From Lachnospiraceae bacterium (GTDB taxonomy: Bacteria; Bacillota; Clostridia; Oscillospirales; Ruminococcaceae), in contig JAMPFE010000001.1 of NCBI GenBank assembly GCA_023664705.1, positions 197,230-261,229 of the forward strand: 64,000 nt of DNA, given 5' to 3'. Every line of letters starts with the position of its first letter. Position 1 is the stretch's first letter. The translations under genes were made by a program, and so were the position numbers. Below the pieces are notes generated by a model. It ran no database searches. It was not told the DNA's origin and saw only the letters and a program-made list of their open reading frames with translations. This document shows, in pieces, positions 1 to 64,000 of this stretch.

Positions 1-1
1 G

Positions 2-256
2 AAAACGGGGGAGCTGCTGAACGTCGTCCGCGAGCGGTTAACGCGGAACGACGCCGAGGAGATATTCGCCGCGGCGGAAAAGCGCCGCCCCGCGGATATG
101 CAGCCGACGTTCGCGCCGCCGCCCGAGGAAAAGCCCCTGCCGCAGACCGCTCCTCCGAAGCACGAAAAGGCGTTCATTGTGGGGTTTATTATAGTGTTTA
201 TAGCTGTTTTCATTGTTGTCGCCGTTTTCTCGGTGACGGGCGAACGTCTGAATTAA
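2..256 (+). CDS. 3' end of a gene for a C-terminally membrane-anchored protein (partial, runs off the window start)
   Basis: Open frame from base 2 to a TAA at 254-256. Translation ends in a hydrophobic helix (FIVGFIIVFIAVFIVVAVFSV) after a Pro/Glu-rich linker. malQ follows 13 nt later with its own SD. Confidence 0.4.
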   Translation, partial: KTGELLNVVRERLTRNDAEEIFAAAEKRRPADMQPTFAPPPEEKPLPQTAPPKHEKAFIVGFIIVFIAVFIVVAVFSVTGERLN

Positions 257-268
257 GGAGATGAAATT

Positions 269-1756
269 ATGAATAAAAGAAGCTGCGGAGTGCTTTTGCA
301 CATTACCTCGCTGCCGTCGCCGTACGGCATCGGCACGCTCGGAAAGACTGCCGAGAAATTCGCCGACTGGCTGAAAAGCGCGGGGCAGAGCTGGTGGCAG
401 GTGCTGCCGATAGGACCGACGGGCTACGGGGACTCGCCGTATCAGCCGTTTTCGTCGTTCGCGGGAAATCCGCTTATGATAGACCTTGACGAGCTTTGCG
501 AGCACGGGCTGCTCAACAAAGCCGACTGCGAGAACGCGGACTACGGAGCCGACCCCGCGTTCGTCGACTATGAAAAAATATCCGCGACGAGGGACGAGCT
601 GCTGCACAAGGCGTTCGCGAGGTTCGTGGACGACGTGGGGTACACCTCGTTCGTCCGCGAGGAGGCGGACTGGCTGGACGACTATGCGCTGTTCACGGCG
701 CTGAAGGGCAAATTCGGCGGCAAGCCTTGGACGGCTTGGGACGAGGACATAAAGTCCCGCGTTCCCTCGGCGATGGAGAGGTACAAGGAGGAGCTGAAGG
801 ACGAGATACGGTTCGTGAAGTGGTGCCAGTACATCTTTTTCAGGCAGTGGAACCGTTTTCGCGGCTATTGCAAGAGCAAGGGTATAGGGCTTATCGGCGA
901 TATCCCGATTTACGTTTCGCCCGACTGCTCCGACGTATGGGCGAGCCCCGAGCTGTTCGAGCTGGACGAAAGGCTCTGCCCGAAACGCGTCGCGGGGGTG
1001 CCGCCCGATTATTTTTCGGCAACGGGGCAGCTCTGGGGAAATCCGCTGTACAACTGGGCGGAGATGAAGCGCACGGGCTACGATTGGTGGATAAAGCGCG
1101 TGGAAAAGTCCGCGCAGCTGTACGATATGCTCCGCATAGACCACTTCCGTGCGTTCGACACGTATTACGCCATTCCCTACGGGCACAAGACCGCCGAGCA
1201 CGGCACTTGGGAAAACGGTCCGGGAATGGACTTGTTCAACGCGATAAAGGCGCGGCTGGGCGACGTGAACATAATCGCCGAGGACTTGGGGGACATCTTC
1301 GACAGCGTGAAACAGCTGCTCGCCGATTCGGGCTTCCCGGGCATGCGCGTGGTGCAGTTCGGCTTCAATCCCGAAAACGCCGACAACGACCACCTTATCC
1401 ACAACTACCCGAAAAACAGCGTCTGCTACACGGGCACTCACGACAACGCGACGATAATGCAATGGCTCAGGGAAACGGACGCGAAGTCCGCGAAAATGGC
1501 GAAAAGCTACCTGCACAAGGGGCTTTTCGAGCGTTTTTCCGACTGCGCGATACGGAACGCCTACGCAAGCGGCTCGTTCCTCGCGGTCATACCGATGCAG
1601 GATATCCTCGGGCTCGGGAAAAGCGCGCGCATGAATTTGCCGTCCACGCTCGGCAAGCACAACTGGAGCTGGCGTATGCAGCCGCAGATGCTCAGGGCAA
1701 AGGACGCCGAGCGGCTGAAAAGCCTTGCCGAGACGTATATGAGACTTGGAAAATAA
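269..1756 (+). CDS. malQ: 4-alpha-glucanotransferase (amylomaltase, GH77)
   Basis: N-terminus RSCGVLLHITSLPSPYGIGTLG, plus GDIPIYV and RIDHFRAF motifs typical of GH77 MalQ. AAGGAG SD upstream. Confidence 0.93.
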   Translation: MNKRSCGVLLHITSLPSPYGIGTLGKTAEKFADWLKSAGQSWWQVLPIGPTGYGDSPYQPFSSFAGNPLMIDLDELCEHGLLNKADCENADYGADPAFVDYEKISATRDELLHKAFARFVDDVGYTSFVREEADWLDDYALFTALKGKFGGKPWTAWDEDIKSRVPSAMERYKEELKDEIRFVKWCQYIFFRQWNRFRGYCKSKGIGLIGDIPIYVSPDCSDVWASPELFELDERLCPKRVAGVPPDYFSATGQLWGNPLYNWAEMKRTGYDWWIKRVEKSAQLYDMLRIDHFRAFDTYYAIPYGHKTAEHGTWENGPGMDLFNAIKARLGDVNIIAEDLGDIFDSVKQLLADSGFPGMRVVQFGFNPENADNDHLIHNYPKNSVCYTGTHDNATIMQWLRETDAKSAKMAKSYLHKGLFERFSDCAIRNAYASGSFLAVIPMQDILGLGKSARMNLPSTLGKHNWSWRMQPQMLRAKDAERLKSLAETYMRLGK

Positions 1757-2568
1757 TGGAAGAAAACGCTGTGATAAACAGCCTGCACGGGGAATTCGCG
1801 CGGACGATAACGCGGAAATTTTCCAAGGCTGTCGAGGAATTTGAGCTGCTGAAAAGCGGCGATAAAATTTGCGTGTGCGTTTCGGGCGGCAAGGATTCGA
1901 TGCTGCTGGCGGCGCTGTTCCGCGACTACGAGCGCCGCGGGAGCGTTCCCGTTTCGGTGAGGTATCTCGCGATGGATCCGGGCTACTCCGAGGAGAATTT
2001 TTCGCGGATAATCGGCAGCGCAAAGCGCCTCGGGCTGCCGCTTGAGACGTTCACGACCGAGATTTTCAGGCACACCGAGAGCGCCGAAAACGCGTGCTTT
2101 CTTTGCTCGAAAATGCGGCGCGGGCATTTGTACAATAAGGCGCGGGAGCTGGGCTGCAATAAAATAGCGCTCGGGCACCACTTCGACGATGTTATCGAGA
2201 GCACGCTTATGGGCATGCTGTACGGCGGGCAGACGCAGACGATGCTGCCGAAGCTGCGCGCGCGGAATTACGAGGGCATGGAGCTGATACGCCCGCTGTT
2301 TTACGTGCGAGAGCGCGATATTATCGCGTGGCGCGACTGCAATGAACTGCAATTTTTGCAGTGCGCGTGCGGAATAACGCAGCGCGGGGAGGGCTCGAAG
2401 CGGCAGCTCGTAAAGCGCCTGATAGCCGAGCTTGCCGCGGAAAATCCGCAGGTCGAGCAGAACATTTTCCGCAGCGTGTGCGCGGTGCGGCTCGACAGGA
2501 TAATCTCCTACAAGGACAAGGACGGCGTGCATACGTTTCTGGATAATTATGACGATGAACTGTTTTGA
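1756..2568 (+). CDS. PP-loop ATPase, TtcA-like tRNA 2-thiocytidine synthetase family
   Basis: Internal ATG at 1756 of the 727..2568 ORF overlaps the malQ stop (TAATG). Has the SGGKDS PP-loop and CFLCSKMRRG / CxC cysteine motifs. The upstream part of the ORF is out-of-frame malQ shadow. Confidence 0.8.
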   Translation: MEENAVINSLHGEFARTITRKFSKAVEEFELLKSGDKICVCVSGGKDSMLLAALFRDYERRGSVPVSVRYLAMDPGYSEENFSRIIGSAKRLGLPLETFTTEIFRHTESAENACFLCSKMRRGHLYNKARELGCNKIALGHHFDDVIESTLMGMLYGGQTQTMLPKLRARNYEGMELIRPLFYVRERDIIAWRDCNELQFLQCACGITQRGEGSKRQLVKRLIAELAAENPQVEQNIFRSVCAVRLDRIISYKDKDGVHTFLDNYDDELF

Positions 2569-4348
2569 TTTCAAGGCTGCCGACAGGCAGTGTTACAGGG
2601 GACGGCTGGGGGCGCTCTGCACGCCGAAAAGCACGGTTTTCCGCGTCTGGCAGCCGTTTGCCGAGAATATGGAGCTGCGGCTTTACAATGCCGAAAACGA
2701 GCTCATTTTCGCCGCTTCGATGACGAAGAGGGGCGGCGTGTTCGAGTACGAAAAAAAAGGCGACCTCGACGGCGTTTTGTACGATTTTTCGGTAACGCGC
2801 AACGGCGAGACCGTCGAGAGCGCCGACCCGTATGCCTTTTCGGCGACCTCCGACGGAACGCGCGGCATCGTTGCCGATATGCGGCGGCACGCTCCCGAGG
2901 GGTGGGAGAACGAGCGCAATATCTCCGCGGAGAACCCGATAATTTACGAGCTTTCGGTGCGCGATTTTTCAATGGACGAGAGCGCGAATTTTGAAAACCG
3001 CGGAAAATTCTCCGCGTTCTGCGAGGAAAATGTAAAAAATTCCCATGGGGATTTAGTCGGTCTTGACTACGTCAAATCGCTCGGCGTGACGCATATCCAG
3101 CTTATGCCGATATTTGATTTCGATATGGACGGCGGCGAATACAACTGGGGCTACAATCCGCGCTTTTACAACGCTCCGAGCGCGTATTACTCGCGGCGCG
3201 ACGGCATTCTCGAGCTTCGGGAGCTCGTCGCGGCGGCGCATAAAAAGGGGCTCGGAGTGGTTGCGGACGTGGTGTACAATCACGTCTATTCGGCAGACGA
3301 CTGCGCTTTCGGGAGGATTTTTCCGCGCTATTATTTCCGCGGAAAGGAAAAATATTCCAACGGCTCGGGCTGCGGAAACGAGTTCGCGAGCGAAAGAAAA
3401 ATGTCGCGGAAATTCATTATTGACAGTCTGGAGTTCCTCGCGCGGGAGTATAAGCTTGACGGCTTTCGCTTCGATTTAATGGGCTTGCTGGACATAAAAA
3501 CCCTCCGCGATGCCGAATGCAGACTGCGCAGGATAAATCCCGATATACTGCTGTACGGGGAGGGCTGGACGGGCGGCGCGAGCCCTTATCCCGAGCGGTT
3601 TCGCGCGGTTTTGCGGAACGCGCGGAGGCTGCCGCGGTTCGCGTTTTTCAACGACAGCTTTCGCGACGGCGTAAAAGGCTCGGTTTTCGACCCCGAGGAC
3701 GCGGGCTATGTCAACGGCGCGCCCGACGGGGGACACCTCGCGCCGATAAAATGGGCGCTCTCGGGGAGGTTCCCCGAGGATTTCTGGACTGCCGAACCGC
3801 TGCAGACCGTGAATTACGTCGAGTGCCACGACAATCTCACGCTGTTCGATAAGCTGAAAATTTCGCTTAAGGGAGCCGATTTGGAGCGCGTCAAAAGCGC
3901 GGACAAAATGGCGGCAGCGCCGGTTTTCCTGTCGCGCGGCATCGCGTTCATTCAGGCGGGGCAGGAGTTCCTGCGCACGAAAAACGGTGTCGACAACAGC
4001 TATAACGCCCCCGACAGCGTGAATTCGCTGAAGTGGGATACGCTCGCCGAAAACCGCGATATCGTCGGGTATTACCGAGGGCTGATAGCTTTCAGACGGC
4101 GCTTTTTGAGCGGCTTCGGGGAGTGCGCTTTCGAGGAGCTCGGCGGCGGCTTCGTGATGAAAACGGGCGATTTTTTGCTGCTTGTCAACCCTACGGCAAA
4201 AAGGCTCACCGCGAAAATAAACGGCGAATTTGAGATATTCGCCGACAAAAACCGCGCCGCGGACGTTCCGCTGTACAGGCGCAAACGGCTTTGCTGCGCG
4301 GAATTTTCAATATTGATTGCAAGGAGAGTTACAAATGAGACAAATTGA
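2549..4348 (+). CDS. type I pullulanase / glycogen debranching enzyme (GH13)
   Basis: GH13 conserved regions are present: VVADVVYNHV, GFRFDLMG, LYGEGW, YVECHDN. Also the NWGYNP motif. Confidence 0.88.
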   Translation: MTMNCFDFKAADRQCYRGRLGALCTPKSTVFRVWQPFAENMELRLYNAENELIFAASMTKRGGVFEYEKKGDLDGVLYDFSVTRNGETVESADPYAFSATSDGTRGIVADMRRHAPEGWENERNISAENPIIYELSVRDFSMDESANFENRGKFSAFCEENVKNSHGDLVGLDYVKSLGVTHIQLMPIFDFDMDGGEYNWGYNPRFYNAPSAYYSRRDGILELRELVAAAHKKGLGVVADVVYNHVYSADDCAFGRIFPRYYFRGKEKYSNGSGCGNEFASERKMSRKFIIDSLEFLAREYKLDGFRFDLMGLLDIKTLRDAECRLRRINPDILLYGEGWTGGASPYPERFRAVLRNARRLPRFAFFNDSFRDGVKGSVFDPEDAGYVNGAPDGGHLAPIKWALSGRFPEDFWTAEPLQTVNYVECHDNLTLFDKLKISLKGADLERVKSADKMAAAPVFLSRGIAFIQAGQEFLRTKNGVDNSYNAPDSVNSLKWDTLAENRDIVGYYRGLIAFRRRFLSGFGECAFEELGGGFVMKTGDFLLLVNPTAKRLTAKINGEFEIFADKNRAADVPLYRRKRLCCAEFSILIARRVTNETN

Positions 4349-6110
4349 CGAGCTGCGTGAATTGATGAGGGCGCGCGGGATTTGCGCGTATATCGTGCCG
4401 ACGGACGATTTCCACGGCTCGGAGTACGTCGGGGAGCATTTCAAGCTCCGCGAGTATCTGAGCGGGTTTACGGGCTCCGCGGGAACGCTTGTCGTGACGC
4501 TTGACGAGGCGGCGCTCTGGACGGACGGGCGCTATTTTATTCAGGCGGAGCGCGAGCTCTCGGGGAGCGGCATTGAGCTTATGCGCATGGGAGAGCCGTC
4601 CGTGCCGACTATCGAGAAATTTTTGCTCGAAAAAATGCCCGAGGGCTCGGCGCTGGGCTTTGACGGCAGAACGGTCACGGCGGCGTTCGCGATGCGGCTC
4701 GTTAAAGCGTTGCAGCCGAAAAATGTCGCGCTGAAAACCGACGAGGACTTGGGCGGCATGGTTTGGGAGAACCGCCCGCCGCTCTCGAAAAAGCCCGTGT
4801 TCGAGCTGCCCGACAGCGTTTGCGGGCAGTCGAGGAGCGAAAAGCTGGCGCTTATCCGTGAGAAAATGAGAGCCGAAAACGCCGATTGCCTTGCGGTCTC
4901 GGCGTTGGACGAGATAGCTTGGGCGCTGAATTTGCGCGGCGGCGACGTGGATTACAATCCCGTGTTCCTGTCGTTTATGCTGGTGTCGGAGGACGGCGTC
5001 GAGCTGTTTGCGGAGCGCTCTATTTTCAATGCCGAGATCGTTGAAAATCTGCAAAGGGACGGCGTTGAGATACGCCCCTACGATGATTTTTACGGCGCGC
5101 TCAAATCGCAGAGCGGAGCGGTTTGGACGGATCTTAAGGCAGTGAATTACCGAATTAAAACCTCGCTTGAAAACGCGAAAATAATCTCCAAGCAGAGTCC
5201 GATAGTGCAGATGAAGGCAGTCAAGAACGCCGCCGAGACAGAGGGCATGAAAGCCGCGCATATCCGCGACGGGGTCGCCGTGACGCGGTTTATGTACTGG
5301 CTGAAGCACGCCGTCGGGCGCGAAAAAATAACCGAGATATCCGCTGCCGAAAAGCTGGAGGAGTTCCGCAAAATGGGCGAGGGCTACCTCGGGCAGAGCT
5401 TCGACCCGATAATGGCTTACGGCGAAAACGCCGCTGTCGTGCATTACTCCGCGACGGAGGAGACGAACGCCGAGCTGCAGCCGCGCGGCTTTCTGCTGTC
5501 CGATACGGGCGGGCATTACCTCGGCGGCGGCGCGGCGGGAACGACCGACATAACGCGCACGTTCGTTCTCGGGGAGCTTGACCCGTTTGAAAAAGTCACA
5601 TTCACGCAAGTGCTGGAGGCGCATTTTGAGCTGCTGAACACCGCGTTCCCGAAAGGCGTGCGCGGCTCGACCTTGGACGGAATTTGCCGCCAAAGCATGT
5701 GGCGAACCGGAACCGACTTCAACCACGGCACGGGACACGGCGTGGGCTTTCTGCTGAACGTCCACGAGGGTCCGCAGCGGATATCGTGGCGGGCGGTCAA
5801 CGACGCGCCGCTCGAGGCGGGAATGATAACCTCCGACGAGCCGGGAATGTATTATGAGGGAATGTTCGGCGTGCGCCACGAGAGCCTTGTTTTGTGCGTA
5901 AAATGCGAGGAGTTCTCCGAAAGCGACGGGGAGTTTTACGGCTTTGAGCCGCTGACCTGCGTGCCGTTCGACGTCGACGGCATTGATATCGAGTGTTTTT
6001 CGCACAAGGGACAGCTCAATTTTTATCATGAATACGTATACAAGCAGCTCTCGCCGTTTTTGCCGCCCGAGGAGGCGGAGTGGCTGCGCGAGATAACCAA
6101 GCCGATTTAA
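4335..6110 (+). CDS. Xaa-Pro aminopeptidase (M24B)
   Basis: Creatinase-like N-terminal region followed by an M24 pita-bread domain (HGTGHGVG, SDEPGMY). The ATG at 4335 has an AAGGAGAG SD at 4321-4328, so it is preferred over 4317. Confidence 0.88.
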   Translation: MRQIDELRELMRARGICAYIVPTDDFHGSEYVGEHFKLREYLSGFTGSAGTLVVTLDEAALWTDGRYFIQAERELSGSGIELMRMGEPSVPTIEKFLLEKMPEGSALGFDGRTVTAAFAMRLVKALQPKNVALKTDEDLGGMVWENRPPLSKKPVFELPDSVCGQSRSEKLALIREKMRAENADCLAVSALDEIAWALNLRGGDVDYNPVFLSFMLVSEDGVELFAERSIFNAEIVENLQRDGVEIRPYDDFYGALKSQSGAVWTDLKAVNYRIKTSLENAKIISKQSPIVQMKAVKNAAETEGMKAAHIRDGVAVTRFMYWLKHAVGREKITEISAAEKLEEFRKMGEGYLGQSFDPIMAYGENAAVVHYSATEETNAELQPRGFLLSDTGGHYLGGGAAGTTDITRTFVLGELDPFEKVTFTQVLEAHFELLNTAFPKGVRGSTLDGICRQSMWRTGTDFNHGTGHGVGFLLNVHEGPQRISWRAVNDAPLEAGMITSDEPGMYYEGMFGVRHESLVLCVKCEEFSESDGEFYGFEPLTCVPFDVDGIDIECFSHKGQLNFYHEYVYKQLSPFLPPEEAEWLREITKPI

Positions 6111-6117
6111 TAAAATA

Positions 6118-6146
6118 GAAAATGCGCCGTAAAAACGGCGCATTTC
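6118..6146. terminator. bidirectional intrinsic terminator between convergent pepP-like and telA-like genes
   Basis: GAAAATGCGCCG-loop-CGGCGCATTTC stem with A/T runs on both sides. Confidence 0.75.
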
Positions 6147-6154
6147 TTGCAAAA

Positions 6155-6187
6155 CCAACTACTAACAACTATTCTCCGATAACTATC
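6155..6187. repeat. solo 'arm' copy of the intergenic palindromic element family, abutting the telA stop codon
   Basis: CCAACTACTAACAACTATTCTCCGATAACTATCA closely resembles the right arms at 7510-7543 and 11103-11138, sharing the pattern CAACTATTC-N7-AACTAT. Confidence 0.6.
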
Positions 6188-7364
6188 ACGCTTTCATGCG
6201 CTTTTTGTAGTCGGTCTTTATCTGCTCGAGAGCGACGGCGTCCTGCTTGCGCTTTTCACGCGCCTGATCCTGTATAGCCTGAACCTCGTCGATGCCGTTG
6301 ACGATAGTCTGCCACGTCTGCTGGAGCGTCTCCACCTTGATTGAGGAGTTCGCCGCCATTGCAGCCACCATTTTAGACTGGTCGACGGTGTTCTGAGCGT
6401 TCTTGATGAGCATTTCGTTGGTTTTCTCGTCGAGAGCCGCGAGGGAGTCCGCCTGTATCTTCTGCCTTTTCAGCATGATAGCCTGCGCGAGCGACTGCTT
6501 GAACACGGGCATCGTGATGATGAACGCGGAGTTTATCTTGCGAACCAGATTGAGGTTGGAGTACTCCATGGTCTTCAGCATGGGAACGGTCTGGAGCGCG
6601 ACGTTCTCGGCGATCTTCAGGTCCATAACGCGCTGGTCGAGTATCTCGCGCATCTGCTGCAAATTCGACAAGTCCATGCGGATAGTGCCGTCGTCGGGGT
6701 TCGCCTCGACCTTTGCCTTGTATTCGTCGATGAATTGGTCGAGCTCCTTGACAGCCTGCTCGCCCGCCATGATGTACTTGACGAGCTGCTGATAGTAGCC
6801 GAGGTTCGCCTCGTACATATTGCCGAGCTTGGCGTTCGCCTGCTCTATCTCGGTCTCGTACTGCTTGAGCTGAACGTATACCTTGTCAATCTCCTTGCCC
6901 ATGGTGTCGTACTTGTTGAGTATCTTGTCGAGCTTTTTCTTGAGATTGCCGAAAAGCCCGGGCTTGTCGTCCTGAATTTCCTTGATGTCGAACTGATCCA
7001 TAATGGCGGCGAGGTGCTTGAGCATAACGCCCGTATCGTTTATCTGCTCGATGCTCATGGAGTTGAGGACTTGGTCGGAAGCCTGCGATATCTGGTCGGC
7101 AGCCTCCGCGCCGAATTTCACGATAGTCGAGCTGTCGTTGACGTTTATCGTGGAGACGAGCTGGTCTATCTCCTTGCTTGTGGCGAGCTGCTGCTTTATC
7201 TCGTCGGTCTTTACGACGATGTTGAAGTTCTTCGCCTCCTCGATCTTAGCGTCGAGGATAGCGGGAGACGTTGTCGGAACGGCATTCGTAACGACCGCCG
7301 TGGTCTCGACCTCCGTGTTGGTCTGCTGAGCGGCAGCCGCGCCCGGTGTGAATTGTAATCCCAT
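6186..7364 (-). CDS. telA: TelA / YaaN-family toxic anion resistance protein
   Basis: Long coiled-coil protein with the TelA-type pattern (IVKFGAEAADQISQASDQVL...). It lies 3' of a YceG-like gene, as in the B. subtilis yceG-yceH pair. Confidence 0.85.
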   Translation of the reverse strand: MGLQFTPGAAAAQQTNTEVETTAVVTNAVPTTSPAILDAKIEEAKNFNIVVKTDEIKQQLATSKEIDQLVSTINVNDSSTIVKFGAEAADQISQASDQVLNSMSIEQINDTGVMLKHLAAIMDQFDIKEIQDDKPGLFGNLKKKLDKILNKYDTMGKEIDKVYVQLKQYETEIEQANAKLGNMYEANLGYYQQLVKYIMAGEQAVKELDQFIDEYKAKVEANPDDGTIRMDLSNLQQMREILDQRVMDLKIAENVALQTVPMLKTMEYSNLNLVRKINSAFIITMPVFKQSLAQAIMLKRQKIQADSLAALDEKTNEMLIKNAQNTVDQSKMVAAMAANSSIKVETLQQTWQTIVNGIDEVQAIQDQAREKRKQDAVALEQIKTDYKKRMKA

Positions 7365-7380
7365 TTTTGATCCTTTCTTG

Positions 7381-7543
7381 CAGCTAGTTATTAGAGAATA
7401 GCAGTTAGTAGTTAGTTAAGGAAGAAATTCGGACGGTCACGTTCATAGCGAAACCTAAAAGCACCTTGGGGTTACGCTATAAACGTTTCCGTTATCGACA
7501 CTACCTTAACTGGAAACCAGCAACTATTCACTAAAAACTATTA
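7381..7543. repeat. palindromic intergenic element, copy A (yceG-like / telA spacer)
   Basis: About 40-nt imperfect inverted arms rich in TAGTTA flank a core. The core has the hairpin ACGTTCATAGCG (7439-7450) / CGCTATAAACGT (7475-7486) and a central AAGCACCTT motif. The right arm ends at the yceG-like stop codon. Confidence 0.8.
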
Positions 7544-9709
7544 GTGTTTCCCGAACAGCTTTCCGAAAAAACCGCCGTTCTTTTCCTCGGAGGGTATCTT
7601 GAATTTCGGAACCTCCACGTCATATAAAAATTGGTTCATTATATGCTCTTCAAACGCGTCGGACGAGACGTAGGTCTCGAGATTTTTGTAGCCCGTCGGC
7701 GTGTATACGAGTATGTCAAAGCCTATCAGATTGCACAGCACGAGGTGTATGCACTCCCAGAGCGTGAACGTGTCCTCAACCGCGTCGACGTATATCACCT
7801 TCGGTATCGCCCTCGTGAAGTCAAACCGCTGTATTATCTGCATAAAGGACTTTGTAAGGCTCATTCCGTGGTACAGTATACTGCACATCAGCTCGTCGCC
7901 CTGCAGCTTCACAAACCCGCTTGACGCCGCCTCCTGCAGCTTGTAGAACAGCATATCCTGTATGCGGTCGGGCAGATAGCTGAATTTGTTGAGCGTGCTC
8001 GCTTTCAGCTTTTCAACGTCGTATTGCCCGTTGCGGTAAAACTGCCGATAAACCGACAAATCGACCGCGGGCTCCTCGGGGTTTTTCGCCTTTACGAACA
8101 GGAGCGTGTCGGGGGTGAGCTTCTGCCTTATATCCTCCCAGTAGTTCCCGAGATTGCCGTTCTCAACGCCGCTTATCTTCGCGAAGATATTCGGCACGGA
8201 CACCAGATTTCCCGCCGTCGCGAAGCCCGTCCTGAACCGCGCCTCCTGTTTCCAGAGGATGGCAATTTCCTCGAACGTCGTTTTCAGCGTAACGGATTGG
8301 CTGTTCGGGAACTGAAAGCTCCGATAGATGCCCGTATCGCCGCCGTACAGCATGGTGTCCAGATCGCGCTCCGCGGAATACGCCACGGTCGCGACCTTCA
8401 TCTTTATCGCCTTGTTCGGATAGCTTCCGCTCTCCTTGCTCTGCGGCAGCTCGAATATCTGCATCCTCCCGCCGATGTTCCTGTCGACGGCAAGCGCGAG
8501 GTTGCCTTTGTTCGGCGTGATGTAAACGGTATCGAACCCGCACCGCGACATAAAATTGAGGAAATACATCTCCGACTGCGAGATGTCGCCGTAGTACAGT
8601 ATCACGGGGATATCCTCGTAGCGCACCGCGTACTTCCGCGCCTGCGTGCAGCGGTACAGCCACGTTATCAGCTTGTTGCCGTAATTCAGCACGACGGTCT
8701 GATTGCCCGTGTTCAGCTCGTTGAGCAGCTCCGTGAGCGTTTTCCGCGCAAGCGCTGTCCGCATGGGGTCGCCGCTCAGCGTTATCTGCATCGCCAGCGC
8801 GTCTATCATCTCCGAGGTGCTTGTCCTCGGCACCGTCCCGAGCGCGCGGACCTCGTCCGCGTTCGGGTTTTCAAGCGGCTTCTCGATAAAGATGAGCTGC
8901 TTTTTCAGCCCCGCGAAGCCCTCCTTGAACTTGACGAGCATATTCGTATACACGGTCTCCTCGTCGAAGCCTATCAGCGCCGCCGAGTACACGGGTATCT
9001 CCCCGTCCTCGGTGTACACGCCGCCGTTCCCGATAACGCGGGACTTCCTGTCTTTGAGAACGTCCTCGAATATCCCCGCCGCCGACGTGTCGAGCCGCTT
9101 TACGAGACCGCTCACGCGCTCTCCCTCGGCGCGCATTTCGGCGAGCTTAGCCTCCCTCGAAAGGTCTATCTTCCCGAAATCTATCTGTATCGGCGACGTT
9201 ATCGGACCGCCCTTTACCGTCACATCGTCCTTGTACGGGAACTTGCCGAAATCCGCGTCCAGACCGTAGCTGACGACCGTCACCTTAACGCCCGCCGCGG
9301 CGAGCATATACAGGAAATACAGCTCCCTGAGCGTTGCCGAGCCTATATACAGCACGGCGCCCGGTCTTGCCCCGAGGTACTTTATCAGCCAGCAGAGTAT
9401 CACGAAGTAGGTGTTTTTCTTGTTGGCGCCGCATTCCGCGACCGCTTTTGCCATTATCTCGGCGAGCTTGGCGCTGTCGCACGGCAGGTTTATCTTGTGC
9501 AGGAACATATCTAAGCCGCGCTTGATGTCCTCCGCGTTCTCGAAGCTCGACGCGGTGTATTCCGCGGCTTTCGCTATCTCGTCGGTAGTCGCGAGCGGCA
9601 GCTTCTCTTTAAAGAACAGCCCGTTTTTCTGCGCCGCGACAAACTGTTCAATTAAGAATCCCCGAAACCCGTCGGGATCGTCATACCCGACATATCTCGT
9701 AAATTCCAC
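7541..9709 (-). CDS. YceG-like protein of Ter clusters (function unknown)
   Basis: 722 aa with a GTG start and AGGGGG SD. The call rests on position between TerD-domain genes and telA, as in B. subtilis yceCDEFGH, and on general resemblance to the YceG_bac family. It needs HMM confirmation. Confidence 0.6.
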   Translation of the reverse strand: MEFTRYVGYDDPDGFRGFLIEQFVAAQKNGLFFKEKLPLATTDEIAKAAEYTASSFENAEDIKRGLDMFLHKINLPCDSAKLAEIMAKAVAECGANKKNTYFVILCWLIKYLGARPGAVLYIGSATLRELYFLYMLAAAGVKVTVVSYGLDADFGKFPYKDDVTVKGGPITSPIQIDFGKIDLSREAKLAEMRAEGERVSGLVKRLDTSAAGIFEDVLKDRKSRVIGNGGVYTEDGEIPVYSAALIGFDEETVYTNMLVKFKEGFAGLKKQLIFIEKPLENPNADEVRALGTVPRTSTSEMIDALAMQITLSGDPMRTALARKTLTELLNELNTGNQTVVLNYGNKLITWLYRCTQARKYAVRYEDIPVILYYGDISQSEMYFLNFMSRCGFDTVYITPNKGNLALAVDRNIGGRMQIFELPQSKESGSYPNKAIKMKVATVAYSAERDLDTMLYGGDTGIYRSFQFPNSQSVTLKTTFEEIAILWKQEARFRTGFATAGNLVSVPNIFAKISGVENGNLGNYWEDIRQKLTPDTLLFVKAKNPEEPAVDLSVYRQFYRNGQYDVEKLKASTLNKFSYLPDRIQDMLFYKLQEAASSGFVKLQGDELMCSILYHGMSLTKSFMQIIQRFDFTRAIPKVIYVDAVEDTFTLWECIHLVLCNLIGFDILVYTPTGYKNLETYVSSDAFEEHIMNQFLYDVEVPKFKIPSEEKNGGFFGKLFGKH

Positions 9710-9729
9710 CTTGCGTACCCCCTAAGCTA

Positions 9730-10962
9730 TTATTCGTCAACTACTTCGATGCCGTAGCGGTTGCAGAGCTTCGCCATGCCGTCCTTGTAGCCCGCGCCGA
9801 CCGCCGATATTTTCCATTCGCCCTTGTACAGATAAAACTCCAGAGCCACGACGGTAGCCTCCGCCGAAAGCCCGTCCATAACGAACGAAACGCGCTCCCC
9901 GCCCGCTCTTATCGACACGCGCGGCGTTCTCACCGACGCGAAATTTTTCACGGTATCGCCCGCGTATATCGAGTAAGCCAGCGCTATCCTCCGCACCCTG
10001 AAATCGACCTTCGCCAAGTCGACCTCGATGTGCCCGTCCGCGGGAACGTACACGACCTCGCCGTTTTCGGAGCGCTCGTTGCCGAAGAAAATCAGCCCCG
10101 CGTCGCCGAGCGACCGTTCGTCCTCGCCGAGCAGGAACACATAGGGGTCGATCTCATATCCCCTCGGCTTTTCGCAGGTGAAGAAGATATCAAATCGGCT
10201 GCCTATGTATTGAGACAGCGAAACGCGCTGCCCCCGCCTCATCGCGAGCGCCGGCAGCGACTTATCGGGCGTTCTCGTCATCGAGATAACGTCCGTCGCC
10301 GCGGGCGCGCTTATCGGCTCGGGGAGCGGCGCGCGCGAAAAATCGCGCTCGGGAGCGTCGTATATGCGCTTGTTTTCGGCTCTTTCGGCATTCGCGGCGG
10401 GTCTGCCCGTAAGGTATATCCTGCGCGTGAATTTGCTTTTGAACAGCACCTCCGCGTACAGATAGGTCTGCGCCGAAATGCCCGAAACTGTGACGGTAAG
10501 CTCGCTGCGCCCCGCGTTCAGCGTACTCGGCGAGAACGCGACCTCGCGGATATTGCAGACTATCTCGGTCTTGTCGGGAACGTTTACGGCGAGCGTGAAC
10601 GTATTCACGCTGTCAGCCGCGAATTCCCCAAGCCCGATAGTCCTCGGCACGTCGAAAAAGCCGTCCTCCGCGCCGAAACCGCGCACGCCGCCGAGCACCT
10701 CGATGTCCTTTGCCGAAGCGAGAACGCCCGCCGAAACGGCGATGTCGTTAAGACCGCCCTCCGTGAGCTCCGCGCGGATATTCTCGATAGAAACGCCGTT
10801 TGAGTTGATCTCGATAACGGGGGAGCTTTTCGACCAGATAGTGGTGTTTTTGCCGACAAGGCGCAGGGGCTTGCTTATCACAAGCGGTCCCTCGAATTCG
10901 CCCGACGGCAGCGTCACGCAAGACCCCGCCGCCGCGCCGTCGATAAGCCCTTTTAAGTCCAC
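9730..10962 (-). CDS. TerD-domain protein with about 230-aa N-terminal extension
   Basis: The C-terminal ~170 aa is a TerD fold (IDPYVFLLGEDERSLGDAGLIFFGN ... EFYLYKGEWKISAVGAGYKDGMAKLCNRYGI). The N-terminal part is beta-rich and was not recognised. GTG start with AAGGGGG SD. Confidence 0.85.
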   Translation of the reverse strand: MDLKGLIDGAAAGSCVTLPSGEFEGPLVISKPLRLVGKNTTIWSKSSPVIEINSNGVSIENIRAELTEGGLNDIAVSAGVLASAKDIEVLGGVRGFGAEDGFFDVPRTIGLGEFAADSVNTFTLAVNVPDKTEIVCNIREVAFSPSTLNAGRSELTVTVSGISAQTYLYAEVLFKSKFTRRIYLTGRPAANAERAENKRIYDAPERDFSRAPLPEPISAPAATDVISMTRTPDKSLPALAMRRGQRVSLSQYIGSRFDIFFTCEKPRGYEIDPYVFLLGEDERSLGDAGLIFFGNERSENGEVVYVPADGHIEVDLAKVDFRVRRIALAYSIYAGDTVKNFASVRTPRVSIRAGGERVSFVMDGLSAEATVVALEFYLYKGEWKISAVGAGYKDGMAKLCNRYGIEVVDE

Positions 10963-10980
10963 AAGCCCCGCCCCCTTTGA

Positions 10981-11138
10981 TAGTTAATAGTTTAATAGCC
11001 GCTAGTTGTTAGTTAATGTTTGGCTGCGAACGGTCACGTTTATAGCGACAGGAAAAGCGCCTTGGAAATACGCTATAAACGTTTCCGCTATCGTCACTTC
11101 CTTAACTGGCAACTAACAACTATTCACTATCAACTATA
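10981..11138. repeat. palindromic intergenic element, copy B (terD / TerD-fusion spacer)
   Basis: About 38-nt arms are largely complementary (TAGTTAATAGTTTAATAG... versus ...CTATTCACTATCAACTATA). The core has a perfect 12-bp stem, ACGTTTATAGCG (11036-11047) / CGCTATAAACGT (11071-11082), with a loop containing AAGCGCCTT. The right arm overlaps the terD stop codon. Confidence 0.85.
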
Positions 11139-11718
11139 CGTTAACGCCGTAGGCTCGGCAAAGAGCCTCCAGACCGCCCTGATAGCCCGCCGCCACCGCG
11201 TTGAACTTCCAGTCGCCGTTGTAGCGGTATATCTCGCAGACCACGAGCGCCGTCTCAATAGAGAATTCCTCAACGAGGTCGAAGCGCAGGACCTCCTCGC
11301 CGCCGACGTCGTCGGGAGTGTCTATCTTAACAACGCGGACGTAGGAGTTGGATACCTGCCCGAAGTTCTGATGCTTCTGCTCCGCGTCGAAAATCGTTAC
11401 CGTAACGGCGATCTTCTCAATTTCCGCGGGTATCTTGGAAAAGTCGATGATGATAGCCTCGTCGTCGCCGTCGCCCTCGCCCGTTCTGTTGTCGCCCGTA
11501 TGCACAACAGCGCCGTTTCTCGCCGAGAGATTGTTGTAGAAAATGAAGTCCTCGTCCTTAAGCACCTTGCCGCTGCTGCCGAGCAGGAACACGCACGCGT
11601 CCAAGTCGAAATCCTGACCGCCGTCGTAGCGGTTGGTGTCCCAGCCCAGACCGATACGCGCCATAGTTACCGATTTGTCAAGGCTCACGCGCTGACCCTT
11701 AGAAAGATTTACTGCCAT
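11134..11718 (-). CDS. terD: TerD-family stress protein
   Basis: 194 aa, canonical TerD over its full length: GWDTN...[24 protein letters not shown] (Ca-binding acidic loop), [25 protein letters not shown]. Confidence 0.95.
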
Positions 11719-11785
11719 AATTGTTTCCTCCGTAGATTATATTTTACCGTATTCCCCCGCGCCGCAGGGGAAACGGCGAGTTACC

Positions 11786-14533
11786 TCAGTTGCCTTTGCC
11801 CGCCGAGTTTGCGATCGCTTTTCTGATAAGGTCTATCGGGATTATCGAGATTGCGGGGATAAGCACCACCAGCCACTCGACGAGGTTCAGTCCCCAGCCC
11901 GAGAGAATACCTCTGCCGAGGTAGGTCATCAGTATCTGAACTACCGCGATAATGCCGAACACCGTCAAAAAGCCCTTGTTTTTGCCGAGATTGTCGAACA
12001 AATTCATGCGGTCGGTGCGCGCGTTGAACGCGTTGAACACCGCGATGAAGATGAAGAATGCGAAGTACGCCGTGTGGAGTATCGCGTGCGGCTCGTTTTC
12101 GATGTGGATATCGCGCAGCCAGCCCCAGCTTTCAAGATAGCTTACGGGATCGCCGCTCGGGAACGACCCGAGTATAAGCATCGCTATCGACAGCGCGAAA
12201 GTCCAGCCCGCGCCGACGATAATTTCCGACATCATATATTTGCTGATTATCGGCTCGTTTCTGCGCTTCGGCTTTTCTTTCATAAAGCGCTCGAGAGGCG
12301 GCTCTCCGCCGAACGCCAGCGCCGCGAGGGTGTCCATTACGAGGTTGACCCAGAGTATCTGGATAACGGACAGCGGATTTGCCACGCCGATAAGCGGGCA
12401 GACGAACGAGACCAGAACCGCCGCCACGTTGATAGTGAGCTGGAACACGATGAATTTGCGTATCGAGTTGAAGATCGTGCGCCCGTAGAGTATCGCGCGG
12501 TCTATCGAGTTGAAGTTGTCGTCGAGGATAACGATGTCGGAAGCCTCTTTCGCGACCTCCGTGCCGCCGCCCATAGCGAAGCCGACGTCGGCTTTCTTGA
12601 GCGCGGGGGAGTCGTTCACGCCGTCGCCCGTCATGCCCGCGACGAGGTCAAGCTCCTGCGCGAGACGCACCAGACGGCTCTTGTCGGTAGGCAGCGCGCG
12701 CGCGATAACGCGGATATCCTTTAGCTTTGCCTTGATGTCGTCGTCGGACATCTTCGCAAGCTCGTCCGAGGTGAGCATAAGGTTGCTGTCGGAGTCGATA
12801 AGCCCGGCTTCTTTGGCGATAGCGACGGCGGTCTCCTTGCGGTCGCCCGTTATCATAACGACCTGCACGCCCGCGCCCTTGACCTCTTTGATAGCGGTGA
12901 CGGACTCGGGGCGAACCTCGTCGCGTATGCCCAGACAGCCCACGAGCGTCCAGTTGTTGCCCTCGGGCAGCGATTCCTCGCCGAGAGCGTCCTCGGAGGT
13001 CGCCACGGCAAGCACGCGTATAGCGCGGTTGGCAAGCTCGTCTATCTTCGCGTTGAGCGCGTTCATATCGAACGGCTGCTTTTTGCCGTCCTTGTCGTAG
13101 TAGTGGGAGCAGCGCTGCAAAATCTTCTCGGGCGCGCCCTTGATAAGCGAGAGGTCGTATTCGCCTTCGACCTGCGTCGCGGAGTATTTGTTCGTGGAGT
13201 TGAACGGAATGTTGCCGACAGCCTTAACGACAGCCTTGCACTCGGTGTTCATGGCATAGCCGAGGATAGCGCGTTCCGTGGCGTTTCCGCCGAGCACGCG
13301 GCGCTCCTTGCCCTCGCCCGAAATCATCGAAAGCGTGTTCTTGTGAATGGAAAGCGACAGCAGGTCGCCGAGCTTTCCGCCGACGTCGTCAAAGGTCTTG
13401 TATTCGTTTACGGCGCCGTCGAGGAAGTTGATGGCCTCCAGTTTGCCCTTGGTGATAGTGCCCGTCTTGTCGGAGAACAGGATGTTCAGCGAGCCCGCGG
13501 TCTCGATACCCGCGACCTTGCGCACGAGAACGTTGTCCTTGAGCATTTTGCCCATATTCTGTGCCGAAACGATAGCTATCATCAGCGGCAGACCCTCGGG
13601 CACCGCCATAACGATGATGATGACCGCCAGCATAACCGCCTCAATAAGCGCCTTAAGCAGCGCCGCCCACGCGAATACGCCGCCCGGCGCGAGGAACGCC
13701 ATAGGGGCAAAGCCCGTATCGAACAGGATAGTTTTCGCCAGCATCGCGACAGCGATAGCCACGCCGCCGATATAGCCGAACTTGGAGATGCCGTTCGCGA
13801 GCTTGCCGAGCTTTACCTTCAGCGGCGTTTCGCGGTCGTCCTCTGTCTGCAGCTCGGAGGCTATCTTGCCGTACTCGGACTTGTCGCCGACGACCGTGAC
13901 CTGCATTACCGCGTTGCCCGAGCAGACCACCGCGCCGCGGTATACCTTGTATTCGCTGTCGAAGTTGGTGTTTTCGTCGGTGTCGACCCACCCCTCGGGT
14001 ATCGCGAATTTCTTAGCCTCGCGGCTCTCGCCGTTCAGCACGGACTGGTCTACCTTGATGTCGCCGTCGATTATAATGCCGTCGGCGGGTATCTTATCGC
14101 CCGACTGGAGCAATATCGCGTCCCCGACAACGATGTCGTTTATCGCGACCTCGGAGATAACGCCGTTGCGGTAGGTCTTGACCATAATGCGGGAAGCCTC
14201 CTCCTGAAGCTTCTGGAACGCGTTTTCGTTGCGGTATTCGGAGAACGTCGAAACCAGCGTCGCTAGGCATATCGCGATGAAGATGCCGAGCGGCTCGTAC
14301 CACTCGGGAGCGCCCTCCACGAACGGATGCCCGTCCGCGTTCTTCACCAGACCGAGCACTGCAAGCACGACGTTGATGAGCAGCGCGACGATGAGTATCT
14401 TTATCATGGGGTCGCCGAGATTGCCCTTGAGCTTATCCCAGAAGCTCTCGTGAGCCTGCTCCGTCATTGAATTGTCGCCGTATTTAGCCTTGCTTTCGGC
14501 AACCTCCTTGTCTGTCAGACCGAATTTTTTCAT
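11786..14533 (-). CDS. P-type Ca2+-transporting ATPase (type II, PMCA-like)
   Basis: DKTGTIT phosphorylation site, TGDGVNDSPALKKADVG hinge, PEGLP in TM4, NLVMDTLAALAFGGEPP in TM6, and a cation-ATPase N-terminal domain. Confidence 0.92.
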   Translation of the reverse strand: MKKFGLTDKEVAESKAKYGDNSMTEQAHESFWDKLKGNLGDPMIKILIVALLINVVLAVLGLVKNADGHPFVEGAPEWYEPLGIFIAICLATLVSTFSEYRNENAFQKLQEEASRIMVKTYRNGVISEVAINDIVVGDAILLQSGDKIPADGIIIDGDIKVDQSVLNGESREAKKFAIPEGWVDTDENTNFDSEYKVYRGAVVCSGNAVMQVTVVGDKSEYGKIASELQTEDDRETPLKVKLGKLANGISKFGYIGGVAIAVAMLAKTILFDTGFAPMAFLAPGGVFAWAALLKALIEAVMLAVIIIVMAVPEGLPLMIAIVSAQNMGKMLKDNVLVRKVAGIETAGSLNILFSDKTGTITKGKLEAINFLDGAVNEYKTFDDVGGKLGDLLSLSIHKNTLSMISGEGKERRVLGGNATERAILGYAMNTECKAVVKAVGNIPFNSTNKYSATQVEGEYDLSLIKGAPEKILQRCSHYYDKDGKKQPFDMNALNAKIDELANRAIRVLAVATSEDALGEESLPEGNNWTLVGCLGIRDEVRPESVTAIKEVKGAGVQVVMITGDRKETAVAIAKEAGLIDSDSNLMLTSDELAKMSDDDIKAKLKDIRVIARALPTDKSRLVRLAQELDLVAGMTGDGVNDSPALKKADVGFAMGGGTEVAKEASDIVILDDNFNSIDRAILYGRTIFNSIRKFIVFQLTINVAAVLVSFVCPLIGVANPLSVIQILWVNLVMDTLAALAFGGEPPLERFMKEKPKRRNEPIISKYMMSEIIVGAGWTFALSIAMLILGSFPSGDPVSYLESWGWLRDIHIENEPHAILHTAYFAFFIFIAVFNAFNARTDRMNLFDNLGKNKGFLTVFGIIAVVQILMTYLGRGILSGWGLNLVEWLVVLIPAISIIPIDLIRKAIANSAGKGN

Positions 14534-14602
14534 TTTGTAATGATCCTTTCATATATTACTTATTGTATTGTTACGCCAAAGGCATAATTGCGGTTTTTGC
14601 GG

Positions 14603-16087
14603 TCATTTTCCGCCGATTATCGTCGTCTCGCACAGCAGCCCGTTTTCCTTGTCGCTCATGCGGAACATCGCCAGATCCTTTAGCTCGACGGCGCTGCCCT
14701 TCGGCACGAGCCTCCCCGACGGCGACGTCATGCCCTCTATGCCGCTGTTGACGAGCAGCCACATACCGTTATAATAGGCGATATAGGCGCGCATGGATGG
14801 GTCTGCCTTTTCATCGTTGTGGACGTTTGAGAACACATGCCAGTCGAACAGCGGCATTTTGTCGTAGACGATGACCTCGCTTTTGCCGCGGTAAACGCCC
14901 TTTTTGCCGCGCATTTCACTCTTGAAGCCGAGGCGGATTATCTTCCCCGCGGCGCGCGTTCCGCAGAACGGGCAGACGGGCGCGTTTTCGTCGCGCAGTA
15001 TGAACCATTTCTTTTCGCAGTGCGGGTTCGCGCACGGCACGAGCCTGTCCCAAGCCCTGAGCAGCTCCGTTTCCCATTCCATTGCGGCAGGACGCTCCGA
15101 GGGGTTATGCAACCCGTCCACGAACGCCCTCAGAAACAGCTTCTCCAAGCCCTTTGACAGAGACTGTATCGTCACGCCGAGGTTAGGAGGTCTGTTCGAG
15201 CGGTCGTCGGGGTTCTCAATAAAGGTAGCCTTTTCGCCGAGCGCCAGAAAATCGTCCTCCTCGGCGCTTTTGGTGCTGTAAATTTTCGGTCCGATAAGGG
15301 GGTGCCGAAAAAAAAGATATTCGTAGATGAGCACGGGCAGCGCGTGCAGGTCGGTCTGCACGCACGGCAGCGCCCGCCGCGGGTCGTTGTAGTCGAGCTC
15401 CAGCGTCGCGAGCACCTCGGGCGCGATGTAGCCGCGCGTCCCGACGACCTCGGGGGCGTACTTGTTCGGCACGACGAGCGAATCGATGTCGATGACTACG
15501 GCGGAGCCGCTTTTCGGGTCGATGAGCACGTTGTTGCAGGATAAGTCGGAGTGCGCCAGACCCGCCTGATGCATTCTGCGCACCGTCCGCGCGAGCCCTA
15601 TCGCGGTTTTCAGCATGGTGCGGAAATCGCCGCGCTCGGCGGGCTCGAGGTACTTGCGGTTGCGCCCCGTGAACCAGTTGGATTTCTTGTCCTTGCCCTT
15701 CAAATTCAGCACCGCGGACGCGCCGTCGCCGAAGAAGAAGTTGCTCGGGTAGGTCGGGCAGACAATGCCGAATTCGGGGCTTTTCACGATCGCCACGGGC
15801 CAGCAGAACCGCTGCCTGAAATAATCCGCGGTCTTTTCGGTGTTCCCGAGCGCGCCGCCGTCCGCCTCCGAGAGCGTGGGGTTGTAAATTCCCACAATGG
15901 TGCGGATCCGGTCCTGCAAACGCGGATTTTCGGAGTCGCGCGGGTTGTTGAAAAACTGCACCGCGAACCTCCTGTCGGGCGTGAAAAACGTGTGCTTCAT
16001 ACCGCCGCGCGGCGCGTTTGCGTCGTATACATATTGAATTTTGCTGCCGTTTTCCAGCACGGCAGTAAGCACTTCGCCGCTTATCAT
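14603..16087 (-). CDS. Ser/Thr protein kinase of the TerY-P triad, with C-terminal zinc ribbon and beta-rich domain
   Basis: HSDLSCNNVLID catalytic loop, DIDS (DFG-like), GTRGYIAPE, and CxxC...CxxC (CANPHCEKK...CPFCG). The ATG at 16087 has a GGAAGGA SD. The track start at 16129 is a TTG without an SD. Confidence 0.88.
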   Translation of the reverse strand: MISGEVLTAVLENGSKIQYVYDANAPRGGMKHTFFTPDRRFAVQFFNNPRDSENPRLQDRIRTIVGIYNPTLSEADGGALGNTEKTADYFRQRFCWPVAIVKSPEFGIVCPTYPSNFFFGDGASAVLNLKGKDKKSNWFTGRNRKYLEPAERGDFRTMLKTAIGLARTVRRMHQAGLAHSDLSCNNVLIDPKSGSAVVIDIDSLVVPNKYAPEVVGTRGYIAPEVLATLELDYNDPRRALPCVQTDLHALPVLIYEYLFFRHPLIGPKIYSTKSAEEDDFLALGEKATFIENPDDRSNRPPNLGVTIQSLSKGLEKLFLRAFVDGLHNPSERPAAMEWETELLRAWDRLVPCANPHCEKKWFILRDENAPVCPFCGTRAAGKIIRLGFKSEMRGKKGVYRGKSEVIVYDKMPLFDWHVFSNVHNDEKADPSMRAYIAYYNGMWLLVNSGIEGMTSPSGRLVPKGSAVELKDLAMFRMSDKENGLLCETTIIGGK

Positions 16088-16265
16088 ATTTTTATCCTTC
16101 CGCGTAAGCGATTTCGCCTTTAAAATCAATGCTTTTTTTGAACGTTTTCCGAGATTTTTTTAACTGCGGTATATGCGATAACAAAAGGGATTTCCGCGTA
16201 AAATCATTGCCGAAAAACCTCGAAAATTTCACGTTTAAAAAAAGACGTGTTTTTCGTTCCGAAAA

Positions 16266-17729
16266 TCAGCGCAAGACCCTCACCGAAACGAGCGTTCTGT
16301 CGTCGAACGAGCCGCGCTCGTTGTAGTTGTCGAGCCATACGCGCAGGCGCTCCTCGGGAGTGTCGCCGATGTTCATTCTGAACGCCTCAAGCGAATGGCA
16401 CCAAAGCATTCCACGCTTGTCCCAGAGCGCCGCCATCGCCTCCTCGGATTTGTCCCCGAGGAGCTGTTTCGCGTACTGGAGCGCCACGCTCTGCTGCGTG
16501 AGCGACACCGAGCGGAACCGTATCGGCGCGGGATCCTCGCCGCCCCTGCCGCGCTCTCCCTCCATGGGCAGAACGCCGTTCAGGCAAAGGTCGAGGTACA
16601 GCCGCTGCATCATCGGCTGAGCGGGGAAATAATCGTCCGCGACGCCGTCCGACATCAGCAGCACGGTATCGGAGCTGCCGCGCGAAATGCGCGTTTTTGC
16701 GCCGATGACCTCGGCTTTGGAGTTCTTTTCGGAGAGGAAATCCGTCTCGCCCGAAAACGCGCCGCTGTCCGCCTCGCCCATGAGCTTCAGGCAATGAGCG
16801 CTGTCCGCGGCGCTGTCGATTGCGCAGATACAGCCGTCGCCTATCTGCACGCACGCCATAAAGGCCTGCGGCTTGCCGCCGACCTCCACGGGCACTATCA
16901 CCGCCGCCAGAAACGTCGTCGAGAGGTCGCCGATGACGGGCTTGCGCCCCAGAGCGTCCTTGTACCTTTTGTCCTCGGAGAGCTTGGAAAGCTCATTCTG
17001 CTGCGCCGCGAAAGCCTCTCTCGCCGCCTCTTGGACAAGCGGCGCGACGCGTCCGCAGGCTGCCATAAACTCGGCTGAGTTTAAATCGGCGGCAAGCCCA
17101 GATTTAAGCGCGGGCATTGCCGAAAAAAGCTCCGTCGTTTTGGCTTTGAGATACGCCGCGGCGGTCTCCGCGCTGACGCGCGAGCCTATCCGTGAAAGCG
17201 GCTTGGAGCCCGCGCCGTCGCACACCACCGCGATAACGCAGTCGTCGGTGACGGCGGTCTCGAAATAGTCGTCGCAGTTCGTGCCCTCGTGCTTGTGCTT
17301 TTTGCCGCGCACGCGTGCGCCAGTTACTTCGGCAAACGGCGTAACTGTGCGCTTTTCGTGGTATTCCGAGTGCATTTCCGTGCCGTTGTCGACAATTTCC
17401 TTATATTGCCAGATAGACGCCGTATGCTCCATTACCTCCATATCCGAGAGGTGCGGGGCGGGGGCGAGCGGAGCGTTTTCCCGAGCCTTCTCGTCGGGCT
17501 TTGAAGCATCATTTTTCACATTTTGTGAATTATCCTCTTTCGGCAGCTCAACGGGCTTTTCATCGCTTTTGGGCGCGGCAGTGCCCTGCTCTTTAAGCGA
17601 CTTCTGTATTTTAAGGTACTCCTCCGCCGACATTATCGCGGGCTTTTTCCCGATGTCGTCGAACGTGATCGAGAGCTGCTGCTCGGCGCTTTCGCTCGGG
17701 GGAGCGGGGTTCATTTCGGTTTTATCCAT
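16266..17729 (-). CDS. PP2C-family Ser/Thr phosphatase of the TerY-P triad
   Basis: VVCDGAGSK and LLMSDGVADDY metal-binding motifs. About 130-aa low-complexity N-terminal region. Starts 19 nt after the vWA gene. Confidence 0.85.
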   Translation of the reverse strand: MDKTEMNPAPPSESAEQQLSITFDDIGKKPAIMSAEEYLKIQKSLKEQGTAAPKSDEKPVELPKEDNSQNVKNDASKPDEKARENAPLAPAPHLSDMEVMEHTASIWQYKEIVDNGTEMHSEYHEKRTVTPFAEVTGARVRGKKHKHEGTNCDDYFETAVTDDCVIAVVCDGAGSKPLSRIGSRVSAETAAAYLKAKTTELFSAMPALKSGLAADLNSAEFMAACGRVAPLVQEAAREAFAAQQNELSKLSEDKRYKDALGRKPVIGDLSTTFLAAVIVPVEVGGKPQAFMACVQIGDGCICAIDSAADSAHCLKLMGEADSGAFSGETDFLSEKNSKAEVIGAKTRISRGSSDTVLLMSDGVADDYFPAQPMMQRLYLDLCLNGVLPMEGERGRGGEDPAPIRFRSVSLTQQSVALQYAKQLLGDKSEEAMAALWDKRGMLWCHSLEAFRMNIGDTPEERLRVWLDNYNERGSFDDRTLVSVRVLR

Positions 17730-17748
17730 TCAATTCACCTGTATGCCG

Positions 17749-18390
17749 TTAAGGCACGATAACAAAGCCCTGAGGGGGCGGAGGGAGCTCGATGGGGTCG
17801 CCGGGCTTGGCGTCGATGCTCTTGGAGCTTGCCTTTATGGAGCTGGACACCCACGCGAAGAACTGCGCCATATCGCCCGCCGTGAGATTGTTCATCATAA
17901 GCACGTTGTTGGTAATTTTCTTGAGCGTGTTCGCGTTTGCGTTCGCGCCCGCGCCGCAGGCGATGATGTTGCCCGTGGAGACCTGCTTTATCGCGTCTAT
18001 GCCCTCGTCGAGGTTGTCTGTGGGCGCGCCGTCGGTCATAAGGAACACAAGCGGCTTCCAGTCGCCCTTCTGCGTGGCGGTGGAGGTATGCACCTCGTTT
18101 GTAATGCACTCCGCGAGCACCTTCAGCGCGCCGCCGAGCGCGGTAGCGCCGCCCGCCTGTATCTGCGGCTCCTTGAACAGCATAAGCTCGGTAAGCGGGC
18201 TTATCTGCCGCGCGGAGCTGTCGAACGTGATTATCGACAGAAACGCGGTCTCGAGCGCCTGAGGGTCGCCCTTAAGCTCCGAAATGAGCGTTTTGATGCC
18301 TTGCTTTACCGCCTCGATGGGCTCTCCCGCCATTGAACCGCTGCAGTCCAGCAGCAGATACACGGGTAATCTTCTGATGTAATCGGACAT
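17749..18390 (-). CDS. terY: TerY-like von Willebrand factor A (vWA) protein
   Basis: MIDAS motif LLLDCSGSM followed by FLMTDGAPTD. The ATG at 18390 has a GGAGG SD 8 nt upstream and lies downstream of the consensus promoter at 18447-18475. The track start at 18441 would lie at or upstream of the predicted TSS. Confidence 0.88.
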   Translation of the reverse strand: MSDYIRRLPVYLLLDCSGSMAGEPIEAVKQGIKTLISELKGDPQALETAFLSIITFDSSARQISPLTELMLFKEPQIQAGGATALGGALKVLAECITNEVHTSTATQKGDWKPLVFLMTDGAPTDNLDEGIDAIKQVSTGNIIACGAGANANANTLKKITNNVLMMNNLTAGDMAQFFAWVSSSIKASSKSIDAKPGDPIELPPPPQGFVIVP

Positions 18391-18446
18391 TTTTTTATCC
18401 TCCGTTAATAAATCGGGCGCCACATACCCATAAATCTTCAAAATAC

Positions 18447-18475
18447 ATTATACCTTAATTTTCACGATATGTCAA
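18447..18475 (-). promoter_or_regulatory. sigma-A consensus promoter for the TerY-P / Ter island
   Basis: On the minus strand: TTGACA (18470-18475), a 17-nt spacer, then TATAAT (18447-18452). Confidence 0.7.
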
Positions 18476-18543
18476 TAGTTTTGACAAAAAATTACGGATA
18501 ATTGCTCTCCGCGCTGTGAAAAAACAACAAAAACGGCTGTAAT

Positions 18544-19239
18544 TTGCCCGTGAGATATGTTGCAATGCCGCTCTTGATTTTTTTTGAAAAATATGGTATA
18601 ATACCGAATAGGGTTCGGCGGTTTGCCGACGATAAAGCGATCGTTAAGTTAACAGAGGTGTTTACTATTAAGATAAAAGGCATAGATATTAAGGAAACTT
18701 TCGCCGCTCTGAAAACCAAGGAGGGTAGGCGGGAGTTCTGCAAAAAGCACAAGGAGATAATCCTGTACTTCGTTTTCGGCATCGGGACGACCGTCATTTC
18801 AATGCTCTCGTATTATCTTTGCCGCGTGATTTTTCCCGACCAAGAGAGCGTTCCGAAATGGCTTTCGTGGATATTCAACATAACCTCGCGCTTCGGCATC
18901 GAGAGCAACACGGCGCTGCCCGTTATCGTTTCGTGGTTTTTGTCGGTGACGTTCGCGTTCCTCACCAACAGGGTGTACGTTTTCAACAGCACGGCGAACA
19001 CCGTCGGGAAGTTCCTCGTGGAGGCGCTTAAGCTCTACGCCTCGCGCATCGCCACGCTTTTCGTCGACCTGCTGATAATGTTCCTGCTCGTCGACCTGCC
19101 CGGCATCCACAACGTCATTTACGAGTTCTGCGCGAAGGTTTTCTCGAACGTTATCGTGCTTATACTTAATTATATACTAAGCAAGATATTTGTATTCAGA
19201 ATGAAACGGCCCAAGAAGAAGCGGGGTAAACAGCCATGA
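18544..19239 (+). CDS. GtrA-family membrane protein (start codon uncertain)
   Basis: Four TM helices with GtrA-like signatures (LYFVFGIGTTVIS..., FLTNRVYVFN, LNYILSKIFVF). The track start precedes the candidate promoter, so the true start probably lies between 18609 and 18740. No clean ATG/SD pair was seen there. Confidence 0.7.
   Translation: MPVRYVAMPLLIFFEKYGIIPNRVRRFADDKAIVKLTEVFTIKIKGIDIKETFAALKTKEGRREFCKKHKEIILYFVFGIGTTVISMLSYYLCRVIFPDQESVPKWLSWIFNITSRFGIESNTALPVIVSWFLSVTFAFLTNRVYVFNSTANTVGKFLVEALKLYASRIATLFVDLLIMFLLVDLPGIHNVIYEFCAKVFSNVIVLILNYILSKIFVFRMKRPKKKRGKQP
18574..18602 (+). promoter_or_regulatory. candidate extended -10 promoter upstream of the GtrA-like gene
   Basis: TTGATT, a 17-nt spacer whose last bases give TGG, then TATAAT (18597-18602). 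Confidence 0.5.
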
Positions 19240-19916
19240 GAATGAGAAGAAAGAAGAACCTCGACGAGCGCCTTGCCGCGTGCAAGCCCGTTCTGCTGCA
19301 TATGCAGTGCCAAAACGAGCACGCTAACGATCCGCTCTCCGAGGAGTTTTTCGTAAGCTCCGAGAAAACGTTCGGCAACGGTAATCCGCTCTATCTGGAG
19401 ATAGGCTGCGGAAAGGGCGGCTTCGCGGTGGAGTTCGCGCGGCAAAATCCCGATATAAACCTTATCGCGCTGGAGAAAACGCCGAACGTCCTTGTCACGG
19501 GCGCGGAGGAGCAAATGCGCCTGCAATTGCCGAACCTGCGCTTCTGCATGGGACAGGCGGAGTATCTCGACCATATGTTCCACGAGAACGCCGTCGACAG
19601 GCTCTTCCTCAATTTCAGCTGCCCATTCCCGAAAAACCGCTACGCCGTTCACCGCCTGACGCACGCGCGTTTCCTTGAAATTTACCGCAGAGTGCTGAAA
19701 AACGGCGCGGAAATTCATCAAAAGACCGACAATATGCACTTTTTCGAGTTCTCGATAGAGCAGTTTTCGGCTAACGGGTTTATGCTGCAAAATGTCTCGC
19801 TGGACCTGCATAACAGCGGCTTCGAGGGGAATATCGTCACCGAATACGAAAAGCGCTTCAGCGACCTCGGGCAGCCCATATACAGGCTCGAGGCGGTCAA
19901 CTTGGGGGCGCGATGA
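19236..19916 (+). CDS. trmB: tRNA (guanine46-N7)-methyltransferase
   Basis: LEIGCGKGGF SAM motif and PFPK motif. Overlaps neighbours by 4 nt on both sides. Confidence 0.88.
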   Translation: MRMRRKKNLDERLAACKPVLLHMQCQNEHANDPLSEEFFVSSEKTFGNGNPLYLEIGCGKGGFAVEFARQNPDINLIALEKTPNVLVTGAEEQMRLQLPNLRFCMGQAEYLDHMFHENAVDRLFLNFSCPFPKNRYAVHRLTHARFLEIYRRVLKNGAEIHQKTDNMHFFEFSIEQFSANGFMLQNVSLDLHNSGFEGNIVTEYEKRFSDLGQPIYRLEAVNLGAR

Positions 19917-20443
19917 TCGAATACAGAGAGTTAAATGAAGCGGAAATCAACAGGGAGTTATTCGCTGCCTTTATCCGTCGGCAGGTCGTTACGGACTGTT
20001 GGCGGCGGGTCAACGGCGAGTGGACGATAAAAAGCGACCCGTTCATCGACGACTGGAGCGAGGAAGATTACGCTGTTCTGATAAAATGCCTGAAAAACAC
20101 CGTCTCAAGCGGCGGCGTTGTGTACGGCGCGTTCGACGGCGGCGCGCTGAAGGGCTTTGCTTCGGTGGAGCCGCGGCTGTTCGGCGGCGAACAAAAGTAC
20201 CTCGACCTATCGAGTATGCATGTCTCGCAGGATCGACGCGGCAGGGGTATCGGACGGGCGCTGTTCGCGAGAGCGTGCGCGTGGGCAAGGGCTCACGGTG
20301 CGGAGAAGCTGTACATCTCAGCTCATTCGGCTGTGGAAAGTCGGGCGTTCTACACGGCTGTGGGCTGCGTTGAAGCGGTGGTTTACAACCGGGAGCACGT
20401 CCGCGCGGAGCCGTTCGACTGCCAGCTTGAACGAAAACTGTAA
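19913..20443 (+). CDS. GNAT-family N-acetyltransferase
   Basis: Motif A: VSQDRRGRGIGRALF. Confidence 0.8.
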   Translation: MIEYRELNEAEINRELFAAFIRRQVVTDCWRRVNGEWTIKSDPFIDDWSEEDYAVLIKCLKNTVSSGGVVYGAFDGGALKGFASVEPRLFGGEQKYLDLSSMHVSQDRRGRGIGRALFARACAWARAHGAEKLYISAHSAVESRAFYTAVGCVEAVVYNREHVRAEPFDCQLERKL

Positions 20444-20528
20444 CGGCATAATTCCGCAGGCGGCGGCGAATAATACACTTTACCGACGGTTATTTTGCAA
20501 AAAAATATTACGATAAGGAGATTTTGAT

Positions 20529-21542
20529 ATGAAAAAGCTTACGGGCAAGTTCCCGAGCGCGAGCGGGCTCTGCGACGCGCGTTTTTACATCTACACCCCC
20601 GAAAAGCCCAAGGCGGCGCTTATGCTGTCGCACGGCATGTGCGAGTATATCGAGCGCTACGAGGACTTCGCGGGATTCCTCTGCGGCAACGATATCGCCC
20701 TCGCGGGCAACGACCACATAGGTCACGGGAACTCGATAACGGACGAGGATATGCTCGGATATTTCGGTCAGGAGCGCGGCTATGTGAATATGGTGCGCGA
20801 CCTGCACAGAATGAAAGCGGTGCTGGAGCGGCAGTTCCCGAACATCCCCCACTTCCTTATGGGGCACAGCATGGGCAGCTTTCTGGCGAGGATTTATCTG
20901 TCGAAGTATTGCAGCGTTACCGTGGAGAACAGCGGCTGCGCCGACTGCACGAACGTCGACGATGCGGTCTGCGGCTATTGCGGAAGATATAACGTGCTCT
21001 CGGGCGGCGACCGCTGGAACGGCGCGGTCATAATGGGCACCGCGGGGGGCTTGACGGGCTCCGCGCCCTTGCGCCGTGCCTTGGACATCATGGCTCGCAA
21101 TCACGGCGACCTCTACCGACACGAGCTGGGCGCAAAGCTGGCTTTCGGATTTTTCAACCTGCGCACCGAGAACCGCCGCACGCCAAACGATTGGCTTTCG
21201 CGCGACGACGCCAACGTCGACAAATTCTGCGCCGACCCGAAGTGCAATTTCACGTTTACCGTCGCGGGCTTCCGCGACCTGTTGAACGCGCTGATGTGCG
21301 CGAACAGCAAGCCCGTTATCGAAAATACGCCCACCGACCTGCCGATGCTTTTCCTGAGCGGCGGAATGGACCCCGTGGGCGAATACGGGAACGGCGTGCG
21401 CAGCGCGGCGGCGAAATATCTCTCCCACGGCTGCGACGTAAACCTGCGCATTTACAGAGAGGCTCGCCACGAGCTGATATTCGAGCTCAACCGCGCCGAG
21501 GTAATGGAGGACATTCTGGAATTTCTTGTCAAAAGAATATAG
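20529..21542 (+). CDS. alpha/beta hydrolase (lysophospholipase / monoacylglycerol lipase-like) with a Cys-rich insertion
   Basis: HGMCEY...DHIGHGNS, GHSMGS nucleophile elbow, and C-terminal ARHEL. An extra segment containing CADC...CGYC follows the nucleophile helix. Confidence 0.85.
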   Translation: MKKLTGKFPSASGLCDARFYIYTPEKPKAALMLSHGMCEYIERYEDFAGFLCGNDIALAGNDHIGHGNSITDEDMLGYFGQERGYVNMVRDLHRMKAVLERQFPNIPHFLMGHSMGSFLARIYLSKYCSVTVENSGCADCTNVDDAVCGYCGRYNVLSGGDRWNGAVIMGTAGGLTGSAPLRRALDIMARNHGDLYRHELGAKLAFGFFNLRTENRRTPNDWLSRDDANVDKFCADPKCNFTFTVAGFRDLLNALMCANSKPVIENTPTDLPMLFLSGGMDPVGEYGNGVRSAAAKYLSHGCDVNLRIYREARHELIFELNRAEVMEDILEFLVKRI

Positions 21543-21707
21543 TTGAAAAAGTTGACAGTTGACAGTGTACAGTTGACAGTTATTGTATGGCTGAAAGCAG
21601 TCACGTTTGTAGCGACTCGGCAAATAAGCGCTTATCCGAGTGACAATAAACGTAATCTTCCGCATCATTACCTTAACTGTCAACTATCAACTGTAAACTG
21701 TAAACTT
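21541..21707. repeat. palindromic intergenic element, copy C (after the hydrolase stop codon)
   Basis: Arms are built from GTTGACAGT units (AAGTTGACAGTTGACAGTGTACAGTTGACAGTTA versus CCTTAACTGTCAACTATCAACTGTAAACTGTAAACTT) and about 31 of 37 positions are complementary. The core CACGTTTGTAGCGACTCGG..AAGCGCTT..CCGAGTGACAATAAACGT is homologous to copies A and B. Confidence 0.8.
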
Positions 21708-21710
21708 TGC

Positions 21711-21735
21711 AAAAGGGCGCTTTCCGCGCCTTTTT
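21711..21735 (+). terminator. intrinsic terminator after the hydrolase gene and element C
   Basis: AAAAGGGCGC-TTTCC-GCGCCTTTTT followed by CTTT. Confidence 0.6.
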
Positions 21736-21809
21736 CTTTGCCGCGGAATAATTCCCCCAAAAATTCCCATAATAAAAATACAAATTTAACTAAGTGGGGG
21801 TAGTAAAAA

Positions 21810-24125
21810 ATGGCAAACCAAAACATCACGCCGGGCTTTTCGGGGGAGGCTGCGGAGGCGCTCGGCAGCGCAATGACCATCGCGGGGCAGATGGGTCACA
21901 CCTATATCGGCAGCGAGCACCTGCTCTGCGCGCTCGCGAAGAACTCCGAGAGCGCCGCGGGAGTGCTCCTCGCGCGGCAGCAGATACGCTTCCGCGACCT
22001 TATTTTGCAGCTCAAGGACAGGGCGGGCATAGGGCGGAGCGTGGAGCTTAACGAAAAGGATTTCTCGCCGAGACTGAAAAAGCTGCTTACAAACGCGCGT
22101 TCCTATGCCGTTTCCAAGAACGATAAATACGTCGGCACGGAGCATATCCTGCTCGCGCTACTCACCGACCGCGACTGCACAGCCTACGCGATACTTGCCG
22201 AGCAAAGCTCCGACACAGTCTCGCGGCTTTATAGCAACGTTTCCGCGCGGAGCTACGACAGCCCCTGCTTTGACAACGCGCCGAAAAAGCCTGAAAAGTC
22301 CGCGAAAAGACCCGAAAACGTCCGCAGCGAGTTCCCGATGCTGACAAAATACGGCAGAGAGCTCACCGCCGAGGCGCGCGAGGGCAAGCTCGACCCCGTT
22401 ATCGGGCGCGATACCGAGACGGAGCGCATGGTGCAGATACTCCTGCGCCGCAGCAAAAACAACCCTTGCCTTATCGGAGACGCGGGCGTCGGCAAGACCG
22501 CCGTCGCGGAGGGCTTTTCGCAGCGCATCGCCAACGGCACAGTGCCGCCCGAGCTTGCCGAAAAGCGCGTGTTTGCCCTTGATCTTTCGGCAATGCTCGC
22601 GGGCGCGAAGTACCGCGGCGACTTCGAGGAGCGCTTGAAGGGCGTGCTGGACGAGGCGGTCTCAAATCCCTGCGTTATCCTGTTTATCGACGAGATTCAT
22701 ATGATAGTCGGCACGGGCGCGGCGGAGGGCGCTATCGACGCGGCGAGCATTTTAAAGCCGCTGCTGGCGCGGGGAAAGATATGCCTTATCGGGGCGACGA
22801 CCACAGACGAGTACCGCCGCTTTATCGAAAAGGACAGCGCGCTGGAGCGCCGTTTTCAGCCGATATGCGTGGAGCAGCCCGACGAGGCGGCTGCCGTTAA
22901 TATTCTCTCGGGACTGCGCCCGCGCCTTGAGGAGCACCACCGCGCCGTTATCACGGACGAGGCGATAAAGGCTGCCGTCAAGCTTTCGGAGCGCTATCTG
23001 AACGACAGGCGGCTCCCCGACAAGGCGATAGACCTTATCGACGAGGCAGCCGCGAGAGCCCGCACGGAGCGGCTTGCCGTAAGACCTAAGCTGTTTGCGG
23101 GAGTGCCCAAGCGCGAGCGCGTTATCGTCGGCGCGGAGGACGTCGCCAAGGCGGTCTCCGCGATAACGGGGATACCCGCCGCGCGGCTCTCCGAGGATGA
23201 AAGCGAGCGCCTGTCCAACCTCGAGAGCCTGCTGAAAAAGCGCGTTATCGGGCAGGAAAAGGCGGTCTCGCTCGTCGCGAACGCCGTCCGCAGAGGGCGC
23301 GCGGGCTTGAAGGATCCCGAGCGCCCCATAGGCTCTTTTCTGTTCCTCGGGCAGACGGGGGTCGGCAAGACGGAGCTCTCGAGGGCGCTCGCGGAGGGCG
23401 TTTTCGGCGACCCCAAGCGGCTTATACGCTTTGATATGTCCGAGTTTATGGAGCGGCACTCCGTAAGCAAGCTGATAGGCTCGCCGCCCGGATATGTAGG
23501 CTACGGCGAGGAGGGCAGGCTGATAAAGGAGGTGCGCTCCCGTCCGTATTCGGTGGTGCTGTTCGACGAGGTGGAAAAGGCGCACGCCGACGTGCTCTGC
23601 ATACTTTTGCAGATACTCGAGGACGGAAAGCTCACCTCCTCGGACGGGCGGGTCGCCGACTTCAAAAACACCGTTATAATCCTCACGGGCAACATCGGCG
23701 CGGAGGAGCTTAAGCGCAATCACCTCGGGTTCGGCAGCGAAAAGGGCGGCAGCGCGGACGTGCTCGGGGCGCTGAAAAATCAGTTCCGCCCCGAGCTGCT
23801 TAACCGTATCGACAGCGTTGTGGTGTTCGAGAGCCTTACCCCCGAAAGCATGGAGGAGATATGCGTGAAAATGCTGAACAACGTCGCGCGGAGAGCGCGC
23901 TCGCGCGGCATAGAGCTCACGTTCGGCGAAAGCGTAGCAAAGCGCCTTTGCGAGAGCGTCCGCGAGGAGGGCATGGGCGCGCGCCCTCTCCGCAGAAAAA
24001 TAACGACCGATATAGAGGATATGCTTTCAAAGCGCATTATCTCGGGGGAGCTGCCGCAGCGCTGCCGCGCGGAGGTTTGCGGTGGAAATTCCGGGTTCGA
24101 GGTAAGGGTTTTAGTCGATAATTGA
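21810..24125 (+). CDS. clpC: ClpC-like AAA+ ATPase (Clp protease ATP-binding subunit)
   Basis: Clp_N repeats and two AAA modules ([13 protein letters not shown] and [15 protein letters not shown]). Class I Clp/Hsp100 architecture. Confidence 0.88.
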
Positions 24126-25265
24126 CATCGCTGTCAAATTCTTGCAGTTATCCAGCATACTCTCCGCGAAAACCGCGTAGCCGCGCGTGGGGTCGCTGAC
24201 CAGAACGTGCGTGACCGCGCCGACAAGCATGCCGTTCTGCAAAATCGGACTGCCGCTCATTCCGCGCACTATGCCGCCCGTTTTCTCCAGCAGCCCGCTG
24301 TCGGTGATCCTGATGACCATGCCCTTTGAGCCGTTTAAATCGAGCAGATTTATGCGCTCTATTTCAATGGAATATTCGCGCGGAGCGCCGCTGTCGACGG
24401 TCGTGAGCATCACAGCCTTGCCCGCCGAGACCTCCTGTCTGAACGCCACGGGCACCGTTTTGCCCTCGACGGGCGCGGAGAGCCTGCCGAAAACGCCCGC
24501 GGGGGTGTTGCCCGAAAGCTCTCCGATGTCGGAATTCGGCAATATAGCGCCGCAAAGCTCGCCCGCGCTGCCCTCCTTGCCCTTGACCACGTCGTAAATT
24601 TCCGCTTCGGTTATCTCGCCCGATTTAAGCGGCACAGCGCCGCCCGTCGTCACGTCGCTCACCGCGTGCCCGAGCCCGCCGAACATCATGGTCTCGGGGT
24701 CGAGAAACGTCAGCGTGCCTATGCCCGCGGCGCTGTCGCGCACCCAAGCGCCTATTTTAAGGAACCCGCCGCCGTCCTCGGGGACGAGATTTACGGACGC
24801 CTCGCCGCCGTTTCGGCGCAGTACTATATCGGTACCCTCGGGCGAGAGCTGCACCGCCTCGCTGAGCTCGGAGTTGGTGCGGACCTCTTCGCCGTTCACG
24901 GAGACTATCACGTCTCCCGCCTTAATCCCCGCCTTGTCCGCGGGGGAGTCCTCGGCTACCTCTATCACCATAACGCCGTCCGAGCGCACCTTTATGCCGA
25001 ACGGAGTGCCGCAGGGAATGACCGAGCGCCGCGGCTTTTCGGCGACCTCGGCGGTCTTTATCGGGAGCTCTCCCAGATAATAGGAAACGCCCTCCGCCGT
25101 CTGCCGCAGAACGACGGGAGAAAATCCTCCGCCCGAAAATCCCGCGCCCGTGTCGACGCTTATATCGCAGGGGAGCGCGGCGTAAAAATAGCCGAAAACC
25201 GCAATAAAAAGCGCCGTCAGCGCCGCCGCGGTCCCCGAAAATATTTTAAATTGTTTTCGCATCAT
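24111..25265 (-). CDS. spoIVB: SpoIVB peptidase (S55), stage IV sporulation signalling protease
   Basis: Signal anchor, a PDZ domain (EDSPADKAGIKAGDVIVSVNG), and the S55 catalytic region GMSGSPILQNGMLVGAVTHV. Start set at the MMRKQFKIF pair. Confidence 0.88.
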   Translation of the reverse strand: MMRKQFKIFSGTAAALTALFIAVFGYFYAALPCDISVDTGAGFSGGGFSPVVLRQTAEGVSYYLGELPIKTAEVAEKPRRSVIPCGTPFGIKVRSDGVMVIEVAEDSPADKAGIKAGDVIVSVNGEEVRTNSELSEAVQLSPEGTDIVLRRNGGEASVNLVPEDGGGFLKIGAWVRDSAAGIGTLTFLDPETMMFGGLGHAVSDVTTGGAVPLKSGEITEAEIYDVVKGKEGSAGELCGAILPNSDIGELSGNTPAGVFGRLSAPVEGKTVPVAFRQEVSAGKAVMLTTVDSGAPREYSIEIERINLLDLNGSKGMVIRITDSGLLEKTGGIVRGMSGSPILQNGMLVGAVTHVLVSDPTRGYAVFAESMLDNCKNLTAMSIID

Positions 25266-25455
25266 TATGTTGACTGCCTTTCGTTTGTAGTTGAGCGCCG
25301 CGCGGAAAGCTCCGCTTGGGCTCGCTATCATATTTTTTGCGGAACGCCGCCCGTTATCAAAGGAAATATAGGACTGAGATTTTAAGTTTTGCCGCCAAAA
25401 ATTCGGCGAAATTCACGCAAAAATACCGCCGCGCTTATTTACGGAAATAAACCCC

Positions 25456-25484
25456 TTGACATTTTCCCGAAAAAGCGGTATAAT
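25456..25484 (+). promoter_or_regulatory. perfect sigma-A consensus promoter about 370 nt upstream of rnj
   Basis: TTGACA (25456-25461), a 17-nt spacer, then TATAAT (25479-25484). Confidence 0.7.
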
Positions 25485-25799
25485 AATAGATATGTATTTT
25501 CCCGAAAAAGGAAATTCATTTGTAAAATTTTGGAATTTTGAGGCTCCGCCTCTTATTTATATTATCAATTTGTCGTCAAAAAAGGTTTTACAAAATGCCC
25601 GACATTATTTTAAACCCGAAACGCGGACGTTATGAGTTTTGGGTTTTGTAAAATATTGCCAACTATACATAAGGTACGCCGAAAATTGCGCAAGATCTTG
25701 AACTAAAGGGCGAATACGCGATGTTTGCCGAATAATTCTTTGCCAATGCCGCAATTTGATTTAACTCGTTTTGACGCAAAAATATATCATTCAGGGCAA

Positions 25800-25839
25800 T
25801 TGTGCAAAATTCGGGGAGATTTTTGTGGATTTTGCACAA
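25800..25839 (+). promoter_or_regulatory. perfect 11-bp inverted repeat (leader hairpin or operator) just 5' of the rnj SD
   Basis: TTGTGCAAAAT (25800-25810), 18 nt, ATTTTGCACAA (25829-25839). The SD AGAAAGGA starts at 25842. Confidence 0.6.
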
Positions 25840-25855
25840 ACAGAAAGGATTTTTT

Positions 25856-27775
25856 ATGGGATTATTGTCGAATAACAAATTGCTGACGGAAACGGAAAAC
25901 ATTGCGAAAAAGAGAACCGCTCCGAGAGCCGCGTTTTCAACTCCGCAGACGGCTCCGAAAAAGACTTACCGCGGCGCGGCTCCCGCTCCCGCGAGAAAGG
26001 TCAGACAGACGGGAGCTCCCGTGCTGACCGATAACAGAGCCCCCGCCGCGCCGAAGACTCCCGTGCTCGGACGCGCCAAGCCGCGCCCAGTCGAGAAAAA
26101 GCCGCGCGAAAGCAGAAGCACCCCCGTAAGGTTCATGGCGCTCGGCGGCTTGAACGAGATAGGAAAGAACTTGTACGTATACGAGTGCAGCAGCGATATG
26201 TTTATCGTGGACTGCGGTCTGGCGTTCCCCGACGAGGATATGCTCGGCGTGGATCTTGTAGTGCCCGATTTCACTTATCTCGAAAAGAACAGGGAGCATT
26301 TCCGCGGCATCATTATCACGCACGGGCACGAGGATCACATCGGCGCGCTGCCGTATCTGCTCAAAAAGATAAACGTGCCTATCTACGGCACAAGGCTCAC
26401 GCTCGGGCTCGTCGAGGGCAAGCTTAAGGAGCACGGGCTGCTGTCGCAGGCGTCGCTTAACGTAGTGGAGCCGCGCCAGAACGTGCGCATGGGCTGTATG
26501 TCCGTGGAGTTTATCCGCGTGAACCACTCGATACCCGACGCGTGCGCGCTCGCCATACACACTCCCGCGGGCGTTATCGTGCACACGGGCGACTTCAAGG
26601 TCGACTACACGCCGATAGAGGGCGGCATTATCGACCTCGCGAGGTTCGGGGAGCTCGGCAACCGCGGCGTGCTCGCTTTGATGAGCGAAAGCACCAACGT
26701 GGAGCGCCCGGGCTACACGAAATCCGAGCGCTCTGTCGGCGAGAGCTTTAAAGGGCTGTTCGCGAGAGCGGAGGGAAAGCGCATCATAATCGCGACCTTC
26801 TCCAGCAACATCCACCGCATACAGCAGATAATCGACGAGGCTGTAAAGCACGGGCGGCGCGTTGCCGTTTCGGGCAGGAGCATGACGAACGTCATCTCGA
26901 AGGCTGTGGAGCTGAACTACATCAGAGTCCCCGACGGCACGCTCATCGACATCGAGGACGTCAACAAATACGACCCCGCCGAGCTGGTCATAGCGACAAC
27001 GGGCTCGCAGGGAGAGCCGCTTTCGGCGCTGTCGAGAATGTCCAGCGGCGACCACAGACAGGTCACGATAACCCCCAACGACCTTATCATCATTTCCGCG
27101 AACCCCATTCCAGGCAACGAAAAGCTCGTCACGAAGGTAGTCAACGAGCTTATGAAGCAGGGCGCGGAGGTCATTTACGAGAGCATGTACGAGGTGCACG
27201 TTTCGGGTCACGCCTGCCAAGAGGAGCTGAAGATGATGATATCGCTCACCAAGCCGAAATTCTTCGTTCCCATTCACGGCGAGTACAAGCATATGAAAAA
27301 GCACGTTATTCTCGCGACGGGCATGGGAATACCCGAGGAGAACACGTTCATCGCCGACCTCGGGGACGTTCTCGAAACGGACGGCGTTGAAATGAAGCTC
27401 ACGGGCACCGTTCCGAGCGGAAAGGTGCTTGTGGACGGCTTCGGGGTCGGCGACGTCGGGAGCGTCGTTCTGCGCGACAGAAAGCACCTCGCCGAGGATG
27501 GCGTTATGATAATCGTGGCGACAATGGAGCGCGAGACGGGCAGAGTCGTCGCGGGACCCGACATAGTGTCGAGGGGCTTTGTGTACGTCCGCGAGAGCGA
27601 GGCGCTCCTCGACGAGGCAAAGCAGCTTATGATACAGACCATGGAGGAGCTGCACGACAGAAACGTCCGCGAGTGGGGCAATATAAAAAGCGCGATGCGC
27701 GACGCGCTCTCGGAGTTTATCTACAAGGAGACAAAGCGCAGCCCGATGATACTGCCTATCATTATGGAGATATAG
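25856..27775 (+). CDS. rnj: ribonuclease J with basic low-complexity N-terminal extension
   Basis: Metallo-beta-lactamase HGHEDH, beta-CASP and C-terminal domains. The catalytic core starts near VRFMALGGLNEIGKN. The preceding ~95 aa are Pro/Ala/Lys/Arg-rich. Start chosen at the ATG with an SD. Confidence 0.88.
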   Translation: MGLLSNNKLLTETENIAKKRTAPRAAFSTPQTAPKKTYRGAAPAPARKVRQTGAPVLTDNRAPAAPKTPVLGRAKPRPVEKKPRESRSTPVRFMALGGLNEIGKNLYVYECSSDMFIVDCGLAFPDEDMLGVDLVVPDFTYLEKNREHFRGIIITHGHEDHIGALPYLLKKINVPIYGTRLTLGLVEGKLKEHGLLSQASLNVVEPRQNVRMGCMSVEFIRVNHSIPDACALAIHTPAGVIVHTGDFKVDYTPIEGGIIDLARFGELGNRGVLALMSESTNVERPGYTKSERSVGESFKGLFARAEGKRIIIATFSSNIHRIQQIIDEAVKHGRRVAVSGRSMTNVISKAVELNYIRVPDGTLIDIEDVNKYDPAELVIATTGSQGEPLSALSRMSSGDHRQVTITPNDLIIISANPIPGNEKLVTKVVNELMKQGAEVIYESMYEVHVSGHACQEELKMMISLTKPKFFVPIHGEYKHMKKHVILATGMGIPEENTFIADLGDVLETDGVEMKLTGTVPSGKVLVDGFGVGDVGSVVLRDRKHLAEDGVMIIVATMERETGRVVAGPDIVSRGFVYVRESEALLDEAKQLMIQTMEELHDRNVREWGNIKSAMRDALSEFIYKETKRSPMILPIIMEI

Positions 27776-27784
27776 TTAAACGCC

Positions 27785-29851
27785 ATGAAGAATTTTTACA
27801 AGAGCAACGTGCTGTTGGCGGCTGTCGGAACGCTGATAATAATGCTGATAGTCATCGACGTATATGTGTTCCGCCGCGAGCCGCTGATGTTCTGGGTGTC
27901 GCTGCCGATACTGCTCGGCGTTTCGGGCTTGGCTCTCGGGAAGCTGCTTCAGATACGGCAGAGCGAGTACTGGTATTTCGAGCAGCTTTCGGAGGAGATA
28001 CGGAGCACGGATTCGATGTCGCTGATAAGCTTCCCGCTGCCGATATGCGTCGTCGACGAGGAGCGCAGCGTTATCTGGAGCAACAATTGCTTTAACGATA
28101 CGTTCTTTACGCCGAGCGAGGACGAAAGCTCGATAAATCCCGTAACGGATATGCCGCTTGAGCTTTTCGGCTTGGACGGCAGGGAAATAGGCTACGGGGA
28201 AAACTGGTTCCGCGTGTATTCCGTCGTCCATGATTTCGCGGTGGACAGCAAAATAGCGGGAAAGCCCGTTATCTTCGGCGCGGAAAGCGGCGGCGAGGCG
28301 GTAATGGAGCGCATAACGATGCTCATCTTCCGCGACATCACAGACCTCAGAAGGCTCCAGGTAACGCACGAAATGTCCAAGCCCGTGGTCATGATTGTAA
28401 TGGTCGACAACTACGAGGAGCTTTTGTCGGGAGCAAAGGAGAGCGAACGCGCTTACGTCACGATACAGGTCGACAGGCTGATTGAGGAGTACTTCGCCGA
28501 GAAAAAGGCAGTGCTGAAAAAGATGACGGGCGACAAGTTCCTGATAGTGCTCGAGCAGCAGTACCTAAATCAGATGATAAAGGACAAAATGGCGCTGATA
28601 AACAAAGCGCATGAGATAATAGTGCGCGACAGAGCGGCTGTTACGCTTTCGATAGGCGTGGGCGCAACGGCGTCGTCGCTCGCCGAGGGAGAGCGCTTCG
28701 CAAGCGAGATGCTCGATAAGGCGCTCGAGCGCGGCGGCGATCAGGCGCTCGTGAAAACGTCCAACGGCTTTGACGCGTTCGGCGCTATATCCCCCGGCAA
28801 GGAGCGCACGGGAAAGGTAAAGATACGCCTCGCGGCGGAGGAGATAAAGAGCCTTATCAGCACAGCCGATACCGTGTACATAATGGGACACAGCTTCGGC
28901 GATTTCGACAGCGCGGGCTCGGCGATAGGTCTCACCTGCGCGATACGGAGACTCGGCATTCCCGCATACACGGTCGCGAGGTTCAGGGACAGCTCTAAAA
29001 CGAACGCAAAGGCGCTGTTCGACAGGTTTGTGGATTACGACACGCCCGTAGTTATCGAGCCCGAGGAGGCAAGGCAGTGGATAACGCCGAAATCGGTGCT
29101 GATAATCGTCGATACGCACATCACCAAAAAGCTCGAGGACGCGGAGCTGTTCGAGCTCGCGCAGAAAAACCGCGTCGTCATTATCGACCACCACCGATTG
29201 AGCGCGGGAGCTATCACGGAGTTCGCGGTGCGCTGCCACGAGAGCAACGCCTCGTCCGCCTCGGAGCTCGTCACGGAGCTTATCCAGTATTTCGGCAGCG
29301 GCGCGCTGATAAAGCCGCTGGAGGCGGAGGCGCTCCTTGCGGGCATCACGCTCGACACCAAGGATTTCGTGATGCGCTCGGGTGTCTCGACGTTCGAGGC
29401 GGCGGCGTATCTGAAGAAGATAGGCGCGGACACCATAGCCGTGAAAAAGCTGTTCGACACGACCATCGAGAGCAAAACAAAAAAATCGCAGATAATCTCC
29501 TCGGCGAAGATATACAGGGCGCGCTGCGCCATATCCGTGGTCGAGGAAAGCTTCGAGGGCATACGGGTGCTCTGCTCGCAGGCTGCGGACGAAATGCTGT
29601 ATATACGCAACGTCGACGCGTCGTTCACGGTGTACCCCATTGAGAACGGCTGGAGCATAAGCGCACGTTCGCTCGGCAAGGTGAACGTGCAGGTCATAAT
29701 GGAAAGCCTCGGCAACAAAATAGACGACGGCGGCGGACATCAGTCCATGGCGGGCGCGCAGCTTTACGGCATTACCGTAGAGGAAACGCTCGACAGGCTT
29801 CACGGAGCCATTGACGAGTATTTCACGGCAGCGCCGAAAGATAAGGATTAA
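27785..29851 (+). CDS. gdpP: GdpP-like cyclic-di-AMP phosphodiesterase (2 TM + PAS-like + degenerate GGDEF + DHH/DHHA1)
   Basis: Two N-terminal TM helices, IIDHHR (DHH), and a GGGH motif ([11 protein letters not shown]). Conserved yybT-rplI-dnaB synteny. Confidence 0.85.
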
Positions 29852-29870
29852 ACAAAAACGGGAGGTCAGA

Positions 29871-30320
29871 ATGAAGGTCATATTGTTAGAGGACGTAAAG
29901 GGCACGGGCAAAAAGGGCGAGATCCGAGAGGTAAAGGACGGCTACGCCATAAATTGCCTGATAAAAAAGGGGCTGGCGCAGGAGGCGAACGCCAAGAACC
30001 TCAATCTGCTCCAAGGGCAGAAGGACAGCGCTCAGCATAAGATAGACGTCGATATCGCCAACGCCAAGGATATCGCGGGCAAGCTCGAGGGCAAAAGCGT
30101 CGTCGTAAAGGCAAAGGCGGGTCAGAACGGCAGGCTGTTCGGCACCGTTACATCTAAAGAGGTCTCCGCGGCGATAAAGCAGTCGCTGGGTCTGGACGTG
30201 GACAAGAAAAAAATAAACGTCGCGATGAAAATAGAGGGCTTCGGCGATTATTCCGCGGAGGCAAGGCTTTACGCTGGCGTTTCGGCAAAGTTCACCGTAA
30301 GCGTAAAGGACGAGGGTTGA
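29871..30320 (+). CDS. rplI: 50S ribosomal protein L9
   Basis: [34 protein letters not shown]. The internal ATG of the 29811 ORF is the real start. Confidence 0.95.
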
Positions 30321-30327
30321 CGAAAAT

Positions 30328-31701
30328 ATGGCGGATTACGATCTTACGGGGGTAAATCTTCCGTTCGACCCGACAGCGGAGGAAGCGGTCATCGGCGCGG
30401 TCATCGGCGATAGAGAGATGCTCGGCGAGGTCATCGAAAAGCTTCGCCCCGAGCATTTCTATATCGACCGCTGCCGCGAGATATACGCGCTTATGACGCA
30501 GCTCTACATGAGCAGCGAAAAAATAGACGTTCTGACGGTCGGCGATATGTGCGTAAGGCACGGGGTTTTCGAGCAGGCAGCAGACGCGAGGGCGTTCCTT
30601 ATGGAGGCTCTGGAGCGCTGCCCGAGCATATCTTCGATAGCCAAGTACGCCGAGATCGTCACGGAAAAATATCTCCTGAGGAGCCTTATTTTCGCCTCCA
30701 AGGAGATAATCGACGCGGCGAATAACTCCTCCGACAGCGCGGACGCGGTAGTCGATTTTGCCGAGCAGAAAATATTCGATATCCGCTCGGGCACTCAAAA
30801 CAGCAGCCTTACGCCTATCGCGGGGATAGTCTACGACAGGGTGCGCGCGTTCAGCGAGCTTGTAAAATCTTCGCGCGAAAACGGCGGACAGCCCGCGATG
30901 ACGGGTCTCGCGACGGGCTTTACCGAGCTCGACAAGCGCATTTTCGGGCTCAACAAGTCCGACCTGATAATCCTCGCGGCCCGTCCCGGTATGGGCAAGA
31001 CGTCCTTCGCGATGAATATCGCGTCAAATACGGCAAAGCGCTTCCGCGACAAGCAGATATGCGTATTCAGCCTCGAAATGAGCAAGGAGCAGATAGTCTC
31101 CAGAATGATGTGCTCCGAGGCGCTGCTCCCGTCCGACGCGATGAAAACGGGGCGCTCCACGCCCGAGCAGCTCAACAACGTAATGGTCGCCGCCGATCTT
31201 CTTCAGCGTCTGCCGATCTATATCGACGACACCCCCGGCTGCAACGTGACGAATATCAAATCCAAGCTGCGCCGCATGAAAAATCTCGGCGCGGTCATAA
31301 TCGACTATCTCCAGCTGATGACGAGCGTAAATAATTTCCACGGGAACCGCGTCGCCGAAATATCGGAGATAACGCGCAACCTGAAAATTATGGCAAAGGA
31401 GCTTAACGTCCCCGTTATCGCGCTGTCGCAGCTCGCCAGAGGACCCGAGCAGCGCCCCGACAAGCGCCCGCTGCTGAGCGACCTCCGCGATTCGGGCTCT
31501 ATCGAGCAGGACGCGGATATAGTGCTGTTCCTGTACAGAAATTCCTACTACGACAAGACCGACCCCAACCAGAACGTCTGCGAGTGCCTTGTTGCGAAAA
31601 ACCGCCACGGCGAAACGGGCACGGTCTACCTCGGCTGGCAGGGCGAGTATACAAAATTTACCAACGTTAAGTATATTCCGCAAAATCAAAACGGCGGCTG
31701 A
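30328..31701 (+). CDS. dnaB: replicative DNA helicase
   Basis: DnaB N-terminal domain and RecA-like domain (ARPGMGKTSFAMNIA, IIDYLQLM). Confidence 0.95.
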   Translation: MADYDLTGVNLPFDPTAEEAVIGAVIGDREMLGEVIEKLRPEHFYIDRCREIYALMTQLYMSSEKIDVLTVGDMCVRHGVFEQAADARAFLMEALERCPSISSIAKYAEIVTEKYLLRSLIFASKEIIDAANNSSDSADAVVDFAEQKIFDIRSGTQNSSLTPIAGIVYDRVRAFSELVKSSRENGGQPAMTGLATGFTELDKRIFGLNKSDLIILAARPGMGKTSFAMNIASNTAKRFRDKQICVFSLEMSKEQIVSRMMCSEALLPSDAMKTGRSTPEQLNNVMVAADLLQRLPIYIDDTPGCNVTNIKSKLRRMKNLGAVIIDYLQLMTSVNNFHGNRVAEISEITRNLKIMAKELNVPVIALSQLARGPEQRPDKRPLLSDLRDSGSIEQDADIVLFLYRNSYYDKTDPNQNVCECLVAKNRHGETGTVYLGWQGEYTKFTNVKYIPQNQNGG

Positions 31702-31706
31702 CAAAA

Positions 31707-32717
31707 ATGAACGATTTTATTGATAATGTTCGGCAAACCATAGCCGATCACGATATGCTCGGCGAAAAAAGCGCGGTATGCGCGGCGCTCTCGGGCGGCG
31801 CGGACAGCGTTTCGCTGCTGCTGGCGCTGAAAACGCTCTCGGAGGAGCGCGGCTTCGCGCTTTCGGCGTGCCACTTGAACCACGGGCTGCGCGGCGTGGA
31901 AAGCGACCGCGACGAGCGCTTCTGCGCCGAGCTTTGCCAAAGGCTCGGCATTCCGCTTGCGGCAAGGAAAATAAGCGTCTCGGCATTGTCCGAAAAGCAC
32001 GAAAGCTCCGAGGAGACCGCCCGCCGTGTGCGCTACGGTTTCTTTCTGGAAACGCTCGGCAGCCTCGGCGAAAGCGCCGTCCTCGCGACGGCGCACACAG
32101 CCAACGACAACGCCGAGACCGTGCTGATAAATCTGACGCGCGGCACGGGGCTCGCGGGCTTGTGCGGGATACCGCCCGTGCGCGCTCTCGGGGAGTTCCG
32201 CGTGATAAGACCGCTGATATACCGCACGAGAGCGGAGGTCGAGGAGTTCCTCGCCGCGCGCGGACAGGACTACGTGACCGACCGCACCAACCTCTCCGAG
32301 GACTACACCCGCAATAAAATACGCCTCAAGGTGCTTCCCGAGCTGCTGAAAATAAACCCCTCGGCGCTCGGAACGCTCGGCAGAATGACCGGGACCCTCC
32401 GCGAGGACAGCGCGTTCCTCGAGGAGCTTGCCCGAAAGGCGCTCGCCGAAAACCGCGCGGGGCGCGGCTACAACGCCGCGGAGCTCGCCAAGCTCCCCGC
32501 GCCGATACGCTCCCGCGCGGTGAAAACGATACTCATGGACGGCGGCATAGAGCCCTCCGCGCTGAGGATAAGCACGGCGTCGGAGCTGCTGACAAGGCGC
32601 TCCGCGAGGTACAATCCCTGCAAAAACCGCTTTTTCACGATACGCAAGGGCGTGTGCTTCGTTGAAATTATCGAGCAGCACTACCGCCGCTTCAACGAAA
32701 AAAGGAAAAAAATGTAA
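31707..32717 (+). CDS. tilS: tRNA(Ile)-lysidine synthetase
   Basis: SGGADSV PP-loop and tilS-hpt-ftsH synteny. Confidence 0.88.
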   Translation: MNDFIDNVRQTIADHDMLGEKSAVCAALSGGADSVSLLLALKTLSEERGFALSACHLNHGLRGVESDRDERFCAELCQRLGIPLAARKISVSALSEKHESSEETARRVRYGFFLETLGSLGESAVLATAHTANDNAETVLINLTRGTGLAGLCGIPPVRALGEFRVIRPLIYRTRAEVEEFLAARGQDYVTDRTNLSEDYTRNKIRLKVLPELLKINPSALGTLGRMTGTLREDSAFLEELARKALAENRAGRGYNAAELAKLPAPIRSRAVKTILMDGGIEPSALRISTASELLTRRSARYNPCKNRFFTIRKGVCFVEIIEQHYRRFNEKRKKM

Positions 32718-32756
32718 AATATCCCGAAATTTTCAGCAGAAATTCACGAAAATCAA

Positions 32757-32785
32757 TTGCTTTTTTGTGAATTATATGTTATAAT
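32757..32785 (+). promoter_or_regulatory. extended -10 promoter for hpt-ftsH
   Basis: TTGCTT, a 17-nt spacer ending TGT, then TATAAT (32780-32785). Confidence 0.55.
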
Positions 32786-32809
32786 GATTTTTGTATGGAG
32801 GAGAGCATA

Positions 32810-33343
32810 ATGTATGTTCCCGAGGAAATCGAAAAAATTCTGTTCACCGAAGAGCAGCTAAAGGAAGAAACAGCGCGGCTCGGAGCCGAGCTCACAAGGG
32901 AATACAGCGGCAGAAATCCGCTGTTCGTCTGCGTTTTAAAGGGCGCGTCGGTGTTCTTCGCCGACCTGATACGCGCGGTGGAGTGCCCGCTGGAGATAGA
33001 TTTTTTCCGCGCGAAAAGCTATTTGGGAACAACGACGACGGGAGTCGTCGACGTAAACGAAAGCGAGCTCCCCGATATAAAGGGGCGCGACGTGGTGATA
33101 GTCGAGGACATCGTCGACACCGCGCGCACGCTCTCAAAGGTCAAGGAAATGTTTCTGGAACGCGAACCGAGGTCGCTGAAGATAGTCTGCCTGCTCGACA
33201 AGCCGTCGCGCCGCGAGGTCAAGGGCTTCACCGTCGACAGCCGCTGCTTTGAAATAGATGATTTGTTTGTAGTGGGCTACGGGCTCGACTGCGACCAGAG
33301 GTTCAGAAATCTGCCGTACATAGGCGTATATAAGGCATTATAA
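32810..33343 (+). CDS. hpt: hypoxanthine phosphoribosyltransferase
   Basis: PRPP-binding loop VVIVEDIVDTARTL. The ATG at 32810 follows GGAGGAG by 6 nt. Confidence 0.92.
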   Translation: MYVPEEIEKILFTEEQLKEETARLGAELTREYSGRNPLFVCVLKGASVFFADLIRAVECPLEIDFFRAKSYLGTTTTGVVDVNESELPDIKGRDVVIVEDIVDTARTLSKVKEMFLEREPRSLKIVCLLDKPSRREVKGFTVDSRCFEIDDLFVVGYGLDCDQRFRNLPYIGVYKAL

Positions 33344-33400
33344 AAATATAAAATATATTTTCACGGGCAAAAATCGCCCGTAACAGGAAAGGCGGTCTAA

Positions 33401-35395
33401 ATGAAGAAAAATAAGCTCCAAGGCGTAATAATCTACTTTCTGATAGCGCTTCTGCTGATATTCGGGTTGGTATCCGTGCTGAATTTCGCGGGAGGAAGAA
33501 GCTCCAACACCGCGGCGAAATATTCCGACGTTATAGCCGAATTCGACGACCTCAACGTTTCCGCGTTCGTTCTCGACCTCGGAAGCGGCAGGCTGAATTA
33601 CGTGCTGAAGGGCGGAAGCATTGAAAATCAGCAGGACATCAAAACATATACCGTCCCGAATGTCAGCATTTTCATAAACGACATAAACGCGGGCTACAAT
33701 AAGGAAGGCAGGATAGCGAATTACCGTCAGCGCTACAACGAGGCGAACCCCGAAGCGCCGCTGTACGAAAACTATATCCCCATTTCCGACAACACCTTCC
33801 TCACGAGCATTCTCCCGTATCTGCTCCTTGTGGGCGTTATGGTCATCTTTACGGTCATCGTTCTGCGCCAGACCACGGGCGGCGGCAAGATGAACACTTT
33901 CTCCCGCGCGAACGTCCGCCAGCAGACGGGCAGAAAGGTAACGTTCGAGGACGTTGCGGGCGCGGACGAGGAAAAGCAGGAGCTTGTCGAGATAGTTGAC
34001 TACCTCAAAAACCCCGCGAAATACCGCGAGATAGGCGCGAGAGTGCCCAAGGGCGTGCTCCTCGTCGGACCTCCGGGAACGGGTAAAACTCTTCTCGCAA
34101 AGGCAGTCGCGGGCGAGGCGGGCGCGCCGTTCTTCTCGATATCGGGCTCTGATTTCGTCGAGATGTATGTCGGCGTCGGCGCTTCGCGTGTGCGCGACCT
34201 GTTCGACCAAGCTAAAAAGCACACCCCGTCCATTATCTTCATCGACGAGATAGACGCCGTCGGCAGACAGCGCGGCGCAGGTCTCGGCGGCGGTCACGAC
34301 GAGCGCGAGCAGACCCTCAACCAGCTCCTCGTCGAAATGGACGGCTTCACCGAAAACGAAAACATCATCGTAATGGCGGCGACCAACCGCCGCGATATAC
34401 TCGACCCCGCTCTCCTCCGTCCCGGGCGCTTCGACAGACAGGTAGTCGTAAGCTATCCCGACATCAAGGGCAGAGAGGAAATCCTCAAAGTCCACACGCG
34501 CAACAAGAATATCGGTCCCGACGTAGACCTCAAGACCATAGCCGCGACAACGGCGGGCTTTACGGGCGCGGACTTGGAAAATCTCGTAAACGAGGCGGCG
34601 CTGCTTGCCGCGCGCAACAACCGCAAGGCGGTCACCAAAGCCGACATCGAGGAGGCAACGATAAAAGTCGTTGCGGGCCCCGAGAAGAAGAGCCGCATCG
34701 TCAGCCCCGAGGACAAGCGCATCACCGCTTACCACGAGGCGGGTCACGCGGTCACCACGATGTTCTGCCCCACGCAGGATAAAGTCCATCAGGTCTCCAT
34801 TATCCAGAGAGGCATGGCAGCGGGCTTTACGATGCACCTGCCCGAAAAGGACAACTCCCACGTAACGAAAAACCGCATGGAGGAGTCGATAGTAGTCCTG
34901 CTCGGCGGACGCGCGGCGGAAAAGCTCATCCTCGACGACATCACCACGGGCGCGTCAAACGACATCGAGCGCGCCACCTCCGTCGCAAGGGATATGGTAA
35001 CGCGCTACGGCTTCTCGGAAAAGCTCGGACCTATCCTGTACGGCAGTGAAAACGACGAGGTGTTCCTCGGCAGAGACTACGGTCACGGCAAGAACTACTC
35101 CGAAAACGTCGCCAGCGAGATAGACGCCGAAATACGCGAGCTCATCGAAACGGGCTACGAAAAGGCAAAGGAAATCCTCACGGTCCACGGCGATCTGCTC
35201 GAGCGCTGCGCGCAGTACCTCATCAAGCACGAAAAGCTCGACGGCCCCGTGTTCTATAAGCTTATGAACAACGAAATAGACATCGACGGCAACCCGACAA
35301 AGCTCGTTGAGGAAAAATCCGAAACGGCTCCCGAAACAGTTCCCGAGGAGACCTCGGAGGAAAAACCCGAGAGCCCCGACGAAAATCAAGACTAA
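33401..35395 (+). CDS. ftsH: ATP-dependent zinc metalloprotease FtsH
   Basis: [18 protein letters not shown], the SRH region, and the HEAGHA zinc site. Confidence 0.96.
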
Positions 35396-35400
35396 ATCAT

Positions 35401-35433
35401 ATTCCGTCCTGCCGCAAGCGGGACGGAATTTTA
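35401..35433 (+). terminator. intrinsic terminator after ftsH
   Basis: ATTCCGTCC (35401-35409) pairs with GGACGGAAT (35421-35429), followed by TTTT. Confidence 0.7.
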
Positions 35434-35447
35434 CGGAAAGGTAAAAA

Positions 35448-35873
35448 ATGGCAATTGAGTATATCGACAAGGCTCCCTCCTTCGAGGAGTACATGGAAAT
35501 GCGCCGCGCCGTAAATTTTATGGTTCTGTCCGAGCGCATTGCCCGCAACGCCCTCAACAACGCGTTTCACATAACGACCGTCCGCGATAACGGCAGGGCG
35601 ATAGGCATGATACGCGTTTTGTCCGACGGCAGCTACGCAAACTTCATCACCGACGTAATGGTCATCCCCGAGTATCAGCACCGCGGCATCGGCAAGGAAA
35701 TGATGCGCCGCACAATGGAGTATATGCGCTCCACGCTGCTCCCGGGTGAGACGATAGTGCTGTACCTCATGTCCGCTATCGGCAGAGAGGATTTTTACAG
35801 GCAGTTCGGCTTCCGCGAGCGCCCCAACGAGGTCTGGGGCGCGGGAATGAGCCAATGGATACACGGAGAATAA
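35448..35873 (+). CDS. GNAT-family N-acetyltransferase
   Basis: Motif A: PEYQHRGIGKEMM. Confidence 0.8.
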   Translation: MAIEYIDKAPSFEEYMEMRRAVNFMVLSERIARNALNNAFHITTVRDNGRAIGMIRVLSDGSYANFITDVMVIPEYQHRGIGKEMMRRTMEYMRSTLLPGETIVLYLMSAIGREDFYRQFGFRERPNEVWGAGMSQWIHGE

Positions 35874-35881
35874 AAATACCA

Positions 35882-35910
35882 TTGACAAAATACAAATAAT
35901 ATGGTATTAT
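35882..35910 (+). promoter_or_regulatory. extended -10 promoter for the zinc-ribbon membrane protein gene
   Basis: TTGACA (35882-35887), a 17-nt spacer ending TGG, then TATTAT. Confidence 0.55.
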
Positions 35911-35962
35911 AGTAGATAACGGGAAAGTTGCTTCCCAACAGAAAAAGATAGTGAGGTTAATT

Positions 35963-36481
35963 ATGGAAAGATTTTGTGACAAATGCGGAACGCTCGTACA
36001 GGGCGAGGGTAAATTCTGTCCGTCCTGCGGCGCGCCCCTGGAAAGCGCGGTAAATCTCGACAAGCCGAGCACGCCGTCAACGGAGCCCATGCAGTCGACC
36101 CCCGCGCCTACATACCAGCAAAGCAGCCCCAACGCCGCGCAGATGCCCGCCTACCCGCAGAGCTACAACAACGTCGGCGCAACGGAGCGCACGGAAAATA
36201 TGAGCGTCGGACAGTGGGCGCTGACGGTATTCCTCTCGAGTCTCGGATTCATCGGCATCATATTGCTGTTCGTCTGGGGCTTCAGCAGCGACACGCCCCA
36301 GCCCAAAAAGAACTACGCCCGCGGAATGTTGATAGTCGAGGCTATCATGATCGGCGTCGTTTTCTTGGTCTACATCATTGCTTTCGCCTGCGCGCTCTCC
36401 TGCGCGGGCAGCATGGGAGGAGACTTCGACGAAATATTCGGCTGCGTACGTCAGAGCATATTCGCGGCGGCTCTTCGTTAA
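35963..36481 (+). CDS. zinc-ribbon domain membrane protein
   Basis: MERFCDKCGTLVQGEGKFCPSCGAPLE, a Pro/Ser-rich linker, then 2-3 TM helices. Confidence 0.75.
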   Translation: MERFCDKCGTLVQGEGKFCPSCGAPLESAVNLDKPSTPSTEPMQSTPAPTYQQSSPNAAQMPAYPQSYNNVGATERTENMSVGQWALTVFLSSLGFIGIILLFVWGFSSDTPQPKKNYARGMLIVEAIMIGVVFLVYIIAFACALSCAGSMGGDFDEIFGCVRQSIFAAALR

Positions 36482-36514
36482 AAATTCACACTGCCGAGCC
36501 GAACATATGATATA

Positions 36515-36592
36515 GAAGTATTGTGGTGTCGAGCGAAAACGCTTGACCCACAATTTTCTATGAAACGAATGGCCGCGGCGGCACGCCGCCCG
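36515..36592. repeat. intergenic element, copy D (inverted relative to copy E)
   Basis: GAAGTATTGTGGTGTCGAGCGAAAACGCTTGACCCACAATTTTCTATGAAACGAATGGCCGCGGCGGCACGCC is roughly 80% identical to the reverse complement of 38304-38392, allowing one ~17-nt indel. It shares GTGTCGA..GAAAACG.TT and TTTC.CTATGAA(A)CG blocks with the reverse complement of copy A. Confidence 0.75.
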
Positions 36593-36622
36593 GCAGTCAT
36601 TTTATCCTAAAAAGGTGAACAT

Positions 36623-37390
36623 ATGAGCAAAATTTTATCCAACATACCGAGAATACTTATCGCGGCAGCCTCCCTCGCAATGCTTGTCTGGGTCAACCTG
36701 AACTTCGTCACCGCGGGCACGTACATCGGCTCCGCGCTTTTCGGCGCGATATTCCTCGCCGCGCTCCTGTGGAACCCCGTTTGCGGGCTGATAAAGCTCA
36801 TATGGCGCAGGATCGTCGGCAAGGTCTTTTTGATAATTTTCGGCGGCATTATCGCGTTCTGCGCGGTATTGTGCGTCGTTTTCTCCGTGAATATGGCGTC
36901 GCACACGGAAAAGCCCCTCGACAGCCCCCGAGCCGTGATAGTTCTCGGCTGCCAAGTAAAGGGCGAGACTCCCAGCACCATGCTCGCGTTCAGACTGAGA
37001 GCCGCGATAGAGGTGCTGAACGAGCACCCCGAGGCGGTCTGCGTAACGAGCGGCGGGCAGGGCAGCGGCGAGGACATCCCCGAGGCGGAGGCGATGCGCC
37101 GCTTTCTTATCGAGAACGGCATCCCCGACGACCGCATAATCACGGAGGACAAGTCCACCAGCACCCGCGAGAACCTCCGTTTTTCGGCAGCGAAGCTCGC
37201 CGAGCGCGGCATAACGGACAACGTGGTGATAGTTACCAACGATTTCCACCAGTACCGCGCGGGAGTATACGCCCGCGAAAACGGCTTTCGGACGGTCGGA
37301 CATCATTCCTCCAAGACCCCCGCGCGCAATATCCTTAACTACTGGATACGCGAGTGGGCGGCGATAATGGCGCTGCCGTTCGGAATATAA
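36623..37390 (+). CDS. YdcF/SanA-family (DUF218) membrane-anchored protein
   Basis: N-terminal TM helices followed by VIVLGCQV...SGGQGSGEDIPEAEAMRRFL..STSTRENL, typical of DUF218. Confidence 0.82.
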   Translation: MSKILSNIPRILIAAASLAMLVWVNLNFVTAGTYIGSALFGAIFLAALLWNPVCGLIKLIWRRIVGKVFLIIFGGIIAFCAVLCVVFSVNMASHTEKPLDSPRAVIVLGCQVKGETPSTMLAFRLRAAIEVLNEHPEAVCVTSGGQGSGEDIPEAEAMRRFLIENGIPDDRIITEDKSTSTRENLRFSAAKLAERGITDNVVIVTNDFHQYRAGVYARENGFRTVGHHSSKTPARNILNYWIREWAAIMALPFGI

Positions 37391-37439
37391 CGATCGGAAT
37401 TTATATAAAAGAAAACGCCCGCGACGGCGCCGATATAAA

Positions 37440-37506
37440 ATCCCCTTAGGCAGACGCACGAAAAAACAAAAATTTCGTGATACACTAAGGGGATCTCTTT
37501 ATTTTT
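37440..37506. terminator. bidirectional compound hairpin terminator between convergent ydcF-like and lipoprotein genes
   Basis: Outer stem ATCCCCTTAG / CTAAGGGGAT (37440-37449 / 37485-37494) and inner stem CACGAAA / TTTCGTG, with T-runs on both strands. Confidence 0.65.
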
Positions 37507-38212
37507 CGGCTTCCTCGGCTTCCTTAACGGCATCGGCGTATTGCTTTTCCTCTTCCTCAAGGCGTGTCTTGGCAGCCTCGTAACCGGGAATATCCGTCGG
37601 CGTGAGCAGCTCCGCGTCGCTTTGCTGCGCGGTTATTTTTATCAGAACGCACAGCCCGCATTTCTTTTTGATTGACCTTGACGATTCATAGGAGCCCTTT
37701 GCGTTGCGGTAAAACGCCTTGGACTCGTCCGCGAGAGTGGCAGTCCACATCTCATAGCGCCCCGGGATATAAACGCCCGCGCTGTTGAAAAACTCAAGGT
37801 CCTCGAGGGACGGCGCGCCCACCACGGTGCACTCCGCGTCGAGCATTTTCCCCAGCTTTTCGCATTCGTCGTTAAGGTCCTCCCATTTGCAGGTAACGCT
37901 CGGGAAAACGCCGAGCAGATATGTATCGGAGCTCGTCCTGAAAACGGCTCTGTAGCCGACGTTGTACTTTGTTTTTTTGTCGTCACGCTGCTTGTACGGA
38001 AGATAGCAGACGTCCCCGAGAGGGGTATCCGCGGCGTCCTGAGCGCTTGTGTACAGGCTTCCCAGCTCTCTTTGCACCGTGACCTCTTCCAAATCTTGGG
38101 AGCGCGCGAACATATCCGAATAGTTTACGGTTATAGGCTCCCTTGCGCTGCCGTCGGAGCAGCCCGCAAGCAGCACGCACAGCGCGGCGAGAATGACGAA
38201 TTTCCTTTTCAT
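37499..38212 (-). CDS. lipoprotein of unknown function
   Basis: Start at MKRKFVILAALCVLLAGC, a lipobox. The C-terminus is acidic and Lys-rich. Confidence 0.75.
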   Translation of the reverse strand: MKRKFVILAALCVLLAGCSDGSAREPITVNYSDMFARSQDLEEVTVQRELGSLYTSAQDAADTPLGDVCYLPYKQRDDKKTKYNVGYRAVFRTSSDTYLLGVFPSVTCKWEDLNDECEKLGKMLDAECTVVGAPSLEDLEFFNSAGVYIPGRYEMWTATLADESKAFYRNAKGSYESSRSIKKKCGLCVLIKITAQQSDAELLTPTDIPGYEAAKTRLEEEEKQYADAVKEAEEAEK

Positions 38213-38303
38213 ATGCGACCTCCTTTTCCTATATATAGATTTTAACATTTTTTATATTATTTGTCAAGGGCTTTACAAACGGAAAATAAAATGTTAAAAT
38301 AAA

Positions 38304-38392
38304 GGCGTGCCGCCGTGGCGGCAGCTTCTGCCTTGGGCAGTTCGTTTCATAGAAAATTTCGGCGTCAAGCGTTTTCGCTCGACACAAAAAAA
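38304..38392. repeat. intergenic element, copy E (inverted partner of copy D)
   Basis: GGCGTGCCGCCGTGGCGGCAG...TTCGTTTCATAGAAAATTTCGGCGTCAAGCGTTTTCGCTCGACACAAAAAAACTTC. See copy D. Confidence 0.75.
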
Positions 38393-38477
38393 CTTCTGTA
38401 TTACACGCGCCATAGCGCCCAACCTTTTTGTTTTTTCGCGCACTGTATATATGAAAACGCTTTCGGAGGCTTTCAAA

Positions 38478-40121
38478 ATGGACAAACAAACGGCGGACAG
38501 GAAAATTTACGAATACCGCGACAGGATATTCGGCTTCGCTATGGAGAAAACGCGAAACGTCGACCAAGCGGACGAGCTCGCCTCGGAGATAATCTGCGAG
38601 GTGTACCGCTCGTTTCTGCGGGCGGGGGAGATCGTCAACCTCGACGGGTACGTCTACCGCGTCGCGCGGAACGTGTGGTCGAAATACGTTCGGCGGCTTA
38701 CCGAGAGCCGCGGCTTCGAGGATATCGACAACGTGGTCGTCCCGTATTACGACAGGCACGACGATGACGACGAGGAGACCCTCGAGGCTCTGCGGCGCGA
38801 GATAGGCTACCTCTCCGACAGGCAGCGGCAGGTCGTGTATATGCACTACTACCGCGAAATGCCCGTAAACGAGATAGCAAAGCGGCTGAGCATCTCCGCT
38901 GGCACCGTGAAATGGCACTTGTCCGACGCGCGCAGCAAACTGAAGGAGGGCATTACAATGACAATTAACGAAGAAAATCTTGGCGTCTCCCCGATAAGAT
39001 TTACCAACATGGGGCACTGCGGCTCCCCGGGCTCGACGGGAGACACCAACGATATGTTTGACACGCGGCTGAAGCAGAACATCGCGTTCGCGTGCTACTG
39101 GCAGCCGAAAACCTTGGAGGAGATAGCGCGGGAGGTCGGCGTGCCGCAGGTGTACGTCGCGGACAACCTTGAAAAGCTCGTCGACTACGCCTATATAGAC
39201 AAGCTCGACAATTCCAAGAACCCGAAATACCGCACGAATATGCTGATAACGGATCAGGAGAGGGTCGGCAATACGGGCGCTGTTGATGATAAGGCGGCGG
39301 AGTATCTCTGCGAAAGCTTTTTCCCGCGCGTGTTCCGCGATTTCGAGAGCGACCCCGCGCATTGGGGCTTTTCCTGCGCGGACAGCAACGTCAACTTTAT
39401 GAAATACGCGCTGGTCATGTCGTGCATGCTAATGCTGAATAATCTCACGGAGGACCTCAATTTCACGAAATACGGCGTAAAGCGCCCCGACGGCGGCGAT
39501 TTTATAGCGCTTGCCCATGTGCTGAGCGATGAAACGCCCGAGCCCGCCAAGCCCGATCCCTACCCCTATTGGACGTGCGGCTATATGCACGACAGCACCT
39601 TCGACGGTGATAAGGAAACGTCTTACGTGGTTTCCATCGACTGCCGTTTCACAGACAGAAACGGCGGCTGGCGCGACAATCTCAGCTCCGATTGGGAAGC
39701 GCTCGTAAAGTTTATGAGCGGCGGAAAAGACGGCGTTACTCCCGAGGAATACAAGCGCTTGTGCGACAAGGGGTATGTTTTCGAGGGCAAGGTGCAGGTC
39801 GTGCTCTTTAACGCGGAGGATTACGACCGCGCAAGGGACGGCTCGCTTTACAAGGCGTTCGAGCGGCGTCTTAAAGGCAGGCTCGACATTTCCGACGAGC
39901 TAAGGGAATATGCCGATAAGCTCGACGGGGAGATATTCGATTTGATGAAGAACGCGTATCCCGAGCACATTCAGCCCCTTGTAAAGGCGGTTTTCTGCAC
40001 GGAGACCCTCGGAAACCCCGATATTATCCCGCGCTGCGTTGAAAAGCTGCTCGAAAAGGGCTTGCTGTCTCCCCTCACGGACATACAGCGCAAGGCGGCG
40101 TTCTCGGTGCTTTGCATGTAA
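38478..40121 (+). CDS. ECF-type sigma-70 family factor with about 390-aa C-terminal extension
   Basis: Sigma region 2 (DELASEIICEVYRSF) and region 4 (LSDRQRQVVYMHYYREMPVNEIAKRLSISAGTVKWHLSDARSKL), then a long extension containing a second wHTH-like stretch. The ATG at 38478 has a GGAGG SD 8 nt upstream. Confidence 0.82.
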   Translation: MDKQTADRKIYEYRDRIFGFAMEKTRNVDQADELASEIICEVYRSFLRAGEIVNLDGYVYRVARNVWSKYVRRLTESRGFEDIDNVVVPYYDRHDDDDEETLEALRREIGYLSDRQRQVVYMHYYREMPVNEIAKRLSISAGTVKWHLSDARSKLKEGITMTINEENLGVSPIRFTNMGHCGSPGSTGDTNDMFDTRLKQNIAFACYWQPKTLEEIAREVGVPQVYVADNLEKLVDYAYIDKLDNSKNPKYRTNMLITDQERVGNTGAVDDKAAEYLCESFFPRVFRDFESDPAHWGFSCADSNVNFMKYALVMSCMLMLNNLTEDLNFTKYGVKRPDGGDFIALAHVLSDETPEPAKPDPYPYWTCGYMHDSTFDGDKETSYVVSIDCRFTDRNGGWRDNLSSDWEALVKFMSGGKDGVTPEEYKRLCDKGYVFEGKVQVVLFNAEDYDRARDGSLYKAFERRLKGRLDISDELREYADKLDGEIFDLMKNAYPEHIQPLVKAVFCTETLGNPDIIPRCVEKLLEKGLLSPLTDIQRKAAFSVLCM

Positions 40122-40163
40122 AACAAACCATGCCTTATCTTATCACGGCACTTCCATAAAAAA

Positions 40164-40196
40164 ACGCCCCGTCAAGACATTGCCTTGACGGGGCGT
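40164..40196. terminator. bidirectional intrinsic terminator (sigma factor gene / histidine kinase operon)
   Basis: ACGCCCCGTCAAG-loop-CTTGACGGGGCGT, a 13-bp stem, with an A-run upstream (a T-run on the minus strand). Confidence 0.8.
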
Positions 40197-40200
40197 ACTT

Positions 40201-41076
40201 CTATAATTTTACGGTAATAACCAGCTTATCATCGCGTATTTCCGAGGAGATGCCGCCGTTCATCTGCTCGACGAGCAGCTTCGCTATCGACAGCCCGAGC
40301 CCCGTGGAGTTGCTCCCCGTCTCGACCGTGTAAAACCTGTCGAACAGGCGCTCCGCGGAGATTTTTTCCAAGTCGTCCGAGGAATTGGCGAACGTGATAA
40401 CGCAGTCCTCCGTCATTTTCACGTAAAGGTCGCCCGAGGAATATTTCAGCGCGTTCGTGAGGATGTTGCCGAATACCCTTGTAAGCGCGGAACGGTCGGT
40501 TATGCGCTCCAGCCGCCGCTCGGTTATATCTATCTCGGGGGTTATGCCGCGCTGCGAGACGGCGCCGTAAAACGCCGCGAGGCTCTCCTCCAGCACGTCG
40601 TTCACGCAGAGCCGCTCGAGCTTGAATTCCTTCGCCGCCGCGACCACGGAATACCTGAAAAGCTCCTCCGTGAGCTGCTTCATGACCTCCGCGCGGTCCA
40701 CTATCCGCTCAAGGTACTGCCTTGCCTCCGCGCTCATTTCCTCGCGCCCGAGCAGGTCAAGATAGCCGCACATCGCCGTAAGTGGCGTTCGCAGGTCGTG
40801 GGAGACGTTCGTCACCGCGTCCTTCAGCTCGGTATCGCCCTGCCTGCAGAGCCGCCGCTCCTCGCGGAGCCTTACAAGCTCGTCGTTAAGCGCCGCCGCG
40901 AGCTCTCTCATATCCCCGTCCGCCGAGGAGATGTCTATCAGCGTGTTCGTGTCCCCCGAGAGCTTTTCCGACATCTTTTCCCTTATCTCCCGCGCCGAGC
41001 GCTTCATCGAAAAGCACTTCGCCGCGAGGAAAACCGCCGCTGCCGCAAGAACCGCGCAGATGATATACGGGTGCAT
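40201..41076 (-). CDS. sensor histidine kinase with a single N-terminal TM helix and no extracytoplasmic domain
   Basis: H-box SHDLRTPLT and the HATPase_c N/G boxes (NALKYS, GLGLSIAK). Only about 25 aa precede the cytoplasmic linker. Confidence 0.88.
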   Translation of the reverse strand: MHPYIICAVLAAAAVFLAAKCFSMKRSAREIREKMSEKLSGDTNTLIDISSADGDMRELAAALNDELVRLREERRLCRQGDTELKDAVTNVSHDLRTPLTAMCGYLDLLGREEMSAEARQYLERIVDRAEVMKQLTEELFRYSVVAAAKEFKLERLCVNDVLEESLAAFYGAVSQRGITPEIDITERRLERITDRSALTRVFGNILTNALKYSSGDLYVKMTEDCVITFANSSDDLEKISAERLFDRFYTVETGSNSTGLGLSIAKLLVEQMNGGISSEIRDDKLVITVKL

Positions 41077-41078
41077 AC

Positions 41079-41624
41079 TTATCGGACCGCCGTTCCGCCG
41101 TAGTCGCAGAGCCTGCCGCGGTAAATGACGTTCCCGTCGGGAATGTCGAGGAAATGCATGGGCTGGACTATCGGCTCGAACAGCCCGCTGTCCTCGATGC
41201 CGAAATTCACCAGCAGCTCCCGAACGAAATCCGAGCAGTAATAATGCCGCTCGCGCTTGTAGATTATCTTGAAGCCCGCCAGCACGAGCCCTATCGAATC
41301 GTAATGATAGTCGTCCTTGTGGGCTATCATGTCCTTTAGCGCCGCCTCGACCCCGTTATAGGTGCTCTCGCTTACGGGTATCGCCAGCACGACGGCACGC
41401 GCGTCGGAAAAGCGTTTCATGGCGCCGTACTCGGTGGACTCCCTTACAAAACCGCCGTACCACGGGAAATAGGTATACCGCCTGCCGAACGAGTACATAC
41501 AGCGCAGGTCGGGCTCAAGGGAAACCGAAATGTGGTTGTATTCCGCGCCCGTTATTTTTTTCAGCATACGCGAAACGATGCTGCCCGTCTGCGTTATGAC
41601 CAGATAAATTTCCCTCTCCGACAT
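41079..41624 (-). CDS. permuted papain-fold (YiiX/YaeF C92-like, NlpC/P60 superfamily) amidase-like protein
   Basis: A conserved His (EYNHISVS) precedes a Cys (HYYCSDFVRELL), the order expected for permuted papain-like C92 enzymes. The call is from motif recollection only. Confidence 0.5.
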   Translation of the reverse strand: MSEREIYLVITQTGSIVSRMLKKITGAEYNHISVSLEPDLRCMYSFGRRYTYFPWYGGFVRESTEYGAMKRFSDARAVVLAIPVSESTYNGVEAALKDMIAHKDDYHYDSIGLVLAGFKIIYKRERHYYCSDFVRELLVNFGIEDSGLFEPIVQPMHFLDIPDGNVIYRGRLCDYGGTAVR

Positions 41625-41740
41625 TTTATGTACCCCGTTTTTCTGAGTTATTGACTTTTGGAAAAAATTCCCATATACATTTTACGTTGGCTATAATATA
41701 TATTATAACAGCTTTCGTACAAATTGTCAATAGCAAACGG

Positions 41741-42562
41741 TCATTTTATATCCCTTCGGCTGAACGCCGCCGCTCCCAGCGAACCCGCGAACACCGCGAC
41801 GAACGCCGTTCCCGCGACGTCGGCGGCTGTGTTCGTCAGGTCGCAGTTGGACAGAGTTACCGCGGGCGCAAGCGGATTTATGTGCAGCGCCGCCTCGTAA
41901 ACGGCGCGCTTGAGCCCGTCGATGTAGAGCGGATTTTCCTTCACCTCGAAAACAAGCTCGCCGTCCGCGGGCTCGGCAGTCATCGTCTCGCGGGGCTGCT
42001 CAAGCCGCGAATATACCGTCCCTGCGGCTATCATGAGCGCGATAGCTCCCCCCATGGCGGCGACCGCCGCTGCCGACCTGCGCGGTATCAGCATGCCGAC
42101 TATCGCCGAAAGGACGCTCACCGCGGCGGTCGCTGCAAACGAGACCGCAATGAGCCAAGCCGCCTCCGCGAACGACATTCGCCAAAAGCCAAGTATCGGC
42201 GCTCCCGAAAGCCCTCCGACAAGCCAAGCGGCGTTTATCGAGCAGCCGATGACGACCCCCGTCAGCAGGTTCGCCGCGTAGACGCCGCTGCGGGGGCTGC
42301 CGACATAAAGCTTGTTGCGTATCGTGCCGCTGTTGTCCGCGCCGATAAACAGCACGATGACCGCCGCCGCGGCGAGCTGCGCGTAGGGAGCGCCCGCGAG
42401 AGCTCGCGTTTCCAGCGCGCACAGCGACAGGTCGCCCTCTATCGACAGGCAGTCGAACGCCGTCGCCGCCGCGGTCACGAGCGCCGTCAGCGCCAGCGAC
42501 CACCAAAACAGCTTGTTCCTTTTCAGCCGAAACATATTCGCGTGAAATATCCGTGACGTCAT
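41741..42562 (-). CDS. ABC-2 type permease, paralog 1 (most divergent)
   Basis: Six predicted TM helices. Shares the FRLKRNKLFWW, GADNSGTIRNKLYVG and ENPLYIDG blocks with the neighbouring paralogs. Confidence 0.85.
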   Translation of the reverse strand: MTSRIFHANMFRLKRNKLFWWSLALTALVTAAATAFDCLSIEGDLSLCALETRALAGAPYAQLAAAAVIVLFIGADNSGTIRNKLYVGSPRSGVYAANLLTGVVIGCSINAAWLVGGLSGAPILGFWRMSFAEAAWLIAVSFAATAAVSVLSAIVGMLIPRRSAAAVAAMGGAIALMIAAGTVYSRLEQPRETMTAEPADGELVFEVKENPLYIDGLKRAVYEAALHINPLAPAVTLSNCDLTNTAADVAGTAFVAVFAGSLGAAAFSRRDIK

Positions 42563-43383
42563 TTCAAATCCTTCCTTCTGAACGCCAAAAGCCCCGCGCC
42601 CGTCGAGACCGCCAGCACCCCCAGCGAATACAGCGGCAGTATTTCGGGCGTGTGAACGTCGCCCGTCTCAAGCTGCAATATCTGCCCGCTCGGGAGAATA
42701 TCGTTCAACGCCGTCATAACAACGCGCTTTGCGCCGCTGACGTACAGCGGGTTCGGCTGCGGCTCGCTCTGCGAGACCTGCCCGTCCGCCGAGATCTCGT
42801 AGCCCGAAACGTACTCGGGCTCGCCGAGCAGCGACATTATCACCGCCGAGCCGAGTATCAGCGCGAACGTCAGCACAAGGGTTATCGTCGTTATCGACGA
42901 CTTGGACGTTATCAGCATGCCGATAAGCGTAAAAACGGCGCTCACCGCGGCGATCGCGGCAATGCATATCAGCATTTGCAGCGCCAGCTCGTCCGCGGGC
43001 ATACCGAGCTTCCCCCCGAGGCAAAGCCCCGCTGTCGACACCGTCAGCCACGAAGCCGCAAGCATCATAAGCGCCCCCGCCGCCGCGGTCGTCAGGTTCG
43101 AGAGGTAAATATCGAGGCGCTTGTGCCCGATAATGAGCTTGTTGCGGATAGTGCCGTTCGAGTAGTCCGTGCCGAGGTACAGCGCCGCGAATATCGCCGC
43201 GAAAAGCATCACGTTGGAGCCATTCGACATTATCTGCGCGCCGAGCCGCTGTATGCTCTCCTTTTGCACGGAATAGCTCTCAAAGAAATTCGCGGCGCTC
43301 AAAGCGACCGACAATATAAAGCACACCCAAAACGATTTGGTTTTCCATAATCTGGCAAAGTTTGCCCGTAATAATCTGAACAT
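42559..43383 (-). CDS. ABC-2 type permease, paralog 2
   Basis: MFRLLRANFARLWKTKSFWVC, LYLGTDYSNGTIRNKLIIG, and six TM helices. Confidence 0.88.
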   Translation of the reverse strand: MFRLLRANFARLWKTKSFWVCFILSVALSAANFFESYSVQKESIQRLGAQIMSNGSNVMLFAAIFAALYLGTDYSNGTIRNKLIIGHKRLDIYLSNLTTAAAGALMMLAASWLTVSTAGLCLGGKLGMPADELALQMLICIAAIAAVSAVFTLIGMLITSKSSITTITLVLTFALILGSAVIMSLLGEPEYVSGYEISADGQVSQSEPQPNPLYVSGAKRVVMTALNDILPSGQILQLETGDVHTPEILPLYSLGVLAVSTGAGLLAFRRKDLK

Positions 43384-43392
43384 ATTTAAACC

Positions 43393-44259
43393 TCACTTTA
43401 TGTCTTTTTTGCGGAATATCAGTGCTCCGACCGCCGTTGCCGCTGCCGTCAGACCCAGCGAGTACAGCGGCAGCGCCCTGCATTCCTCGGCGGCAGCGCC
43501 GTTCTCCAGGCGGCTTACGGCGCCCGCGGGGAGCATATCGTTTACGACCGAAAACATCACCCGCCGCGCGCCGTCTACGTACAGCGGATTTTTTTCTCCC
43601 TCGGCGGCAAATTCGGGCGAAGTCGTTATCTCAAAGCGGACCGCTCCCTCCGTTTGCGCCGCCGTGCCGACCATGGAGCTGTCAAAATACTCGGGCATCC
43701 CGAGGAACGCCAGCAGCGGCGCGGAGATAAACATCGACGCGAACAGCGCGCAAAGCGTCGCCGTAACGACAGAGGCTTTCGAGGAGACGAGCATGCCGAT
43801 AAGCGTATTGACCGCGCAGAACGCCGTCAAGGCGCACACAACGACAAGCTGCCGAAACGCGAAGTCCCCCTCCTCTTGCCCGAGAGCCCCGCCCCTCGCC
43901 AGCCCGCAGAAAAGCGTAACGGCGCGATCGACAGCCGTTATGATGAACGTCCCCGCCATCACCGTTATCAGGTTCGCGAAATAGACCTCCGCGCGCTTGC
44001 GCCCGATAATGAGCTTGTTGCGGATAGTGCCGTTCGAGTAATCCGTGCCGAGGTACAGCGCCGTAAAAACCGCCGCGACGAGCATTATGTCCGTGCCGCC
44101 GCCCGTCAGCAAATCGCCGAGCCGCTTCGTGCAGCTCCCGTCCTCAACGCAGTTGAAAACAAATCTCGTAAAGCTGTCGAAAACCGCTATGATAACGCAT
44201 ACCCAAAACGATTTGGTTTTCCAAAGCCTGGCAAAGTTTGCCCTTAACAGTCTGAACAT
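43393..44259 (-). CDS. ABC-2 type permease, paralog 3
   Basis: The N-terminal 21 aa are identical to paralog 2, and the central LYLGTDYSNGTIRNKLIIG block is also identical. Confidence 0.88.
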   Translation of the reverse strand: MFRLLRANFARLWKTKSFWVCVIIAVFDSFTRFVFNCVEDGSCTKRLGDLLTGGGTDIMLVAAVFTALYLGTDYSNGTIRNKLIIGRKRAEVYFANLITVMAGTFIITAVDRAVTLFCGLARGGALGQEEGDFAFRQLVVVCALTAFCAVNTLIGMLVSSKASVVTATLCALFASMFISAPLLAFLGMPEYFDSSMVGTAAQTEGAVRFEITTSPEFAAEGEKNPLYVDGARRVMFSVVNDMLPAGAVSRLENGAAAEECRALPLYSLGLTAAATAVGALIFRKKDIK

Positions 44260-44268
44260 ATTTAAACC

Positions 44269-44691
44269 TCACTTTATGTCTTTTTTGCGGAATATCAGCG
44301 CCCCGACCGCCGTCGCTGCCGCAGCAATGCCGAGCCCTACGCCGCAGGCAAGGTCATATATTATCACCGCGAGCCACGCGGCGGCGAAGATAAGCGCCGT
44401 TCCGACCGAAACCGTTATCAGTCCCGCGAAGTAGACCTTGACGCGCGGCACTCCCGCTATCAGCCTGTTGCGGACGGTCCTGTCCGAATTGTCCGTGCCG
44501 AGGTACAGCACGGCAAAGACCGCCGAGAAGAACAGCGATACGGGGGTAATGTTGTACATGGCAACAAAAAAATTGTGTCTTGTCGAGGTTATGCCCATAA
44601 GCAGGGCGAACACTGCGGGAAGGCCAAGACACACCCAAAAGGACGTCGTTTTCCAAAGCCGCGCAAAATTTGCCCGCAGTAAACCCCTCAT
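44269..44691 (-). CDS. truncated ABC-2 permease paralog 4 (in-frame internal deletion; possible pseudogene)
   Basis: 140 aa. The first ~115 aa align to the N-terminal third of the permeases. The last 17 aa (AAATAVGALIFRKKDIK) are identical to the C-terminus of paralog 3. Confidence 0.65.
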   Translation of the reverse strand: MRGLLRANFARLWKTTSFWVCLGLPAVFALLMGITSTRHNFFVAMYNITPVSLFFSAVFAVLYLGTDNSDRTVRNRLIAGVPRVKVYFAGLITVSVGTALIFAAAWLAVIIYDLACGVGLGIAAAATAVGALIFRKKDIK

Positions 44692-44700
44692 CGCGCCCTC

Positions 44701-45606
44701 CTATTCGCTGCCGCCCACAAGGTTGATAAAGTACGCCTCCAGGCTCTCGTCGTGCTCGTTTATCGAAAACAGCTCGCAGTCCGCGTTTTTCAGCGCCTCG
44801 GTGAGCCTTGTAATGCTTATCTCCCCGTAGACGTCCGCGGTCTTTTCGTCGATGACCGCGTATTCCAAACCCATTCCGTCCAGCACCGTCGCGAGCTTTT
44901 TCGTATCGGAAACGGTCGCCCTCGCGCACTTCCGGCACTCCTTTTCAAGCTGCTCGGCGCTTATCTCCTTGACGATGCGCCCCTTGTCGATAAAGCCGTA
45001 GTGCGTCGCGAGCCTTGAAAGCTCGTCGAGGATATGGCTCGATATAAGCACGGTTATCTGCCTTTCGCGGTTGAGCTCCAGAATAAGCTCGCGTATCTCG
45101 ATAATGCCCTGCGGGTCAAGCCCGTTTATCGGCTCGTCCAGCAGCAGAAAATCGGGGTCGCCGCACAGCGCGACGGCAATGCCGAGCCTCTGCCGCATGC
45201 CCAGCGAGAAATTTTTCGCCTTTTTCCGCCCCGTGTTCTCCAGTCCGACGAGCTTCAGCAGCTCGGGAATACCCTTAAACGACGGCATACCGAGAACGCG
45301 GTATTGCTCCTTGAGGTTGTCCTCCGCGGTCATATCCATATAAACGGACGGCGTTTCCACAACGGCGCCCATTCTGCGCCGCGCCTTGGAAATATCGCCC
45401 GTGCTCTCCGTGCCGTACAGCGTAAAAGTGCCCGAGGTCGCGAACTGCAATCCGCAGATAAGCCTTATAAGCGTGGTCTTGCCCGCGCCGTTGCGCCCCA
45501 CGAACCCGTAAATAGCCCCCTTCGGCACGTTCATCGAAAGCCCGTCCAGAGCCGTGAATTTATGATACCTTTTCACTAGATCGCGTGTAGTAAGAATGTT
45601 TTCCAT
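44701..45606 (-). CDS. ABC transporter ATP-binding protein
   Basis: Walker A GRNGAGKTT, signature LSLGMRQR, Walker B LLLDEP. Confidence 0.93.
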   Translation of the reverse strand: MENILTTRDLVKRYHKFTALDGLSMNVPKGAIYGFVGRNGAGKTTLIRLICGLQFATSGTFTLYGTESTGDISKARRRMGAVVETPSVYMDMTAEDNLKEQYRVLGMPSFKGIPELLKLVGLENTGRKKAKNFSLGMRQRLGIAVALCGDPDFLLLDEPINGLDPQGIIEIRELILELNRERQITVLISSHILDELSRLATHYGFIDKGRIVKEISAEQLEKECRKCARATVSDTKKLATVLDGMGLEYAVIDEKTADVYGEISITRLTEALKNADCELFSINEHDESLEAYFINLVGGSE

Positions 45607-45730
45607 ATCAACATCTCCTTATCCGAAAATAAACGGAAACAAGAAAACGCCCCTCGGTATGTATGCGGCTGTTTTGGTTTGATCGTTTTGCGGGGCATTT
45701 CCTTGCTTCCGAATATATTGTACCCCCCAA

Positions 45731-45773
45731 CGGTTAAGAAATCGGTAAAGAAAACGGTTAAGATTAGGTTAAG
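45731..45773 (-). promoter_or_regulatory. four direct repeats (minus-strand CTTAACCG-like), candidate OmpR-family response-regulator operator upstream of the ABC operon
   Basis: Plus-strand boxes are CGGTTAAG (45731), CGGTAAAG (45743), CGGTTAAG (45755) and AGGTTAAG (45766), spaced 12, 12 and 11 nt. A TACAAT -10 lies at 45717-45722 (minus strand) with a poor -35. Confidence 0.55.
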
Positions 45774-46429
45774 ATTTCGCGCATTTTAAAGCCTATCCCC
45801 CACACCGCCTCGATAAAGTCCAGCCCCGACGCGTCGCGGAGCTTTTTGCGCAGGTTGCTTACGTGCACCTTGAGGGAGCTTTCCACGCAGTCGGGCGTAT
45901 CCGCGCTTATCCTGTCGAGTATCTGCGACTTCGTTATCACCTGCTTTGGGTTCTGCATGAGAATTTTCAGTATCGCGAACTCGGTTTTCGTGAGCTTCAC
46001 GGCGTTCCCGCCGAATTTCGCTTCGTGCAGCTCCGTGTTCAGCGAAAGCCCGCCGTATTCCAGCAGCTCGGCGCGCGTATTCCTCCGCAGCTGCACGCGT
46101 ATCCTCGCGAGCAGCTCCTTGGTGTCGAACGGCTTTGTAACGTAATCGACCGCCCCCGACAGCAGCAGCTCGACCTTGCTGCCCACGTCGGCTCTCGCGC
46201 TCATCACGATAACGGGCACGTCTCCTATCCTCGGCAGCACCCGCTCCCCCGAAAGCCCCGGCATCATCAGATCCAACAGCACCAGGTCGGGCGTTTTCTC
46301 CTCCAGCAGCGCCAGCGCCTCCCCGCCCGAAAACGCGCGCATCACCTCGTAGCCCTCGCGGCTCAGCAGCTCGCAGAGCATATTGTTTATATGCGGGTCG
46401 TCGTCTATTACGGCAATTATTTCGCTCAT
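45764..46429 (-). CDS. OmpR/PhoB-family response regulator
   Basis: Receiver domain (DDDP...DLVLLDLMMPG) and a winged-helix output domain (LTKTEFAILKIL...VHVSNLRKKL). Confidence 0.93.
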   Translation of the reverse strand: MSEIIAVIDDDPHINNMLCELLSREGYEVMRAFSGGEALALLEEKTPDLVLLDLMMPGLSGERVLPRIGDVPVIVMSARADVGSKVELLLSGAVDYVTKPFDTKELLARIRVQLRRNTRAELLEYGGLSLNTELHEAKFGGNAVKLTKTEFAILKILMQNPKQVITKSQILDRISADTPDCVESSLKVHVSNLRKKLRDASGLDFIEAVWGIGFKMREILT

Positions 46430-46460
46430 TTCAAGTCCTCCAAAAGAATTTTATGTAAAC

Positions 46461-46489
46461 ATTGTAACACATTACACCGCCTTTGTCAA
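46461..46489 (-). promoter_or_regulatory. consensus-like promoter for the response-regulator/ABC operon
   Basis: Minus strand: TTGACA (46484-46489), a 17-nt spacer ending TGT, then TACAAT (46461-46466). Confidence 0.6.
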
Positions 46490-46499
46490 TTCAAAGCGC

Positions 46500-46528
46500 T
46501 TGACAAAATCTCCGTTCCGTGATATAAT
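46500..46528 (+). promoter_or_regulatory. perfect sigma-A consensus promoter for the HMA-domain gene
   Basis: TTGACA (46500-46505), a 17-nt spacer, then TATAAT (46523-46528). It sits back-to-back with the promoter at 46461-46489. Confidence 0.7.
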
Positions 46529-46564
46529 AACGTTAGCCGAAGCTAACCGAAAGGAGAATTTACA

Positions 46565-46813
46565 ATGATAAAGACAACGCTGAAAATTGACGGCATGATG
46601 TGCGGAATGTGCGAGGCGCATATAAACGACGCTGTACGCGCGGCTTTCAAGGTGAAAAAGGTCTCTTCGTCACACAAAAAGGGCGTCACCGAGATAATCT
46701 CGGAAACGCCCCTCGATGAAAATTCCGTCCGCGAATGTATCGAAAAAACGGGCTACAAGCTGCTGTCCGCATGCTCGGAGGAATACGTGAAAAAGGGACT
46801 GTTCGGGCGTTAA
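46565..46813 (+). CDS. heavy-metal-associated (HMA) domain protein, CopZ-like
   Basis: KIDGMMCGMCEAHI metal-binding motif. 82 aa. AAGGAG SD. Confidence 0.85.
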   Translation: MIKTTLKIDGMMCGMCEAHINDAVRAAFKVKKVSSSHKKGVTEIISETPLDENSVRECIEKTGYKLLSACSEEYVKKGLFGR

Positions 46814-47580
46814 CCGTACAAGAGCCTGTTGACCTCGCGCTGGACCTCGTAGTAGTCGTAGCCCGCCGCCGTGAGCCTGTCATAGCGCTCGTCGCCGTTG
46901 CCCCAATCGCCGCGGATGACCTCGAGCGCGACCTCCTTGACCGTTTTCTCGGGCACGGGCGCGCCGCTAGAATAGCCGTTCAGCCCCGCCGCCTTTATTA
47001 TCTTCGGGTAGTCGACGTAGCAGTAGTCTAGGTCAACGGCGCCGTTTATGCCGTCGACCTTCCCCGTCGAGGAGTATTGCCATATGCCGTAATTCCCGCG
47101 GTAGTTCAGCGTGGGATTGTATTCCGCGACCCACACGGCATAGCGGCTCGCGACGTCTCGCGAAATGTAGTGCTGAAGCGGATAGCGCGAGGTATACAGC
47201 CCCGCGAAACAGTCGTTCTCTTCAAGTTGGTTGCAGAATATCCGCACGAGATTGCTGCAAAAATCCATGCCGCGCACGAACTGCGACTGCTCCTCCAAAT
47301 CATAAAATATCGGGAAATCGAATTTTTTCCCCTTGATAATATCCAGACAAGCCCGCGCCTCCTCGTGAGCCTGCGCGCCGCTTTCGGCGTAGCTGTACCA
47401 GTAAGCCCCGACGTGCAGCCCCGCGTCCGCCGCGCCCCTGTAGTTGCGCTCGAAGTACTTGTCGGGCTCCGTGCGCGTGCCGAAGCCCGCCCGAATGATG
47501 ACGAACTTCACGCCGCTCTTCTTTACCTTTTTGAAATCTATGTCCTCCTGCCAAGAGGAAACGTCAATGCCTTTAGTCAA
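46810..47580 (-). CDS. GH25 muramidase (lysozyme) with a C-terminal CW_7 (Cpl-7-like) cell-wall-binding motif
   Basis: GIDVSSWQEDIDF...VIIRAG...YWYSY GH25 signatures. The C-terminal EVIRGDWGNGDERYDRLTAAGYDYYEVQREVNRLL matches the CW_7 repeat pattern. TTG start. Confidence 0.85.
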   Translation of the reverse strand: MTKGIDVSSWQEDIDFKKVKKSGVKFVIIRAGFGTRTEPDKYFERNYRGAADAGLHVGAYWYSYAESGAQAHEEARACLDIIKGKKFDFPIFYDLEEQSQFVRGMDFCSNLVRIFCNQLEENDCFAGLYTSRYPLQHYISRDVASRYAVWVAEYNPTLNYRGNYGIWQYSSTGKVDGINGAVDLDYCYVDYPKIIKAAGLNGYSSGAPVPEKTVKEVALEVIRGDWGNGDERYDRLTAAGYDYYEVQREVNRLLYG

Positions 47581-47588
47581 TTAAAAAA

Positions 47589-47634
47589 CCCCCTTACAAT
47601 GCATTACACTGCATTGTATGCGGGGCGTTTTTTT
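47589..47634. terminator. strong hairpin with T-runs on both strands that contains the GH25 SD
   Basis: CCCCC-TT-ACAATGCA / TGCATTGT-ATG-CGGGG, with a 9-bp perfect core at 47595-47603 / 47610-47618. TTTTTTT on the plus strand and TTTTTT on the minus strand. The minus-strand AAGGGGG SD (47589-47595) forms part of the stem. Confidence 0.6.
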
Positions 47635-47642
47635 CTTGTGAA

Positions 47643-47669
47643 CAAAAATGCGGGACAAAAGCCCCGCAT
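47643..47669 (-). terminator. intrinsic terminator after mgsA
   Basis: Minus strand: ATGCGGGGC-TTTT-GTCCCGCAT followed by TTTTTG. Confidence 0.7.
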
Positions 47670-47701
47670 CTTACCTCTTACATCCGAAACTCTTACCTCT
47701 A

Positions 47702-48097
47702 TTAGCGCATATATTCTCGCCAATCGAGATCGCCGCGTTCAAGCGCGTGGATAAGCGCCTCCGCTGTGGCGATGTTCGTCGCGACGGGAATATTGTGCAC
47801 GTCGCAAAGCCGCAGAATATTGATGTCGTTGGGCTCGTGCGAGCGCGGATTAAGCGGGTCGCGGAAAAACACCAAAAGGTCTATCTCGTTGCAGCTTATG
47901 CTCGAAGCGAGCTGCTGGTCTCCCCCCTGAGAGCCGCTCAGAAAGCGCTGAATATGAAGCCCCGTGGCCTCGGAAACAAGCTTTCCCGTCGTGCCGGTAG
48001 CGCAAATGTTGTATCTGCTAAGAATGCCGCAGTAGGCAATACAAAACTGAACCATAAGCTCCTTCTTGGAATCGTGAGCAATAAGAGCAATGTTCAT
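47702..48097 (-). CDS. mgsA: methylglyoxal synthase
   Basis: MNIALIAHDSKKELM...ATGTTG...GGDQQ...DPL, canonical MgsA. Confidence 0.93.
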   Translation of the reverse strand: MNIALIAHDSKKELMVQFCIAYCGILSRYNICATGTTGKLVSEATGLHIQRFLSGSQGGDQQLASSISCNEIDLLVFFRDPLNPRSHEPNDINILRLCDVHNIPVATNIATAEALIHALERGDLDWREYMR

Positions 48098-48134
48098 TTA
48101 CCAAACCCCTCCTTGTCCATTGCGGTATGTAATA

Positions 48135-48872
48135 TCAGTCGATCTTGATGGAAAGCGGAACGTCCTGCCCGTCAATGCGCTTCGCAATGGACGAATACGC
48201 CTTAAATCCGCCGCATGTCGGCGGCAGAGCGTCGCCCTTCGCGCCGCATATCTTGATGTTCACGTCCTCGGGCACAACGCCGATAAGCGGGATACCCACC
48301 GCGTCCATAACCTCGTCGAGGTCGTACAGAATATCCTCGTTCTTGAAATTCTCGCTCACCTTATTGATGATAAGGCGCTGATTGATGCAGTTCTTCACAT
48401 ACAGGAAGTCGGACAGCATCTGCCCGTCGCGCACACACACGGTGTCGGGCGTAGTTACCATAAGAATAAGGTCGGCAGCCTTGATAACGCTGAAAACCGA
48501 GCTCCCGATACCCGCCGTGTCGACGATTATGTAGTCGAAATGCTCGCGCATCTCCTCGCACACGCCCATTATCTTCTCGGGATTGATATCGATAAACGGA
48601 TTCCTCGTCGCGCACACAAGGGACAAATTCGGCACGCGGTCCACCTTTGTGGTGGCCGTCAGAATATCGATCTTCCCCTCAAGATATTCGCCAATATCGT
48701 GCTTTACCTTGTCCTTCATACCCAGCATGATGTCTAAGCAGCGCAAGCCGAAATCCAGCTCCACGAGCAGCGTCTTGTGCCCGAGAGTCGCGAGCCCCGT
48801 CGCAACGTTCGCGGAGGTCGTAGACTTGCCCGTGCCCCCCTTGCCTGCCGTAACCGCAATGATCTGTGACAT
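48135..48872 (-). CDS. minD: MinD-like ParA/MinD-family ATPase (no C-terminal membrane-targeting helix seen)
   Basis: Deviant Walker A GKGGTGKST. MinD-like throughout (VELDFGLRCLD, IIVDTAGIG). Ends at ...IAKRIDGQDVPLSIKID. Confidence 0.8.
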   Translation of the reverse strand: MSQIIAVTAGKGGTGKSTTSANVATGLATLGHKTLLVELDFGLRCLDIMLGMKDKVKHDIGEYLEGKIDILTATTKVDRVPNLSLVCATRNPFIDINPEKIMGVCEEMREHFDYIIVDTAGIGSSVFSVIKAADLILMVTTPDTVCVRDGQMLSDFLYVKNCINQRLIINKVSENFKNEDILYDLDEVMDAVGIPLIGVVPEDVNIKICGAKGDALPPTCGGFKAYSSIAKRIDGQDVPLSIKID

Positions 48873-49073
48873 AATATTCCCCTCTCAGCCGCGGCGGCAA
48901 AGCGTTTTTCCGAAGCTCCGCCGCCAAGCAACAGTAATAAAAATACTCTATCTACATTTTAGCACAAAATCCTCGATATGAAAAGAGTTTTTTTCTATAT
49001 TAACAAAATTTCGTGAAATTACCGAGTTTTGTGGTATGTTTTTTGTGCATTTTAACGAACAAAAACAATGAAA

Positions 49074-49106
49074 CGCCGAACGGGATTTTCATCGTCCCGT
49101 TCGGCG
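49074..49106 (-). terminator. intrinsic terminator after the PBP2 gene
   Basis: CGCCGAACGGGA / TCCCGTTCGGCG, a 12-bp stem. The minus strand follows with TTTCATTGTTTTTG. Confidence 0.75.
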
Positions 49107-49121
49107 CAAAAATTTTCGATA

Positions 49122-51197
49122 TTACAGTATGGTTTTCGGCAGCCCCTTCTCGTCGTAGTTGGTGGAAATTTTCCCCGTAACGTAGGCTTGTATAACGTTC
49201 GCCGCGAGGACCTTCGTAAACTCGCCCTTTTCCAGATACAGCCCGAAAGCTATCTCGGGGTCGTCCGCGGGATAAAAGCCTATCAGCGCGGAGTTGTACA
49301 CGTCCTCGGCAGCCTGCGGCGTTCCCGTCTTAACGGCAACGTTCTCCTTGCCGACGCCCACGTAGTCGAACGGGCTCACCCACCCCGCCCCGTCAATGGT
49401 GAAATTCACCTGCGTCGACGCGACGAGCTTCATTCCGTCCCGAATGGCGGCCATATATTTGTCCATATCGGGCTCCTTCGAGAAATCCTCCGCAACGGCG
49501 GGCTCCTTGTCGTACAGCTTCTCTGTAAAATCGTAGTTGTACACGGACTTCACGATATGCGGCTCCAGCCTCACGCCGTTGTTCGCGATAGTCATCGCCT
49601 GCACCGCGAGGTGCATCGGCGTAAGCGCCGTCTCGCACTGCCCTATTCCCGCCTGTATAATATTGCCCTCATACCACTCGTAGTTATTTTCCTCGAACAG
49701 CTCCATGGAGCTCATCTGCCCGAGGTTCATGTTCAGCTCGAAGCCGAGGTCCTTCCCCACGCCGTATCTCTCCGCCCAGTACGCCAGCCTGTCGATGCCG
49801 AGCCTCCGCGCCGTCTCGTAGAAGAAGATGTTGCAGGAATACTGCAGCGCCGTCCTCACGGGGATAAACCCGTGAGTTCCAAGACAGGACGGCGTATACC
49901 CCGCGTAGTAGTAATACGTCCCCGTGCAGTTTATCGTGTCCGTCGGGGAAATGACCTTCTCCGCCAGCCCCGCCGTCGCCGTAATGGTCTTGAACGTGGA
50001 GCCCGGGCGGTATTCCCCGAACAGCGCCCTGTTCAGCAGCGGTCCGTCCGGGCGGTTCAGCACCTCGTTGTAGTCCTTCAGCAGGTCGTTGATGTCATAG
50101 TTCGGGAAAGTCGCAGCCCCCAGCAGCCCCCCCGTCTTTACGTCCAGCACCACGATAGCCCCCGCCTTGCAGCCCTTTCCGCGCAGCGTCGCGTCGTAGT
50201 AGGTCGTGTAATACGGCGAGTTCAGATATTCAATATGATATTTCAGCGCGTCCTGCAAAAGCGACTGATACTCCGCGTCGACCGTCAGCATGACCGATTT
50301 CCCCGCCACGGGCTCCTTCGTCACCTCGTCCGTCAGGCTCACGCCGTCGGCGCTTCTCGTTATGGTACGCACCCCGCGGATACCCCGGAGCTCGTCCTCA
50401 AGCGCCTGCTCCGTCCCGTCCAGCCCGATAACGTCGTTCAGCAAATACCCGCTGTCCTTCAGCACAGCGTATTTCTCCGCGGAGATAGCCCCCACGGTGC
50501 CCCTCAGATGCGCGGCGATATCCCCGTCGAGGTACTCCCGCTCCCAACTCTCGGTGATGTCCACCCCGGGCAGCAGCGCGCCGAGCTCCTTAAGCTCCAG
50601 CACGGTGTCCTCCCCGATGTCGCCCGCCAGCACAAACTTGGAATTGAGCTGCGAAAAATCCTTGACGACCATTTCATACCGCACGCCCGCAATGGCGCGG
50701 CGCATTTTCTCGCCGTACTTCTCGTCGATGCCGTACTGGTCGTAAAGCTGATAAACACAGTTCTCCACGGTCGCGTAGCTCCCTATGTTCAGCCGCTCCT
50801 TCAGCGTCTCAACGGCAGCCTCCCGCCCCGCGTCGAACGAATAAGGCTCGCTTCTGCTTATCGGCAGCGAGTCGTTCCATTCCTCGCCGTTCTTTTCCAG
50901 CACGGTCAGCACGCGGTAGATGATCTCGTTCTCCGTGCCCTTTTCCAGCGAGAAAAACTGAAAATTTATGCTGTAAACTATCTTGTTTGTATTCAGCAGC
51001 TTTCCGTTCGCGTCGACGATCTGCCCTCTCGCTGCCTCTATATCCTGCTCGGTAACGGTGCTCTGCTTCGTCATATTCAGATACCCCGCCCCGTCGACAA
51101 GCTGCATCTTCAGCAGCCTCAGCCCGCACAAAAACGAGATAACGATAACGACCGCCGCCATGACCATCGACCGAATAAAAGAAGAAATCTTAGACAT
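49122..51197 (-). CDS. mrdA: penicillin-binding protein 2 (class B transpeptidase)
   Basis: PBP dimerisation and transpeptidase domains (STFK, SCN, KTGT motifs present), located 3' of mreBCD. The ATG at 51197 has a GAGG SD. Confidence 0.9.
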   Translation of the reverse strand: MSKISSFIRSMVMAAVVIVISFLCGLRLLKMQLVDGAGYLNMTKQSTVTEQDIEAARGQIVDANGKLLNTNKIVYSINFQFFSLEKGTENEIIYRVLTVLEKNGEEWNDSLPISRSEPYSFDAGREAAVETLKERLNIGSYATVENCVYQLYDQYGIDEKYGEKMRRAIAGVRYEMVVKDFSQLNSKFVLAGDIGEDTVLELKELGALLPGVDITESWEREYLDGDIAAHLRGTVGAISAEKYAVLKDSGYLLNDVIGLDGTEQALEDELRGIRGVRTITRSADGVSLTDEVTKEPVAGKSVMLTVDAEYQSLLQDALKYHIEYLNSPYYTTYYDATLRGKGCKAGAIVVLDVKTGGLLGAATFPNYDINDLLKDYNEVLNRPDGPLLNRALFGEYRPGSTFKTITATAGLAEKVISPTDTINCTGTYYYYAGYTPSCLGTHGFIPVRTALQYSCNIFFYETARRLGIDRLAYWAERYGVGKDLGFELNMNLGQMSSMELFEENNYEWYEGNIIQAGIGQCETALTPMHLAVQAMTIANNGVRLEPHIVKSVYNYDFTEKLYDKEPAVAEDFSKEPDMDKYMAAIRDGMKLVASTQVNFTIDGAGWVSPFDYVGVGKENVAVKTGTPQAAEDVYNSALIGFYPADDPEIAFGLYLEKGEFTKVLAANVIQAYVTGKISTNYDEKGLPKTIL

Positions 51198-51237
51198 AAC
51201 AAACCTCAAAAAAATACGCCGCCGCAGGCGGCGCTCC

Positions 51238-51271
51238 GAAACTGTCAACTGTCAATTGTACACTGTCAACT
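51238..51271. repeat. solo GTTGACAGT-type arm between mreD and the PBP2 gene
   Basis: AAACTGTCAACTGTCAATTGTACACTGTCAAC is nearly the reverse complement of the left arm of element C (GTTGACAGTTGACAGTGTACAGTTGACAGTT). It is flanked by two small GC hairpins. Confidence 0.6.
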
Positions 51272-51296
51272 TTTTCTGCTTCGGCGCAGCCGAAGT

Positions 51297-51902
51297 TTAG
51301 TCTTTCTCTTTGAACTCCGACTCCTCCGCGCTCTGCGCGGACTCCTCCAGCCGCCTCTGCTCCTTGGGACGCAGCTTGTTCACGATAAGCGTGATAAGGA
51401 AATACACGGGTATCGAATAAAACACAGCCCCCCCGTAGGACGGCAGAATAACGCCCGTAAACGAGATAACGCTGTCCGCGCCCTCCCACATGCAGTGCAA
51501 AAACAGAAAATCCATAGCCGCCATTATCACGGAGACCGCCGCGTTTACGATAAAATGGCTTATAAACGTAACCTTTATCCAGAACCTCGACATCAGCGAA
51601 ATAAGCGGACAAGCGCACAGCAGCCACAGTGAGGAAAACCCCGCCACCGTAACGCCGTTCGCGATGTCCAGCATAAGCCCGCAGAACACGCCGAAAACGC
51701 CCGCCGCAAGGTCTCCCTCGTACATCGCCACGGCGGTCGCCAGCGGTATCAGCAGCAGCGGACAGTATCCCCGTATCAGCGGATTGCACTCAAAAAGATA
51801 AAACACCAGCAGCGCCGCCGCATAAAGCCCCCACCTTGCCGCGCCGCGCAGCATCGCCCTGCGCGAGCGCGCCTTTCCCGAAACCTTCTTCCTCAGATCC
51901 AC
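51297..51902 (-). CDS. mreD: rod shape-determining protein MreD
   Basis: Polytopic membrane protein directly 3' of mreC. It has an acidic C-terminal tail. Confidence 0.8.
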   Translation of the reverse strand: MDLRKKVSGKARSRRAMLRGAARWGLYAAALLVFYLFECNPLIRGYCPLLLIPLATAVAMYEGDLAAGVFGVFCGLMLDIANGVTVAGFSSLWLLCACPLISLMSRFWIKVTFISHFIVNAAVSVIMAAMDFLFLHCMWEGADSVISFTGVILPSYGGAVFYSIPVYFLITLIVNKLRPKEQRRLEESAQSAEESEFKEKD

Positions 51903-51904
51903 GG

Positions 51905-52768
51905 CTACTCTCCGATCTCAAACGGAATACCCTTTCCGTTGAAGTCCGTGATAACGAACGCCATTGTCACACTCTTCACGTCCTCCGCGGGCTGTATAAG
52001 CGCGTGCTTTGAGAGCCCGTTCGGGTCGTCGTACACCTCCGTAACGGTGCCGACCATTATATCCGCGGGGAACAGCCCGCTCTTGCCCGACGTGAAAACA
52101 ACGTCCCCCTCCTTGATATCCGCGTCCTTAAGTATATCGCTCATCAAACACATTCCCTTTGAGGCGGACTCTATGTTGTTTTCGATAACGCCCGTGGTCT
52201 TGGAGCGCATCGTATACACCCCGACGTTCACCTCGGGGCTGATAATGGTAGTAACTCTCGCGTAGTTCGCGGCAGTCCTCGTCACTCTCCCGACAAGCCC
52301 CACGGAGGTTATCACGGGGTCGTTCTCCGAGATACCCCCGCTCTCCCCGATGTTGACGGTAAAGCCCCCGTAGATGTCGTTGGCGTTTCTCGCGATAACG
52401 TCGCACGGCTCCGAGAATTGATAGTCCTCGTTCTTCTGTTTCAGCTCCAGCATCTCCCGCAGGCGCTCATTCTCGGCTTTAAGCTCCTCGTAGTCCATGG
52501 TCTGCTTGTACATCTCGCTCAGCTGCGCGGAGAGCTCGTCGTTCTCGGACTTGTACTTGTCCGCGTTCACCAGCTTGTCGATAAAGCCCGAGACCCCGTC
52601 GGCAATGCCGTTTGCGGCGGAAACGAACGGATAAGTGACCGTGCCGATTATCTGCTCGGGAGCCGTCTCCTTTCCGAGCGTCACCGCCACATAGGTCATA
52701 AGCCCCAGCAGCAGCGCGCCTATGCAGATGAGAATTTTGAATTTAACGCTGTGAAAAAAATCCTTCAT
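51905..52768 (-). CDS. mreC: rod shape-determining protein MreC
   Basis: N-terminal TM helix, a coiled coil (ENDELSAQLSEMYKQ...), and beta-barrel domains (GLVGRV, GDVVFTSG). Confidence 0.9.
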   Translation of the reverse strand: MKDFFHSVKFKILICIGALLLGLMTYVAVTLGKETAPEQIIGTVTYPFVSAANGIADGVSGFIDKLVNADKYKSENDELSAQLSEMYKQTMDYEELKAENERLREMLELKQKNEDYQFSEPCDVIARNANDIYGGFTVNIGESGGISENDPVITSVGLVGRVTRTAANYARVTTIISPEVNVGVYTMRSKTTGVIENNIESASKGMCLMSDILKDADIKEGDVVFTSGKSGLFPADIMVGTVTEVYDDPNGLSKHALIQPAEDVKSVTMAFVITDFNGKGIPFEIGE

Positions 52769-52801
52769 AGTTCACCGCAAATCATAGTAAAATGTTAAAA
52801 A

Positions 52802-53821
52802 TCAGTAAATCATCTCGTCCTCGCTGAGAACGTCCTCGAGCTTGTCGATATTTTCGAGCACCTTGCCCGTCCCGTCGGCAACGCAGTCGAGCGGTCTCTC
52901 GGCAATTTTCACGGGCATGCCCGTCTCCTCGTGAATGAGCTTGTCGAGCCCGCGCAGCAGCGCCCCGCCCCCCGCGAGCATAATGCCGTTCTCGATAATA
53001 TCCGCCGCGAGCTCGGGCGGGCACTTTTCAAGCGTGGTCTTGATAGCGTCGATAACGTGCGAAAGCGGCTCGGAGATAGCCTCCCGAACCTCCTCGGAGG
53101 TGATTGTAATGTTCTCGGGCAGCCCGTTGAGCAGATTTCTGCCCTTGATGTCCATAACGGGCTCATTCTCGTCCGTCTTGAACGCCGAGCCGATGCCGGT
53201 CTTGATGTTCTCGGCGGTGCGCTCGCCTATAAGGAGATTGTACTTTTTCTTGATGTAGTTGATGATAGCGGACTCAAATTCGTCCCCCGCCACTCTCACG
53301 GAGCGCGCCGCGACGATGCCGCCCAGCGAGATTATAGCGACCTCGCTCGTGCCGCCGCCAATATCGACGATCATGCTGCCCATAGGCTCCGCGACGGGCA
53401 GCCCCGCGCCGATAGCCGCCGCCATAGGCTCCTCGATAATGGAAACGCGCTTAGCGCCCGCCTGCTGCGCCGCCTCTTTAACGGCTCTGCGCTCGACCTC
53501 GGTAACGCCCGAGGGAATGCAAATAATAACGCGCGCCTTGCCTCTGCCCTTCAGCGCCTTTTTGATGAACTGCTCCAGCATGGTCGAAGTCATGTCAAAA
53601 TCCGCGATAACGCCGTCCTTAAGCGGTCTCACGGCAACGATAGACCCCGGTGTGCGTCCGATAACGTCCTTCGCCTCCTGCCCCACATAGCGCACCTGCC
53701 CCGCCTTTTTGTCCACGGCAACGACCGAGGGCTCGCGAATGATGATGCCCTTGCCCCTCATATAAACCAGCGTGTTTGCGGTCCCGAGGTCGATACCGAT
53801 ATCCTTGCTCATTCCAAACAT
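52802..53821 (-). CDS. mreB: rod shape-determining protein MreB
   Basis: [14 protein letters not shown] and [16 protein letters not shown] actin-fold motifs. Confidence 0.96.
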
Positions 53822-54067
53822 TAAATTGTCCTCCGAAAAAATTAGTTATATAAAGTAAATTGCTTCAAGCATTATATACCAAGTTAAATTATAACATTAT
53901 TTTCACCAACTTTCAATATAATATTTATCTTAAATTTTCCGATTTTGGAACGATTTTTTTGGCATTTTAACGGAAAGCGGCTCTCCGCATGTCTCAAATT
54001 AGTTAGCACCGCAAATCCCAGATTTTAACATAAAATAACAATATTTCCAAATATTTACAGCCCGAAA

Positions 54068-54135
54068 CTGCAATTAACCGCAAATAACTGCAAAACGGCT
54101 GCAAAAAACTGCACGCCGGCTGCAAAAAGCTGCAA
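54068..54135. repeat. seven helically phased CTGCAA(A) repeats
   Basis: CTGCAA, CCGCAA or CTGCAC at 54068, 54078, 54088, 54099, 54109, 54120 and 54130, spaced 10-11 bp. Most are followed by A-tracts. Two further TTGCAA copies lie at 54181 and 54203. Confidence 0.75.
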
Positions 54136-54136
54136 G

Positions 54137-54171
54137 AAAAGGGACAAATCCGCCCCGATTTGTCCCTTTTT
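54137..54171. terminator. bidirectional intrinsic terminator after the GH5 gene
   Basis: AAAAGGGACAAATC-CGCCCC-GATTTGTCCCTTTT, a 14-bp stem. Confidence 0.85.
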
Positions 54172-54221
54172 AAAAAAAAATTGCAATTTCCCAGTCAAAA
54201 ACTTGCAAAAACAGCCGTTTG

Positions 54222-55268
54222 CTATTCAAAAACGGAGCAGGTTTTCGCGGTGCTTTTAATGCCGAATTCTCCGTTGATAAGCGGCTCGCCCCAGTCCTCG
54301 GAAAGCGTCTCGCCGCCCCAATCGACGGCGATGTCGAGGTACTCGACGCCGCCCCCGTTGCCCTTCCACGACCAGCCGAGGTACCCGAGCCCGTTCTCCG
54401 TGCAGTACTGCATGATAAACGCCTCGTCAACATCGCCATCGCTGTGGTTAAATCCAAATTCCCCCACAATTGTGCACAGCTCTTGGTCGGTAACGCCCTT
54501 CAGATTGCGGGTTATCGTGCCCGCGTTCTTCCCCGCGGAGCCGTACATGTGGATAGAAAACATCGTGTTTCCGTCGGGGTCGGCGGCGAAAACCTCCGCG
54601 CCGTACTTGTGAATGCTCTCGCCGTACTGTCCCCAGCCCGCCGCGTCGACCATAATGGTGTTCTTGATGCCCGCCGCGCGCAGCCTCGCCACCGCGTCAA
54701 CGTAGCCGTCGTGCCAAGCCTCGGCGTTCCACTGCCCTATCCATTCGTTGGTGATGTTGAGTATCGCCGTGTCGGTGTATTTCGCGAGCACGTTTTTCAT
54801 CTCGATCCAGTAATCAACCGCGTGGTCGAGATAGCTGCGGTCGTCCATACCGCACGCGTCGTGAACCTCCACGACGGCTATCATTTTGCGCTTGTTGCAC
54901 TCGAGAATGGTATTTTCCAAGTCCTCGGCGGTGGTTTTCTCCCACTGGTCGCCGTCCGCGAGCACTATGCGCACGGTATTAGCGCCCGCTGCGGCGATGC
55001 CGTCGAGCGCCGTTTCGAGCTTATCCTTGAACCACACGTGCGCGTGATTGATGCCGCGCATGATGAACTCATTGCCGTTCGCGTCCAGCAGCTTGGTGCC
55101 GTCGACATGAAATCCCGCCGCGGCCTCGATCTGCACATCGCTTTCGGCAGTGCTGTCCGAAATCACGGTCGAGGTTTCCGACGGAGAGTTATTATTGACC
55201 TCGTTATTACAGCCCGTAAACAACAGGCAGAGCGACATCAGCGCCGCCGCTATGATATTTTTCCTCAT
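54222..55268 (-). CDS. secreted GH5 glycoside hydrolase, probably endo-beta-1,4-mannanase (lipoprotein signal)
   Basis: Lipobox LLFTGC. RGINHAHVWFKD, NTVRIVLADG and NITNEW (acid/base Glu) resemble GH5 mannanases. Confidence 0.78.
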   Translation of the reverse strand: MRKNIIAAALMSLCLLFTGCNNEVNNNSPSETSTVISDSTAESDVQIEAAAGFHVDGTKLLDANGNEFIMRGINHAHVWFKDKLETALDGIAAAGANTVRIVLADGDQWEKTTAEDLENTILECNKRKMIAVVEVHDACGMDDRSYLDHAVDYWIEMKNVLAKYTDTAILNITNEWIGQWNAEAWHDGYVDAVARLRAAGIKNTIMVDAAGWGQYGESIHKYGAEVFAADPDGNTMFSIHMYGSAGKNAGTITRNLKGVTDQELCTIVGEFGFNHSDGDVDEAFIMQYCTENGLGYLGWSWKGNGGGVEYLDIAVDWGGETLSEDWGEPLINGEFGIKSTAKTCSVFE

Positions 55269-55352
55269 CTGTGCTCCTTTCGCAAAACAGCGCCGCACAA
55301 GCCGCGAAACGGCTCGGAACGGCGCTGTGGTATTCCGTTTAACTTTATCGCT

Positions 55353-56558
55353 TTACTTCATGGACTCCACGAGAGCCTTGGTATCGCGCGCGATGAGCAG
55401 CTCCTCGTTGGTGGGAACTACCCATACCTCGACCTTGCTGTCGGGAGCGGATATCTTGGTCAGCTTGCCGCGCAAGCCCTTGTTTACGCTGTCGTCGAGC
55501 TTGACGCCGAGATATTCCATATTATGGCAGACGTCCGCGCGGAGGTCGTCGGAGTTCTCGCCGATGCCGCCCGTGAACAGGATAGCGTCGAGACCGTTCA
55601 TTACCGCCGCGTAGGAGCCTATGTACTTCTTTATCTCGTAGCGGAGCATATCGCCCGCGAGAATTGCGCGCTTGTCGCCCTTGTCGGCGGCGGCGCTGAG
55701 GTCGCGGTTGTCGCTGGAGATGCCCGAAACGCCGAGGAAGCCCGATTTCTTGTTCAGATAGTCGCTCATCTCGGAGGGGGAGAACCCGAGCTTGCTTGCG
55801 ACGAACGTTACCGCAGACGCGTCGATAGCGCCGCAGCGCGTGCCCATGATAACGCCGTCGAGCGGCGTGAAGCCCATGGACGTGTCGATCGACTTGCCGC
55901 CCTCTACCGCCGTTATCGACGAGCCGTTGCCGAGGTGGCAGGAAACGATTTTCAGGTCCTTGATATCCCTGCCCATCGCGTCCGCAAGAGCCTGCGAGAC
56001 AAATCTGTGGGACGTGCCGTGGAAGCCGTATTTCCTTACGTGGAACTTCTCGTAGCACTCGTAGGGCAGAGCGTACATGAACGCCTTTTCGGGCATGGTC
56101 TGGTGGAACGCGGTATCGAACACGACCACCTGCGGGGTCGTCTCGGGGATGACCTTCTTGCAAGCCCAGAGCGCCAGCGCGTGGGGGTGGTTATGCACGG
56201 GGGCGAGCTCGGAGAGGTCGTCTATCTGCTTGATAACGTCGTCTGTGACGAGCGTGGTCTTGTCGAATATCTCCGCGCCCTGTACTATGCGGTGTCCGAC
56301 TGCCGATATCTCGTCCATGGAGTTCAGCACGGAAGCCTCGCCCTTGGTGAGCACCTCGACGAGCTTTTCAAACGCCTCTGTGTGCGTCGGGAACGTGCAG
56401 TCGACGTCGACCGTGCGACCGTCGAACGTGGTATGCTTGATGTGTCCGTCGATGCCGATGCGGTCGCAGTTGCCCTTTGCGATAACGCTCTCGTCGTCCA
56501 TGTTCAGCAGCTGATACTTCAATGAAGAGCTGCCTGCGTTGATTACCAGAATTTTCAT
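55353..56558 (-). CDS. ackA: acetate kinase
   Basis: MKILVINAGSSSLKYQL, GHRIVQG, FDTAFHQTMP, and canonical over the full length. Confidence 0.96.
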   Translation of the reverse strand: MKILVINAGSSSLKYQLLNMDDESVIAKGNCDRIGIDGHIKHTTFDGRTVDVDCTFPTHTEAFEKLVEVLTKGEASVLNSMDEISAVGHRIVQGAEIFDKTTLVTDDVIKQIDDLSELAPVHNHPHALALWACKKVIPETTPQVVVFDTAFHQTMPEKAFMYALPYECYEKFHVRKYGFHGTSHRFVSQALADAMGRDIKDLKIVSCHLGNGSSITAVEGGKSIDTSMGFTPLDGVIMGTRCGAIDASAVTFVASKLGFSPSEMSDYLNKKSGFLGVSGISSDNRDLSAAADKGDKRAILAGDMLRYEIKKYIGSYAAVMNGLDAILFTGGIGENSDDLRADVCHNMEYLGVKLDDSVNKGLRGKLTKISAPDSKVEVWVVPTNEELLIARDTKALVESMK

Positions 56559-56730
56559 ATTGTATATATCCTCCTGAAATAAAATTATAATCCATTTATA
56601 TTGTAAATCTTTTCACAAAAAAAATCAAGTATTTTTTAATATTTTTCTTGATTTTCCACAAAAATTGTTGTAAAATATAACAAGAGGTACATATAATTTT
56701 CAAATAAGTCGGATTTTTTTGGAGGATCTT

Positions 56731-57885
56731 ATGAAAATCGGCGCTATTATCGGCGAGTACAATCCGTTCCACAACGGGCATAAATACCACATCGAGCGGA
56801 CGCGCGCGGCGGGGGTCACGCATATCGTTTCCGTTATGAGCGGCGCGTTCGTGCAGCGCGGCGACGTTTCCCTGTACGACAAGCACGTCCGCGCGAGGAC
56901 GGCGCTTGAAAACGGCGTCGACCTTGTTATCGAGCTGCCCGTGCGGTATTCGCTGATGTCGGCGGAGGGCTTCGCGAGGGGCGCGGTGGGGATAATCTCG
57001 GCGCTCGGGTGCGTCGACGTGCTGTCGTTCGGCAGCGAAAGCGGCGATATGGAGGCGCTGAAAGAGGCTTCGCGGGCTGTCGAGTTTACGGCGCGGACGG
57101 AGGAGTTCGACAGGCTGATAAAGCGCGGCAGGAGCTATCCCGCGGCGCTGCACGAGGCGATGCTCGAATACTACACCGAGGACGTGGCGGAGCTTATCGC
57201 GTCGCCGAACAACACGCTTGCCGTGGAATATCTCGGGGCGCTGGACGACATTGCGAGCGCGATAGTGCCGATGACCGTGAAGCGGCTCGGGGCGGAGCAT
57301 GACGGGGACGAGGAGGGCGTGTTCATGAGCGCCTCGGCGATACGGAAGAAGATACTCGGCGGCGGGGACTGCTCGGCGTTCGCGCCCGCTGTCGACGCGC
57401 CGACCGCCGATATTTCGCGGCTGGAGAGGGCGATTCTGGCTAAGCTGAGGACTCTGCGCGCGGAGGACTTCGAGCGCTGCTACGACAGCATCTGCGGGCT
57501 TTCCGACAGGCTGTACAAGGCGGCGCGCGGGGCGCGGTCGCTGTCGGAGCTGTATTTCCTTGCCAAGACCAAGCGGTTTACGCTGGCGGGCATACGCAGG
57601 GCGGCGCTGTGCGCGTTCCTCGGCATCGACAAGAAATTCGCATCGGAGAAGCCCGCGTATCTGCGCGTTCTCGGAATGAACGCGCGGGGGCGGGAGATAC
57701 TTGCGGCGGCTAAATGTCCCGTGCCGATAGACACGTCGCTGAAGGCGCTGTCGAAAACCTCGCGCGAGGCGTTTCTGCAGGCCAACCTCGAGGCGCGCTG
57801 CACCGATATTTACTCGCTGGCGTTCGCCGAGCCGAGAGCCTGCGGCGCGGACTTTACCGCCGCACCCGTTATTATCAACGAATAA
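56731..57885 (+). CDS. tmcAL: tRNA(Met) cytidine acetate ligase (YlbM/TmcAL family nucleotidyltransferase)
   Basis: MKIGAIIGEYNPFHNGHKYHIE (HxGH nucleotidyltransferase motif) and NNTLAVEY. The ATG at 56731 follows GGAGG. Confidence 0.85.
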   Translation: MKIGAIIGEYNPFHNGHKYHIERTRAAGVTHIVSVMSGAFVQRGDVSLYDKHVRARTALENGVDLVIELPVRYSLMSAEGFARGAVGIISALGCVDVLSFGSESGDMEALKEASRAVEFTARTEEFDRLIKRGRSYPAALHEAMLEYYTEDVAELIASPNNTLAVEYLGALDDIASAIVPMTVKRLGAEHDGDEEGVFMSASAIRKKILGGGDCSAFAPAVDAPTADISRLERAILAKLRTLRAEDFERCYDSICGLSDRLYKAARGARSLSELYFLAKTKRFTLAGIRRAALCAFLGIDKKFASEKPAYLRVLGMNARGREILAAAKCPVPIDTSLKALSKTSREAFLQANLEARCTDIYSLAFAEPRACGADFTAAPVIINE

Positions 57886-57929
57886 ATTTGTGAGAAATCC
57901 ACAAAATATTGTGACCGAGAGGTGGATAA

Positions 57930-59270
57930 ATGGGCAATTTTGACAAATTTAATGAATTGCGCGAAAGACATCCCCGATTTATATACCACGATTTTGAGCT
58001 GAACGAGGAGAGAAGCGAGCTTCGCTTTCACTTTCAGATAGACGAGTTTCATTTCCGACCCGTCTGGTCCTTTAATTTCAAGCTCGCCGACAGGGATTTT
58101 GACCGCCGCCGAGCGGAGGAGATCGCGTTTTCGCTCGGCATGGCGGAGCTGGTGTCGTACTGGAAATGCGCGTGCTGTCCGACCGTCGAGGTGCGGTGCG
58201 GGGGCTTGTCGGATTGGCGGAAGAATTGGTGGAAAAAGCTGTATTTCAACGGGCTGGGCGAGTTTTTTTACCGAAACGGCATCGGGACGGATTTTTCCTC
58301 TTTTATGACGATAGAGGCTCCCGAGGCGTGTGAATTGCCGAAAAGCAAGCCGAGTCTGAGCGGCGCGCTGGTGCCCGTGGGTGGCGGCAAGGACAGCGTC
58401 GTGACGCTGGAGCTGCTGAAAAAGGCGGGCGAGGACGTCACGCCGTACATTATCAACGCGGGCAAGGCGGCGCTCGGCTGCGTCGAGGCGGCGGGACTGC
58501 CGCTCGAGCGCGTCGCGGGTCCGACGCGCGTTATTGACAGCGGGCTGCTCGAACGCAACAAGGCGGGCTGGCTCAACGGGCACACGCCGTTTTCGGCGGT
58601 GGTGGCGTTTTCGGCGATGCTGCACGCGTGCTTTCTCGGGAAGAGGTACATCGTTTTATCCAACGAAAGCAGCGCCAACGAGACATACGTCGACGGGGCG
58701 ATGATAAATCATCAGTACAGCAAGTCGACCGAATTCGAGCGCGATTTCCGCGAATACTGCGCGGAGGCGTTCGGGGAGTGCCCCGAATATTTCAGCCTGC
58801 TGCGGCCGCTGTCGGAATGGCAGATAGCGAGGGAGTTCGTGAAGTATCCGCAGTATTTCCCCGTATTCCAAAGCTGCAATCTGGGGGCGAAAACGAACGT
58901 CTGGTGCTGTAGCTGCGCGAAGTGCCTGTACGTGTACATTCTGCTGGCGGCGTTTCTGGACGACGGAGAGCTGACGAAAATTTTCGGCTGCGATATGCTG
59001 GAAAAGACGGAGCTGGCGGAGATGCTGGACGGGCTGACGCTGGACGGCGAGGATAAGCCGTTTGAATGCGTGGGGACCAAGGACGAGGTACGGCTGGCGC
59101 TGAAAATGGCGCTGGACAGGCGGCGGGAAAAACCTCCCGCGCTGCTGAGGCGGTTTGAGAAGCGGTTTCCCGATTATCGTCCCGTTGACTTGACGAAGTA
59201 TTTTGACGGGGACAACTTCGTTCCCGAACGATTTTTACCGTATTTGGAGAGAATTATCAATGAAATTTGA
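57930..59270 (+). CDS. murL: MurL-like protein (putative UDP-MurNAc-L-Ala-L-Glu epimerase); PP-loop-like ATP pyrophosphatase motif
   Basis: 446 aa. VPVGGGKDS (SGGxDS-like), a cysteine cluster (CNLGAKTNVWCCSCAKC), and an 11-nt overlap with a MurD-paralog gene. The functional name is inferred from gene pairing and the motif. The CDS itself is solid. Confidence 0.55.
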   Translation: MGNFDKFNELRERHPRFIYHDFELNEERSELRFHFQIDEFHFRPVWSFNFKLADRDFDRRRAEEIAFSLGMAELVSYWKCACCPTVEVRCGGLSDWRKNWWKKLYFNGLGEFFYRNGIGTDFSSFMTIEAPEACELPKSKPSLSGALVPVGGGKDSVVTLELLKKAGEDVTPYIINAGKAALGCVEAAGLPLERVAGPTRVIDSGLLERNKAGWLNGHTPFSAVVAFSAMLHACFLGKRYIVLSNESSANETYVDGAMINHQYSKSTEFERDFREYCAEAFGECPEYFSLLRPLSEWQIAREFVKYPQYFPVFQSCNLGAKTNVWCCSCAKCLYVYILLAAFLDDGELTKIFGCDMLEKTELAEMLDGLTLDGEDKPFECVGTKDEVRLALKMALDRRREKPPALLRRFEKRFPDYRPVDLTKYFDGDNFVPERFLPYLERIINEI

Positions 59271-60585
59271 CGTTTTAAAACCGATTTTTGAGGGCAAGCG
59301 CCCCGTTATTCTGGGCTTCGGGCGCGAGGGGCAGGTGTGGCTGGACATTCTGAGGAAGCTGAAATGCTGCCCCGAGATAGCTATCGCGGACATGAACCCT
59401 ATCGACGTATATGACCTGCGGATGCCGAACCTTACGGCGATATGCGGGGCGCACTACCTCGAGGAGTGCGCGGAGTATGACATCATTTTGCAGTCGCCGG
59501 GGGTCGCCGTCAAGAACAGGCTGGACGAGGCGGCAAAGGCCAAGATACTGACGCAGACGGAGCTGCTGCTGCGGATGAAGCCCTGCCGTATCGTCGGAGT
59601 GACGGGCACCAAGGGGAAGTCCACGGTCTCGTCGCTTATTCATCATTTTCTGGCGGCTAACGGCATGCCGACCATGCTGATAGGAAACATAGGCGTTCCT
59701 CCCATGAAACGCTTTGACGAGCTGAACGAGAAAATGACGGCGGTCTGCGAGATGAGCTGTCATCAGCTTGAATTCGTTCGGCACTCGCCCGACATAGCGA
59801 TCATGCTGAATTTGTTCCCCGAGCACCTCGACCACTATGTGAGCTTTGAGGCGTATTCCGAGGCAAAGCGCAATATAGCGCGGTTTCAGAACGAGAGCGG
59901 CGTTACGATAGCGAACGCGGATATCCTGCCCGCGGACTGCGCGGGGAGCGTTTTTTCCTCGGCTTTCGGCAAGGAGGCGGACGTGTGGACGGACGGCGGC
60001 GCGATACATCTTTTCGGGGAGGAGATACCCGCGGAGAGGATAAACACGCGGCTGCGGGGGCGGCACAACGTCTACAACATCGCTATAGCGCTCGCGGCGG
60101 CGGTCAAGGCGGGAGCGGACCTGCAGAAATGCCTTGACGCGCTGCCCGAGTTCAACGGGCTGGAGCATCGGCTGGAGTACGTTGCCGAAATAAACGGCGT
60201 GGAATACATCAACGACAGCATCTGCACCGTGCCCGAGGCGGCTATCGCGGCGGTGAACGCGTTCGACGGCGCGGACTGCCTTATACTCGGCGGCATGGAC
60301 AGGGGCATTTCGTACGACGTACTGGGGGAGTTTCTGAACAGGGGCGTCGTCGAGACGGTCATTCTGCTGCCCGACAGCGGAAAGCGCATAGGGCGGCTCG
60401 TTACCAACCCCGCGGTCAATCTGCTGTACGCGGAGGACATGGAGGCGGCTGTGCGCATGGCGGGAGAATTCGCGCAGCGGCGCGTACTGCTTTCGCCCGC
60501 TTCGGCGAGCTACGGGTTCTACCGTAACTTCGAGGAGCGCGGACGGCACTTCAAGCGGCTGGTTCACGCGCTTGAGGACAAATAA
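59260..60585 (+). CDS. murD2: MurD-family ligase, candidate MurD2 (UDP-MurNAc-L-Ala:L-Glu ligase)
   Basis: Mur ligase P-loop GVTGTKGKSTVSSLI, a central domain, and a C-terminal domain (GGMDRG). Translationally coupled to the MurL-like gene and not located in a dcw cluster. Confidence 0.6.
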   Translation: MKFDVLKPIFEGKRPVILGFGREGQVWLDILRKLKCCPEIAIADMNPIDVYDLRMPNLTAICGAHYLEECAEYDIILQSPGVAVKNRLDEAAKAKILTQTELLLRMKPCRIVGVTGTKGKSTVSSLIHHFLAANGMPTMLIGNIGVPPMKRFDELNEKMTAVCEMSCHQLEFVRHSPDIAIMLNLFPEHLDHYVSFEAYSEAKRNIARFQNESGVTIANADILPADCAGSVFSSAFGKEADVWTDGGAIHLFGEEIPAERINTRLRGRHNVYNIAIALAAAVKAGADLQKCLDALPEFNGLEHRLEYVAEINGVEYINDSICTVPEAAIAAVNAFDGADCLILGGMDRGISYDVLGEFLNRGVVETVILLPDSGKRIGRLVTNPAVNLLYAEDMEAAVRMAGEFAQRRVLLSPASASYGFYRNFEERGRHFKRLVHALEDK

Positions 60586-60673
60586 GATCGCGGGCCGCTC
60601 CTTTCGGGGCAGCCCGCTTTCGGGTATATCAAACAGCCGCTGCAAGCCCTTGCTTTCCTGCCCGCTTGGCTAT

Positions 60674-60850
60674 TCAAGGATAACGGCGCGCAGCCGTCAT
60701 CACCTTCGCGGTACGGCTGTGGATCTTACCCTTGTTTATTTTATGCGGTTCGGAGGATTTCGTGATTTTTTTAGTGCGGAGGGCGTTATTATCAAGCGGG
60801 CTGCCGTTGGTGATAAATTCGTTCCATATCGCGTTGAAATCCGCGAACAT
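60674..60850 (-). CDS. possible small basic protein (58 codons), not in the ORF track
   Basis: ATG at 60850 lies 12 nt after the stop of the upstream gene, with AAAGGAAAA upstream. Translation: MFADFNAIWNEFITNGSPLDNNALRTKKITKSSEPHKINKGKIHSRTAKVMTAARRYP. No family was recognised. Confidence 0.3.
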   Translation of the reverse strand: MFADFNAIWNEFITNGSPLDNNALRTKKITKSSEPHKINKGKIHSRTAKVMTAARRYP

Positions 60851-60862
60851 TCCGTTTTCCTT

Positions 60863-61171
60863 TTAAAGGCAGCCTCCGCAGTGTCCGCGCGGAACATTTC
60901 GGTTCATGATCTCGGCGAGCTCCGCGGCATGGGGCTTCAGAAAATCGGGAAGCTCGTCCTCCCTGACCGTCCAGTCGCCCTCGGTCACGTAATACTCGCC
61001 GTCGTCGTTATAGTTGAGATAAAGCGTCCCGCCGCTCTTCCAGAAATCCTTATATTCGGCGCTCTCGCGGAAGCAGCCGAACGTCGTTTCCCTGCCGTTT
61101 ATACGAAGCGTGAGCGTTCCGAAGCACAGGCACGGATATTCCCCCGTGAAGCTTACAAATTCGATTTTCAT
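60863..61171 (-). CDS. small Cys-rich protein of unknown function
   Basis: Start at MKIEFVSF with a GGAAAGGAG SD. Has CLC...C and a C-terminal HCGGC. Lies 28 nt downstream of the metallophosphoesterase gene. Confidence 0.7.
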   Translation of the reverse strand: MKIEFVSFTGEYPCLCFGTLTLRINGRETTFGCFRESAEYKDFWKSGGTLYLNYNDDGEYYVTEGDWTVREDELPDFLKPHAAELAEIMNRNVPRGHCGGCL

Positions 61172-61199
61172 AGCGTCTCCTTTCCCGTAAATCATGATT

Positions 61200-61886
61200 T
61201 TACCAATTTTCGTCATACGGCTCGACTATCCACAAGCCCGAATCCGTTACGCGGTAGTATTTGTCGTTCACCGTATCGACCGCAAGCACGGGTATCTCGC
61301 CGCTGTCGAGAACGGTGCCGTCTATGTAATAGTGGCTCTCGCCGTCGAAATAGATGTCGTGGAAGCGCGGATTCTTCGCGATCTCGGCGGTGCCGACATG
61401 CCCCGCGACGATTTTCAGGTCGAGACCGCCGCAGTGGAATTTGCCCGTCTGCGCGGGGAATTTTCCCAAAAATGTGTTGTCGTCGGTGCCGAGCTCCCAA
61501 TACTCACCCGCTTCCTCGTCAATGCCCGCGTGGCAGAAGATCGTTTTCCCCTCGAAGTAATAGAGCGGCAGGTTTTCTATCCAGCCTATGTACTCATCGT
61601 CGCGGTCGACGTCGCCTTCGTAGGCTCGTCCGTAGCCGTCTGCGGAAATTTGCCAATAGCCGTCCAGAACCGCCTCCTCGTGATTGCCCATAAGCGCGAT
61701 GACTTTATCGCTGCCGTATTTCCGCTGAAGCGCGATTATCCTGTCGAGCACGCCGTAGCCTGCCTCGCCGCCGTGGACGTAATCCCCAAGCAGCAAGAGC
61801 TTGTTATCGCCCGAAAGGTCGACCAACTCCAACGCCGTCTCGAACGCCTCCAAGCAGCCGTGTATGTCGCTCATTGCGTAAATCAT
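61200..61886 (-). CDS. calcineurin-like metallophosphoesterase (PrpE/ApaH-like Ser/Thr phosphatase family)
   Basis: MSDIHG, GDYVHGG and GNHE motifs, with a GGAGGAGG SD. Confidence 0.88.
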   Translation of the reverse strand: MIYAMSDIHGCLEAFETALELVDLSGDNKLLLLGDYVHGGEAGYGVLDRIIALQRKYGSDKVIALMGNHEEAVLDGYWQISADGYGRAYEGDVDRDDEYIGWIENLPLYYFEGKTIFCHAGIDEEAGEYWELGTDDNTFLGKFPAQTGKFHCGGLDLKIVAGHVGTAEIAKNPRFHDIYFDGESHYYIDGTVLDSGEIPVLAVDTVNDKYYRVTDSGLWIVEPYDENW

Positions 61887-62180
61887 AGTGATACCTCCTC
61901 CAAGTCGGTAATTTTCAGCTTCTCGGATTTTGCCTTTTTTATCAGCTCCGCGGTTCGCTTTTCGATAGCTTTAACCCCGGTCAATTATATTATAGCATAT
62001 TCGGGAGCGGTTGTGGGAAATTAAATGATTTTTTATACGTTTATGTCCATATTATAGCACATATTATGTCCGACAAACAGGACATCGCGCGGGTTAAGCG
62101 ATGTTTTGAGATTTCGGAGTGAGTTCTCTCGATAACTTAAAGTAATCATTAAAATCCCACACTAAAAATTGGAAATCCGC

Positions 62181-62209
62181 TTGACAAAATCAACCGATTT
62201 CGCTATAAT
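62181..62209 (+). promoter_or_regulatory. perfect sigma-A consensus promoter for the alpha/beta hydrolase gene
   Basis: TTGACA (62181-62186), a 17-nt spacer, then TATAAT (62204-62209). Confidence 0.7.
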
Positions 62210-62244
62210 AAATTACAGCATGAGGATACGAAAGGGCGGGAAAA

Positions 62245-63348
62245 ATGAAAAAAAGAAAAATTTGCGGGATTGTAATAAGAACGTTAATTATAATGCTTGC
62301 CGCCGTTTTGCTGTTTGTATCGGGAACGTTTATATTCCACAGAGTAAAAACAAGCAAAGAGACCGAGCTGTTAAAGGAAAAGGGGTATTATAATCCCGTT
62401 TCGGCGGGCGACCGCTGCCTAAACGTTTCGGGCTTCGGCAATAAAAACGGCGAGCATACCATTATAGCTATGGCGGGACTTGGGTCGGGCGATTTTCCCG
62501 TGGCTATGAGACAGATGACCGCGCCGCTTGAAAAGGACAATCTTATCGTGTTCGTTGACCGCGCGGGCTATGGCTTCAGCGACGATACCGACAACGAAAT
62601 GACGCTTGAATACATAGTTGAGGATTACCGAAGGGCTTTGAAAAACGCGGATATTGAAGCGCCGTATATCCTTATGCCGCACTCTATCGGGGGAGCGTAT
62701 GCAACGTATTGGGTAAGCCGTTATCCCGAAGAGATAGAATCCGTCATTTTCGTGGACGGCAGCCAATTAAGCGCGACGGCGTTTGACGATTCACCGGGTT
62801 ACAATGTGGGGATAAAAGATAAAGCCCTTGCATTTCTGGCGAAAACGGGATTAAGCAGATATGTCCTGAGGAATTATTTTGAGCGGTATCCCGACAATTT
62901 CTCGGAAGAAGAACAGGAGCTTGCGGACGCGCTTATGTATATGACGCTCGATTCGATAGCCCCTGTTTCGGAGGACGGGCTGCTTGCCGAAAATGCGCGG
63001 AACGCTTTTAACGGTATCATCACAAACGATGTGCCGAAGCTCTATATCTGCGCGAGCTGGGGATTTGAGACAAGGGAAGATATACTCGAGCATAATATAT
63101 GGATAAACCGCCGGATAGAGATCAATGGTATGGATATACAGCCAATGCCCGTTCAATACGGCGATGAGGTGATAAAAGAGATCCTTGACGATTATGAACA
63201 AGCCAGACGGGAAATCATCTTTCCATACGCGGAAAAGCTCGGTAACTGCAAGGTGGTTTGTATTGGCGGAGACCATATGATATATGAGCAGAAGCCGCAA
63301 GAATGTGCCGAGATAATTATAGAATTTCTGAAAGGTTTGGATACCTAA
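62245..63348 (+). CDS. membrane-anchored alpha/beta hydrolase
   Basis: N-terminal TM helix, a PHSIGG nucleophile elbow, and C-terminal GGDHMIYEQ. Confidence 0.82.
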   Translation: MKKRKICGIVIRTLIIMLAAVLLFVSGTFIFHRVKTSKETELLKEKGYYNPVSAGDRCLNVSGFGNKNGEHTIIAMAGLGSGDFPVAMRQMTAPLEKDNLIVFVDRAGYGFSDDTDNEMTLEYIVEDYRRALKNADIEAPYILMPHSIGGAYATYWVSRYPEEIESVIFVDGSQLSATAFDDSPGYNVGIKDKALAFLAKTGLSRYVLRNYFERYPDNFSEEEQELADALMYMTLDSIAPVSEDGLLAENARNAFNGIITNDVPKLYICASWGFETREDILEHNIWINRRIEINGMDIQPMPVQYGDEVIKEILDDYEQARREIIFPYAEKLGNCKVVCIGGDHMIYEQKPQECAEIIIEFLKGLDT

Positions 63349-63467
63349 GGAACGCCGCACAATTTTGGACGCTAACCGTTTAGCGCACCCCCGCAAAATT
63401 CCACAACTCAAATCAAGATTTTCTCCCGCAAATATGATATAATTATTTTCGTAGGGAGGTGAACGGC

Positions 63468-64000
63468 TTGTACGAATGGAACGAGGCAATACAGAAAATG
63501 ATAGACTGGATAGAGGATAATCTGTGTGAAAATCCGTCGCTGCCGCAAATGGCAAAGCAGATAGGTTATTCGCCATATTACTGCTCGGTTCGGTTTCACG
63601 AGATAACGGGTATGACCATAAAGAGCTATGTGGCGGGCAGACGGCTCCGTCTCGCGGCTTTGGCTATACGCGATACCGACGAGCGTATCATTGATATTGC
63701 CGTGAGGTGCGGTTATTCTTCGCAGGAGGCTCTTACGAGAGCGTTCCGGGAGGCGTTTGGGTGCACGCCCGCGTCCTATCGCAGAGAACCCGTTCCCATA
63801 CCGCTTTCCGTGCGGCAGGTCGTTCTCAGCCCCGAATATTATCAAAACCGAAAAGGAGAGAAAACCATGAGCACATCAGTTTTGACCGAGGCGCATACGA
63901 GGGTCGAATTTATTCCCGCGCACAAATATCTCGGCATTTGGGAGGACAGGGCAGGGCACTACGGTGAAATGTGGCAGTATCACGACTGCGACAAGGTCTG
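63468..64000 (+). CDS. AraC-family transcriptional regulator with C-terminal effector-binding (GyrI-like) region (partial, runs off the window end)
   Basis: Frame open from the TTG at 63468 (GGGAGG SD 8 nt upstream) to the window end. Two HTH units: LPQMAKQIGYSPYYCSVRFHEITG and IIDIAVRCGYSSQEALTRAFREAFGCTPASYR. Absent from the ORF track because it is incomplete and starts at TTG. Confidence 0.75.
   Translation, partial: MYEWNEAIQKMIDWIEDNLCENPSLPQMAKQIGYSPYYCSVRFHEITGMTIKSYVAGRRLRLAALAIRDTDERIIDIAVRCGYSSQEALTRAFREAFGCTPASYRREPVPIPLSVRQVVLSPEYYQNRKGEKTMSTSVLTEAHTRVEFIPAHKYLGIWEDRAGHYGEMWQYHDCDKV

Follow-up and report, generated by a model that had tools for sequence, protein, structure and literature searches.

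The window, by which we mean the whole 64-kb stretch of DNA analysed, carries telA, a yceG-like gene, terD and a further TerD-domain gene, a hydrolase gene and, further along, a gene in the mreD position and a PBP2 gene. Three full copies of an imperfect palindrome of ~165 bp, here called elements A, B and C, lie among these genes, all inside 14 kb (Table 1), and all three are confirmed where the preliminary description had placed them. The genomic sequence covered reaches 2.9 kb past the left end of the window.

Table 1. Palindromic elements, solo heptad arms and terminator-like sites in the window.
Feature	Position	Strand	Description
Element A	7385..7540	+	Left heptad arm 7385-7421, core 7422-7503, right heptad arm 7504-7540
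Element B	10981..11136	+	Left arm 10981-11018, core 11019-11099, right arm 11100-11136
Element C	21540..21708	+	Left arm 21540-21585, core 21586-21670, right arm 21671-21708
Solo arm S1	6155..6185	-	TAGTTATCGGAGAATAGTTGTTAGTAGTTGG on the - strand; closely like the left arm of A
Solo arm S2	51239..51275	-	AAAAAGTTGACAGTGTACAATTGACAGTTGACAGTTT on the - strand; closely like the left arm of C
telA intrinsic terminator	6119..6146	-	Downstream of solo arm S1; separate from the repeat
Terminator-like hairpin	21712..21740	+	GGGCGC-TTTCC-GCGCC, then TTTTTCTTT; directly after element C

The elements are AT-rich relative to the genome and have in common a core of 75-85 nt, which is itself an imperfect hairpin. 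The + strand of the window has exactly three occurrences of GTCACGTTYRTAGCGA, and the pattern ATAAACGT-N17-CCTTAACTG is also present three times, against 0.01 expected. The shared core motif reported earlier is thus borne out, and the apical motif, AAGC(A/G)C(C)TT, and the inner end of the right arm, CCTTAACTG, are likewise present in the copies. The internal 12-bp stem ACGTTTATAGCG/CGCTATAAACGT, which had been described as common to all of them, is perfect in B alone; A carries one C/A mismatch, and C retains just the 8-bp ACGTTTGT/ATAAACGT portion.

The arms are mutually homologous across A, B and C and consist of tandem arrays of about five heptanucleotides of the form NAGTTNN, with a stop codon (TAG or TGA, on the outward-reading strand) in each unit. 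TRF detected a period of 7 at 11110-11137, 21550-21581, 21675-21706 and 51240-51271, and the identity of the arms at lag 7 is 0.59 compared with 0.29 ± 0.03 in shuffles. Thus, the real unit is 7 nt long, and not TAGTTA (A and B) or GTTGACAGT (C) as first proposed. Stops in all three frames are seen on the AGTT strand of five of the eight arms (A_L, A_R, B_L, B_R and C_R) and stops in two frames in C_L, S1 and S2; the AACT strand has fewer stops than the AGTT strand. Unit sequences vary widely within and between arrays (TAGTTGA, CAGTTGA, AATTGAC, CGGTTGC, AGTGAAT). The arms of C are built from AGTTGAC on the left and AACTGTA/AACTGTC on the right, and each is homogenised separately (AGTTGAC three times on the left, AGTTTAC twice on the right). 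As for the solo arms, S1 begins directly after the telA stop TGA (6186-6188), ahead of the telA terminator. S2 has the stop of the gene in the mreD position (~51297) on one side and, on the other, a terminator-like hairpin that precedes the PBP2 gene; it matches the left arm of C down to its odd GTGTACA unit.

The yceG-like stop TAA (7541-7543, - strand) borders element A, with the RBS and start of telA (7364) on the other side. In element B the first TAG of the arm doubles as the terD stop (11134-11136, - strand), and the next TerD-domain gene has its RBS and start beyond the element, at ~10962-10978. The hydrolase stop TAG (21540-21542, + strand) is the first triplet of the left arm of element C. 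The preliminary description was therefore correct in placing the copies exactly at the stop codons of the upstream genes, and its view that two of them lie within the Ter operon, where transcription would include them, is supported. The elements fill exactly the gap from stop codon to RBS (A and B) or from stop codon to terminator (C), and compared with relatives the C-termini of the upstream proteins are unchanged (GKH, GVNV and VKRI before the stop) and the RBS regions are kept. A terminator scan detected nothing within A, B or C that combines a GC-rich stem-loop with a U tract after it, so their anatomy rules out that they are intrinsic terminators themselves. The hairpin that follows element C was read directly from the sequence and is absent from the list produced by that scan.

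A, B and C are each predicted to fold into one long hairpin of ~60 bp, with folding energies on the + strand of -53 to -58 kcal/mol (z = -5.6 to -6.5 relative to dinucleotide shuffles; none of 200 shuffles folds as well). Complementarity extends beyond the termini through the whole core, and the arms, 37-46 nt long and 78-88% complementary, form terminal inverted repeats around a short non-coding body. These observations support A, B and C as a genuine repeat family forming long hairpins. Both strands fold about equally well, neither of them better in a way consistent with transcription, and the three elements have one chromosomal orientation in common despite being transcribed from opposite strands; a strand-specific RNA is therefore not favoured. 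As a discriminator between RNA and DNA, the strand bias of folding was uninformative because the strands fold similarly.

Changes on both sides of a pair were found at 7 of 50 pairs, all of them in copy C relative to A and B, and 10 of 500 shuffles reach 7. The covariation support is thin, as it comes from one lineage and one diverged copy, and the compensatory arm changes are thus a less telling sign of a selected structure than had been suggested. Unit homogenisation within heptad arrays could yield such both-sided changes without selection for pairing. A search of the whole window against Rfam 15 gave no match at gathering score, and at E ≤ 5 the sole overlap was a chance-level miRNA hairpin on element A (21.8 bits against a threshold of 89 bits), in agreement with the earlier impression that the element belongs to no described RNA family.

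Identical copies are present in a MAG of the same species, and the elements are absent from the orthologous sites in relatives at 84-91% protein identity. Relatives with ~91% YceG identity have spacers of 36 nt (site B) and 61 nt (site A) without the element, in one at 86% the 38 nt that can be seen beyond the hydrolase stop contain no array, and the sister species has no hairpin at the terD site. Small stem-loops were seen in the terD-site spacer of L046 and L048 and in the yceG-telA spacer of L001, L046 and L010; L008 and L047 carry other, unrelated large palindromes in spacers of the same operon. In L010 two elements stand in tandem at the terD site, their arms similar but their core different, and heptad arrays also follow the kinase and telA stops. 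An element at the terD site is thus present in a relative at 81% and absent from those at 91%, which requires loss or independent gain. The filled and empty sites in close relatives, together with the solo arms, point to spread at the DNA level, contrary to the case first made against recent MITE-type spread. Comparison of the sites shows that this species gained the elements at the DNA level.

Among the sequences examined, this species alone yielded the core. A search of the genome, metagenome and viral collections for the exact core pattern GTCACGTTNNTAGCGA-N15-45-ATAAACGT gave no match, and nhmmer with a profile of the core, run over 1.2 Mb of loci, returned matches in the same-species MAG only. 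The pattern ATAAACGT-N17-CCTTAACTGNNAAC matched once in genomes, in a Desulfocapsa MAG, and on reading this proved to be a chance match. BLAST gave no match either for element A among plasmids or for viral contig L029 among phages.

The arms, on the other hand, are of a widely distributed heptanucleotide-repeat type, and both solo arms and other cores exist. In the metagenome scan we found at least 120 loci with heptad arrays, nearly all of the matches listed showing extended arrays; among these matches at least 29 loci have an inverted partner array, and the contig GC ranges from 30 to 64%. The viral scan gave 30 loci with heptad arrays; of 34 sites, about 10 pair the array with an inverted one, GC hairpins lying between the two. 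Across genomes, the picture of a conserved core with freely varying arms is therefore reversed: the core turned up in this species alone, and arms of the heptad type recur around other cores. When a wider sample was examined, 43 of 111 arrays lay next to the 3′ end of an ORF on their own strand, against 13 of 111 next to a convergent ORF; this test of orientation asymmetry was used because enrichment at ORF ends is partly trivial, as the arrays themselves stop every frame.

With two solo arms besides the three full copies in 64 kb, the filled and empty sites and the terminal inverted repeats around a short non-coding body, the family has the dispersed distribution and the build of a MITE. No direct repeat shared by the flanks of A, B and C was found as a target-site duplication, and a TA duplication would be indistinguishable from the TAG-rich arm ends. 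No clean empty site was found in the relatives, in which the spacer content is replaced and not interrupted. The ORFs of the 64-kb window include no transposase, RAYT or integrase. An integron attC site was considered and rejected: the centre is conserved within the genome, RYYYAAC/GTTRRRY ends are absent and the window has no integrase. Of the REP/BIME-like nature suggested earlier, an intercistronic role is plausible, because several relatives have unrelated small stem-loops in the same spacers, but the elements are not made of GC-rich units of 20-40 nt with a GTAG/CGTC head; they are ~160 nt long and AT-rich, and their arms start with TAGTT. The arms do have the properties of heptanucleotide tandem repeats (head-to-tail, intergenic, 7-nt period) and, in the arms with stops in every frame on one strand, those of the TAACTGA type.

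The reading we prefer, to which we give about even credence, is a lineage-specific MITE-like dispersed repeat with heptad arms that is transcribed as an intercistronic hairpin and would have a REP-like effect. As part of the same joint reading, the family would be modular and non-coding, with two inverted arrays of ~5 heptad units around a core of 75-85 nt. It may have spread as a MITE-like unit or via recombination or template switching between heptad arrays, and stops in all three frames together with self-folding could explain its persistence at these sites. Once inserted, an element would be co-transcribed as a long intercistronic or 3′-UTR hairpin, which might be a barrier to 3′ exonucleases, a substrate of RNase III, or both. 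The elements may functionally replace the small stem-loops found in the same spacers of relatives, and the complementarity of the arms would owe its upkeep in part to selection for the fold and in part to concerted evolution among the repeat units.

A selfish or neutral MITE-like insertion, the hairpin being a by-product of the terminal inverted repeats with no selected effect on the operon mRNA, is possible but rather doubtful. It would account for the filled and empty sites in close relatives, the solo arms, the single chromosomal orientation whatever the transcription and the equal folding of both strands, and the unrelated palindrome families of L008 and L047 suggest that the operon spacers are permissive sites without a specific function. 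However, several relatives keep unrelated small stem-loops at the same intercistronic positions, which hints that a hairpin is useful there; the complementarity spans the whole core and not the termini alone, and neither a target-site duplication nor, in the 64-kb window, a transposase was found. More broadly, NAGTTNN stop-bearing arrays at or next to gene stops could be a conserved cis-acting module used from Clostridia to Cyanobacteria and in the phages of these bacteria, which we regard as unlikely. Such arrays may be the ends of an undescribed class of mobile elements targeting stop codons or hairpins, or may be the signal for a widespread factor controlling the fate of ribosome or mRNA after termination. 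If this were true, the arms-plus-core palindromes of the window would be one lineage's elaboration of the module.

The small RNA alternative, in which each element would be a gene transcribed on its own, or would give an antisense RNA against the operon, the core being the functional RNA, is highly improbable. The core is conserved among the three copies, and C has a promoter-like TTGACA-16-TATTGT in its left arm and is followed by a terminator, but A and B have no comparable + strand promoter or terminator, Rfam gave no meaningful match even at E ≤ 5, the core is absent from every other genome examined and near-palindromic symmetry is atypical of sRNA genes. It is also quite improbable that the heptad arrays are protein-binding sites, at the RNA level (HutP-like) or at the DNA level (omega-type ribbon-helix-helix), which the palindrome sets face to face. 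The arrays presumably resemble HutP UAG-N4 repeats and the heptad arrays of omega-type ribbon-helix-helix repressors, and the regular 7-nt spacing of the conserved AGTT/NAG core and the preference for same-strand ORF ends would fit such sites. Against this, slippage accounts for the widely varying units more readily than a fixed recognition motif would; in full elements base pairing is predicted for the arrays, and no candidate binding protein was identified. We give a similarly low probability to an origin in situ without mobility, by which heptanucleotide slippage expands arrays next to stops, intrastrand template switching (quasi-palindrome correction) builds and maintains the inverted partner array and gene conversion then gives rise to similar elements at different loci. 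Heptanucleotides are reported to be the most abundant class of long simple-sequence repeats in many bacteria, for which polymerase slippage has been invoked (cited in PMC4679880 and PMC4692102); Cyanothece strains differ by 7-nt indels (PMC4679880), and the arms of C are homogenised arm by arm. Yet A, B and C share a non-repetitive core of 80 nt and idiosyncratic arm irregularities, and S1 and S2 correspond to the left arms of A and C, the GTGTACA unit included, so copying between loci is needed and not independent growth.

At this locus, in an uncultured gut Firmicute, heptanucleotide repeats are the parts from which a dispersed palindromic element is built. The elements occupy precisely the interval from stop codon to RBS within a conserved operon, and clean comparators are available in relatives that at the same sites have small hairpins, other palindromes or nothing at all. 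Two questions thereby become testable, namely whether the elements can move and whether a long hairpin between cistrons tunes the stability or stoichiometry of the mRNA. Such elements also break metagenome assemblies, and may mislead the annotation of gene ends and the prediction of sRNAs in gut MAGs.

REP/BIME sequences, known from Enterobacteria and as the REPINs of Pseudomonas, are intergenic, often intercistronic, co-transcribed palindromes that stabilise upstream mRNA. The elements are likewise palindromic, intergenic and dispersed within one genome, but REP units are 20-40 nt long, have a GTAG/CGTC head and depend on RAYT, whereas here the hairpin measures ~160 nt, bears heptad arms and lacks a GTAG head, and the 64-kb window contains no RAYT. 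With bacterial MITEs (Correia, RUP, ERIC, BOX) the elements share a size of 100-200 bp, the non-coding nature, terminal inverted repeats and presence or absence between relatives, and with BOX the modular build; co-transcribed hairpins of Correia elements are substrates of RNase III. The elements differ in that neither a target-site duplication nor, within the 64-kb window, a cognate IS was found, and in that their terminal inverted repeats are tandem heptad arrays, also present as solo arms, with one arm type accompanying different cores. Small dispersed repeats of Nostoc, described by Elhai and colleagues in 2008 (in Genome Res), are reportedly nested in heptameric tandem repeats in hairpin contexts; these units, said to be of 21-27 nt and cyanobacterial, would parallel a core between heptad arms.

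The arms themselves come closest to heptamer repeats. TAACTGA direct repeats are found in Beggiatoaceae, Cyanobacteria and Bacteroidetes (MacGregor, 2015; PMC4679880), where their function is unexplained, as are the function and origin of heptanucleotide repeats in general (PMC4679880, PMC4692102). Their reverse complement TCAGTTA (AGTTATC units) fits NAGTTNN; they too are tandem and intergenic, with stops in all frames of one strand, which limits overlap with coding ends, and close relatives have shorter, repeat-free spacers (PMC4679880). TAACTGA arrays are mostly direct and lie just upstream of start codons, with one inverted set reported (PMC4679880), whereas the arrays described here, from a genome of the Clostridia (Oscillospiraceae), abut stop codons and face each other as inverted pairs with a core between them. 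Long simple-sequence repeats (LSSR) and cyanobacterial STRR (Mrazek et al., 2007; Mazel et al., 1990; via PMC4679880, PMC4692102) are also intergenic period-7 arrays that change rapidly in sequence and length, at times in an inverted arrangement able to form stem-loops (PMC4692102). In contrast, the present arrays are short (~5 units) and imperfect, are paired around a common non-repetitive core of 80 nt, and are copied to several loci as an entire unit.

All three copies of the palindromic repeat (elements A, B and C) that the preliminary description had listed were confirmed in the window sequence, each with a non-repetitive core between two arms of tandem heptads. The motif GTCACGTTYRTAGCGA that they share has exact matches only at the three element sites, and the pattern ATAAACGT-N17-CCTTAACTG is found three times where 0.01 occurrences are expected. 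The view that this is not a described RNA family also held: an Rfam search at the gathering score gave no match, and at E ≤ 5 a single chance-level match was all that was returned.

The arms had been described as built from TAGTTA or GTTGACAGT units. Instead they consist of about five tandem heptanucleotides, as seen from the TRF period of 7 at 11110–11137, 21550–21581, 21675–21706 and 51240–51271 and from a mean lag-7 identity of 0.59, compared with 0.29 ± 0.03 for shuffled sequences; lag 14 gives another peak. Written in the outward-reading direction, the six arms of A, B and C can be aligned with each other, with a consensus of approximately ATAGTTnAnAG-TGAATAGTTGnnAGTTGnCAGTTAAGG. Every arm unit contains a stop codon, TAG in A and B and TGA in C (CAGTTGA), and the outward-reading strand has stops in all three frames in 5 of 8 arms. 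Two extra arms without a core, S1 and S2, were detected in the window by profile search. S2 corresponds to the left arm of C, down to the irregular GTGTACA unit of the latter. Within C the units are homogenized in an arm-specific manner, to AGTTGAC on the left and AGTTTAC on the right, which is a signature of slippage within the arrays.

Coordinates of the elements and solo arms, of neighboring genes (named from Pfam matches), and of long palindromic repeats in two relatives
Feature	Sequence	Coordinates	Strand	Basis or position
Element A	window	7385–7540		
Element B	window	10981–11136		
Element C	window	21540–21708		
S1 solo arm	window	6155–6185	-	immediately 3′ of telA stop, ahead of telA terminator; near-match to A left arm
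S2 solo arm	window	51239–51275	-	between mreD-position gene and terminator-like hairpin ahead of PBP2 gene
telA	window	6186–7364	-	Pfam
YceG_bac protein	window	7541–9709	-	Pfam
TerD-domain protein	window	9730–10962	-	Pfam
terD	window	11134–11718	-	Pfam
P-type ATPase	window	11786–14533	-	Pfam
Alpha/beta hydrolase	window	20529–21542	+	Pfam
ClpC-like ATPase	window	21810–24125	+	Pfam
Long palindromic repeat	L008 (88% relative)	8979–9187		Ter-operon spacer
Long palindromic repeats	L047 (77% relative)	7533–7765, 8349–8504, 9739–10001		Ter-operon spacers

The placement of the elements is very regular. The order and strands of the flanking genes put A and B inside a minus-strand operon and C 3′ of a plus-strand gene, so that two copies do lie within the Ter operon as had been stated; the asymmetric core has the same plus orientation in all three. 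Each element starts at the stop codon of the upstream gene, again as first noted. The TAG codons of terD and of the hydrolase gene are each the initial triplet of an arm, and at the yceG-like gene an arm comes immediately after the TAA. From there the elements extend to just short of the next RBS or terminator, with their stop-rich strand in sense. The C-termini of the upstream proteins are unchanged relative to those of relatives (GKH*, GVNV*, VKRI*), and at A and B the RBS and start region of the next gene are retained. In this clade, heptad arrays are associated with a stop codon in 9 of 9 cases. Elsewhere the window has the gene content of an ordinary chromosome (dnaB, rplI, ftsH, mreBCD, RNase J, spoIVB), and no transposase, RAYT or integrase was found within its 64 kb.

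Some other features of the window were observed. About four tandem copies of the 12-nt unit AACGGTTAAGAA (45729–45776) run over the 3′ end of the gene for an OmpR-type response regulator (45764–46429, minus strand) and reach into the gap ahead of an ABC-transporter operon (44701–45606, minus strand); they resemble direct-repeat binding sites of this regulator. Tandem 21-nt repeats GCAAAAAACTGCAAAACGGCT (54066–54135; 2.7 copies, and a sub-period of 10 nt that includes CTGCAA) are followed by a terminator-like hairpin in a long AT-rich gap upstream of a 768-aa ORF (54219) that has no Pfam match. A near-perfect AT-rich inverted repeat of 30 nt, ATTTTAACATTTTTTATATTATTTGTCAAG / CTTTACAAACGGAAAATAAAATGTTAAAAT (38239–38300), lies immediately upstream of a 604-aa sigma-70-family gene (38307–40121). 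The hydrolase has a 33-residue Cys-rich insert (C..C..C ... C..C, residues ~128–160), which is common only to its closest relatives (84–86% identity) and is absent from more distant homologs (~304–309 aa). Among the latter is P0124, which is otherwise ~89% identical where aligned.

Elements A, B and C are each predicted to fold into one long hairpin, with plus-strand energies of −53 to −58 kcal/mol, much lower than those of dinucleotide-shuffled sequences (z −5.6 to −6.5). The minus strands fold about equally well (−60 to −64 kcal/mol), and the fold therefore gives no hint as to which strand matters. No terminator was found within A, B or C; separate terminators follow C and S1. In the three-copy alignment 87% of the cells are paired, and this fraction falls to 25–42% in slid controls. 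As to the compensatory pattern proposed for the arms, 7 of 50 pairs have changed on both sides with pairing kept, a number attained by 10 of 500 shuffles. All seven are arm positions that distinguish C from A/B, so that the covariation is suggestive but goes back to a single divergence event.

YceG homologs place the window's lineage among uncultured Oscillospiraceae. The same-species MAG GCA_023664165.1 has identical A and B copies. In relatives with ~91% YceG identity the spacers are 36 nt (site B) and 61 nt (site A), and both element and array are absent; in the 86% relative no array is visible within 38 nt after the hydrolase stop. The contig of the latter (L049, 4000–4038) stops 38 nt past the hydrolase stop, which is the position of element C, and this assembly break may conceal a repeat. 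From these absences, sites A, B and C are polymorphic between close species. Neither a clean empty site nor a target-site duplication was found when comparing the window with its relatives, because the spacer content of the relatives simply differs.

In the 81% relative (L010/L011) the terD stop is again ...GTTAACGTATAG and is followed by two tandem palindromic elements, whose arms are ~86% identical to those of the window. Their core is different and shorter, and within it is a small stem at which the two copies differ in a compensatory way. At this locus an array of about ten TAGTTNN units provides the stop of a kinase gene, and an AATTGAC array lies 3′ of the telA stop. Two further relatives have 13–14-bp stem-loops downstream of terD (L046, 8593–8662; L048, 8522–8590) with compensatory differences between species (TTTCTCTCCGCG/CGCGGAGAGAAA vs. 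TTTTCTCCCCGC/GCGGGGAGAAAA). These lack a following U tract and are thus likely to be intercistronic stabilizer hairpins. Small hairpins are present in the yceG-telA gap of L001, L046 and L010, and unrelated palindromic repeats of 150–260 nt are present in the spacers of L008 and L047, e.g., GGCAAATTCAGC...GCTGAATTTGC and GCAAATTGCGAA...TTCGCAATTTGC. Several families of hairpin repeats seem to share the intercistronic gaps of the Ter operon as hot spots in this clade.

To judge from the sequences scanned, the core is restricted to the window's species. Exact core patterns yielded nothing real in two scans of genomes, one of metagenomes and one of viral contigs, and a core profile search of 1.2 Mb of fetched loci matched the same-species MAG only. 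The arm type is widespread. The pattern (CAGTTGA)2CAG was found at 30 loci in viral contigs. About 10 of 34 distinct viral sites have an inverted array at most 260 nt away, typically enclosing one or two GC-rich hairpins, and in one case the inner junction CAGTTAAGG ... CCTTAACT is identical to that of the window. The T-type arm pattern was found at at least 120 metagenome loci. Among the matches listed, nearly all loci have extended heptad arrays, 29 have an inverted partner array, the contigs range from 30 to 64% GC, and the HIP1 density is suggestive of Cyanobacteria in only 11 of them. In that wider sample, also among the matches listed, 43 of 111 arrays have a long ORF of the same strand directly at their 5′ side, and 13 of 111 have a convergent ORF directly at the other side.

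In several viral contigs (L028 at ~3811, L022, L040, L032 and L043) runs of CAGTTGACAGTTGACAG(T/C)GGACAGTTGACAG apparently lie inside a read-through ORF, such as ATG AAG CAG TTG ACA GTT GAC AGC in L028, so that some heptad arrays may be translated. Another repeat, with paired CAACTATTCCGAAAATTAGTT...GGGAATAGTTGG units beside GCGAAAACGTTTTCGC palindromes, is common to two unrelated viral contigs (L012, ~4190–4450; L013, ~12110–12370).

That whole and half units were copied from locus to locus as DNA in this lineage is shown by the shared non-repetitive core, the shared arm irregularities, the occurrence of solo arms and the pattern of presence and absence. The preliminary description had argued against a recently spread identical MITE, which does not agree with this copying. 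Copying of units between loci is what MITE-like elements do; neither of two features by which a MITE is defined was found, as the compared sites show no target-site duplication and the window has no cognate transposase. The copying could instead be that of a purely neutral selfish element, or the repeats could have arisen through slippage in situ together with template switching.

The placement could be explained by a survival filter, in which the only insertions kept would be those that stop translation immediately, form a fold of their own and let transcription pass. The stop-to-RBS/terminator span, the stop-rich sense strand and the lack of a terminator fit such a filter. Once transcribed, the 60-bp hairpin would do the same job as the stem-loops of the relatives, acting as a barrier to 3′ exonucleases or as an RNase III site, by which the relative levels of the mRNAs would be set. 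Such roles are known for REP and Correia elements. Since these gaps hold unrelated stem-loops in relatives, this shared job is a reasonable, albeit unproven, analogy. Alternatively, the heptad arrays might be protein-binding, or the element might be an independent sRNA gene. We give the combined reading of MITE-like copying, a placement filter and an intercistronic hairpin acting on mRNA levels roughly an even chance.

Heptanucleotide repeats are reported to be the commonest class of long simple repeat in many bacteria, and slippage has been proposed as their cause (both according to work quoted in PMC4679880 and PMC4692102). Beggiatoaceae, Cyanobacteria and Bacteroidetes have TAACTGA repeats (TCAGTTA as the reverse complement, hence AGTTATC units). 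These share the one-strand stop property of the window arms, and as with the window elements, relatives have shorter, repeat-free spacers. Heptamer repeats close to a promoter or start codon are known from Nostoc, where they affect expression via a partner. The literature searches made turned up no account in Clostridia of a dispersed palindromic element whose inverted arms are heptad arrays. The element is therefore best seen as a variation on kinds already known, not as a category of its own.
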